Part shown: positions 1-64,000 of the stretch, one piece after another | Layout: the number at the start of each line of letters is the position of its first letter | Numbering within the stretch: position 1 is the stretch's first letter | Source of the DNA: Balanoglossus misakiensis | Lineage: Eukaryota > Animalia > Hemichordata | Assembly: GCA_040954595.2 (NCBI GenBank) | Contig: CM082576.2 | Location: forward strand, 10,233,129 to 10,297,128 | Direction of reading: 5' to 3' | DNA: 64,000 bases | Notes under the pieces: model-generated | Told to the model about the DNA's origin: nothing | Database searches by the model: none | The model's input: only the letters and a program-made list of their open reading frames with translations | Made by a program: the position numbers and the translations under genes

Positions 1-647
1 GAGAAAAGAAGAAGGAAAGGGTGAGGTGTGATCTGGGTTAGTTGCCACCAGACTTTGTGAGAAGTGGGAAATAAACGTGTAGGGTTAATTGTAGAACATT
101 AGTATTGTTCAAGATTGGGTGAAACTTGGCAAAGGAAGTTAGTTGACAGGGTATCAAACATCACCCGAGGCACCGACTGAGCCAAGACAGTAAACGAAAA
201 AGGACAGAAAAACACACACAAACCAAAAAAAAAATACAATTGGGGTTGGGGGTTACACTTTCTACTAAAATCCTCCATCTTTGCCCATTTTTATGGGCAA
301 ATGGTTAATTTTCCAGTAATTTTCAACAAGTCGGATTGGAGAATTTATTTTCTTTTGAGAGAATTCTATTTAGGATCAGATTAGTTCATAGGTTACAATA
401 TTACACAAATGCATGCACAAGCATCTGTACAATACATGTATGTGCACATATTACAAACTACGCTACCAAAATAGACCACATTGGACACGAGAGTTCTCGT
501 CACTCCTTATGTCACATTTCAATTACGAGCTAAACAAGAACTTCAGGGGGGTAAAAAAAAAGAAAGTTAGAGAGAATTGAGAATTATGAGGCCAGTTTTA
601 ACATGCAGTTAAAACCAGAGGTGGCATGCAGGTGGCTGGGACTATTA

Positions 648-9435
<8,788 letters not shown>

Positions 9436-12400
9436 GGGTTACCACCTGTAAGGGGAAATAAAAACATGGACAAAAATGAATTACAAAATCATTAGAATCA
9501 AAAGCATTTACAATCTACTGTTTTTTTAATGTAGTCCAGCAAGTGATTGGCAATAAACATACTTGGGGTTCCCCAGTGACAACATACAATGTACATATCA
9601 TGCTGGCATGTAATTTTCGCACATTATCTTTTAATTGAAAGATGGAGTGTGTTCACAATATACTGGTATGTTGTGTGTCACAATATTGTCAGTAACAACC
9701 AGTATGCCTGCCGTATTTACAATAACACTCCTACTCTACAAATGTATGCCCCCAGCAACCTGTGATTGTGAAGTGGGTGTGCAAGTAGTATCAATGTTGA
9801 CTCTGATTAATTAATATAGTTCACAAATCTGATGTGCGGATTAACACATCACAGAACAGTTAAAATAATTTATAACTTCAATCGTCTGTACATGTACATG
9901 TAGGTCACTTCAGTAACCATGGGTCCACACATTTTTTGGAGGAATATTCACCATTCGCCAGGAATAGTTCCTCTGAAAATCTGATTAGGCATGCAGATTT
10001 ATGCACAATATCACCTGATATGTGGGTTGTGGGGCAAATAATACATAAATTACAGTCACAAATTCATGCAATTTGAACATTATGGTAAAATATTACGGTC
10101 TGTACAATACTATGACACTGTGGTCAGTAATTTTCTCTGACATTTTCTGACACTAATGCACATTTCTACAAATCAATTAGACCAATAATGTAGTAAATTA
10201 TTTTTTAATTCACATTAATCATAATAGAGAATACTGCCAGGTTAATATTTTACTGCCAAGCCCATCTGACAGGGCATAGTTTTCTAACTGGTAAGCGTAG
10301 ACTAAAATAACTCCTAATAGCTCCAATTACATTTCACATGGATGATGTGGATAAAGCTGGTGCGATATGTGACATTTGAAAACACAAATCAATTTATAGA
10401 GTATTGTGTGAGATAATGAAACAACATGCATCCTCTGTAGAAAGTGGAGTCAGTGAGTATATTGTGTATCTGTGTTTTCACTAACAACATACCAATTAAT
10501 TAATAAATATAACACCTTTTGTCAGTAACAAAATTGAATTTTGCTGCTGGCAAAAGGGTGTTAATTTTATCACCCACAGCATATCAACTGCGATGACCCT
10601 GTACAACATGCAACGTGGCACATCAATTTCACCAATCATTCAATTAATTTTAAATTTCATGTTAGACATCCTATGAGTTTTAAAATAATTTGCTGATGTG
10701 TGCACACTGAATATGAATTCTATGCAGTTTATCTGTCAAATTATCTGCAGGTGATGACACAGATCTTAAAAACAGTGTATGAAATGATCGGATAACATAA
10801 CCGGAGCTGTTGAATATATCTGTTGATCTTTTTATTATTAATGGTGGCTACCACTTATGAAATATTCCTGTACTTGATGTTATATCTCAATTATCACTAT
10901 GTATATCATCATGACTGGTTTTCCTAGATTATCAATCGTACAGCAGTTCAGAGAAAGGTTAGGTTCCTAACAGCTGCATCTTATATTCCAAGTGGATGAT
11001 TGTGGGGTTGTCAAATTAATAAAAATCTTACAACACATGTGGTCACCAGCCAATGCTATTATGACAACAAACATGCACGCGTTATTCAATATTGCCGGAT
11101 GGATGAACTTTTTTTCAATATCACTTTTCCAACAGCGAAATACCTTACAGAGGAGCAAATACCTATGTTGTCAAGAATTTCAAGGATTCAGTTACCACTG
11201 ACGATGTAAAAAATTGGCATTGTCAATTGTTCTTTTACGTTTCAGGGTTAGCAGCCATTTACATGTTGAATTATTAAAATGGTTAATGTCGAACTGATAT
11301 TCACTGGAAAGACCCCCAAAGCTGCAAGCATTTTGATCAGACACAGACTTCAGAGTCCAAAGGAAATTAACAAAATTTCTACACATGGAAAGATGTTGCT
11401 TCCCTGTGGAACGAGATCTGTGGTATTGATCACCAAACATAATTGCTTTCACACGTTATGATTTTGTCACTCAAGGACAAAACAGTGTTATGGTCGTACA
11501 TCACAAACAAATTAAAATCAACTCATTATTGATATGGCAGCCATATTGGATTTTTCAAATTATCCCACTCATGTAATCAGTGATAATCTATCTAGTAATA
11601 TACTTCAACAAAGTGGCACAATGCCGGGTTTTTTCCCCACTTCACTCATTCCATTGCAATTTGAGGATAAAGGAAAATAATTGTTTAGTTTACAGCCGTT
11701 ACGCTTGACATTACATCCTGTTTTCCTACCAATAACTGAATGGTTCAGTTTATTTTGCCTTTTCTACCATAAACTCAGTTCTTATTACAGAGCTCCCTTA
11801 CATAATAATTTGATTTTGATTTTTAATGTGACCTTATTCTTACAAGTCAAAGAGTAATAAAAAGTGAAATGCTTCTGTATTTCACCCATATTGTGATTTG
11901 TCACGGTACCCAAAAGTGCACATGAAAATGATGAAGTGGTGACTCATTACAACCAGAAAAGTCCACACAAGACAAGACATTCCAAGAAGTGAACTGCTCT
12001 GTGATTTTTCTTAATATTCATAAATGTAAAAATAAACGTAAACATTTATCAGTCATGTGGTATGTTCTAGCAACACAAGCAGTATCATTATCAGGCAGAC
12101 TGACAGACAGAATATAAACATTATTATCAATAAAATATGTTCTCCTCAGTGACCACATAAATTATACAGCCCCCACCTCGAAAAGAAAATTCCAATAACT
12201 CGGCAAACTCACAGTAGAATTGAAATTGTGGAGCTCAATTGGCTGGTGTACTTGACCTTTTCTCAGGTAAACACAAAATCGTCTTGAAGAAATGTATTAA
12301 AATTTTATGTTAAGTATATTGTGTCGTGTGTTGAATCTTCACATCTTATGTTTATGTTAATGTGGTGTGCTTCAAGCTCCCAGCAGAAAGAATCCCAAAT

Positions 12401-12464
12401 CAATATATTATCACAATCAATTCTCGTCTGTCTTCGAGTTGAAACTTTTCCTTATATACATGTA

Positions 12465-12888
12465 CAGCCGAAATTATGAAAGGTCGCCGATTCAATATGT
12501 GATCTAGACGTCCTGTGTGCACTGAACACACGATGTGTTTATCTAACACAAACAACAGAACCTCTCATAAAAGAGATGCGGTATCATTAGACTAATTACA
12601 GATGGTAGTCTGGAAACACGCTCCCCCTCAGAGAGAGTTGTTTACTTGGGTACACTCTCAACATAAAGCGTATACACTTTGAGATTAAACTTTGACATCG
12701 TACCCAAGTAAACAACTCTCTCTGAGGGGGAGCGTGTTTCCAGACTACCATCTGTAATTAGTCTAATGATACCGCATCTCTTTTATGAGAGGTTCTGTTG
12801 TTTGTGTTAGATAAACACATCGTGTGTTCAGTGCACACAGGACGTCTAGATCACATATTGAATCGGCGACCTTTCATAATTTCGGCTG
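12465..12888. mobile_element. Foldback MITE with apparently perfect ~190-bp inverted arms and a TA TSD (Tc1/mariner-pogo-like ends)
   Basis: 12463-12653 is the reverse complement of 12700-12890, with a 46-bp spacer. Ends read TA|CAGCCG...CGGCTG|TA. Confidence 0.85.
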
Positions 12889-13282
12889 TATCTCCAATGA
12901 CCATATTATCTATATTTAATTAATATGCATGTATTCATTCAATTCAACCACATATTTATTCCACTTGACATATACATAATTATCGTTAAATTACAACACC
13001 GATACGTTAAGAACATATTCATTAATATCACAAAATAAAACTTGTGGGTGCTCGCGCTCTGACGAGTGTTACATGTAAGAGATAGTGACGTTGACAGATG
13101 AGTAGAAATGCAAATGGTTATGTCCTCAGAAAGAAAGGCCTTCAAAGTGGGCGGAAATATTGACCTGCCAGTGCCGAATTACAGTAATCTAATACAACGG
13201 TTGTTATCAGTTTCTTCGAGACTGGACACGATTTCCATCTCTAGCATTAACCAGTAGAAATTGGTATCACGATAACACCTAC

Positions 13283-13620
13283 CTGATTATGTTTTTGTCA
13301 ATTCACAGTAAAAAAAATATCGAAATTTCCCTTCGCCGATTCGATATATCCCCGATTTCCCCCGCGATGCCACAGTCACCGGCCACCAGCGCAGGGCAGT
13401 GAGTCCAGCCTAATCGATGTCGAATTAAAAACGGTCGGTCTCTTCGCCGTTTCCGGCTTAGGTCGGAAAGTTCCGCGTTTCGATTAACTGTCGAGAGGTC
13501 CTTGGATACGATTTTCGACGTCAAAACATGATTTTCTTGGCTTCAAACACAATTTTCCACACGATAATCCTCCGTCCCTACTCCCTGAAAATCGCTAGAC
13601 AAATATGGCTGCTCCGTCCG
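13283..13620 (-). other. Probable non-coding first exon / promoter region of KLC
   Basis: CpG-rich patch with a donor CAG|GTAGG at 13283/13282 on the minus strand, upstream of the acceptor at 9445. The transcription start position is approximate. Confidence 0.55.
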
Positions 13621-14653
13621 ACCCACAATGCATTGCGGATCATATGACTCACTACAGTGTCCAGCATGCACGTCTGGCATAATGTAATGGTGACGAATAC
13701 GCATTATGATTAGCATATATATATGATGACACTCACGAAAACATATCAATAAATTCATATTTTAAATCTATTAATAACCATAAAATAATGTTTGACCTCA
13801 AATGTGGACTAACTGATTGCAAAATGCTAGTAGTGGTAGGCAAAGCACCACTAAGTTTCAGAAATGTAACGTGCATGCTGGATGAAAATGTGGGAAAAAG
13901 TTTGCGCTTTGGGCTAGAATATGAGAAGATCTATATTTAATAAGTTAGTAAATAATTACATCACCATATTGTAACAGTATCAGTTCAGTTGGGGTCTGTT
14001 TTGAGAGCAGTCATTTTACAATGCAAAGTTCTCAGGTATTCAGGGCTAGCATTTGTGATCAAATGTGCTGCAGGTTAAATAATACATTCGTTTTGGGGCT
14101 ATTGTCAGGACCCCTATGTATATACATGTGCGGGTAGGCCTACATGGCGTTCAATATTTGTTGGATATTGCTTTTCGACAAGTTTTATTTGACGCTGCAT
14201 GCGTCAAAGATAGACTGAAACAGGCCTAATGTAAAACCTGTCTTTCCTTTTCAGACAACGGCATTGGCCTGCTTGTCAAAATAACGTTTAGAAAGTTAAC
14301 TGGAAAAGCAATGAGACTCGAGACTAGAACGACACTAAAATATACAAAAAGTTAACATTTGTTTTGCCACGTGACATTTCAGCAGAATATTGCGACACGG
14401 ACGGTCAGTGTAGATTCGAAGTTCTACTCAGAAGATTCTGATAGGCTTACCATATATACCACACATTACTAATACGCAAACGAACGTACCCAAGAGAAAA
14501 CAACAACAGAACTTGACTCTAATGATTCCAACAACTTGACATTCTTACAGGTCCTGGAATCTCGACCGAACGAAATTTTGTTTTCTTAATATATAAAATT
14601 AAATTAATATGATAACCTGCAGAAATACACTTGTTGGGAATGCGCTGGCGCTC

Positions 14654-14666
14654 GTTTCCTGGCAAC
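14654..14666 (+). promoter_or_regulatory. RFX X-box upstream of the ciliary gene
   Basis: GTTTCCTGGCAAC matches the X-box consensus, about 150 bp upstream of the ATG at 14809. Confidence 0.7.
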
Positions 14667-14808
14667 CGTGGTTCGATTCACATTTGGAACAAGAATAATT
14701 CGACTTTTAGAAGGAAGCGTAAGCGCCCTGTTTTACCGGGGGAGAGAAGAAAGTTATGATAACATTCTAGACAGATTTTGTGCGAGACTAAATTTCGTTG
14801 CAAGCGAA

Positions 14809-16572
14809 ATGCTTGGCGGGAGAAGTTTAGTTGGGAAGACTAATTGCAACTTTGTCCACAACGATGAAATATGGTGAGTATTATAAAGCAACAATTTTTA
14901 ATCTTCCGTGAGGCGAAATCCCGAACTTTGTCTACTGTGCACGACCTTCCTGACTGGCAAGCGTCAAGTGTGGGTTTCTCCACACGATTGTAAATCCACG
15001 TGTTAAAAATATTATTCTGTGTTTTTTTTTTTAATAATACAATGTGCATGGTTTTGCCAACCATAATGCAAGTGATCTAGTTTTTAAGTCTACAATATAT
15101 TTTCGTCGGTGTGACAAGGTTTACATCTGATTTGGCTAACAATCGTTTTATTTTAAGGATCAGAGAGTCAGTCAAGCGTAGTTAAACTAAATACCTTTCT
15201 CTGTTCACTATTGTTTAATTCAACAATGCTTTTCACATTGTCTTCAGAAGAAAGACACGTTTCAGTTCAATTGCGCCTTCTATAATTTCAACAAATGCCG
15301 TCCAATTTGACCAAACCATGGAACCCCGTACATCCCGTGTTATGTACTTGTGAACTTCTTTAGTAATATGATTATAGGTTAAGCTTATCTTACATCTGAT
15401 CAACATTAAATGAAAATGGACAACAATTTACAAGTACTCATAACTGTTAAATTCTACAAGTTGAAAGTAAACCTAAGATCTACTGTATAACGTATTATCC
15501 TGCCTACAGCATATGGAGAATGATACGAAGTGCTTCATTCAGTCTTGTGGTAGTGGGTGACAGAGACGCTTGTTCTAATTCTTGGAGTACCTTTTATCGC
15601 TTTCCCTGATTTTTAGGAAAGATCATGTCAACTACGAGTTGCAGTCCCTAAGAAAATGGCCTGACAAGTGGGGGTTTCTGACGCACGAATACAGCAGAAT
15701 GCACAAGAGACTCGTCGGCGAGAGTCCAAGCCCAGAATTTCCGCCAATCATTGGCAAAAGCGGCAGCCCTGAGCTGCTGCCGTCTTTGACTCGGACACCA
15801 AGTAGACCGCCGTCCAGGGATTCCAAGCGGAGACCCCTGGAAGAGCGAGCTGCTGAAAGAGCAGAAGAAACCAAATTGCCATCATTGGTGCAAGCGAAAC
15901 CAGGGTAGGCCTATTATGGTTATACAGTCAAATATTGGAAATATGTGATCATGGGGTGTCATTCCGTCAGTGGGCAATGTCATGCCGCAAAAAGTCGTAG
16001 TATAAGAAAGAGTATAGGAATGAAGTTTTGGTAGTGCCATCCTGTATATAAGCACTTTTTTCGACAGACCTATAGGTTTAATAGTCCAAACTCACAACAT
16101 TTTTGCTCGGTCCCAGATTTTGTAAATAAAAGGGGGTTTTGGTCAACTTCTTCCCCATAGTTCACAAAAAGGGTGTTTTTGTTGAGTCCTGGAAAAGAGT
16201 GATCTTATAACTTTGCGTAACGCGCACGGACGCCCACTTTCCCTGGGAGTGCCACCAGGCCGGACTGGTCTGGGTTGGGATTTTGGCAAGCAGAAATGCA
16301 TGCATGATCATACACGTCTACTGAGCGTCTGTATTTGTCTGTCTTCAAGACCCACAGGTCAAGTTAGGAAACACGAGGAACTTCCGTTTGAAAAACGCAT
16401 TACAATTGAAAGTCGTGTGCCGTTCCCGCGAACGACTGCCGAAGAAATTGGTTGGAAGTCCGCCAGACCAGAGTACATGCTGGAAAAGTATGGAAGATAT
16501 CTCAGTCCGAACGCTAGAGGGCAGCAGGGTATAAGAAAAATGCTGAAGTGGCCTTACCAAGGACTGTATTAA
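14809..16572 (+). CDS. Ciliary microtubule inner protein, C20orf85/CIMIP1 (LLC1)-family. Exons 14809-14873, 15617-15904, 16350-16572
   Basis: NFVHNDEIWKDHV..E...KWPDKWGFL and PRTTAEEIGWKS...LKWPYQGLY resemble human C20orf85 motifs (QDEIWK..WPQNWGFL, PQTTQGFIGWRS, LCWPKQGVH). Splice phases are consistent. AATAAA at 16631. The exact paralog is uncertain. Confidence 0.8.
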
Positions 16573-18582
16573 AAGTTGATACGACTCATGTATTCAGAGT
16601 TTCAAGTGTTTGTGTGTGTATTAAAGATTGAATAAAAGACAGTGAAACATTTGTCGACAATACTTGGTCTAGTTTCTTTTCAAGAAAATTCCCTTGTGGT
16701 GTAAGAATTAATGAACTCTCTGGTTTCAATTTCGGTCAATTTAAATTGACTGAAAAATACCTTCTCGTCAAGCTGAACTATGCATGGTATTTGACTTCCA
16801 TACAAAATGCCCAGAGAATGTTGGCGAGAATCTAGTTCCCGGTTTATTCCACGTACAATACCTGAATCATTTTTCCTGCAAGCACACACCAATTAAAGTA
16901 CACCTCATCGGCAACAGTATGTTTATCTGTGTATGTGCATGTGTTTATATGTTTGTGCACCTGCCTGCGCATTGCAGGTGTGTAAGTGCAACAGGACACA
17001 CAACTAAATAACATTGTAAAATACGGAACAAAAACAGACCAACTTATGCACACATTGACATTTATTCCTATCTGACAGTTTTACAATGTCATTTAATCTC
17101 AAAACATCCGAAGCAGAGATTGAGAATATTTTACTAGAACAATTCTTCTTATGCAATGATAGCATCCCCTGTGGGGTAAAGAAAGACAAAAAAAACAATT
17201 TCTTAAATTACCATGTACTCTCTCATTATTGAGCACTCTCTTTGGGAGTTACTCATCTAGAACAATTGAAGAGAGGGGCCATGAAGTCAGAACTATTACA
17301 ATTAACACCATACCAGCAAACATCGAGGCATTTTTAGAGCAAATTGTCAGGGACCAGACCAGTGAGTTCTACTTTATATGCAACGACTTGTGTCTTCGAA
17401 AAAAAAATTAACAAAACACACTTTATAAGTGCAATTTTCTTTAAAGTCAATATACTTTGAAAATTGAACAGTAACAGTTTCTGAAAAATTGTTGGTGCTA
17501 TCAACACCAATGATCAATGAGTGAAACCTCCACCTTGAATTATAGCTCTTAATATTGTGATTTATATGTAGCGTGCCTTTTTTGGAAAAGGTTATATTCC
17601 AAATTGTAATCTCTTATAATTTTTAATATAAATATTTAGGTGAAATTCTACTGCAAAAAGCACAAATGCTGGATATACCAGTACATGTGAAATATCTGTG
17701 CAATTATTCTCATCAAGAGCAATACTTAGTCATCTTCGAAGAAGTACTTCAGCTCGCACACAATGTGTCCATATGCCGAGAGGGTACACACTACATGTAT
17801 ATGGTTAACAATATACGCTTGTTTATTTGTGTACGGTACCCAAAAGCTGTCCAAAATTGAGTGGTGTAAAGACAGTAACTGTTCTCCACTGCAATGTGTA
17901 AAACTTCAAACAGTATTGCTCCAGGCATCTGTTGAGTCTGTAAGTTGGCATGAAGTGTGAATCACTCGATAGCGATTTTACATTGTGGTTTCACCCATTG
18001 AACACATCCACATTCTTTGTTTATACAAACTGCCTTTTTACATAAGGTACAGAACACTAAATGTTTCAATGTTTTTCCAAATAAACATTAGAGAATATCT
18101 TATAACTAACCAGTACACAATTCCTTTTCAGGAAGTGATTTTTGGCAACTTTGCTGCTTATCACTGCACGATCGTTTGTGGTTTAAAGAAACAAAACCAC
18201 CACCTTCCACCATTATAGCCAGGTACGAGTTATAGTTCCTAAAGTTCAAATATTCATCATAACTGTGCAAGAATACTCTTATCGTGCTTCAGAAAAAAAA
18301 ATCATACAGAAATTTGTGATGGGATTTCACAATGAAATGCTACACCATTCAAACATGATCAAAAACCTGTACAGTAGCACAAAATGGTTGTCATCTTCAA
18401 TGAGAAACATGAATTTTGTGCTGCCTGTACAATAGCAAGTCTCTCCAAACAAACAATTAAAATAAACAAAAGTCAGATTATACCAGTACAACTAACTTTA
18501 AGTAATATATGGTGCATGGAAGAAATGGTTCTGGTCCCTGATTTTTGGCATGAATATCCGCGAAGGTTTCAAATGTGTTTTT

Positions 18583-21500
18583 TTAGATCTCATCGATGTC
18601 AAAGTCATCTTCCTCGTCTGGTGGTGGCTGTTGCTGCTTGCTCTCGGCTTTGGTCGGCAGAGACTCGACTTTCAACCCGCTACCGCTCTGGTGGGAGTAC
18701 ACCACCTGGTCAATGAAAATCCAAGAGGAAGCACGTTTTAAAATCAACGCATTCATGATGCACTGAGTAAACTGTACACACTAACCACAGTTCCACACAA
18801 CTGATACTCCTGGAGCATATGTAATAGAACAAATTCAGTTGGCTGTATTATGTCATAACCAGTGTGTCCTATAAACCCATAATTATGATGGTCCACTGAC
18901 TCAACAAACTAACTGGTTACTCAAGAAAATTATCCACAATACATGGTAAAGGGGCCAATTAGGAGAAATTTCTAGAAATCCTCAAATTGACACAAATTAT
19001 GTTTGTTAGAGGGCACACTGGTTCTAACACATCCTGCACACCATGATTCCCCACACCAAGTCATGTGACACACAGCTTTATTTCAATTAGTCAAAGCATC
19101 TACTCAAAAAAAGGTCTGTGGTTTAATATGACAATGTGACAGGAACTTCTGTGGTTTACTTACCTCAACACCTTCCTCTTCCTCGCTAGATTCTTCATCA
19201 GCTTCTTCCAACCATTTGATGAACGGTCCGGCTTTCTCGTGGATCTGTTGAGATACCTCCCTAGGCACAAACTTCTTGGATGGCTGATACAAATGCAAAT
19301 AATTACACTTAGTAAGTATCCTTTATAAGCACAAAATGGTTATATCCCCCCCCCCCCCTCGTCCTTTTCAACAGAGTTGAACTATGCCTTTTTGATATGG
19401 CATGATTTCCATTTTCATTGATGGCAAAATAATTTTAGAACAGCAGTTCCCCTAATTCGCTTCACCAGACTGCCAGGCTAAAACAGGACTTCTGAATAGC
19501 TATGGGTACATGTGACCAACAACAGCAAGATTTATCTTATTGTTGTGACGATGAAATATCACACCACCAGCTTTATTATGACTACTTCGCATAGGAATGC
19601 AGACATTCAACAATATTTGAAATAAGGCCAGCACATTTTAGTACTACATATTTAACACTTCCAAAAAATTCCTCAAGTTTCACACACACACACATACATA
19701 CAGTATATAATGATCCAAATTATTTGGGGCTAAAACCATCAGAGTTTTCACAGTCCAATTTGGTGCAAATAAATCTCTAAAGTTTTTACGCAAATGAGAT
19801 GACCTTTTGATTTACCTTCTTGCCCCAAGCGATGATGACATCTTCTTCAAGGAGATCAGCGTCATACAGCATCTTCAAGATGTGCAGCACTTTGGGCATC
19901 AGTTCATCGGGATGGACCTTGCCGACAAGAATTTCCAATGCACCCAGCAGATTTTTCTGTGCCTTCTTGCTGTCATGTACAATCTAAGGGAACAAAACTT
20001 ACTATGAAATTTGGAGCAGTAACCACATTCTTTCTGAATTCTTGAGTAATTTTGCATGTAATTACATGTTATTTTTCTGACACACACGCACACACATGAT
20101 GGGCAGCTGGTTGGAAAAGATGCAAATTTTATTTCAAACTCACCCTCAGGAAGAGCAATCGGTACTCTTTGATCTGAGCGATCATGTTTTTGTCAAACAG
20201 CAGCTCTGCCAAAACCAAAGGAGCCTTGTCTTTCACTTCAAGACGTTCAGCTTCTGCCAAAATCTCTTTGTCAGCTCCACCCAACTGTCCGTTTTCCTTC
20301 TTCATCTGTTAAAACAACGAACAAAATGCTGTCACATCATGAAACTCAGTTGGGCCATGAGTGTAGAATGGGGCACTTTCTGCTTGTGGCTCAAATGAAT
20401 CCACTACACACACAAAACATAATTGTATAATTTTTTTCACTTTCCTTCTAGATTCATTATTTTGCATATCATTTACTCAATATCCAAGATGTTCTACCTT
20501 TACGTAATTGTAGAAGAGATCCACACGTTCCCCTTGGGTCTTCTCCAGATCATCAGTCAGAGTCATCCCTTTGGCACCATCAGTGAGAGCTTCCATGCGT
20601 TCAGCCACAGCGGTTGCTGAGGTGTCCACACTCCATTCAACATCATCATCATTGATATGAGTCTCTATCTGTAAATTGAAAAAAAAATAAAATATCTATA
20701 TACACTCATGTACTTGGGTGAATAAAAACACGGCCCTCATCCCAGCAACAAATGCAAAAATTGCACAATTGCTCTTGGCAGATTGTAAAACTTGTGCTAC
20801 TACAATGTGATGTACATGTCAACTTAAAAATATTGTTTTACAATGTTGGCTGCATGATGCCTGCTCATTATATCACGAAGCAGGATTCAGGGTAACATGC
20901 AAGCCCCTTAGCAAAAACACATGAAAATAAACGGAGGAGGAAGATTTCCCTATTACCTTCTGTGGGGCTTCCACCATTTTATCTTCTTCCGGTGTAGGGC
21001 TGGAAGCACCAGTGGGTGAATGTCTATCTGCTTCGCCGTTCTGCTGCTGCTTCACTTTCTTTCCCTTGGCCTTCTTATCCTTCTTGCTGGGTGTAGAGGA
21101 GGCGTCTTGGTCTGGAGGATGCTTCAGGATGAATGTGGTCAGTCTGTGCCGCATGTCCACGGCACCTTGGTGTCCACAAGCGATGCATCGCTGACCAATG
21201 GTCTGGGCCTTGTTATTTACAACCTGGTGAGACAAAAGCAGAAATCGGTCTGAGTCAATACCATGCATTTCTTAAAGTTAAAGTTAGTAACAAAACCAAG
21301 GCCATATCACAGCCCAACTCGGAAATATTCACAAACCAAATTGTGAAATGCATGACGTTTGTCCAGTTTTTTTCTTTCCAGTGTTCTAATTTATATCTGC
21401 CCTATACTTTTAATACTGCTGGTATTTGTAATAAATATTAATTTTTTCGGGTTCAAGCCTTTTCTTTTTTTATTTGCCTTTCTGTGTGAACTTTGCCCAT

Positions 21501-23007
21501 GTCCTAGTTCTGCCTTCTCTGGCAAAGGTCATACCACAGGTCACACCACACGTCACACAATCTTTTTTTCCCCTTTTCGTTTACCCATTTATCAATTGGT
21601 CATTCTATCAATAAGAGACACCGACAACACACTTTAGCAGATACAAGATGTTGCAAGTGCCTTCACTCGTAAAATAGACGAATCAATGTCCCAGTGTACA
21701 GAAATGACAAGCTTGACAGATGTGATTAAAGAGCACAAAACAGAAAATGCATAAATTATGCTAATTAGTCAACATGAGCAGTCTCAACATTTTGCCAAAT
21801 ATTTAACTGTTCAGGACCCTGGGCTCTTGCCAGGAGAAATAAGGCACCATATGGGGGATTGTGGAATTGTCAGAAAAAGCTATTTCTGTTTTATATGATC
21901 AGAGAATAGGCAAAGCTATATATATTCATTTGCGACACATTTACAAAGACAATATGGTACAAATTTACTTCACAGACAAACAGTGTTTTGTCAAACGCGA
22001 GTCAAACAATTATAGTAGCAGCGTACTAACCAAATTTGTCTCTGGGTTATCGCACTCAGGACACAGGACAAATTTAATAATGAAGCCATCAAGCATGTCT
22101 TGCAACTTGGCAGCATCATGAGAGCCATTCACCACAAAACGGTCGTTCTTCTGATCCATCTGGGTTTGTGCCCCTAACTCACAACCAAAGTATTTGGTAG
22201 GGTCTGTAGGGTGGGAAACAGGTTCGACTTTGTCAATTTTAATTTGCACAAGATGGTGACATTTTCAGGTTTGATAGAAGAATTGGCAACACATATACAA
22301 AATCCAGTCTGGATACAATGCACCGATAAAAAGTTATGCGTTCATTTAGATCTGCGTTTGCAGAATGCAAAGCACATGACAATACTTACAGGTAGGTGGT
22401 CTGTCAAGAGCCTTAGCAACATCAACCATGTTAACAATAACAGTTTTGATTCCATTACCCCGCCCTTCAACCTGTTGCACGAAGAAAGAGAAAAAAAAAC
22501 CCTTTCATTTACAGATCACATATCATCTGAAACTATTCAAACCTATCCAACTGACTCACGGAACCAAAATCCATTCAGATTCAACATGGTCTAATGAAAT
22601 GTCGTCACAAGCGACGCCCCTGTTCCTGTCAACAGACTTTCAGCACAAGGAGGGTTATTGCAAAGTGTTGACATTTTTTTAACGAACTGACAATCGCCTT
22701 GTATTATCAGAAGTTACCCACTTGTCAGGGAATTCTGTTAACTTCTGAAAGGACGAGTTTACAAAATAAGATACATGCTTGATGGGAAAGTCGGATGGCA
22801 GCATCAATTTCAAAGAATAACTTAAGCAGCAATGTACACGAATGCAGAATAGATTTACATATAAAAGCTCCTATACTGGAACAATTTTTTCATTTTCTGC
22901 GTTTGTGAAAACATTTCTGACACATCGCAACGAACCTTTGCTATGAGGCGAGGCATTTTGTATCTGTAAAACTGGTCGGTGACATTTCGATTGACATTGA
23001 GCGCCAT
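18583..23007 (-). CDS. EIF5: Eukaryotic translation initiation factor 5. Exons 23007-22936, 22471-22390, 22203-22031, 21223-20957, 20668-20498, 20305-20144, 19983-19816, 19283-19164, 18705-18583
   Basis: [53 protein letters not shown], zinc finger [12 protein letters not shown]...CIACG, W2 domain [13 protein letters not shown], and C-terminus DDFDIDEI. Confidence 0.98.
18860..19020. mobile_element. Second, more degenerate copy of the hAT-like MITE (last eIF5 intron)
   Basis: CAGTGTGTCCTATAA...TTAGAGGGCACACTG with 8-bp flanks GTCATAAC / GTTCTAAC. Confidence 0.6.
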
Positions 23008-24287
23008 CTTGATTTATTGGCGGGGCTTCCTATGTTTTTGTATGTATTCCTCTTCGTACGCTTTGAATGTTTTGACCTACAGTATGTTGATCGACAGCTG
23101 TTGTGATAGAGCCTTCTGGGGACATTAATACACCTATGTTGGCTTGTGGGATTGAGATGGTTGCAAGGATTACAGAGTGGTGTGACTGGGCTCACCAATA
23201 CGTCTGAAATTTGAAGAGAAAAAAATTGGCATGGTAAGTAAAATAAAAAATATGCATATATTTCATGGGGGAATTAGTAACAGAATCGACACAATACTGT
23301 GAGTAAACATACATGTATACGCATACTCAAACCACCATCTGTATTGCCTGATGCAATAATTTTGAAATTTCCACTACTCAGTGTTCCATTGCTTGGCCAA
23401 CATCTGGACCACTGGTGAGACCCCATCATGCAAGATACACTTAAAAGCATAATGTTTAAAGTTTAAAACACAGCGATAAAAAGACAAATGTTAATCATGA
23501 TCGTGAGGAATCAGCTGTTTAATTAATAAATTAGCCTGCCATATTAATTATTACAATGCATGGGATAAGTCATTCACAAAATATTTAACTCTTTGGAAAA
23601 GTTGACAATCCAAATTTGAATGACACTGCCAAGATACTATATGCAAATGTACAGACCTGCTTTCTAATTATTTGACCTCGGAATTTCACTATGATTAGAG
23701 ATCAGAGAACTCGATCATGATATTTCATATAAATTTACTGTCACTGACACAGATGATACACAATGTATCTATGAAATTCAAACAATAGATTAGTCTGACA
23801 AAAATGAATATTTTGCAGTTTGTGTGCGACAGCTAATATGAAACCGCCACATTGCGCGAAATCACGATTTCCGCACTAAAATCCGGTCACGTGGGCGAGG
23901 CACAGCTTGAAAGCTACATGATGTAGTTACAAAGAGGCAAATCGAGCTGAAGCCCGGTGTCGCATCTTGCCTAACAGCTTTCATTCTTGCGGAATGGCAA
24001 CTCTCGACCCCAAAAAATGAAACATCGGATTGCTCACTGAGTTACGAAGGGTTGCGACGTTTGGATGCATACAAACAGAGCTTGCAAGAGTTGGACGTGA
24101 CGACAGAAGCGTGCGTCTGGAGATTTTGACGCCATCTTGAATGTCCAGAGCAGCATGCGCACGTTCCACACAAGCTTTGTCATGGGATTTCTGATCACAG
24201 TTTCACACACAACACACAACATCACCAGATACGGTTGAGACAACGAACAACTATGTCATCCTTACCTGTTAAACTCAAATTAGACAT
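22941..24287 (-). promoter_or_regulatory. eIF5 5'-leader uORF (24287-24266 spliced to 23203-22941), poor-context AUG, overlapping the main start out of frame
   Basis: TTT-ATG-T context at 24287, donor CAG|GTAAG at 24266/24265, acceptor TTTCAG at 23204. The frame stays open past the main ATG (23007) to a TAG at 22941. Confidence 0.75.
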
Positions 24288-25117
24288 AAACTCTCTGAAA
24301 TGGCAAAAATATCAAAACAAGAAAAGTGGCAGCTGGACGATGTGTCCTGACCAGAAATTGCGTTCGATACGGAAAACACGCCGTCGAATCCTTCCTTTTC
24401 TGAAATAAAAACAAACAAAACGGCTCTGGTCAGCATTGATCAAACTTCGAAATGTCGTCAGAAGACAAAATATCGCAGAAACCTAGGAAAATATGCTAAA
24501 ATTTCGAACACACTCATATCCAACAGATAACACGTACAGCTTTGACTAGTGCGTCGCTGTGCAGCTTGGTACGTTTCAATATATTGCGCAAGTCTGGGAA
24601 TATCACTGTGCCCGGATGTGGAGCATGTGGGGGCGACATGAATGATGTAGGTGTCAGAGAGCCACAGTGGATGCAACTGCAGGGACTGTGTTAAAAATCG
24701 TAAAAATTAAAATTAGTACAACGATCTGATATTTTTTTACATCTTTAAATGTATCATAAATATACTCATCTTTTAAACGTGTTGGAGAAATATTCATAGA
24801 TGCATTTTGAAATTATGGACATCAAAATATCGGTGAAACCATTTTGTGTATCTATTACCAGCCATAGTAGTAGTGAATATTCCAGACTTGTTAATTCATC
24901 ACCAATATAAAATTGACAGTCAGGTCAGCTGACAAGGTGAAATGTGTCAGTAGTCAAACCAATAGGTCAACTGTTGTTGGGTTGGATGAATAAATTGATG
25001 ACATTATAGAATTTTTTTTTTTTAAATTAGCGTCAAGAACATATTCAAATGTATATAAAATGTCAGTGTGTTATCCTTCTCCCAGTTTTGAAAGAATTTA
25101 TTCCTTGCATATATCTG

Positions 25118-25180
25118 ACACACACACACACACACGCACGCACGCACACACACACACACACAGATAGACAGACAGACAGA
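25118..25180. repeat. (CA)n / (CACG)n / (CAGA)n microsatellite
   Basis: Directly visible simple repeat. Confidence 0.9.
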
Positions 25181-27169
25181 ACCCAATGTGAACGAAAAAC
25201 TCCTGAAACAACATATTCCAACAAATGAACATTTTAACAAACTGTTTAATTCGTTACTGTAAACTTTGACAAGAACAGTAATTGGGACATATAACACTCT
25301 TTAAAATTAACTGTGCATTGCCTTGAGGCTAATCACTCCCTGATGAAAGAATTACTTTACATTCAGCTGCAAAAACGTGTTAATTTGGATTACACTCTAT
25401 TCTTTTTTAACAGCTGCTAACAAAATGTACTCAATAAACCTGTATCTAGAGCATTATTTGCATTGTTTACACTTATTTCTGTGAAACCCAACAGCGTATC
25501 TACATGTATATTACCATATGATGTATAATACAACTTTTAAAAAAAACTATTAGAATTTTTACATATCTATTAGAATTTGAAGTATGCCATCTTTGGAAGT
25601 ACCCAGGAGAACTGATAAGCTTGAGTCTTCAGGGTTTCTATAGAAACAGATAAAAGTACAACATGACACTGTCATAATTGTGTCCACATCTTTTATACAA
25701 TCTACAAGCCTTTGTCAGTATAATAAGCTGCACTGTATTTGACAATTTTTTATTTGATTTCTATCATTGTGTGACACCTGGTGTGTGCACGTTTGCTGTT
25801 TCATGGAAAACAATTGTGAGAGATTGTGGGTTGAATGGAAAAGATCAGATTCTGAACATGCACACTGGACGAATGTGTTGCTTTTGTTATAAGGTCATCT
25901 CTCAAACATTTTGGTCACTTTCACGTTTTCTCTGTTTTAATGGCAATTGTCAGCTGTAAGCATATATCATGGTGGGTGTCTAGTTCTTCCTGAAATCACC
26001 AAACAAGCAACCAGTTCTGAGGTGTAAACTAACAGCCCTTACACTACTTTGAATCCACATATTACACCATGAAAGCCCAATTCCACATCTAGAGAAACCC
26101 AGCTTTGTCTAGAAAGCTTTCACTACAATGCGATGTATACGGCAAAACATCGTCCTATCCCTTGGGTCACATTTCAAAGTTGGACAGAATACTAGTATGC
26201 AATAAAATTATCATTCATAGCTTATGGTAACTACAAACTATTTGTACAACTGCATTGCTGTTGTTAGGGAACGCCCATCTAAAGCTTCTCCAGCAATCCA
26301 GCAGACATAGAATAAAGGTAAATTTCTAAATTTAATACTCATATCACCTGAGGGGATTATCAGTTGTATTCTATCAAAAATTTGGTCTTCAAATTCATGT
26401 CTCTGTTCTGTATTCATTCTTTCCATGACCCTGTTAATTAAATAAGACAGTTTTGGAAGAAGCACCTGGCTGTGCAGAAGATGGAGATGGTATGCGATAA
26501 CTCAAAGAGCACATGATGAACTAGAAATTTTTTAAACTAGTGAATAAAACTAGAAACTAGCTCACCGATTGTCCAAGAGGTAAAATCAATGCCAAATGTT
26601 ACATTTTCTTGATATTGCATTAGGACAACACACACAGATACAATAACGCAAAGCAAACAAGCTCAGCAGTGAGCATCAGGTGGGTCTAAGAAATTGATGG
26701 ATGAAATATCATATTGGACATGAGTTCAATCGCAACATGAAAACTTGACAGGTTTTATATAAAAGAAGAAATATCGAAAACGTAAATACGAAAAAAATAC
26801 ACCAAATAAAGGGCAACTCTATCACCCTATAAAATGATACTGAGAAAATGATCCTAAGTTTTAAAAAACACCTTTATAGAAATTATACATTGCACTTCTG
26901 TCATCAAATTTCACTGCAGTGATGCAGACAAAGTTTGTAGCAGATGGTCAAGAGAAACAAAATCAAGCCGTTGTTAATGATAGTTTCCTTCAGAGGTTCA
27001 GAGTAACTAATCAGGACAGAAAGAGAGAGAGAAACATACAAACATGCAAGAGCTCAGCTGAGCACTCTGACCAGACACAGATTATTATCTACATCACTGC
27101 ACTGAGAAAATCTTGGTATTGCAGACTTTTGTTGAGTTCATGTCGAACTGACGTAAGCACGATCTTTAA

Positions 27170-27258
27170 CCCTAATATCACCCCCAGTTCCCTCAATGGA
27201 GGTCCAACTTTTACCATAGAAAACAATTGGTTTGGACTGAACCATGGTGGTGAAAGGG
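27170..27258. mobile_element. piggyBac-like ~90-bp MITE
   Basis: TTAA|CCCT...GTGAAAGGG|TTAA. Related copies at 30259-30343, 37975-38016 and 52421-52474. Confidence 0.7.
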
Positions 27259-28172
27259 TTAATGGCAGCATAATACCTTCAATGTCTTCGTACAGACGAA
27301 AATGGTACACAAACATTGAAATCGAAGGGTTAATCCATGTGTTTCTGGCAGTATAGTAATCCAAAGTGGTTTATTAGCACACTTTTACTTCTTATATACT
27401 GGTGTGAATGTTAGAAAATCTTCAGGTGAAAAACATATGGCAGCTATTTGGCAATCGTTCAATTACCTGACAGAAAACAGTCAGTTTAGAAATTCATTTG
27501 CTATTGTCGTATTCGTGCAACTGATACGCTAATAACTTGATATTTCAACATTTCCAAAAGTCTCTAAGAGCATATGAAAAGACTGCTGACACGTTTGGCT
27601 GCAAAACGCAAAGACATGACACAAACCCCCACCACGGCCCTTGACTCTGGTTACGGAGTCAGGGGCACATGGAAACAGTTTGTCTGGTTTATCAGAAAAA
27701 TACAAATAAACATCATGGACCAGCCATTGCACATAAATATATTCAAATCATGTTGTATAAATCAGATGATATGGACTTATTTCTCATTTGAAGTCTAGCA
27801 ATGTAATATCTGCTGTCTAGAGGAACAGAGGCAGTCACTTTTTTTCTTACACATTTTTCAGTACTTCAGTTCTGTGAATCAACTAGTTTCCTGTTTCACT
27901 ATATTAAATTATGTTGAAATAATCTAAGTGGGCTTCACATTAGAGAATGTGTATGTGTGACATTGCATTGCCGTTATTCACAACAAAATGTATGCCTGGA
28001 CAAATGCTGACAATAGTAACGGTGGCTATACGCAGGCAATGAATGTGGACATGAGAAAGTCGGTTCAACTTGATCTAGGGGTGTAGCACAATAATCTGTG
28101 CACGATACACAGAACAAAACTGCTGAAAAAAATGATCGAGTGTTGTGCAACTGTTCCTTTAATTAAGTAAGT

Positions 28173-31100
28173 CTACTCTTTGGCTCTTTTGGTTTCCCTG
28201 TGATTGATCTGATTGAAAATTCCGCTGATTTTCCACATGTTTTTGTACCAGAGTCTTTCGAGGCGGTCTATCCCGCCGAACCCGTACACGGCCACCGTGT
28301 AGAAAACGCAGGCCGCGATGAAGAACCACAGGCCGATCTTTGTGGTGATCAACAGATACAGGAAAAACGCGTTGAGGACTGTGTACACGACCAGCGACAT
28401 TGTGAAGTACATCCTCAGCCGAGTGCTGAGTCCGGACTCGACGTTCTCGACGTTCGCGAATTTCTTGTTTCGGTAGAAGTCGCTCAACATCTCCTCTTTC
28501 TCTTTCCATTTCTGCTTGCACCAGTTCTGCACGCCTTCCTCGTTGATGGGGATGGTGGCTATCGGGTGGCGCCGGATGTGGAAGTGGATCTCCCGGGGGA
28601 AGTTGCCCTTGACGATGTCCAGCTCATAGTGGGGGATGTTCTGTGGGTAGCCAATGGTGATGTCGTGGATGGCATCCAACATACCCTCTGAAATAAAAAT
28701 CCCCCAAAAAGGTCAAAATAAAGTATGAAATGATGAGTGTTTTCAGTAGACAGTTGCATATCATATTACTACATCTAGTCATATCTGATACGATGACCCC
28801 CCCCCCCCCCCCCCCCTGTACAATGTAATTGCTGGAAACCTTTTTTCACTCACCCTTTCTCAGCTTTTCCACCAAAAATGTCAGTCCTGTCGTTCTCGGA
28901 TGTAGAACATACTCGTACACTGGTAAGCCATTTTTCTTGGCGTACTCGGCACCCCTCCGTTTGTTATCATCGCTGAGGTCAGTGCCTGTAACAAAGGCAA
29001 TCCTATCATGAATGGCTTGTTGTGAAAACTGTTTTCACATTTGATGAGAAACAGAGAAAAATCCAGTCTTCTAAAATATGTGATAATTTTTGGATTATCA
29101 CAGTTGTGTGAATTTGGGCCACATCTACACAACAAATTCATACTTTTGGACCAAAATTTCAATTCCATTACTTCCATGCAAAAAAAAATATTAAAATTTA
29201 TATTAAAATGTTCTCAAAAACTCATATCTCTCACTCACCCTCAGGGAATATAAGAATCTGGGTTGGGTGTCTGATTGCAGAAAAGTAGTCCAAGATGTCA
29301 GTCAGGAGTGGTTTATCCAACTCCCAGTTGCGCCGAATAAATATGAAATGGCCAGCTTGCATTGCCCAACCTAGAAAGAACAGACGTGTCCAAGTTGAGT
29401 AAAAGTGGTCTGATGTCACAGATTTCTAAAAGAGAGATAATGATACTCATGAGAGAGGTGGTGCTGGTGGTTCACAGCAGGACCTGTGTTAATTTTACAC
29501 AGACATTGTATGCAATGAAGACATTACTGCAAGCTAACTCAAGTCAATTATATTCAAAATAATACAAACATGCTAATATCTCAGGTCAATGATTTCAATC
29601 CTGGGATTTATTTCATGTTTTTCTTTAAAAAGGCATATTTCAGCACCTTGCCTACAAACACCAACAGACATGCATACCTCCTCCCCAGATGTTTTTCAGG
29701 CCTCTTTTCAACATGATCTTCTCGTGGTGCAGGGAACTCCTTCGTATAAGACACGACCAGAGGAACATCCAGTCTAACCTCGTCCTGTGGTTCATTATGA
29801 TGATACTCTTCTCGCCTGGCTTGAAGTCATCCCCGCTGACTGTTATCCTGATGCCAAACACCATTTCTGTTGCCAAGGAAACGTACCGTGTGAGGGTGAA
29901 ATAAGCTGACTGTAGTTCTATCTCTGCATTTTATGGCTAAACTTGGCACAATTACAGCTTAAAGGTACCCAGTGTACAGTCACCTATGCAAATTTAACCA
30001 CTGTTCACATGGGAAATTCAAATATAGCCAATCACAGATTTACAGTGGGCGGTACATGCGAAATAATTTGTACCACAAAATTCAAACACTTAGACATGGC
30101 CTTTTGAAAAACCAGTAAATTAGAGGTGACCACTTACATGTACCTTTAAGTTTAATAGTCACGATCAAAACAAGATGACATAAAATGAGTCATGAATCCA
30201 TTGCTTTTACATGTGCCATGAATACACAGAGAGCTTATCTTGTTCTGGGGAATAGTATCCCTTTCACCCCCAGTTCCCACTTTAGAGGTCCAATCTTACC
30301 ATAGAAAACAATGGGTTTGGACTGAACCGTGGTGGTGAAAGGGTTAAACCGTAATCATGCTCTAAACTTTGAAAGTTTGATGAAGTAAAAGGGTTAAAAA
30401 AATAAATTTATTTTCACAGAGAAATGACAGAAATAGTATGTTTCAGTGACAGAAAGTGGGATTGAGCAGACATGTTTTCCCACATCTCACTGACATTCTC
30501 ACTGTCTGAATTAGCAGACACAGGAAAAGGCATCAGCTTTACATTTGTCTGTGCTTGTTCGAAAATTTGCATGTATATTATTCTATGCGCAGTGACCAGT
30601 TTGACCTCAAATGAGCCCTGCCGGACGCTCATCATCAATCAATCCCACGTAACAGGCTGCAGACTTTGAACATTTGGGTTGATTATTTACGCAATGACAC
30701 GACAAAACAAGCAGAACAGGTGTCACTATGCATGCAAATTTTTAATTTTTTTATAATAAAAATGGAATATTTGTTCAGAAGCACCATTGGTAGGTCATGT
30801 AATACTTTACTCACCGAGAAATGCCTTGAGATAACATCACAAATCCATGGAAAAAGAAAAGAAAAGAAACGGATTACAAATTCTGCTTTGTTATTTTTAT
30901 CAGATGGTACTTTGGTTCATGTGTTTATCATTCAGGTGAAATTTCCCAACAACTGAACATACTCCTTGACGTATGTCGGTGACACATTTGGGTTAATTAA
31001 GCACAACAAAAATGTGATTTATGCATTGTTTTATCAATTTGTTCTAGCTCTAAGACTAGACAGATCAAACAGCAAGTTTTGAGAAGACGTTTTGACCAGG

Positions 31101-31356
31101 AAAACCATAGTGACTAGCTAGCTCACAATGGAATAACCATTACATGTAAATTATCAAGTTATTAGATACTTACAAGTGGAAACGTGACCCATTTTGCCAG
31201 TAAATGATCCTGTATTCTCCTGTAGAGGGGGGTATGAATAAACAACAGTGGCATGAACGGTCCCATGATGTACACTGCCCCGAGAAAACTTGTCAGCCAG
31301 AAAATGGCTACCACAAAAAATATTCCCCCAAACTTGTTTCGAAACATCTCCGCCAT
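28173..31356 (-). CDS. LCLAT1: Lysocardiolipin acyltransferase 1. Exons 31356-31174, 30824-30815 (10 nt), 29866-29678, 29370-29239, 28985-28854, 28687-28173
   Basis: Acyltransferase motifs MNHRTRLDWMFLW, GWAMQAGHFIFIRR, LIFPEGTD, YEYVLHPRTTG, LDAIHDITIGYP and FPREIHFHI, plus a C-terminal dilysine-like KRAKE. Probable 5' UTR exons lie near 31876-31952 and ~32752-32850. Confidence 0.95.
30259..30343. mobile_element. piggyBac-like MITE copy
   Basis: CCCTTTCACCCCC...GGTGGTGAAAGGG|TTAA, homologous to 27170-27258. Confidence 0.65.
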
Positions 31357-31518
31357 GTTTGGTTTGTTTCCCCGGGGGTTAGGACAGCAGAAGACTGACA
31401 CACGGCGGCAAATCTGAAATAACAAGAAACACCTTGAATGAATGAATTAATGATGATAAAGACAACACCAACACCATCATCACAACCACCACCATCATAA
31501 TCATCATGTTGCTACTGT

Positions 31519-31519
31519 T

Positions 31520-31604
<85 letters not shown>

Positions 31605-31629
31605 CCATCATCATCACTATCAGCATCAG

Positions 31630-31661
<32 letters not shown>

Positions 31662-31695
31662 CCGTCATCGTCATCACCACCATCATCACCATCAC

Positions 31696-31734
<39 letters not shown>

Positions 31735-31735
31735 T
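31519..31735. repeat. (ATC)n trinucleotide microsatellite in an LCLAT1 5' intron
   Basis: About 70 ATC/ACC units. It is the source of the spurious poly-D, poly-M and poly-S ORFs. Confidence 0.98.
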
Positions 31736-34667
31736 TGATGACCATACCACTGGCACTGAAGTAGCCTGTGCCCTGACCAGCTAACACATAGATTTATGGA
31801 TTTGTGCAAGTCCTATACTTATGTGCAGAGAACTTATTGCCTGAAATATACTGCAAATATATTTGCTTACATTACCTCTTTGCCAGATCCGGTCAACCGC
31901 CACCCGTCTCCAGTCTGAATGCTTAAGTTATCCCATCAACATGAACTTGAACCTGAGGATACAACACATTATGTTTGACACAAGGTTAAATCATTAATTA
32001 ATGATCAACAGCTTCTCTGCTTTCTGTAAACACATATCTTATTAGACATATATATTGTTCAGCAGCAATTTGAAGAAAAACTGTCAACAGTTCCAGAACA
32101 ACAGTGTCACTGAGAACACCGACTTGGCAGTCTGCCTGAATGCGTTCTAACTTCAGCACTGGTGTAAATAAGACTTCAATCAGATAGATGTAGCCTTGTA
32201 GGATGCCATATGGGGGGGGGGGGGGGATACACGACCGATTCGAGCATTGCTCTTCAGATGAAAGTGGAATTTTGAACTTTGAGACTGGGCGCTTTTTCAT
32301 AAAATGCTTTCTTTAATTTTAATACTGGAAACAACTCGTGGAGATGTTGGCTTGGTAACGTTTATTGACCACAACTGACTTGACGTAACTATGAACTGTC
32401 TGTGGCTTGCTTTCGAATTCATTATGTAATACCAGTAAGTTCCATCACCCATTGAAATAGTACAGACTTTAGCAACATCTAAAATGCATTTGGTCGAAAA
32501 CGCTCTAATTGTATCCGTTAGATTTTATAGACCTTGCAATCTGGAGTCAAAAGATGTACGACCTACGGTCACAAGATCACTGATCACCCATTCACGAATC
32601 ATCATTATCATTTATCAGTTCTTGCACTTGCAGTTGCACTGGAGTTGCAGCAACAAAACCACAGTGAACTAAACGATAAAACAGGCCTTTTTCGCTGAAT
32701 GACAAACGAAAATACCTACTCATAAAGTGAGCAGAAAATTCAATATACTTACGGTATGTATTACTAGAGAAAGCCACCCGACAGCGTTGATACCGTCAAT
32801 AATCGAAATGCAGAAGCTGCTGATGAAGTATGTCAAAGGTCTTCACCAAGGTCATGTGGGTTTGTGGGTCACGCGATATCATCTGATTGTATGAGGGCGC
32901 TATACAATTGCGCAATATAACATCGACTCCGGACACTTTTCAGCACTGCATTGGTCAGTTTCTTCGGTCGGCTCGGAGGTGGTGTGTAAATTTTGGTGTC
33001 TGACCCCCACGGGAAAAGGCAGAGGAATCTGACCTCTAGAAGTGGAGGAAAGCGATTTAAACCATCCGAGTTTATTATGCATATTACAGTATCTGATTAT
33101 CGTAAGCTGTTACAACATGTAAAAGCAGATACATCGATTCGAGATATATGGATATGATTCAAATACGATTACACTGTACAAGACACACACAAATATATTC
33201 AGAGAGAGTGGGTTTATATATTTATTTATTTATCTATCTATACTAAAATTGATTGGTAGTGGGTTTTTTTTAGTTTTGTTTGTTTGTTTTTGTTGTTTTG
33301 TTTGTTTGTTTATCGGAGAAAAAATATGTTCGCAACGACGTTGCTTACATTTTGTTCAGAAGGTGAAGTTACTAGTATAATCATCAGCACGATCATCATC
33401 ACCATTATCATTATGCCACCATATTCAATGACGTGTGTTGAACAAAACTCGGATGAGCGACAGCTGTGATGACTGTGTATGGTCGCGTTTCCGTAGTAAT
33501 TGGAAGGCATACTAGTATTCCCCATAACCATCACATGGTTGAACTCTCCGCCATCAAGCCGGTGAACACAGCGGCATATTTTTCGCATCGTTGCCAGTAG
33601 CAGAGAAGGGGCACCCATATGCATTAATGTTCAACAGACTACCAAGGTAAGATTACTTGATTGTCATCTATGAACGACACGATTGCTCCCGTCAGACCGA
33701 AAATGAGAGATTTGGGAGTGGAAAGCATGAAACTAGGCATACACGAACTGTTTCCAGTAAATTTATCAATTGGATGCGGGAATTACAATCTACAATGCCA
33801 CCGTGAACCAAAGTTGTGGTGCCTTAAAATTTGTAAAATTAAGCTTAAAATTAAACTGCAGAAACTCAAATTCAATATCGCATCGGAAAAATTAAAACAT
33901 GCGTTTGTTTGGAACCCAGCTGCGAAATCTACAGTCTGGCGCAGTACCACAAGTTGCACGTTGGATCCATATGCAAAGCGAGATAATTTACAAAATAAAG
34001 CACACACCATCTAATCGAGAATGAAAGAAATTTGAAAGAAGTGGCAGTGTTCACCGATGATGTGTGTATATGTAAGCCCGATATGTAAGTGTGAAGTATG
34101 TTTATAGATATAGAATTTAAAATTATAGACGACATGCGTTAAATTACTGTGGTGATTATAGCCACTAAAGCTTTCACAGATGTTATAAACAGAATAACGA
34201 AACTGCGGAAAGTCGGGTGGGGGGGGGGCATTATATAATATTCACCAGGTGTGACCGTTGAGTTGCAAAATACAACGCTGTGATGAGTACACAATCTGCA
34301 CCGAATACACAGACAGACATTTTTGTTAAATATTCTATCTTTAACACGTACTAATATTTCTTGCAGTGTCATGGCAGTAATTCAGAGGTAACACACACAG
34401 AATCAAGACACGGACATGGTAGAAGCTTATAATTAAAATTAGCGAAAGTCCTGTTGGAAGGGTGATTGTAGGGCAAGTACAATGCTTCGCGAGGTAAAAT
34501 AATCAATCTATTCGGTTTATTAAATTCACCATTCGATGTTTGCGCACAATTTCGCACAGAAAATAAATCAACTTTAATGTGTTAATGTAATGTTAACAAA
34601 ATCATGAGAGAAATACCATGGGCACAATTGTCACTGACTGAAATTTGTCTTTAGGCGCATCAGGAAA

Positions 34668-36513
34668 ATGTTGACAGATGACTTGATCACACAGTATACG
34701 CCCACATCCACGCCTAGGCTTCGGGAACGTCCATTAGTAACCGCTTTTCCTTTTTCCTTTTATGTCATGCAGTTTAAATTTTTCCTGATCGGCCTAGCAA
34801 CGGCTTCAGCCATCTTCAGCACCATCATTTACAAAACCCACTTGGATGACCGAGATCTTGCCATCAGCCCCTATGAACGCGAGGCACATACACTCAGGTA
34901 TTTACTCTCACCCCCCCCCCGGGAGATGCCACGGTGTTAAACTAAAGCATGAACAAATAGCATGATACAAGCCACACTCTATATTGCAAGTGGTGGTGAA
35001 TCACATTGATATCTTGTCGTGTACGATTTTTGTGCTCGTTTTGATGAGAAAGAAAAGCCAAAATGACAGAAAAAATAAAGGCATCCATGACGCTGTAGGG
35101 ACCGGGTGTAGAGCATCAGCTTAAAGGTTGAATATCCCAGGTCAATGCGACTATACCGGGCAACTTAATTCAATTGTCGGGGTGCGAAGTTGTCAATACC
35201 AGTACGTAGTTTCAGGGGTGACAAAATAAGGATTTCTTTCAATATTGCAACCTTGTGAAGTTGCCATTTCGATTATAAGCAAGAAAAGCTTTAGAATAGT
35301 TCGTATAATACTCTCGACTTCACGAGAATAACTTTTCATGAAATGTACCGGGTTTTTTTTGGTTTTTTTTCACAGACTCCTCAATTCACACGATCACGGT
35401 GATCACAAATGGAATCGGAATATGCCTTTGGCTGACAATGAAGAAACTAGATTAAAAGTAAGCGATCTTGCCAGTGCAGAATCCTGCGGCAAACAGAAAC
35501 ACGTCGCCTTTATCAAACCACACAAAACGGGAGGAACGACCCTTGCATCGATCATCAATCGCTTCGGCTACGACCGTGGGGCATCGTTCGTGGTCAGCAG
35601 GTTCAACCGACGCAACGGTCATCTGCGCCAGCTGCCTATCAAGGCAGACAGCCCGCGGAAACTTCTGCTTCCGCCGGTGGGCGCCAAGGATAGGAACTGG
35701 AAGAACTACAGGTACAACATGGTCGCGGTTCACATGATATACAACGAAACAGCAATGAGGTCCTTCATGGAGCCCAACACCCGTTACATCACCATACTGC
35801 GGGAACCTGTTTCCCAGTTCGAATCGTTCTTTTATTACATGCAAGTAGGGCACTCGGTTCTGAGGGCTGGAAAACCAAGCAACCTGACAGCGATGGAAGC
35901 CTTTTTCGAAAGACCCGAGTTTTACATGCCCAGATTGTTAAACGATCGCGACAAAGACTCGAGAAACAATCAATTTTATTACCTGGGACTGAGCCCCAAG
36001 GACTTTGAGGACGATCGAAAGATTAAAGAGACAATCGACAAAATCGAGAGAGACTTCTCTTTGGTTTTGATAACAGACTACTTCGACGAATCGCTGGTTT
36101 TGATGAAGAAACTCTTCTGTTGGGACATGGAAGACATTCTTTACATCACCAAAAACCAACGGGCCACCCGACACGCTGTCCCGGAAAATGTGGCAGGGAA
36201 AATTCGCCAGTGGAATCGAGCCGACGTCCTTTTGTACGATCATTTCAATCGCACGCTTTGGAAGAAAATAGATGAATACGGACCCGACTTTGACAGAGAT
36301 TTGGCGGAATTTCGCAGACATTTGCAGTCGGTGTTCAACGAGTGTGTCGACAAACGTTCCGACATTCGTCCAAATGCTCTCATCATGAGATCCAAAGTTG
36401 AATTCCACGCGAAAGAGCACTCCAGTCAATTCTGTGAAAGCCTTGCCCTTTCCCACTTGAAAATGCATAACTTGATTTGGAATAGACAATACCCCAGGTT
36501 TATAAAGCTATAG
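34668..36513 (+). CDS. Galactose-3-O-sulfotransferase (GAL3ST / cerebroside sulfotransferase family). Exons 34668 (or a downstream Met)-34897 and 35376-36513
   Basis: 5'-PSB motif FIKPHKTGGTT, 3'-PB motif ITILREPVSQFESFFYY, FSLVLITDYFDESLVLMK..CW and WNRADVLLYDHFN. N-terminal signal anchor FFLIGLATASAIFSTIIY. Donor CAG|GTA at 34897, acceptor CACAG at 35375. Confidence 0.92.
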
Positions 36514-37256
36514 TTTCTATGCTTCTAACATTCCGTGAAACAAGTTCAAATTGTTTTTCCTGTAAAATGTGGTGCTCATTCGGTCACTTACTCTTCCTTG
36601 TGACAGTTTCTGCAGGGTATTAAAATAAAACTTTTACGAATTTTAAAAGTTGGCATGCGATTTTACACTGCTGTCGACGTTTACTATATTTTTCAGACCA
36701 AAGAGGTCAGCATTTCAGCTGAAAAGTTTATAACTTCCCATGACAAATAAATTGAACTGTTTATTTTAAAGGAAAGATATTACGTTTTTAACATATTTAT
36801 CGACTGGCAGAATATACTCAGTCTATAACATGTACATGTATGTTGAAATTCCAAATGTTCAAGTAGTACAGTCCTCTGTTGTCCATGCACTGACAAAACT
36901 GTGATCTGCATCGGCCAGAAAATGGGACGAAAATTTCTCTTGGGAAACATTGAAATGTGGGCTACCACTACCATTAGTTATAGACTAGCTCATTACAGTT
37001 TTCATGTTTTACAGATACATGTATGTCTCAATAAAGATTCTTGCCATGTTTGCCTTGCGTCAAATTTCAAATGTTTGTCAATGCTTTATTTTTATGAATA
37101 GTCGTGGAGATTGGGGAGGTAGGAGCTCATACCTCCATGGATACTCACTCATACTCAGTCATTTGTCCAAGGTCATCGAGGTCACCTGTAACGTCAAATC
37201 TCGCGATAAACCACGTGAGTTCGTTTTAAGCGGGCATATACGGATTTATAAACAAA

Positions 37257-39369
37257 ATGGCTGATCCTGCAGATACCACACAAATTACTGTACATAGCAA
37301 ACGAACTTTGATTCAGATGACAGACATTGTAATTACGGGGGCAAACTCAGTCATCGATAAACACATTGACCTTGATGAAGACCAGAGAACACGCTTTAAA
37401 GAACGTTTTGCAGAGGTAAGTGTGACACTCCCAACATGGACGTACATAGCTGCAATGATTGTAGCGGGTGCTGCTATGCTGCACACCAGTCAACCAAGCA
37501 GCACTGGCCGCTACAATCATTGCAGCTAGGACGTACACACTGTCAACACTCACAGACGTTCGTAACGCGGACGCGCATTTCAGTATCTCACAGTCTTGGA
37601 GCAAGACTATCACAGTGCATGCACTGCAGTCTGCGAAAGCCTTTGCTGCGGGTCCGTAGCCTCACCACTCCCGATCCAAAACAACTGTCCGATTTCTCCA
37701 CTCCTGTCTGACAATCAACATAAACTACACATATCTCTCAGCCAATGTAACAATCCCATCCACCACAATGTTTGTGTGGACTGGAGATGTAGAAGGAATA
37801 GTCAATTGACAGTGAGCACTTTGTCTCAACAGTGTGTGTTTGTCATTTCAGCTTTACAGAGATTGCGTCCATAGCAACGTGATGTGTGATGGTAAAACAT
37901 GGCAAGAGGCAGAGGATGACCTCAACAGAACACAAGGTGCTGTATATTATAAGAAATGAGTTGCTTTGTTTTAACCCTTTCACCACCATGGTTCAGTCCA
38001 AACCCGTTGTTTTCTAGATGATACTAGTACGTTGTATAATGTGATGTATCTTTCTGCTCTACAGAGTGTGAACCGATGAATTTAGATTTGCATCTGCAAG
38101 TAGAAAAGCAGCTTACGCAGATAGATGAACATCTGGTGAAGACGACAAGAAAAAGAAAGTATTATCCCAGAAAGATTACAAAAGATGTCATGATTGAACA
38201 GAAGTGCCTTCGCGAGAGACTGGTGAGTTTACAGAGTCAGAGAATTTATTGCAGAATTTATTTGACTTTGTTGACATACACCATATTTTTTACAAAAACA
38301 TGTCACACAAACAGTAAATCCTGGTACTCTTGCCATTGTTTCTGTATCCACATGTATCGACCAATTGTTAAAATTATTGCTTTTTTAGGAACATTATGAG
38401 CCAGAGAGTCTCCCAACGCTTACAATCCAAGGAGATCTACTTGATAACAAAGGAAGTGAGTACATTATTGGTTTACTGTAGAGGAAGCTTCCAAAAAAAT
38501 ATTTGTATGATATTGCACGCATTACGCTGAATGTTTTTCCATGTGAAAACAGAAGTTTTCCTTGTGCATGATTTTGAAGCTAAAAGTTTTTTTCTTTTCT
38601 AATTTGTTATTTTTTTTTCTCTGCAGTTAAAGATAGCATTCTAGATAGAAACCAGCACATAGCAAAAACAATGTCGAGCCTTACTAAGGTAAGAAAATCC
38701 TTGATCACAATTCATGTGGAAGATGCGCTAAACATACCTTTATCTGAGCTGGTCGAATTGATCTTAATTTGGTACACAGTTGCAGTTCTGAAGTGGCTAG
38801 AACTTATTAGGTTTTGGCATGCGTAGCGCGCATGATAGTGAAGTTTTTGACAAGAAATAAAAATGGCAGTGTTGATGTCTGCAAGTTATTATTGTGAAAG
38901 AAAGGAATCATATTATTGCACCTGGTGAGGGCGCTATCTGTGACAGTGCCAATTAGCAATTGATTCATTTAATTGTGAACCAGATTGACATAACTTCTTC
39001 TAATATCACTACCCCCTGGTACTTATCATGGGAAAACAATTAAATAAGCACATTTTCTTTGAATTTCAGTCACTGCCAAACACAGAGGTCCAGTCAGAAA
39101 GAGTCCTGGGAATGCTCGAACAGGAGTCGAAAGAACACAGCAAAACTCGTAAAGTTATCTCCAAACCTCTACAAGAAGAAGGCGTGATGATGAAATCGCT
39201 GACGCCTTTGAAACAGGCTCTGGAGAAAGACGAAACGCCAACACCCAAGCCGAGTAAACAGCGGAAATCATCCAAGGACAATTTGGCATTTCAGAGAATA
39301 AAAAGACATTCTATTACTAGATACAATTTACGGAAAACTCCTGCAAAAGAGAAAGTGGCGTCGCACTGA
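37257..39369 (+). CDS. NSL1: Kinetochore MIS12-complex subunit NSL1. Exons 37257-37415, 37852-37936, 38065-38222, 38389-38455, 38627-38688, 39070-39369
   Basis: VHSKRTLIQM, VHSNVMCDGKTWQEAED, TTRKRKYYPRKI and KSLP align by eye with human NSL1 (CTSKRAVTEM, VQENISINGQAWQEASD, ATKRKQYPRKI, KSLP). Splice phases are consistent. Confidence 0.85.
37447..37528. mobile_element. Academ(H)-like mini-MITE, 82 bp
   Basis: TIRs TAGCTGCAATGATTGTAGCGG / CCGCTACAATCATTGCAGCTA, with a perfect 9-bp TSD GGACGTACA (37438-37446, 37529-37537). Confidence 0.8.
37975..38016. mobile_element. Truncated piggyBac-like MITE end
   Basis: TTAA|CCCTTTCACCACCATGGTTCAGTCCAAACC is the reverse complement of the right end of 27170-27258. 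Confidence 0.6.
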
Positions 39370-42300
39370 CGACAATTTCACACTCGACAAATGATAAATG
39401 CATGTTAATAGGCCAAGAAAAATGCATATTCATGACACTGCCATTTTAACTTTTGTATAAATTTTATATTACTCATTTTAATATTACTGCATAAGCTACC
39501 TTAATACACAAATACAATGACATACAATGGTCCCCCAGGACTTAATCCATGGACTAACCAGAACACGACAGTGAAATGGGATTTGTATATTCTAGTCTCA
39601 TGATGCATTGGCACATGAACATGTGGACTCCATGCCCTCATGCAAATTGTTCAGTGCCTAGGGAACTCTATTTGTACGGCAGAACTCCAGCAATTACAGC
39701 AGCAAAAAGTGTAGAATAATTAATGTAACAGTCGCACTACATTTGTATTCCATATACCTGGACTTGTACAGAAACATTTTATCATTATTGATTTTTACTA
39801 GTCAAATAAACTTTAACGTTTCTCCTTAATTTTGGCTTTGCTTTCTCATATATGTGTGCAGTTTTTGAACTGTCGCCCCATGAGGATGTTAGGAATGTCA
39901 AATATCACCAGATATTAATTTCATATGTCATATTCAATGTCTTTCAACACAACTTGTGTCTCAAGTATAGTGTCAACATCAGTCACTTTTGGCCAAATTA
40001 TCAGAGCGTACCATCCATTAGTGTTGTGATGAAGTCTTTTCCGAATTTTGATGAAATTGTCTGCGTCATCAGTTCAGTCAAAAATTCTTTCCTTAGGGTA
40101 AAAAAAAACCCATGAACATTTTGGCTAATACAACTTGAAATTAGGGCAAAGACACTACCAAGAGTGAATGTGTTGCCCAGACATGACCAAAAAGAAGACA
40201 AACATCACCATTGAGAGAGGCAAATACTGGTGTTAGGTTTGTGTGTGTTAGTGCTTTGTTCAGAATTCTTAGGGGCGCATGTCCTCGTCTCAAAATCTGA
40301 CCCTGGCCTCAACAAGATCTTTCCTGAAAAACTCCAAATGGTTTTATCAGTGAATAGGTCACTTCTAAGTGTAGGAAACTGGCTTTTGTATTCTTCCAAT
40401 ATGAAATTATGGGGTGTCATATTTTGTGATGTATAAACTCCAAGAGTGATAGTTTTTCTGGGTTAATAAACAAGGCCTGCATCATGTAAACTATCCAAGC
40501 AGTGTTTGAACATTTGGTCAATGGGTCAGTGCTCCTGTGAATAAACACATCCTTGATTTTTTTGTATTGCTGAGGTAAACTTAACCTTCGCAAACCACTC
40601 AGTACTCAATGGATAGGTCATTTAATACGGTTAATTATAATGCTCACATTCAGTGAAAGCTCATGATGTTGAAAGGTGTTTACACACAATGGGTACATGG
40701 CAAAGCCAAGAGAACGCTATCAAAACAGTTGTACCTAAACTTCACTCAGTTTTGTGTACATTTATGACAATGACCGACTCTATTACATTAGCGTTTTTTA
40801 TAGTTGCTAGAAAGGCCAATGGATTGTTATAAACATTCTAAGTTGGGTGTATGTAAATAGTATTACCCCAATTCAAAAAAGATTGAGAAGTAACATATTG
40901 TCTCGTTGTCCATTCAAGACTTGGAAGCCCTTTCTTGATCAATTTCCCAGAGGGGGATTTTTCAGACACAGGGTCACATGACCCCCGTGCCATACCAAAA
41001 CATTTCCCCCAACAAGGTCAAAGGTCAGTGCCTCATTTGACGTCTGCCTGCCTGTTGTAAAAACAGCATAAAGAATCTTCCAAAATTCGTTAGAGTTGGT
41101 TGAAAATAGTACAGTGGACCTTGCCAAATTCACTGAACACAGTAGAGTTAACCTATGGAGAATAACTATGAGACATGAAGCAGGTGGTTTTTTCCCTAGC
41201 AACCGGAACTTCCTGAACATTACTGACTGATGAAGAATTCCGAACAAACAAGTCCTACTGCATTTCCTCTCAAATATTCATGAAATTTGCAAATTCAAAT
41301 ATGCATAACGCTCCTCTGTCAACTTAATTTTTCTGTGACAACAAGAATATTGTTTGATTTTAATCTCAAGGCTGCAGTGAATCATTAACATATTTCAATA
41401 TTATCTTTTATCCTTCCATGAATATTTCATGCGACAGTCCAGAATAGGCTAAGATTGTACCACAAAAAAGAGTGTCTGTTTGAGGCAAACCACTGCTAAA
41501 CCTTTCTTGCACAGGTACGTGGTAACTGACTGAAAACAAGTCAAGAGGTTTTTGAGAAGTCAAAACAGACTACTGACCACAGGGGTTTTTCTGACTGAAT
41601 GCCTGAAATGTCTAATGAAAAGTAGAATTGAAACAAATAGCAATATTCACCAATTATAGTTTTATTGATGTTCTTAATTTGCTGTTTTTCCTTGTAATTT
41701 ACAAGAGCCAATGAGAGCAAAAATCATTGGCAAAAGAGAAATGTATTTTATAATAATGCAAATGGAATGAGGTCAACATTGGTATGTTGACATAAATATA
41801 CTAACATGACTATATTTATCTGAATATTAAACACAACAGTAGAGCTGTTTTTACTTTTGCCATTGGGTGGGGGCGGGGTCACTTGTTGGTTCGAGCTTCT
41901 CCACACGAAGAAATATCCATCAATATGTTTGGTCATGTCGCCCGACTGCCTTGTATCAGCTGCATACACGTACATCCATATGAATACTTTACGCAAAAGC
42001 TGACCATTCTCTATGGGCTGCAGTCTAAATGCCTTAATTGCTTCGACGTGGAGAGGCCATGCCACTCTTGATGCAAATTTCCTGTTCAAGTCTCGGTGGC
42101 CATTGTTGCGATCTGTTTTCTTTCTCCGCATTGTACATGCTATTGACGTCAGCCACACAACGCCGCGATATCATTACTGGCACACTTGTTAAAGCTCCAC
42201 CACTCAGAGAGTAATTTTTCACCGAAGTCATAACGGTTGAATGGAAGGGGAATGCAGTAATGATTTTCTTCAGTTAAACATTAGCACAAAGGATCGCAAA

Positions 42301-42883
42301 TCGTTTAACTTTACTGTTTAAATAAAAAAATGTCAAAGCAACAGGACAACCAACATGTAAAAGAGTTGTTGTAGTACAGTTTGATGTTGACTTGCTCCAA
42401 CTTTCTGTTTGAGTTGCCACCATATTAAGATCTTAAAGTGAAACGTCTACACAAAATATACAATATTTACAAAATGCACACAACAGAAAATTTCAATTCA
42501 ACCTACTTTCCTCAAATAAAAATATGAAAGTAAAAATTAAAAATATTAAAGTAAAAAAGATGTTTCACACAAATTTCAGAACAGACGCTTGAAATGCATT
42601 TAAACGTTTTTAAAGAAGCACAAATTGACAATAGAGAAAAAAAAGACAATCAGAACACGAGATCTGTGTAGGGTTCGTGTTCACACACCCTGTGGAAATA
42701 CGACCCAGCTCTGGCAGATTGTGCCAAGCTGATCTACTCTATAATTGTACTCTTCGGGGACAAGTCACAATAGACCGGCAGCCATGTCTGTCATCACAAG
42801 GACGGAAATATTTTGGTGTGGCTGCACTGTAGCTTTCATACAGTCTTCAGTTTCCGACAGCAAACATTGAAAATCGCCAAATA

Positions 42884-45800
42884 TTATCGCCTTCCGATTT
42901 GTGCTTTGCTGGATCCTCTCTTGAGAGCGTTCGTCTGTGGCTGTTTGGACTTGGCAACGCCTCCTGTTGGAGTGGTCGCCTGTGGCACTCCTCTGCGACG
43001 TGCGTCTTTGAAGGTTGGGGATGGCGCCTCGCTGCGATCTTCGAATCTGCTCTTGGATTCTCTGCCTTTGTTCGAATCTTGACTTGTCCTGGATAAGTTT
43101 GGTTTGGGATTCAGTCGGGCTGTCAATGAAGACAAATAATTCAGATCTTTTCTTTGTTTCAATCGGAAACTGATTTTGAGGGCAAAAATATTGTATGTCA
43201 ACTTTTTTCTGCCTTACCAAGGAACTCTTTATTTCGGTCCATGCCATGTAACAAGGGATGATACGTGTATTTCTCCTCTTCGCCATCACAATCTCCTGAA
43301 ATCAAAATTGCATCGTTGTAAACCATGGCAACTGCTACATCTTTATCAAAGAGAGGGCATGGTTAATTTTGTAGACGTTTGTGGACATACCATGGGGGTA
43401 GGTGATATAAAGCGATGCAATGAAGCCAATCAGAGAGGGTGTTTCATGATGACATTAACAATAAACATAAGCTGTACTGAAGACATTTCATGAAAAGATC
43501 ATGGATTGGCTAATTCGTTGATGTTAAACACCTGGTAGTTTCTTCTCTCAGCGAACCAAAAATTCATGTATTTAGTTTCAGGGAATATAAAGCTTGCACC
43601 TTGTAAAAATCAGCGTCAGATAGTCTAACTGGATAAAATGAACGGACTTACTTTCAACTCTCAGCAAAATGAAAACACTTCTCTCAGCCAAATATTGTCT
43701 GCCGTAATCTGTTGGATTTGTCAGAAGGTGCATGACATTGCCAGTCTCATCACAAAGTTCCACCAAATCTGTGTAAACAAAAGACAAGTAATCAGTCACT
43801 TAATTTCTGTTTTTGCAGATTTTGATCAACAAGATCAATTCTCTTCACATTTTTGTCAGTTTTCGAAACCAAGCACAACTTTTATCAATACATATTTTAA
43901 AGCTGTCACCTACCTTCATCATTGCAGTGACATCTCTCTCTGATGTTGTGAAGTAAAATCACATTCAAACAATTCGGATTGAACAGTTCACACTTGCCAT
44001 CTGGAAGATTTGAATAAATCAAATGGAACACATCAGATACCCACAATCAATCACTAAGAACAGGCAATTTACTCAAGAATAAGAGCAAAATGTTTTTAAA
44101 AATTCCTGGAAAGTCTAGAGAGTGAACTACATAGTACCTTAAAAAGTGTTATGAAGAAACTTAAACACTATTACATTTCCAATTAAACAACTACGAAATT
44201 AAAAAAAGTTAATAAACTTTTTTCTCACCTACCCTGAAAAGAATGTCTGACCCACACAATATTTATAGTAACAGCATATATACTCTGAAATTCCTTTTAC
44301 TCTTTGCCATTTAAAACAAATGCTAATAGTAAGGTCTATTCATTATTTCATAGAGATTGGATTTGTGCAATTCTGCAAGCCATTCCCAACTGGTCAAACA
44401 CAGTCGGCGGGACTCAAAGCCCCTCCCCTGAAAAAATAGTTGGGAGAGGGCACAGTTCCCCCCATTCTAAGGCATCATGTGTGAACACACTGCCTATTCA
44501 TTGCCCATTTAATAAAGCCGCATAACAACCAATTGTTGCCATTTCACAGCAACATTAATAAAAGTGGCTGTACCAAGCTTTGTTTTGCGATCTCTGAAAT
44601 TGGACGCAGCTAGATTTATCAGCCCAGGTTTCGAGAGGTTTATGCACGTATAAAACAGTTTTAATTACTTCACTGAGAACTGGACGTGATTTGTTTCCGC
44701 CATAAATCATTTAATTAAACCGCTAGTCAATCAACGCCACAATAACTATTTCCACGGTCACTGAACATAAAAACGAGAATGCCACAACTGAACTTGGGAA
44801 TAACAGAATCTCGCACTGTCGATCGATCCGACACTCCCAGCAACCGGGATTGTGGGAACCAGATTGCCTAAATGGTGTGTGTGTCACTGTCATTGCAAGA
44901 TGCAATGTAATTTGGTAACACCAAACTTTATTTCTGGTTTTAACAATGGAAATACGTTCATGATTAAAGTGAGTGTGTACAATCCGATCTTTCAAAAAGT
45001 TCGTTCTGCACGCATTGAATATTCATACTGAACTCAAAGTTTGCGAACATAGCATAGGAGAAAACAAACGTTGGCCGCAGCAAGTGGTCTGGCCAACAGT
45101 GTTGTGGTCCGAACAATAAAGTTATACGCAGGCTTCGCGTACACTAGCGGTATTAAGTCACAATGCCCAACGCCCATTGTAACCGCACAATTCAATACAC
45201 AGTCATGTTGTGCTTTCACTCAGACGGAGCTTTGTACGTGCTGAAAGCCACTTGCCAAAGTAGCCGGACTGTCCCCTGTCTAACTTTGGCTACCCTAAGC
45301 TAATTACGAGGGTCAAGTTTGGCGGCTCTTTCAGCGGTTATTAAGAAATCCCACGGGGCTTTTTAAGAGTCAATTGACGGTCACGCTCTTAATGTTCACC
45401 AAGACATTAAATTTGATGAGCAATTGAGACTTTAAAAATAAACACATTAATTTGTACAGCGTCCCCCACCACAAACTTCAAACGAAGCAAAGTTGATACA
45501 AGTAATACGAATAGGTATATTTTTACTGATACACATACAAACAAGTTCTAAATGTGATGTAACGCTAAAAGTTTTTCCCCCAGTAAACATACCCGACAAC
45601 AACAAAAAATCACGTCGGCGTTTAGAAACGAACGAGCAGCAATTGTTAGGATAGTGAATAGAATAACGACCACCGTTGAATAGGCGTTATTTCAACCGTG
45701 ACATTCAAATTACTGCTGTATAGTAAAAGGCATATAACTGTTACAAGCTTAATTGTTCCGCCATCGAAGTTGCGTCGAACAACGCACACGCATGCACGCT

Positions 45801-46150
45801 TATAATAAAAACCGCAGTCACTGTACACTTCGGGGTATAGCGACCAGCCATGTTTATAACATAACGGACCCCATCGCTTTTGTTGATGGAAACCACATAT
45901 CCGGACAGACACACGGCTTTATTTCTATAACACTGTCTGCAGTGTTATTCATGGTGATAAATAAAACCATGATATTATCGTGAGGTCGATCCTTGAGTTA
46001 TTTAAATTCGGAAATTGTGATTTTAGTTTTAAGTCTCCATAGGCCTAAATCTGACGCGTCTTGTGTGTGATTATAGTCTGCTGTGTACACAAAACTTACT
46101 GTGCATATGCACACATACTCACCTCCGTACTTGACCGTTATAAACATCAT
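42884..46150 (-). CDS. CXorf65/C22orf15-family protein. Exons 46150-46123, 44000-43914, 43768-43652, 43295-43218, 43119-42884
   Basis: MMFITVKYGDGKCELFNPNCLNVILLHNIRERC..DLVELCDETGNV...YGRQYLAERSVFILLRVE...YHPLL resembles CXorf65 (MFIFIKHGDNQQFLVNTNC..IDLCEQTG..YASKYLTARSTYYVCKVE). Basic, disordered tail; all splice phases fit. Confidence 0.8.
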
Positions 46151-46750
46151 CCACTATTTTCTTCGACACAATATCACGAGGCCGCAACATCCGATTGTCA
46201 AAGTCAGACGGCAACGCGACGCCCAACTATATTGCGCTTCTGTGAAACGCGTTGTGTTGTTGGATATTGGAACCAGTTCTTTGTCAGTAACGTTGTAATG
46301 GATACACACACTCTTCCAGAATGCCACAAAGGTTGCGGGAAGAAGGTTAAAATCAAACCAGTCTTGGACCGATTTCACGGAGATACACACAGCAATAGAG
46401 CCAGAACTTCTAACTGACGCGTCAGTGCCTCTAATCGATCGAAATGAACAGTTAATATCAGCTAATCGTGTCAAAATTACCTACACTGTAGCAGTATCGA
46501 ACGAGTCTATCGCGACTGTCTGTCTTGCAACAACAGATAGGCTGCACTGAGAACGCGATCCTTTTGTTAGGTCAAAGGTTTTGGGTTATGGTGATACACC
46601 TTAATGCGACATACACGCACTGTCCTGCCGACTGTTGCTTAGTGTAGCCAAGGGACAAATATAATCCGTGACTGCGAGTGTGTTTATAAATTGAATGGCA
46701 TCCTTGCACATGATGATGGGGTGCGCGAGGGCGCGCGCGCTGATGATGCT

Positions 46751-46764
46751 ATTGCTATGACAAC
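46751..46764 (-). promoter_or_regulatory. X-box-like element upstream of the CXorf65-like gene
   Basis: GTTGTCATAGCAAT on the minus strand, one mismatch from the RFX consensus. Confidence 0.45.
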
Positions 46765-48134
46765 ATGCGCAGCCGCAGTATCAATTTCATAACATTCAAA
46801 CCGCAGGGAATTCATAATGGACGTGGACCTAGAACTCAGTTATTAGACATTTTCCGCACAAACGTCAGATATTTATTATTTTATAGCTTACTATTCAAAA
46901 TTAATAATCAAAAACGGTGCTAAAATAATCTTCAGTTCAATATCCGGGCCGTCGTGGAAGGTGTTCTTATCAGTGAAAAAAGCAACTTTATCAAGCGTGA
47001 AAAATATTAAACTTGCCCCAGACGTGATGCCATGATTTAGGCTATGCACCTGTATGCGTGCATAGCCTTGCTCGAATAAAACTTCGCTTGACAAAGATGA
47101 TTACTCACACACGATTTTTACTGCATGTCCTCGGTATTGACGTCATAGTTGCCACGCATGTGGGGATGCACTGCTGAGGAACTGTTGCGCGAGTTTTGTG
47201 ATTAATACGCTTATGTGGAAAAAGTTTCGAAACTTTTAGTCGACATATAATAAAAAAGGACACATGTTTGGCATTTTCCTGCCTGGAGTTCTAAACGCGT
47301 GTAGGGGAATAGCAGCATCTTTGTACCAGAAAGGGTTTTCGGTGCAAGAGTAGCACTTGCAACTTTATTCCCCTTCAGCCTGACTATGAGGCACAGTGCG
47401 CCCTCTGTTGGTGGGGTCTCTTTTTGTTGAAATGTTAGGTGTAGGGTTTACACGCACAGACCCTCTTTCAAATGTGAGACATATCAGACGGTATGAGGTC
47501 TACAGGATGTTCTGATGTGTCTAAATCAGATATGCAATATTATTCCATGAAGACGCCACTGATTTTGTGCTTCAGATTGTAAAAGTTACATCTGACTCTG
47601 GTGTCCTAATTATTACTCCTGTCACCATTTACCTCCATAAGTCACATTGGTGAGCTCTCATTTCGATTTACAACCTGCCAAATGACCAATTACAAAGGTA
47701 TAAGAAAAGCAATACTCAAAAATAACAAAAATAGAATAGTAGTAGAAATAAGTTTTATTATTCGTATCAAGCAATTGAAACAATTCTGTACTTGACAACT
47801 TGCAGTATAAATTTCAATTTGCAATTCCTATTTAGAACAGCTCTCTTCATCTTTTTGAAAATTTAAACATTTTTGATGTTTTGAAGTGAATTTTCAATCT
47901 GCAGCTAGGCTTTTACTGAATGACTGACCAAGAATGACGATGATGAAGGCAAATGCAGGGACAAAGCTCTACAAAATAAAATCCTACATGAAATCAGTGA
48001 TTTTTGATTTGTATATACATTGACTACTAGTATATAGTGTTATACATCCATTACGTGTACTATAATTATCCATAAATCCACAAAGTCTGGTTCACATTGC
48101 GGATCACACCTGCTCTCCTTGAAAACACCCGGAT

Positions 48135-51100
48135 TTACTTGAGTTTTCCCAGTTCTTCCTGTGAGGGCACATACCAGTAGGTTCCCTTGACACATTCAGT
48201 CAATCGCATCACATCGTCAGAGAGGCCATCTTTATCTGTTGTAGGGGTACAAGGCGAAATGATATCAATACTTACTACCAAGGTTCAAATATTTGAATTG
48301 TACACACAGGGAGAGGACACTATAGAACATACAGTTTCTAGACATGAATGTCATTCAGTTGAAAATGTACAGTAAATATAACCCATACATGTACATGACA
48401 GTTGGCAAGACTGTTTGGTGTATGCAATTCTATAATTTTTGTAAACATGTTCAAAAGATAATGAAGGTCAAATGCACAAATCAGATCTAAATCTTCCAGT
48501 GCTACGGTACATTCAGATAATGTAATACAGCAGCAAGAATTGGTTATGTCACTATTTTGAGCAGAAACAGTTGTGGACAGGTCATCAGTACCCAGGGAAT
48601 ACATGGACTTCGGACAATTACAAAAACTTACCAGCGCCAACCATTCTATCCAGCATATACTCAAAGTTATCTGGAGCAGCGGCATAGGCAATGAAGAAGA
48701 GGCCGGACTCCCCAGTCACACTGCCATATGGCTGAGACTGGCGTACAATCTCAAACATCTTCTTCTGTTGGAAGTTGGTGCCACCTGCATACATAGAAAG
48801 TAAAAATTCATGAGGCCACAGGTGTCTTCAGATACTTCCAGATTAGAACATCAGATTCTTGAAGTTTAAAATGAATTTTTGCCTTTTTCATTACCTGTCA
48901 TGCGTGCTACGTGAGATGTTGCTGGCTTTCTGGAGAGTTCAGTGCTGTCTCCAATGCTACGTCCAACCCAGCCTTCTTTCACCTTGTCTGAGGAAATAAA
49001 CAATAGTAAAGCATTGTTTTCACGACAGAAAAATACAGGTAAAGAGTTCACAGACAGACAAGCACAGTCCAGTCCATAACAGCCCCAGGCCATACACACC
49101 TGCAGGGACTAAAAACATCGAAGCGTACACTAACCTTTTTCCTTTTGAATGACATCATGTTTGTGGATCCATTTTTGTGTAATCTGCAAGTCAAATAAAA
49201 TCCTTTTATCCTCTTTAAACAAAATCACAGTACCAGTAATACAGGCTATCTGTACCGGGTACGTACTTCCAGTTTATAACATGTAAAAGTTGTTCCAACA
49301 ATTTTTCAATTATTTATGTGACAGGATTAATGTACTGTCAACCATGTGAACAATTCTTTGCCAAACACAGTTGACAACTTGAGACACTGTATCCAAAAGT
49401 TTTTCCCCGTCTACAAGAAAATCACAAGCCGTGTGTTACGTTATGTTTTTAGGTTATGTAATTGTGACGACAAGAAGATTTCTTTACCAGGTAGCTGCTG
49501 CCGTTAGATTTGTCCACTGCAACATCAAATCTGCTGTCATCATCGGCGGGATTCTCGGTGCCTAGAGAAGGACAAACAGAGAAAATCTTGGTTAACACAC
49601 AGAAATTGCACACACTAGTACAGAAATATAATTCTTGAATCGCACCTACTAAAAGATGAAATATCGGCACAATACCAGCATGCCTTCTCAGTGATCACTT
49701 TACCTGTTCACATAAACTCATGGTATGCTAGAAATCAGCTTAAATGCTAAAAGTATAATCATGCAATATATTGAAAAAATCAACTCTTCAATGCTATAAA
49801 ATCATGATATGTTGACATCCAGTGTAAAATTACGAGCCTGCAATGCCGACAATGTATTTAGCAACCACAGTTCTAAGTCTCCTTACCATCAATGAAGCCT
49901 GAAAGATCTCTGCCATTTTGGTAGACCCAGCCATAAATGTCTTCTGCCGAGTCCACTGAATCAGCTGGCAGCTGGCGGAGAATCCTCTGACACAGTTCAA
50001 ACAGTTTGCTGTAGCTGTTGCTTTTAGCATGGATGAAAATGTCACCACCTGGAAAAAAAAGATACAATTAATAAATCTCTTGTTCTTTATTATTACGAGT
50101 GCTCAGATTTACTATCATGTGATTATGCTTCTTGACCATGCATCAGAGTAGACTGATAGCACAAAGTCAAACATTAAAATTGACCATCTGAACTGCATGA
50201 AAGAAATATCAATATTTTACTCATTAAAATTATCCGTAAATGCTTACCTGTGCTAGGCATGTGTCCTAGAGAACCTTTACGATGAGGGTAAGTGTAATTA
50301 TGGCGAGGTTTCCCTTGAACCTATTCCGAACAAATTATTTTCATTCGATAAGGTGGCGAGTAATATATAGTTAAGTTTCACAAGTAAAACAGTGTGCACA
50401 AAACGTACACGATTTTGAATTGGATAAAAACCACCAAAGAGTAAGTGTCATTTAAATTCACATTCTGACCTGAGTTAGGTTCTTTTAAATTGTAAGAAAC
50501 ATACTTGGTATGTCAACACATTATAAATTGTTTCTCAGAACATTGAGAAAATGGATGTGCCCCACAGTCCTTACTTTGGCGATGAAATTCGGACCAAATG
50601 CGACACCAGCAAAGATTTCATCATCTTCATCTCGTAGACTCGGTGGACAGACCGCATCCACGTGACTTGGGATGTTTGCAACCACTTTGGCGCACTGTTT
50701 TGCATCGGCAGTTGGTTTAAGATGGATCCACAGATACAGGGCGTGCTCTTTGGTTCCCGAAATCACCTGTCAAGGAAACCAGCTTCAGTGACATAGTTCT
50801 TATCAAAACAAAACACAGTGCCATTGTACAAAGTTGTGTGCATATTAACCTATACATTTTGTATACTGTTCAGCATCATTTTCAGGGATGGAAATTGGAT
50901 AATTTTGTGTATACCATCGTTTAACTGTATGCCATATCTGCGACAGCGCGGCACAGACACATAAATTGTAGTGGTAACAAAAGCCCTTTTTGTACCTGCA
51001 ATTCAACACTGACCATTACAAAAAAATGAAATTTTCAAATGGTGAAGTTAATACATGACATACCGATGGCTGGGGAGAGCTTGTAGCTGCAGACACAGTA

Positions 51101-53393
51101 CCTATCATTTGTAAGTTGCTGATAAATGATGGCTTGTCACTGAGGGCACAGTGAATTCCATAGGCGGTACCTGCCAACGCGGCTGCTGACACTGAAGCAT
51201 AGGCCAACTTGCGACCAGAACTGTATCTTCCAGCCTGGGAGCTGAATAATCTTCTACCTGAAGTGATACAAATACACAATGTCATGTAGGTCACATAATA
51301 TATAATTGCAGTGTTGTGCTCGTAGGCAACTTGATGAAGTTAAGGTCATAGACAAAGTTGACATAATACCAGGGTACAAACTGTATCTTAAAATTTCCAC
51401 CTTATAATAAGTGTCCTCCTAAAAGCTGAACTTCCCAAATTTTAGCAGTGGAGGAATGAAAACACAAACATATGGATAACTGGTTTTGTAACCAAAATAA
51501 TATATTCGTCAATTCCTGATTGGGTAATTATTTTCTTCCTATTCTTCATATTCTCTAGACTCATCAAATTTAAAATGTCTGTTTTCAAATGTTTGTATAG
51601 GGACAAGTACAGGGAAGAGGGACAAAATAGCATTGGCCATGTGAAGATAACATTTCTGTCTATCTTTAATATTTGTATAACAACACACTGGCATTTTGGT
51701 GGCCAACACATCAAGGTGCTGAGGCCCCGGACATGCAGAGCAGCAGTATCACCACTGTCCGTGTCGTCACACTGATCAAAGGTTGAGTGAAAAGTATATA
51801 CACACATCAAATCACACCAGGTTACAGCTTGGTCATGGTTAAATAACAAAGGCAACTTTTTAATTACATGTGCATGGTTTTTTTTTTAAACACCTGGTCA
51901 AATGCACAACCCAATGTCTTTGACATTTAGTACCATACCAGGTTTAGCCTTCTTGTGGATACAAGATCTTTTATCTATACACAAACATAACCCTGAGCTG
52001 AACTGCCTGGAAGGTTATACCTAATCTTGTCATCACCATAGTTTAGACTGTCCCAACTGTTTGCAAGACTGATTCGATCAAAAGTTCTATATGCATACAT
52101 TGAATATATGACCCTGGTCTTATGTTTAGTTCTATTGAGTATTGGGTCGGTTTTGCTGCTCATTTTCAACCTGTATTATATTCCTAAGACAATTGACTAA
52201 AATGTCGTTTTCAACAGGTTTTCTTGTGATGGAAGGTATAATGGCACTGCACCATGAAGTACATGAAGTTATCTCTTTGCAGAATAAGACCAAGGGAATA
52301 GTGCCAGATATGTGCAAAAAGTCTCTGATACTGCTTAGAGTTATTCCACCATGCTTACAAAACAGTGAATCTTTGAGGTCACGAAATTGGGTTTTCTTAC
52401 ACAACATGCAAACTCATTATCCCTTTCACCACCATGGTTTCGTCCAAACCCATTGTTTTCTATGGTAAAGTTTGATGTATATAGAGAGAAATGGGTCCAC
52501 AAATGGCTATTAATCCTATTGACATTGTCTTTTCATTACTACTGCAGCCAATATCGCTTCTATTAAAGTGGGCGGGGCAAGTTAGCCCTAATCATACAAA
52601 AAAGATTTCACAGATTATCTGTGGGGCTTTTAATTTGTTTCCAATAAAAAGGTGATTCAGCGGGAAAAAATGCTGGCAGGCAAATGATTTACTGAATAAA
52701 CCTTCAGATTTGGGTTTTAGTAATTACTACAAGTATATTCGCTCCTGTCCCCTCTTCTGAACGTTCCACCATAGACCCTATGGTTCCACCTTTCCTGAAA
52801 ACACTCTACACCACAGTCTCAACAAGCGCTACCAACACAACCTGCATCGCACCGCATACACAGCTACATGTAATATTGTCGCAATAGTTCTTTCCAGATT
52901 TCCCATTCGAAGAAAACAAGAACGCAGCTAAGCGCTGAGTCATGTACAGAGGTCACAACATGTGGGTTATTGTACCAAAATTAATGTGCAGCACAAGAGG
53001 CTGTGGGTGTGTCCTGAACACCACTACCTAGACGTAGGTGCCCAGCACTCGACGTCGGAGCTCGGTTGCACTGCAGTATAAAACGACATGCCGTTGTTTG
53101 GAGGATTCAAGATAGTCACGCACCTAGCTGCAATGATAGCGGGTGCTACCAGGTTGACTGGTGTTCGCACACTGCAGCCCCACACCAGTCTAGCGCAGTT
53201 GCAGCCCCCCGCTATCATGGCAGCTATCACGCACCTTGTCATCCTGCTCGTCACAGTGTCCAACAGCGAAAAGTTTGGGGAACAAAAATGCATCATTAAA
53301 ACGCCAGCACTATGCCCCAGGGGTGTTTACTTATTAATTAAATCACTTACCAGCGCTGCGGGAAGCGTTGAAAATGTGCCTGAAAGATGCCAT
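48135..53393 (-). CDS. DyP-type (dye-decolorizing) heme peroxidase, YfeX/DypB-like, with a putative mitochondrial presequence. Exons 53393-53351, 51257-51064, 50766-50575, 50320-50248, 50048-49887, 49561-49488, 49183-49135, 48987-48895, 48784-48632, 48235-48135
   Basis: MPSTGGDIFIHAKS, GRDLSGFIDGTENP (GXXDG), GSSYLITQKWIH, WVGRS, SHVAR (proximal His), IVRQSQPYG (distal Arg), GLFFIAYA, MLDRMVG..DGLSD and GTYWYVPS. Nine GT-AG introns in consistent phase. Confidence 0.93.
52421..52474. mobile_element. Partial piggyBac-like MITE copy
   Basis: CCCTTTCACCACCATGGTTTCGTCCAAACCCATTGTTTTCTATGGTAAAG, homologous to the other copies. Confidence 0.6.
52763..52789. mobile_element. Minimal P-element-like remnant or excision footprint
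   Basis: GTTCCAC|CATAGACCCTATG|GTTCCAC: a 13-bp palindromic core between 7-bp direct repeats. Confidence 0.5.
53125..53226. mobile_element. Academ(H)-like mini-MITE, 102 bp, same family as 37447-37528
   Basis: TAGCTGCAATGATAGCGGG...CCCGCTATCATGGCAGCTA, with a perfect 9-bp TSD TCACGCACC (53116-53124, 53227-53235). Confidence 0.8.
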
Positions 53394-54563
53394 GCTTACA
53401 GTTCAATTCAGCAACACGCACTCTGCGAAATGGTACTGGGAATAGATTTGGGTCACCAGGATATAGCGGACAGTAAGCAAATTTCGTACTGCTTAATTTG
53501 CATATTATTTACAAGACATTTATATGACCTTTTACCTGACAATATACGACCTTTCACATTTCCTATTTTATACAATTGGCCAGTCTGGGCTCTTTTCTCG
53601 CCACTGAGACTGTATTATTTTTTATATATGTGTATTTTTGTTCATTTAATGATCTCAGTTGCATTTCTTTCAATATGACGCCTGTGAAATCGTTATTAAA
53701 AGTTTGAGCCTTTTCACGGTAATTTGCATACAGTGTTACATAAAGTTGTATACTGCCTGCCATTTCCTGCAAAAACTGAAAAATAAACATGTCACAACTT
53801 ATCCGATATATCTGAATATGAAAAGTAGTTCTCATGCAAATGTTAAACCAAAATGTAGTGACTGTACATGCTGGTAGGAAAAATTCAATTTGTGCGCGGA
53901 GTTGCTTGCTACATGATTTGGTGTGGTAGGTCAAAAGTTACAGGTCTTATAAATAATTCCAAAGTTAATATCCGGATAGATATACTCAAATTGTTTAAAC
54001 TATAATGAGATCATCACTATATCTGTGACAGTAGGGTGCTTTTAAGAATCATTTTACATCTAAATCTGTCAAGAGACTGCATAAACACAGCTTCATACAA
54101 ATAAAAAAAAATCTGCAAGAAATTTGTAACCATAGCAATACTTTAGTTTTCCTGCATGTGATTCCAGCAAATTTGATAAACATGTTTTCAATAAGGATGT
54201 TTACCATTTTAATCACCCCAAAATCAGTTTATTTGTGTTTGGAATCATTGGTGCTATACAGCGACTAAACCCAACGGTACTGTATTTAAAAAGTAGCCTT
54301 TCATAACATTTCCTCTGTGTTTCCGGTTGTAAATAACTCCATTCAGCTAAATCTGAATTTCGATACAGCAGGTTTGGTAATGAAAAGACAATACACTCTC
54401 TTGTTCTCTCTTTCAAAGCCCATCTAATTTAAAATGTAAGAGAAAAATAATGAAGTTAGTAAATTAACACATGACAATAGTATACATGCAAGCACACAAC
54501 TCATAACAGGGTGGGTTTCCAACACTGAGGGCGCTATAACCGAAATACACACTCTATTGGAGG

Positions 54564-54938
54564 TAGTCTGGTTCCCTGCCCCAATCCCACCGCTGGCTGC
54601 GCTACGCTAAAGGGAAAGGGTCAGGCACGGCCTATTGTAAACATGGCTCTCATTGGTCAATACATACGAAAATTAAGTTGTTAAATTGATAAGTTGTTGT
54701 AAGATACTCATTTCCCGTTCTCTCCTTCACCTCCATGAATGTTTATCATTCGATTTCCAACTTTACAACAAACGAAACAAAATAAACTGCCTGGATGAAT
54801 CTTGACTGGCATACGGACATTGGAGGCATCCATCTTGTTTCACACCCAGGTTTCTGGGTGTGAAATCGGGCCGTACCTGACCCCTTTCCCTTTAGCGTAG
54901 CGCAGCCAGCGGTGGGATTGGGGCAGGGAACCAGACTA
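54564..54938. mobile_element. Academ(H)-like MITE, 375 bp, ~69-bp TIRs
   Basis: TAGTCTGGTTCCCTGCCCCAATCCCACCGCTGGCTGCGCTACGCTAAAGGG... and its inverse ending CCAGACTA, with a perfect 9-bp TSD TATTGGAGG (54555-54563, 54939-54947). Confidence 0.85.
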
Positions 54939-54961
54939 TATTGGAGGAAGGGGCCTGATTC

Positions 54962-57150
54962 CATGTCGTTAGTATCTCACTATGTCATGTGCGAATCTAT
55001 CTGGCAATGTACGCGCTTGGTGTCTATACTGGTGAAAAATTTGTTTTATTAATTTAGTCTGTTAGAGATGATTTTATTTAGACTGGAATTAAATTTACTA
55101 GTATCTCGGATTAGTACATTGGCAAATCCCACAGTCCTTTGCGCAAATCAAAATGGCGGCGCCCAATGTAAAAGATTCTAACATTCCAACACTTGGTGGC
55201 GACATTTACGATTCCAACTGGTTCATGTCGTTAGTATCTCACTATGTCATGTGCGAATCTATCTGGCAATGTACGCGCTTGGTGTCTATACTGGTGAAAA
55301 ATTTGTTTTATTAATTTAGTCTGTTAGAGATGATTTTATTTAGACTGGAATTAAATTTACTAGTATCTCGGATTAATACATTGGCAAATCCCACAGTCCT
55401 TTGCGCAAATCAAAATGGCGGCGCCTGTATATGTACGTCCTCGCCTCGCATAAAGTTAAAAAAGTGACCGTTTAACAAGTTGTGAGACGTTTTGTGGCGA
55501 TTCTTTGTCCCGTATGAATGAATTGTGAATGATAACGGCGATCGGTGCACGAATTTTGGTCCACAGATGGAAATTTCTTGTCGAAACCACTGCGTTATAA
55601 ATATCACTCGCGCACTGCATTGGATGACGTCACGAAAGTTTCTAACATTCTAACGCTTGGTGGCGACATTTACAATTCCATAACAGACCTGGTTCATGTC
55701 GTTAGTATCTCACTATGTCATGTGCGAATCTATCTGGCAATGTACGCGCTTGGTGTCTATACTGGTGAAAAATTTGTTTTATTAATTTAGTCTGTTAGAG
55801 ATGATTTTATTTAGACTGGAATTAAATTTACTAGTATCTCGGATTAGTACATTGGCAAATCCCACAGTCCTTTGCGCAAATCAAAATGGCGGCGCCCAAT
55901 GTAAAAGTTTCTAACATTCCAACACTTGGTGGCGACATTTACGATTCCAACTGGTTCATGTCGTTAGTATCTCACTATGTCATGTGCGAATCTATCTGGC
56001 AATGTACGCGCTTGGTGTCTATACTGGTGAAAAATTTGTTTTATTAATTTAGTCTGTTAGAGATGATTTTATTTAGACTGGAATTAAATTTACTAGTATC
56101 TCGGATTAATACATTGGCAAATCCCACAGTCCTTTGCGCAAATCAAAATGGCGGCGCCTGTATATGTACGTCCTCGCCTCGCATAAAGATAAAAAAGTGA
56201 CCGTTTAACAAGTTGTGAGACGTTTTGTGGCGATTCTTTGTCCCGTATGAATGAATTGTGAATGATAACGGCGATCGGTGCACGAATTTTGGTCCACAGA
56301 TGGAAATTTCTTGTCGAAACCACTGCGTTATAAATATCACTCGCGCACTGCATTGGATGACGTCACGAAAGTTTCTAACATTCTAACGCTTGGTGGCGAC
56401 ATTTACAATTCCATAACAGACCTGGTTCATGTCGTTAGTATCTCACTATGTCATGTGCGAATCTATCTGGCAATGTACGCGCTTGGTGTCTATACTGGTG
56501 AAAAATTTGTTTTATTAATTTAGTCTGTTAGAGATGATTTTATTTAGACTGGAATTAAATTTACTAGTATCTCGGATTAGTACATTGGCAAATCCCACAG
56601 TCCTTTGCGCAAATCAAAATGGCGGCGCCCAATGTAAAAGTTTCTAACATTCCAGCACTTGGTGGCGACATTTACGATTCCAACTGGTTCATGTCGTTAG
56701 TATCTCACTATGTCATGTGCGAATCTATCTGGCAATGTACGCGCTTGGTGTCTATACTGGTGAAAAATTTGTTTTATTAATTTAGTCTGTTAGAGATGAT
56801 TTTATTTAGACTGGAATTAAATTTACTAGTATCTCGGATTAATACATTGGCAAATCCCACAGTCCTTTGCGCAAATCAAAATGGCGGCGCCCAATGTAAA
56901 GTTTCTAACATTCCAACACTTGGTGGCGACATTTACAATTCCAGAACAGACCTTAGCGTCTATGCCAGAACAGTACCCAATGCCTTCCAAAGCCAGAACA
57001 GTACCCAATGCCTTCCAAATAAGACTGTTTGTCAAAAGTGCGAATCTATATGACAATCTACGCGCTTTGGGCCTGTTCTGGTCAAAATTATGGTTTATAA
57101 TTTAATGTGTTAGAAATAATTTTTATGTCGACTGGAATTAATTTTACTAT
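54962..57150. repeat. Higher-order tandem array: a ~200-bp core at 54962, 55224, 55695, 55957, 56428 and 56690 (spacing 262/471, period 733), plus a degenerate copy at ~57036-57150
   Basis: Directly visible near-identical units. The ORF track shows duplicated ORFs offset by 733 bp. Confidence 0.95.
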
Positions 57151-57949
57151 ATCATCTAGAATACATAGAGTGATAATAATATTTATGGTGATATGTGTTT
57201 GCCTTACTGTTCACCAATGGGCATGGATCGTCCAAAATAAATTTGACAACACATAAAATTTATTCAAGATGCTAGTAAAAATTAATTCCAGTCTACATGG
57301 CGTGATATATACTGTTTGTGCATATTATTATTGAGATTTTAAGTAACAAATGTCTACCTACTGTGAAACAGTCCCAAAGCAATGGTAAAAAGTTTGGCAA
57401 ATTCATAACACCCGTAAATATATCATAATCAGTACGTGTATAGAGTTAGGCAATAAATGCCTAACCACTGTGAAGTCATCCATGCCCAGTGGTGAACAGT
57501 TAGGCAAAGCCGTATCACCGCCTCATAGTCCTTGTATCACTCCGCGCTTTAGTTAGGCAGGAAATGTCAGCACCGTCAACTGCCATCCATGTCCCATGTT
57601 GAACAGTTAGGCAAAATCATAATCACCGTTAATATTTAATCTCTCTATGTATATTGGGTTAGGCAACAAAGTCAAGCCACCGTAAACAGTCGTGACCAGT
57701 CAGGCATCGCCGTGACACACGGCCCTGCTGCGCAGAGCTATCACACTGACAACATGCTCGCTTTACCCACGGTCACCGTCCCCTAACGTACGGTTGTCTC
57801 GTGTCGTATACACTGCCGTCCCTAGGCGCTGCGTGGCAGGGTTGTGTTTTACGGCGATGCCTCCACACCACAGTCCTTAGGCACCACACCACAGTCCATA
57901 GCCTAGCATAGGAAGCTGCAGCTAGCGATTTCTGCGCAGTGGTTTCGAC

Positions 57950-58308
57950 TAGAAATATCCATCTGTGGAACAAAACTCGTGCACCGATGGCCGTTTTCGT
58001 TCACAACTCATTCATTCGGGAAGACGAGCTGCCTCAAAACGTCTCACAACGCGTATTATGGCCCCTTTTTCAACTTTATGCGAGGCGAGAGAACGGACAA
58101 TAACAGCCGCCATTTTGATTTAAGGAAGCGTGCGCAAAGGACTGTGGGACCGGCCAATGTATTAATTCGAGATGCTAGTAAATTTAATTCCAGACTAAAT
58201 AAAACCATCTCTAACACACTTAATTAATAAAACAAATTTTTTCACCAGAACAGACGCCAAGCGCGTACATTGCCAGATAGATTCGCACATGACATAGTGA
58301 GATACGAA
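57950..58308 (-). repeat. Diverged inverted copy of the long array unit, abutting the CGRRF1 start
   Basis: Reverse complement of ~55230-55590, e.g. GCGCGTACATTGCCAGATAGATTCGCACATGACATAGTGAGATAC, CTAGTAAATTTAATTCCAG and GCGCAAAGGACTGTGGGA. Confidence 0.9.
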
Positions 58309-58356
58309 CGCGTTAATATTGGAGGTAAGGACCGTCGAACAAATGAACAAAACAAA

Positions 58357-60365
58357 ATGGCGTGTGATATAGCAGAAATATCCGAGATTTCGTCAATTTT
58401 GTCAATTTTAACTGTAATTTTGTGTTTTTCTGCCATGGCTGTCTTCATAATAAGGTGAGTAAGGGTGTTTGTAAAATGGAAATGGTATGGTTCATTCTAA
58501 CCGTCCAAGTTCCAGTCGTTGTCGCGTCGTCTGCCACTTTGGCCAACGTCAAGCATTATGATACAACATACCTGCTGCTTACATGCTATACAGCATGATA
58601 TGATACTTCTTGTATAAACTTACAGATTGGGAGTCAACCCATTACCAACTGTCAGCTTTCCAACAGTAAATCCTGTCCCTGCAACAGCCATGGTCGGTAT
58701 TAGAAACCCTTTCACATTGGAAATCTCAGATCCACAATCAGGTTCTTTAAAAAGTAAGTGAAAACTAGCAGTTATATCCTGAAACTATTTAATTCTGACA
58801 CAGTGCATTGTAGTACTCAACCAGCGAATCAGATAATAATAATAAATTTACTTACATTATACCTATTTTTTTTCTGGCCTTATTTTACAGATGGTGTAAA
58901 ACTTAAAATGTCATCAGAAGTTCCCTTCGTATTGGATGCATACTGGGGACTGGAGATCAATTCAATGTATCACGTCTTAAGACATTCAAGTGCAATATTT
59001 CAGGAGAACAGAGAAGAAACTGACATTTTCGTAGAGGAGAAGTACTTATGCAAGAACGGTTCTCACCAGTATCCTTTGTAATTAATCTTTTTGTCTGAGT
59101 CCCTCAAGTTTAGTTTGGAGACGAACGACGTGGGTTGGGTGGGCTTGCCAAGGTTAACACTTTGTTTAAAGCAAGCAGTGTATTTGCTAAACCCCTGTAA
59201 AATGCGAATTAATCTGTCCAATCAACTTTTTAGTCACATTCTATGAAAGCAATCTCACATTTCCTTAATATTTTAGTTTTGATAACTGTGAAGATAAAAT
59301 GCTGACACTTCATCCAGATGTCGAAGGTGAGCAACTCTTGGACCTTGGTCGACCACCCAGGACTAAATATCCATTGGTGGTGATAATGTCTGAAGCTGAC
59401 CAAGAGACTACTGATGAAGATGAAGAGAGTTCGAAAATTGTAAGTACAGTGTATCACTGATTTTAAAGTGTGCATACTGTATTAAGTGTAGAGACTCTGT
59501 CAGGGATTTGCCCTGGTCATTGTTGGTGCAAAGGAAAATGAATGTATTCAGGTTTATTATGGAAATTAATCCACAAGTCATTTTGTTGATCTTCTACCCT
59601 ACATTTATTCATTAAATGCAGATATCAATGCTGACGGCCATTCATTTACCCGATAGAAGCTATTGTATGAAGTCACACACAATTCACCAGTTAGTGGTCA
59701 CAAATAAAGGGAACTTTTGCAACTTGGAGGTAAGAATGACGTTAGAATTTGACTTGTACCTCATATTCACAAAAGAATTTGATGAAATATGGTACATCTT
59801 GAGAATTCAGTCAACATTTGTTATCTCAGTTAAGTCTGGTACATGTATGTCCAATGCTTGGTTCTTACCATTCTTGTCTTTGATGGGACATAGGGCCCCC
59901 TTCAGAAAACAAGTGCTAGAAGGAGAGACACATAACTATGTGAATGAACTTGTAAGAACCAACCACTTTCAATTTCTTTTGTAGAAATTGTTCATGTCGA
60001 CGGAACCGAGTGAAGATGGATCATCGAGAGGACCGGAGGACTCTGATCTGTTGACAGACGCTAGCGCTGACTTGGACACATTCAGCTGCCAGGGCAAAGA
60101 CTGCACAGTGTGTCAGAATGCTTCGATATCCAGAGTGATTCTCCCCTGCAGACATGCCTGTGTGTGTCAGCAGTGTTTCCCCATGCTGAACAAGTGTCCC
60201 ATGTGTAGGGGCCCCATCGAATCCTTCTTCGATATGTATAGAAATCCGACCGCAGATTATTGTGATGAGGAACTGGAGGAGGGTGAGGACAATGTGTCCA
60301 CCTGGATCACGAAGTTCGAGAACATGTGTGAGAGGTTGAACAGGTGGTTGGGCCTGAGGCATTGA
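58357..60365 (+). CDS. CGRRF1: Cell growth regulator with RING finger domain 1. Exons 58357-58454, 58626-58753, 58891-59068, 59277-59439, 59622-59729, 59985-60365
   Basis: N-terminal TM segment, RNPFTLEI, AYWG, PRTKYPLV, AIHLPDRSY, KLFMS and a C3HC4 RING (CTVCQNA..VILPCRHACVCQQC...CPMCR), all collinear with human CGRRF1. Confidence 0.93.
59069..59276 (+). other. U12-type (minor spliceosome) GT-AG intron in CGRRF1
   Basis: 5' splice site GTATCCTTT and branch point TTCCTTAAT (59261-59269), 7 nt before the intron end. Splicing here restores the reading frame. Confidence 0.88.
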
Positions 60366-63300
60366 CTGAAAAGTGGTGAATCTCATTGGTTGGTGTAGAG
60401 TTGGCGGTGGGAGTAAGTAAGGCAGCTAGGTGGAGATCCCATTGATAGAAGCTCTAACAAAATCACCTCTCTTGTACAAGAACTTGCAACAGTTTGATTT
60501 TAGATTAAACCCACCAAATCTATTTACATCCTGGTCACAAGTTGTACACTTGAAAAAAGCCGGTGTGTGGAGTTGGTTCTGCTTAAATTCTGTAGTCAGA
60601 CTCAGTATTGCTACTGAAAGTGGTGTTTTCTACTTAAACTATTTATAATCAAATTCAGTGTTAGTGTCACTGTAAGTAGTTGAAAGTATTCTACCACCAA
60701 CTCGTCAACACCAGAAAGACCCAGCTAGTGGAGGTGTTTACTGTGAGGTCACGATTTCTGTGCATCTGGGTTCATGTAAAAAACACTACTGGGGCACAAA
60801 CTACCATGCACTGCACTAAAGTTCCAGTCCTGTGAGAGCACTTTGTGTTCTAGAACAGGACTGACCAGCACCCAGAAAAGTCACAGAGTGGATGTGGAGC
60901 CACTTCCATTGACTCAATCTTTCTGAAAGTTTTAGTCGAGAAATTCAGCAGAACACTTTCGAAGTCATTGGTGGTAGTAGAGTTCATTGTGAAAGTGTGA
61001 CTTTAGTAAGGGGGCCTAACACTTATCAGTGAAGCTATAACGTAGTGATGGACAAAGCTGCAGCTAAGCAAGGGCCTATTATACCACAGACAGACACATG
61101 GTGCAACCTCAAGGGACTGAACTTTCAGTTTAAAAGAATGCCTGTCGAATGTCGTGTATTCATTGTATTTACGTATATTAAGTGTGCAATAATAACTATT
61201 TTTAGATGTTTTCCAAGACAAAATCTGTCTTTTTAACGAGTACGAGTTTTGGTGAGGAATTATATTTATTCATGACGTGTATGGTATTTTGAAGAATATT
61301 TTAAAAGTTGATCAAGAATATGCAAATGTGGCAATATGAAACAATGATTCACTAAATATGAATAAACTTTATGATTTTTCAAAGTGATTTCTGTTTTTAT
61401 TACTGTTCTGCTGACTGATCCCTCTATGTTTATGGTAGTTTCACTTCTTTTAGGCATGACTCTTTCAGCCTGAGATGTGTCACTCCATTCTCATGATAGT
61501 CTTGTCAGACCTACATAGGTGGTTCAACTGTGTGCATACCCAAAACACAGCTTGATGGTTGACATGGTGTAGTATACTATGCTAGATTGGTTTGATGTTG
61601 CCATGTGAGGGGGGGGGGGGGGGGGGAGGAGAAGAGTGTCAATGTGTGAAATAGAAGTAATGGCGAACAGTGTTTTCTTGATAATCACATGGTTTATTCC
61701 AAGATGACTCAATTACACTGTAATATTTGACTTCAACTGACAGAACAGATAACAATGCTATTGAAATGTGGGATGTTGGCAACTTCAAAGGACTGAAGGA
61801 AAAAAAATGACCACAGCGGGACTGAAATGTGAAATAAATAAGTTACAATAGCGATGCTAGCAAAGTACGTTGTAACATTGCTCCATTTTAGCCCCAAAAT
61901 CCAGTTCTGGCACATCTAGAGGGTCCACCATAAAGTGGTTGTTCAGGAAATGAAATTCACAGACACAAAGTGGCCGTACCACATGAATTCAAGTGTAGTG
62001 TTTGTGGACATTCTTATTGCTGTTACAGTGGTATATATTTTTATGCATGTAAACGAAAAAAATGTTTGAAGTTATAACATGGATATATTTTTTAAAAATC
62101 AACTTGCATGTATGGTCTAGTCTTATTGCAGACTGTTCATGCACATAAAATAAATAAGCGATTTAAAAGGGTAAACTATATATACGCAACATCATTTAAA
62201 AAATAAAAAAGCAAAGAAAGAACGTTCACAAGAGACACATAGTGCCCTAGTAATATTTCATTCTGATGCCATACTATTTATCATTTGTCAGATTGATGTC
62301 AAATATTGTTAGCAATATTAAAGAAAACCATTGGTAAAATCTGCTAATTTGGCAATATTGGAACGTATCTTAACAGTGGCATGAGTACTTTTGTAAAATC
62401 TGTCCATCAGTTAGGTTGGTGAGAAGATGGTTCAAATCTGAGAGTTGTCACAGTTTGAATAATTGTACAGACACCGGAAATTCAAATGTTTTATGGAATA
62501 GCCATGGAAGTCTCTCAGAAAAGTGTGCAATGAAAGGCATAGCACAACTGTGATCTGTGTGTATCCTGTGATTCATAAAGGACAATAAACTTGACCGCGA
62601 AGGCCAATTTCATGACCCCTATGTGACCTTTACATCCTGGCATCTTGATTACACTTAATGGTGAATGATGCATGATGGCGGACAGTGTATACAGAAATGA
62701 GTGCTAACAAGACCAAATAAACAGAAAAAAGCAACTTTGTGTCTGCATATTTCACTACATTAATACAGTACTGTACAAATATGGTATACAATACTACACT
62801 GCAAAATCTTTATTTTTACAGGGAATTTAATTTTGCTGGGGTAAAAATGGTCTTTCACTTTGTCCTGGCTATAACACGGAAAACAAAGACGATTAGAATT
62901 TCCCACGATGTGTTGTTTTGGCAGAAAAGAAGCTGGTTTCAGTGATATATTGTTAAAATTAATTCCCGAATGAAAATATATTATTTCACAGTACAAAAGA
63001 CAAAGTCAAATATGAAGCACCCAGACTGCAGACTGTATTCCATTCAAAAAGTTTGTTGAAACACCCAATAAGTATTTTTTTTTTGGCTCAAATATATTCA
63101 CAGAGAAACACAACACCACGTTTTGCATGTCAGCGACATCATTTTGACTGTTATAGTGTTAACCAAGAATCTCAATGCACATTTCCTGAAATAGCATTCA
63201 TCTGTCAGCAAGGTACACTGAGCAATAAACATCTACATATCACACTTGACAAAATTTACTGTGGGCAGCCCTAGGTAATTCAAAACATGATGCGATACAG

Positions 63301-64000
63301 ATAACCCTGAATATTAAATGCGCCATTATCTACTGATATTGATTATCAGCATGCAGAATATACTGAAAGTCACAAATTGTCAGACAAGAGTATCTCTGTG
63401 ATGACCCCTTACAAAAAGGAGAGAAGGATGTGAGTACATTTGCACAAATTAAATGCCTGCTTGAGTGACCATGCAACACTAGACCTGGTGGAATTCTGGA
63501 TGGAGGGATACGATTTGGTCTGTGCTTTCACTCTCATAGGAAGTCTCAATCTCATGAGTGCATACCACTCAACTGATTAGAAATTTGAATACAATTCTCC
63601 AACACTGGTTTAGTTCTAGTGAAAGGTTCCAGCACCCACAGACAACATCCATGAAAGTAAAAGGCAATTTAGACTGCGGAGTCAACTGATAAACCAGTTT
63701 CTGAATAGATTGTACAACTCACACAACTGTTAAATTCTGATATTTTGAAGGGTGACCAGATTCTCTCATTGCTGGGATTCTAAATGATCAGTCAGCCAGA
63801 GAAAAAGTTCTCAAATATTTCCATTTGTATGTCCCGTAAGGCTAGTATGATAAATGAAGGCACAAGAAACAGAAATTAATGCGGATGAATGCCAAGAATA
63901 TTAGGCCACCATGTCTACATCAGTAAATGACAAGGCTGAAACCACCATATTGGATTTGGCATGACAAACTCACACCGAGTATGGATACACACACACAGTG

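What the first reader, a model, noticed from the sequence alone, without database searches (positions are those of the whole stretch)
48135..53393. Intron-rich animal DyP peroxidase with an apparent mitochondrial (bipartite) targeting sequence
Seen in sequence: a complete DyP-type peroxidase with intact catalytic motifs (GFIDG, SHVAR, IVRQS), split by nine spliceosomal introns and set among ordinary animal genes, so contamination is very unlikely. Its first ~55 residues (MASFRHIFNASRSAGRRLFSSQAGRYSSGRKLAYASVSAAALAGTAYGIHCALS) are Arg/Ser-rich, have no acidic residues and end in a hydrophobic stretch. Established: DyPs are mainly bacterial and fungal, are absent from vertebrates, and are little studied in animals; this presequence architecture is the kind that sorts yeast cytochrome c peroxidase to the intermembrane space. 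Inference: an ancient horizontally acquired or patchily retained peroxidase, repurposed as a mitochondrial H2O2 scavenger or heme/porphyrin-handling enzyme (E. coli YfeX oxidises porphyrinogens).
Basis: partly seen in the sequence, partly recalled or inferred. Interest (0 to 1): 0.8.

Follow-up and report, generated by a model that had tools for sequence, protein, structure and literature searches.

The report
Ancient mitochondrial intermembrane-space DyP peroxidase
This is an intact ten-exon gene, likely from an acorn worm, for a DyP heme peroxidase of a subfamily already known from invertebrates and protists, and its conserved leader predicts release into the mitochondrial intermembrane space, which would give many invertebrates a peroxide-removing enzyme there that vertebrates are reported to lack.

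Summary
The gene is real: 10 exons, 9 GT-AG introns, 377 aa, all DyP catalytic residues, 83% identical to the acorn worm Ptychodera protein. It belongs to DyP subclass P1, already described from invertebrates and protists; one likely member (Echinococcus EmDyp) is a shown heme peroxidase/catalase. So an animal DyP is not new. Direct transfer from bacteria into animals is rejected (AU p=0.0014): animal copies form one clade inside a eukaryote group with Naegleria, Echinamoeba, Mucochytrium and Lapot, and share introns. The targeting reading gains support. 80 of 94 homologues with long leaders have a basic, acid-free presequence before a mild Ala/Gly hydrophobic stretch. 73 of 94 carry V/L-x-A|A just before the folded domain (shuffles 8-14), a likely inner-membrane-peptidase site. 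Named protist members have similar leaders. Mussel gel spots are smaller and more acidic than the precursor. Against: no localisation data, and the Naegleria orthologue is missing from a mitochondrial proteome list. Best reading: an old eukaryotic intermembrane-space H2O2 scavenger; I found no paper saying so. Its electron donor is unknown.

The parts
53351..53393 (-). Exon 1 (residues 1-14, first half of the presequence)
   Evidence: ATG plus GT donor; 10 of 14 residues identical to Ptychodera, 9 of 14 to Glandiceps, 8 of 14 to Saccoglossus
51064..51257 (-). Exon 2 (residues 15-79): rest of presequence, hydrophobic stretch, variable linker, VSA|A motif
   Evidence: residues 1-48 are 37/48 identical to Ptychodera, linker 49-67 only 4/19
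51142..51207 (-). Ala/Gly-rich hydrophobic stretch (residues about 32-53), predicted stop-transfer segment
   Evidence: hydropathy; present in homologues, median start 34.5
51085..51096 (-). V-S-A|A motif (residues 69-72), predicted inner membrane peptidase site; predicted mature protein 306 aa, 34.0 kDa, pI 6.2
   Evidence: V/L/I/F-x-A-[A/E/S] in 73 of 94 homologues, 56 at one offset; mass; folded domain starts just after it in the Ptychodera model
50575..50766 (-). Exon 3: start of DyP domain, with the conserved acidic loop DEDDE
50248..50320 (-). Exon 4
49887..50048 (-). Exon 5, ending in GFID of the GXXDG motif (distal Asp221)
49488..49561 (-). Exon 6
49135..49183 (-). Exon 7
48895..48987 (-). 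Exon 8 with SHVAR (proximal His288, Arg291)
48632..48784 (-). Exon 9 with IVRQS (distal Arg308) and GLFF
   Evidence: Pfam PF20628 E 1.7e-8
48135..48235 (-). Exon 10 with proximal Asp351 and stop codon; no PTS1 at the C-terminus

Best explanation
The gene encodes a subclass-P1 DyP heme peroxidase that is likely imported into mitochondria, likely cut free into the intermembrane space, and likely removes hydrogen peroxide there. Inferred steps: residues 1-31 act as a presequence, probably cut by MPP near RRLFSS; the Ala/Gly-rich stretch 32-53 stops transfer in the inner membrane; the inner membrane peptidase cuts at VSA|A (71/72) and frees a 306-residue enzyme; it binds heme through His288 and reduces H2O2 through Asp221/Arg308. 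The donor is untested: cytochrome c is a candidate (about 30%) because of conserved acidic loops, and a catalase-like cycle or small donor is as possible. The gene was likely inherited from an early eukaryote with its leader and lost in vertebrates, tunicates and fungi.
For: Shown here: gene structure and residues; DyP fold of the 83%-identical Ptychodera protein, high pLDDT from about residue 75, low before it, best match V. cholerae DyP 5de0 at E 3.6e-30. Leader: 94 of 108 Met-start full-domain homologues have an extension of 45 or more residues; 80 of these 94 have a hydrophobic stretch starting at residue 20 or later with at least 4 basic and at most 1 acidic residue before it. V/L/I/F-x-A-[A/E/S] in the last 12 residues before the domain: 73 of 94, 56 at one offset; shuffles gave mean 8.2 (max 18) and 13.8 (max 22) in 500. 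MPP-like R-x(1,2)-[FLYI]-[SA]-[ST]: 36 of 94 against 6.6 shuffled. A hydrophobic residue at -3 and a transmembrane segment upstream are the stated IMP substrate features (PMC8835746 passages). Naegleria, Willaertia, Echinamoeba, Lapot and Mucochytrium proteins have basic-then-hydrophobic leaders; Naegleria and Willaertia also have V/I-x-A|E. Family members with a classical short signal peptide look different (P0078, P0143). Mussel gill spot seen at 30.4 kDa, pI 6.00 (PMC5302490) against 42.1 kDa/pI 8.86 for the Mytilus precursor and 33.9 kDa/pI 6.03 for the predicted mature form; quagga mussel spot at 27.0 kDa, pI 5.7. EmDyp binds heme, has peroxidase and catalase activity and is induced in aerobic growth. 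Tree and AU test; shared introns.
Against: No localisation or N-terminal sequencing exists for any member in what I read. The Naegleria gruberi P1 protein (XP_002676075) is in neither the 946-protein mitochondrial list nor the peroxisomal list of PMC8134430 Supplementary Data 2; it may be unexpressed or lost in purification, but it was a chance for support that failed. The EmDyp authors read its N-terminal helix as a secretion signal, without testing. Both gel spots are 10-20% smaller than the predicted mature form, the mussel one rests on 2 peptides matched to Trichoplax, and a cut just after the hydrophobic stretch gives the same pI (6.04, 36.7 kDa), so they do not pin the site. The published Imp1 motif has Asn at -1 and Asp/Glu at +1; the animal proteins have Ala-Ala. 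21 of 94 homologues lack the motif (many flatworms), as do Echinamoeba, Lapot and Mucochytrium. The homologue set is mollusc-heavy and not independent. No TargetP or MitoFates run was possible.
Confidence: 0.62

Rival explanations
1. Mitochondrial, but not released by IMP: the enzyme stays anchored in the inner membrane facing the intermembrane space, or is freed by the rhomboid protease cutting in the Ala/Gly-rich stretch.
For: The hydrophobic stretch is mild and rich in small residues, as I recall for rhomboid substrates; 21 of 94 homologues and three named protist proteins lack the V-x-A|A motif; pI of the mussel spot also fits a cut after the stretch.
Against: The motif sits at a fixed place and is kept while the linker around it diverges (4/19 identity to Ptychodera); gel masses are nearer the domain alone than the 36-39 kDa forms.
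Confidence: 0.14
2. An intermembrane-space enzyme whose main job is oxidising porphyrinogens or handling heme, like E. coli YfeX.
For: YfeX-type class P/B DyPs are the nearest solved relatives; YfeX is a porphyrinogen oxidase by the title and abstract start of PMC3215433; late heme synthesis passes through this compartment (recalled).
Against: Identity to YfeX-type enzymes is only about 30%. The gene is kept in nematodes (Trichinella; Table 1 of PMC9719856), which I recall cannot make heme, though the Trichinella copy appears to have a secretion-type leader. EmDyp data point to oxidative stress.
Confidence: 0.1
3. A matrix enzyme: the hydrophobic stretch is too weak to stop transfer and the whole leader is removed in the matrix.
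For: The window's stretch is among the weakest (15-residue mean 1.36 against a median of 1.69).
Against: The stretch is kept at the same place in most homologues and in protists; a signal-peptidase-type motif after it has no clear use in the matrix.
Confidence: 0.07
4. A secreted or ER-lumen enzyme with a long signal peptide or signal anchor cut at AxA, as proposed for Echinococcus EmDyp, perhaps with a leaderless cytosolic isoform from Met65.
For: EmDyp preprint; AxA is also the ER signal peptidase rule (recalled); some family members do carry signal peptides; the window's protein has an in-frame Met65.
Against: About 30 basic, acid-free residues precede the hydrophobic stretch, the stretch is Ala/Gly-rich, and the AxA lies some 15-30 residues after it; the signal-peptide members have the stretch at residue 2-3 and the domain at 20-23. 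Met65 is not kept in Ptychodera, and Mytilus has no Met between 1 and 131.
Confidence: 0.05
5. Origin rival: animals got the gene by transfer from another eukaryote (or gave it to one) rather than by plain descent from the eukaryote ancestor.
For: The sister of the animal clade is the rhizarian Lapot gusevi with 99/99 support, not an opisthokont; no named choanoflagellate or fungal P1 protein appeared in the listed hits; protist-like loci share no intron position with the window (2 junctions).
Against: Only the best 120-150 hits were listed and most protist rows are unnamed; the Lapot record is one transcriptome; P1 spans Amoebozoa, Excavata, Sar and Metazoa (PMC9719856 Table 1).
Confidence: 0.25

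Closest known systems
DyP subclass P1 (Yoshida and Sugano 2022, PMC9719856)
   Same: Eukaryote-only class P clade with hemichordates, cephalochordates, many protostomes, placozoans, cnidarians, Amoebozoa, Excavata and Sar; the window's protein sits among hemichordate members.
   Different: The paper analysed only the DyP domain, calls P1 unexplored, and never mentions mitochondria or localisation (0 occurrences).
Echinococcus multilocularis EmDyp (bioRxiv 10.1101/2022.11.07.515413)
   Same: Intron-containing animal DyP with an N-terminal hydrophobic helix; heme-binding peroxidase with catalase activity, induced by aerobic growth.
   Different: Read by its authors as secreted plus cytosolic isoforms, untested; 434/461 aa. 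I did not retrieve its sequence, so its leader type and P1 membership are inferred.
Bacterial class P/B DyPs (V. cholerae DyP 5de0, E. coli YfeX 5gt2, K. pneumoniae KpDyP)
   Same: Same fold (TM about 0.9 over the target) and heme residues.
   Different: About 30% identity, about 300 aa with no leader; the acidic loop near residues 125-129 is not seen in the two alignments.
Dictyostelium DyPA (PMC8230527)
   Same: Eukaryotic class P DyP.
   Different: Subclass P4, intronless, no leader, shown cytoplasmic.
Yeast cytochrome c peroxidase Ccp1
   Same: Works-like comparison only: heme peroxidase sorted to the intermembrane space by a bipartite leader (recalled; PMC4420034 lists it as mitochondrial).
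   Different: Unrelated fold (peroxidase-catalase superfamily); processed by m-AAA and rhomboid as I recall; use of cytochrome c by the DyP is untested.

Membership tests
DyP-type peroxidase | GXXDG motif with distal Asp | tested here: met
   GFIDG at 218-222; Asp kept in 67 of 69 aligned homologues
DyP-type peroxidase | Proximal His, propionate Arg, proximal Asp, distal Arg | tested here: met
   SHVAR 287, IVRQS 306, DDVM 351; His, Arg and Asp invariant in alignment A1; aligned to VcDyP
DyP-type peroxidase | Two ferredoxin-like folds | tested here: met
   Model of the 83%-identical Ptychodera protein matches DyP structures, E 3.6e-30; the window's own spliced protein was not folded
DyP-type peroxidase | Heme binding and peroxidase activity | not testable with these tools
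   Shown only for the relative EmDyp
DyP subclass P1 | Falls in the eukaryote clade with Metazoa, Amoebozoa, Excavata and Sar, apart from bacteria | tested here: met
   14-row clade 97/95, animals 100/99; same in the 70-row quick tree; taxa match Table 1 of PMC9719856, whose own sequences I did not have
Bipartite IMS proteins processed by IMP | Basic, acid-free matrix-targeting presequence with MPP site | tested here: met
   7 basic, 0 acidic before the hydrophobic stretch; MPP-like motif enriched in homologues; by my own counts, not a trained predictor
Bipartite IMS proteins processed by IMP | Hydrophobic stop-transfer segment after the presequence | tested here: inconclusive
   Present and conserved in position, but mild (15-residue mean 1.36)
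Bipartite IMS proteins processed by IMP | Cleavage motif downstream of the segment with hydrophobic -3 | tested here: inconclusive
   V/L at -3, Ala at -1 in 73 of 94; the stricter Imp1 motif with Asn at -1 and Asp/Glu at +1 is not met
Bipartite IMS proteins processed by IMP | Measured IMS location and IMP-dependent processing | not testable with these tools
   No data found; Naegleria orthologue absent from one mitochondrial list
Cytochrome c peroxidase (Ccp1 family) | Peroxidase-catalase superfamily fold | tested here: not met
   Fold is DyP
Tat-exported class A/I DyP | Conserved twin-arginine signal | tested here: not met
   RRx[FL][LIFM] in 1 of 94 leaders, any RR in 30 of 94; nearest structures are class P/B
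Gene transferred directly from bacteria to animals | Animal copies group with bacteria to the exclusion of protists | tested here: not met
   AU p = 0.0014

The most novel reading that the evidence does not exclude
Subclass P1 DyPs are an overlooked ancestral mitochondrial intermembrane-space peroxidase of eukaryotes, kept from Naegleria and amoebae to most invertebrate phyla, that takes electrons from cytochrome c through conserved acidic loops. It would be an unrelated-fold counterpart of fungal cytochrome c peroxidase, with a peroxisomal DyP clade as its sister, lost in vertebrates.
Probability: 0.25. Interest if true: 0.75.

Novelty: new variant of a known kind. Interest (0 to 1): 0.5.

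Why it matters
Animal mitochondria are usually thought to clear peroxide with thiol enzymes, and to lack a heme peroxidase like yeast Ccp1 (recalled). If P1 DyPs sit in the intermembrane space, molluscs, annelids, flatworms and hemichordates have an extra branch of mitochondrial peroxide removal. That bears on hypoxia-reoxygenation tolerance in bivalves and on parasitic flatworms, where the enzyme was proposed as a drug target on the assumption that it is secreted. It also corrects the suggestion (PMC4420034) that flatworm DyPs are isolated transfers. The claim is cheap to test by import into yeast mitochondria. The gene itself is an ordinary new member of a published subclass.

Tried and rejected
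No genome is held for the window. No RNA run was listed: no evidence either way, and no reads were laid. Pfam on single exons hit only 1 of 7. The ESM Atlas search of the leader alone gave no usable hit; the whole protein returned its own cluster of 240 eukaryote members. The careful 70-row and 35-row mixture-model trees did not finish, so those have SH-aLRT support only; bootstrap and AU values come from a 24-row LG+G4 tree, a model with a higher false-rejection rate by the tool's own notes. Searches for a bivalve or jellyfish mitochondrial proteome listing the protein found none. The first ID search in the Naegleria supplement failed on the underscore and was repeated with a positive control. 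The taxid printed for P0241 resolved to a fungus, at odds with a marine protist transcriptome, so I left that row unnamed. Earlier scan findings: none. Rejected: contamination (introns, neighbours, hemichordate orthologues); Tat signal; peroxisomal targeting (no PTS1); direct bacterial transfer.
Full report
OBSERVATION. The minus strand from 53393 to 48135 holds ten exons that splice in frame through nine GT-AG introns into a 377-aa protein. Residues 1-54 have 6 Arg, 1 Lys, 10 Ser and no acidic residue, and a mild hydrophobic stretch at about 32-53. Neighbouring ORFs carry ordinary animal domains (7 of 13 window ORFs scanned hit Pfam) and GC is even. No genome or RNA run was available.

IDENTITY. 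A search with exon 5 gave 82 proteins among 91 candidates, the named ones all from invertebrates. The spliced protein is 83% identical to Ptychodera flava, 79% to Glandiceps and 71% to Saccoglossus, so the window is likely from an enteropneust hemichordate. The Ptychodera protein maps onto all ten exons and nowhere else in the window. A model of the Ptychodera protein (69-row alignment) has pLDDT 43-53 for residues 1-70, 81 for 71-80 and above 90 after that, and matches class P/B DyPs such as 5de0 and YfeX 5gt2.

EXON 1. It could not be checked with reads here. It is 10/14 identical to Ptychodera, and residues 1-48 are 37/48 identical while the linker 49-67 is 4/19. In relatives, short contigs carry leader and domain in one reading frame (for example L036, 1475 nt, 383 aa; 12 of 13 such loci inspected gave an ORF with a leader), so the spliced form with a leader exists in the family.

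WHAT IS KNOWN. [quoted passage not shown] Ulrich and Brehm (10.1101/2022.11.07.515413; parts 1-3 of 4 and passages; figures and supplements not seen, and Fig. 1 with the leader sequence would bear on this report) show heme binding, peroxidase and catalase activity and aerobic induction for EmDyp, and call its N-terminal helix a secretion signal without a test. Zamocky et al. (PMC4420034, passages) proposed that Schistosoma got its DyP by transfer from lower eukaryotes. Dictyostelium DyPA is cytoplasmic (PMC8230527, passages). I found no paper placing a DyP in mitochondria in searches (listings; the library lacks most subscription journals).

THE LEADER. From the 148 proteins plus the window's own, 108 start with Met and have a whole domain; 94 have an extension of 45 residues or more and 14 are shorter. 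Of the 94: hydrophobic stretch starting at residue 20 or later in 84, at most one acidic residue before it in 90, at least four basic in 88, all three in 80. A V/L/I/F-x-A-[A/E/S] motif lies within 12 residues of the domain in 73 of 94, 56 at one offset; shuffling the leader gives 8.2 on average and shuffling the same 12 residues 13.8. An MPP-like motif occurs in 36 of 94 against 6.6 shuffled, a Tat-like motif in 1. The patterns were chosen after seeing the alignment and the set is rich in molluscs, so these counts describe conservation and are not independent tests. A review (PMC8835746, passages) describes bipartite presequences cut by MPP then IMP, with a hydrophobic residue at -3 and a set distance from the membrane segment; its Imp1 motif (Asn at -1, Asp/Glu at +1) is not met by the animal Ala-Ala. 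Among distant hits, Naegleria, Willaertia, Mucochytrium, Echinamoeba and Lapot proteins have basic-then-hydrophobic leaders, and Naegleria and Willaertia have V/I-x-A|E. Two unnamed members with short classical signal peptides (P0078, P0143) and leaderless members (a Mya paralogue, two acanthocephalans) show what the alternatives look like.

PROTEIN-LEVEL HINTS. In blue mussel gill a DyP-like spot ran at 30.4 kDa, pI 6.00 (PMC5302490 table rows; 2 peptides, matched to Trichoplax). The Mytilus galloprovincialis precursor is 42.1 kDa, pI 8.86; cut after VFA it is 33.9 kDa, pI 6.03; cut after the presequence 39.3 kDa, pI about 7; cut after the hydrophobic stretch 36.7 kDa, pI 6.04; it has no Met between 1 and 131. 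A quagga mussel spot ran at 27.0 kDa, pI 5.7 (PMC11036304 table row) against 33.9 kDa/6.34 predicted for the zebra mussel protein. These fit removal of the leader but are smaller than predicted and could be breakdown products. Against the reading: the Naegleria P1 protein is in neither list of PMC8134430 Supplementary Data 2 (946 mitochondrial, 78 peroxisomal), while a paralogue ending in SRL is in the peroxisomal list.

ORIGIN. In a 136-row FastTree, a 70-row quick tree and a 24-row bootstrap tree, animal copies group together (100/99; 22 rows at 99, four of them unnamed and labelled animal by me), inside a eukaryote clade (97/95) apart from bacteria. Holding animals with the 8 bacterial-type rows costs 54 log-likelihood units, p-AU 0.0014 (four of those rows are unnamed and assumed bacterial). 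GTDB relatives reach only 26-43% identity (35 loci). The tree is not a clean species tree: the sister of animals is the rhizarian Lapot (99/99). In 69 metagenome loci, 21 gave 41 splice junctions; 22 coincide with the window's introns 3-7, 9 lie one codon from intron 8, 4 mark an intron the window lacks, 2 are in distant loci at another site and 4 are single, doubtful calls; intron 9 was not seen elsewhere (loci unnamed and partly redundant). Partial gene models of Trichoplax, Lottia and Helobdella start exactly at the intron 2 boundary. The gene was therefore likely in early animals with its introns.

MECHANISM. Shown: gene, residues, fold of a close relative, conservation of leader and motif, phylogeny. 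Inferred: import, stop-transfer, IMP cut at 71/72, soluble 34-kDa enzyme in the intermembrane space, H2O2 removal. My odds: mitochondrial about 0.9; facing the intermembrane space about 0.83; the full route with IMP release and peroxide removal 0.62. The donor is open. Acidic clusters at Ptychodera 126-130, 204-205 and 229-231 are acidic in about 85-100% of 69 homologues at the positions listed, as are several Tyr/Trp; these could bind basic cytochrome c, but no surface map or complex was computed.

VERDICT. The gene is a new member of a published subclass. The new part is the likely compartment and age of the whole subclass, which rests on sequence inference and weak gel data. Novelty: new variant of a known kind; interest 0.5.

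Noticed in passing
Proteins P0206, P0190, P0191, P0232, P0260: A eukaryote DyP group next to P1 ends in PTS1-like tripeptides (SRL, SKL, SKL, CKL, SKL; 5 of 8 rows). The near-identical Naegleria gruberi protein XP_002669769 is in the peroxisomal sheet of PMC8134430. This suggests a peroxisomal DyP clade.
   Followed up: partly
P0175 (Mucochytrium quahogii): This stramenopile member lacks the GXXDG aspartate motif but keeps SHVAR and a long leader: possibly an inactive or altered enzyme.
   Followed up: no
P0143, P0078, P0153 (Trichinella), P0251, P0253; Some family members have swapped the leader for a signal-peptide-like start; a Mya paralogue (P0149) and acanthocephalan copies (P0082, P0166) have no leader. 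Retargeting seems to have happened several times.
   Followed up: partly
P0154, P0155, P0157, P0178, P0194, P0209, P0210: Molluscs have extra, fast-evolving DyP paralogues, several still with basic-then-hydrophobic leaders.
   Followed up: no
window 51108 (minus strand): In-frame Met65 just before the VSA|A motif could start a leaderless form; not kept in Ptychodera.
   Followed up: partly
window 48895/48784 (intron 8): Intron 8 lies one codon upstream of the position seen 9 times in other loci, within a Gly-Gly repeat: possible intron sliding.
   Followed up: no
window 31380-31810: Long trinucleotide (GAT/ATC-type) repeat tract giving poly-Asp/Ser/Ile/Met open frames, near the 5' end of an acyltransferase gene.
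   Followed up: no
window 800-60400: Other genes: kinesin light chain-like TPR (6199-9438, minus), LLC1 domain (15579-16572), eIF5-like by recall (about 21000), lysocardiolipin acyltransferase-like (28173-31446, minus), galactose-3-O-sulfotransferase (35332-36513), Mis14/NSL1 (38040-38399), RING finger gene (59985-60365).
   Followed up: partly
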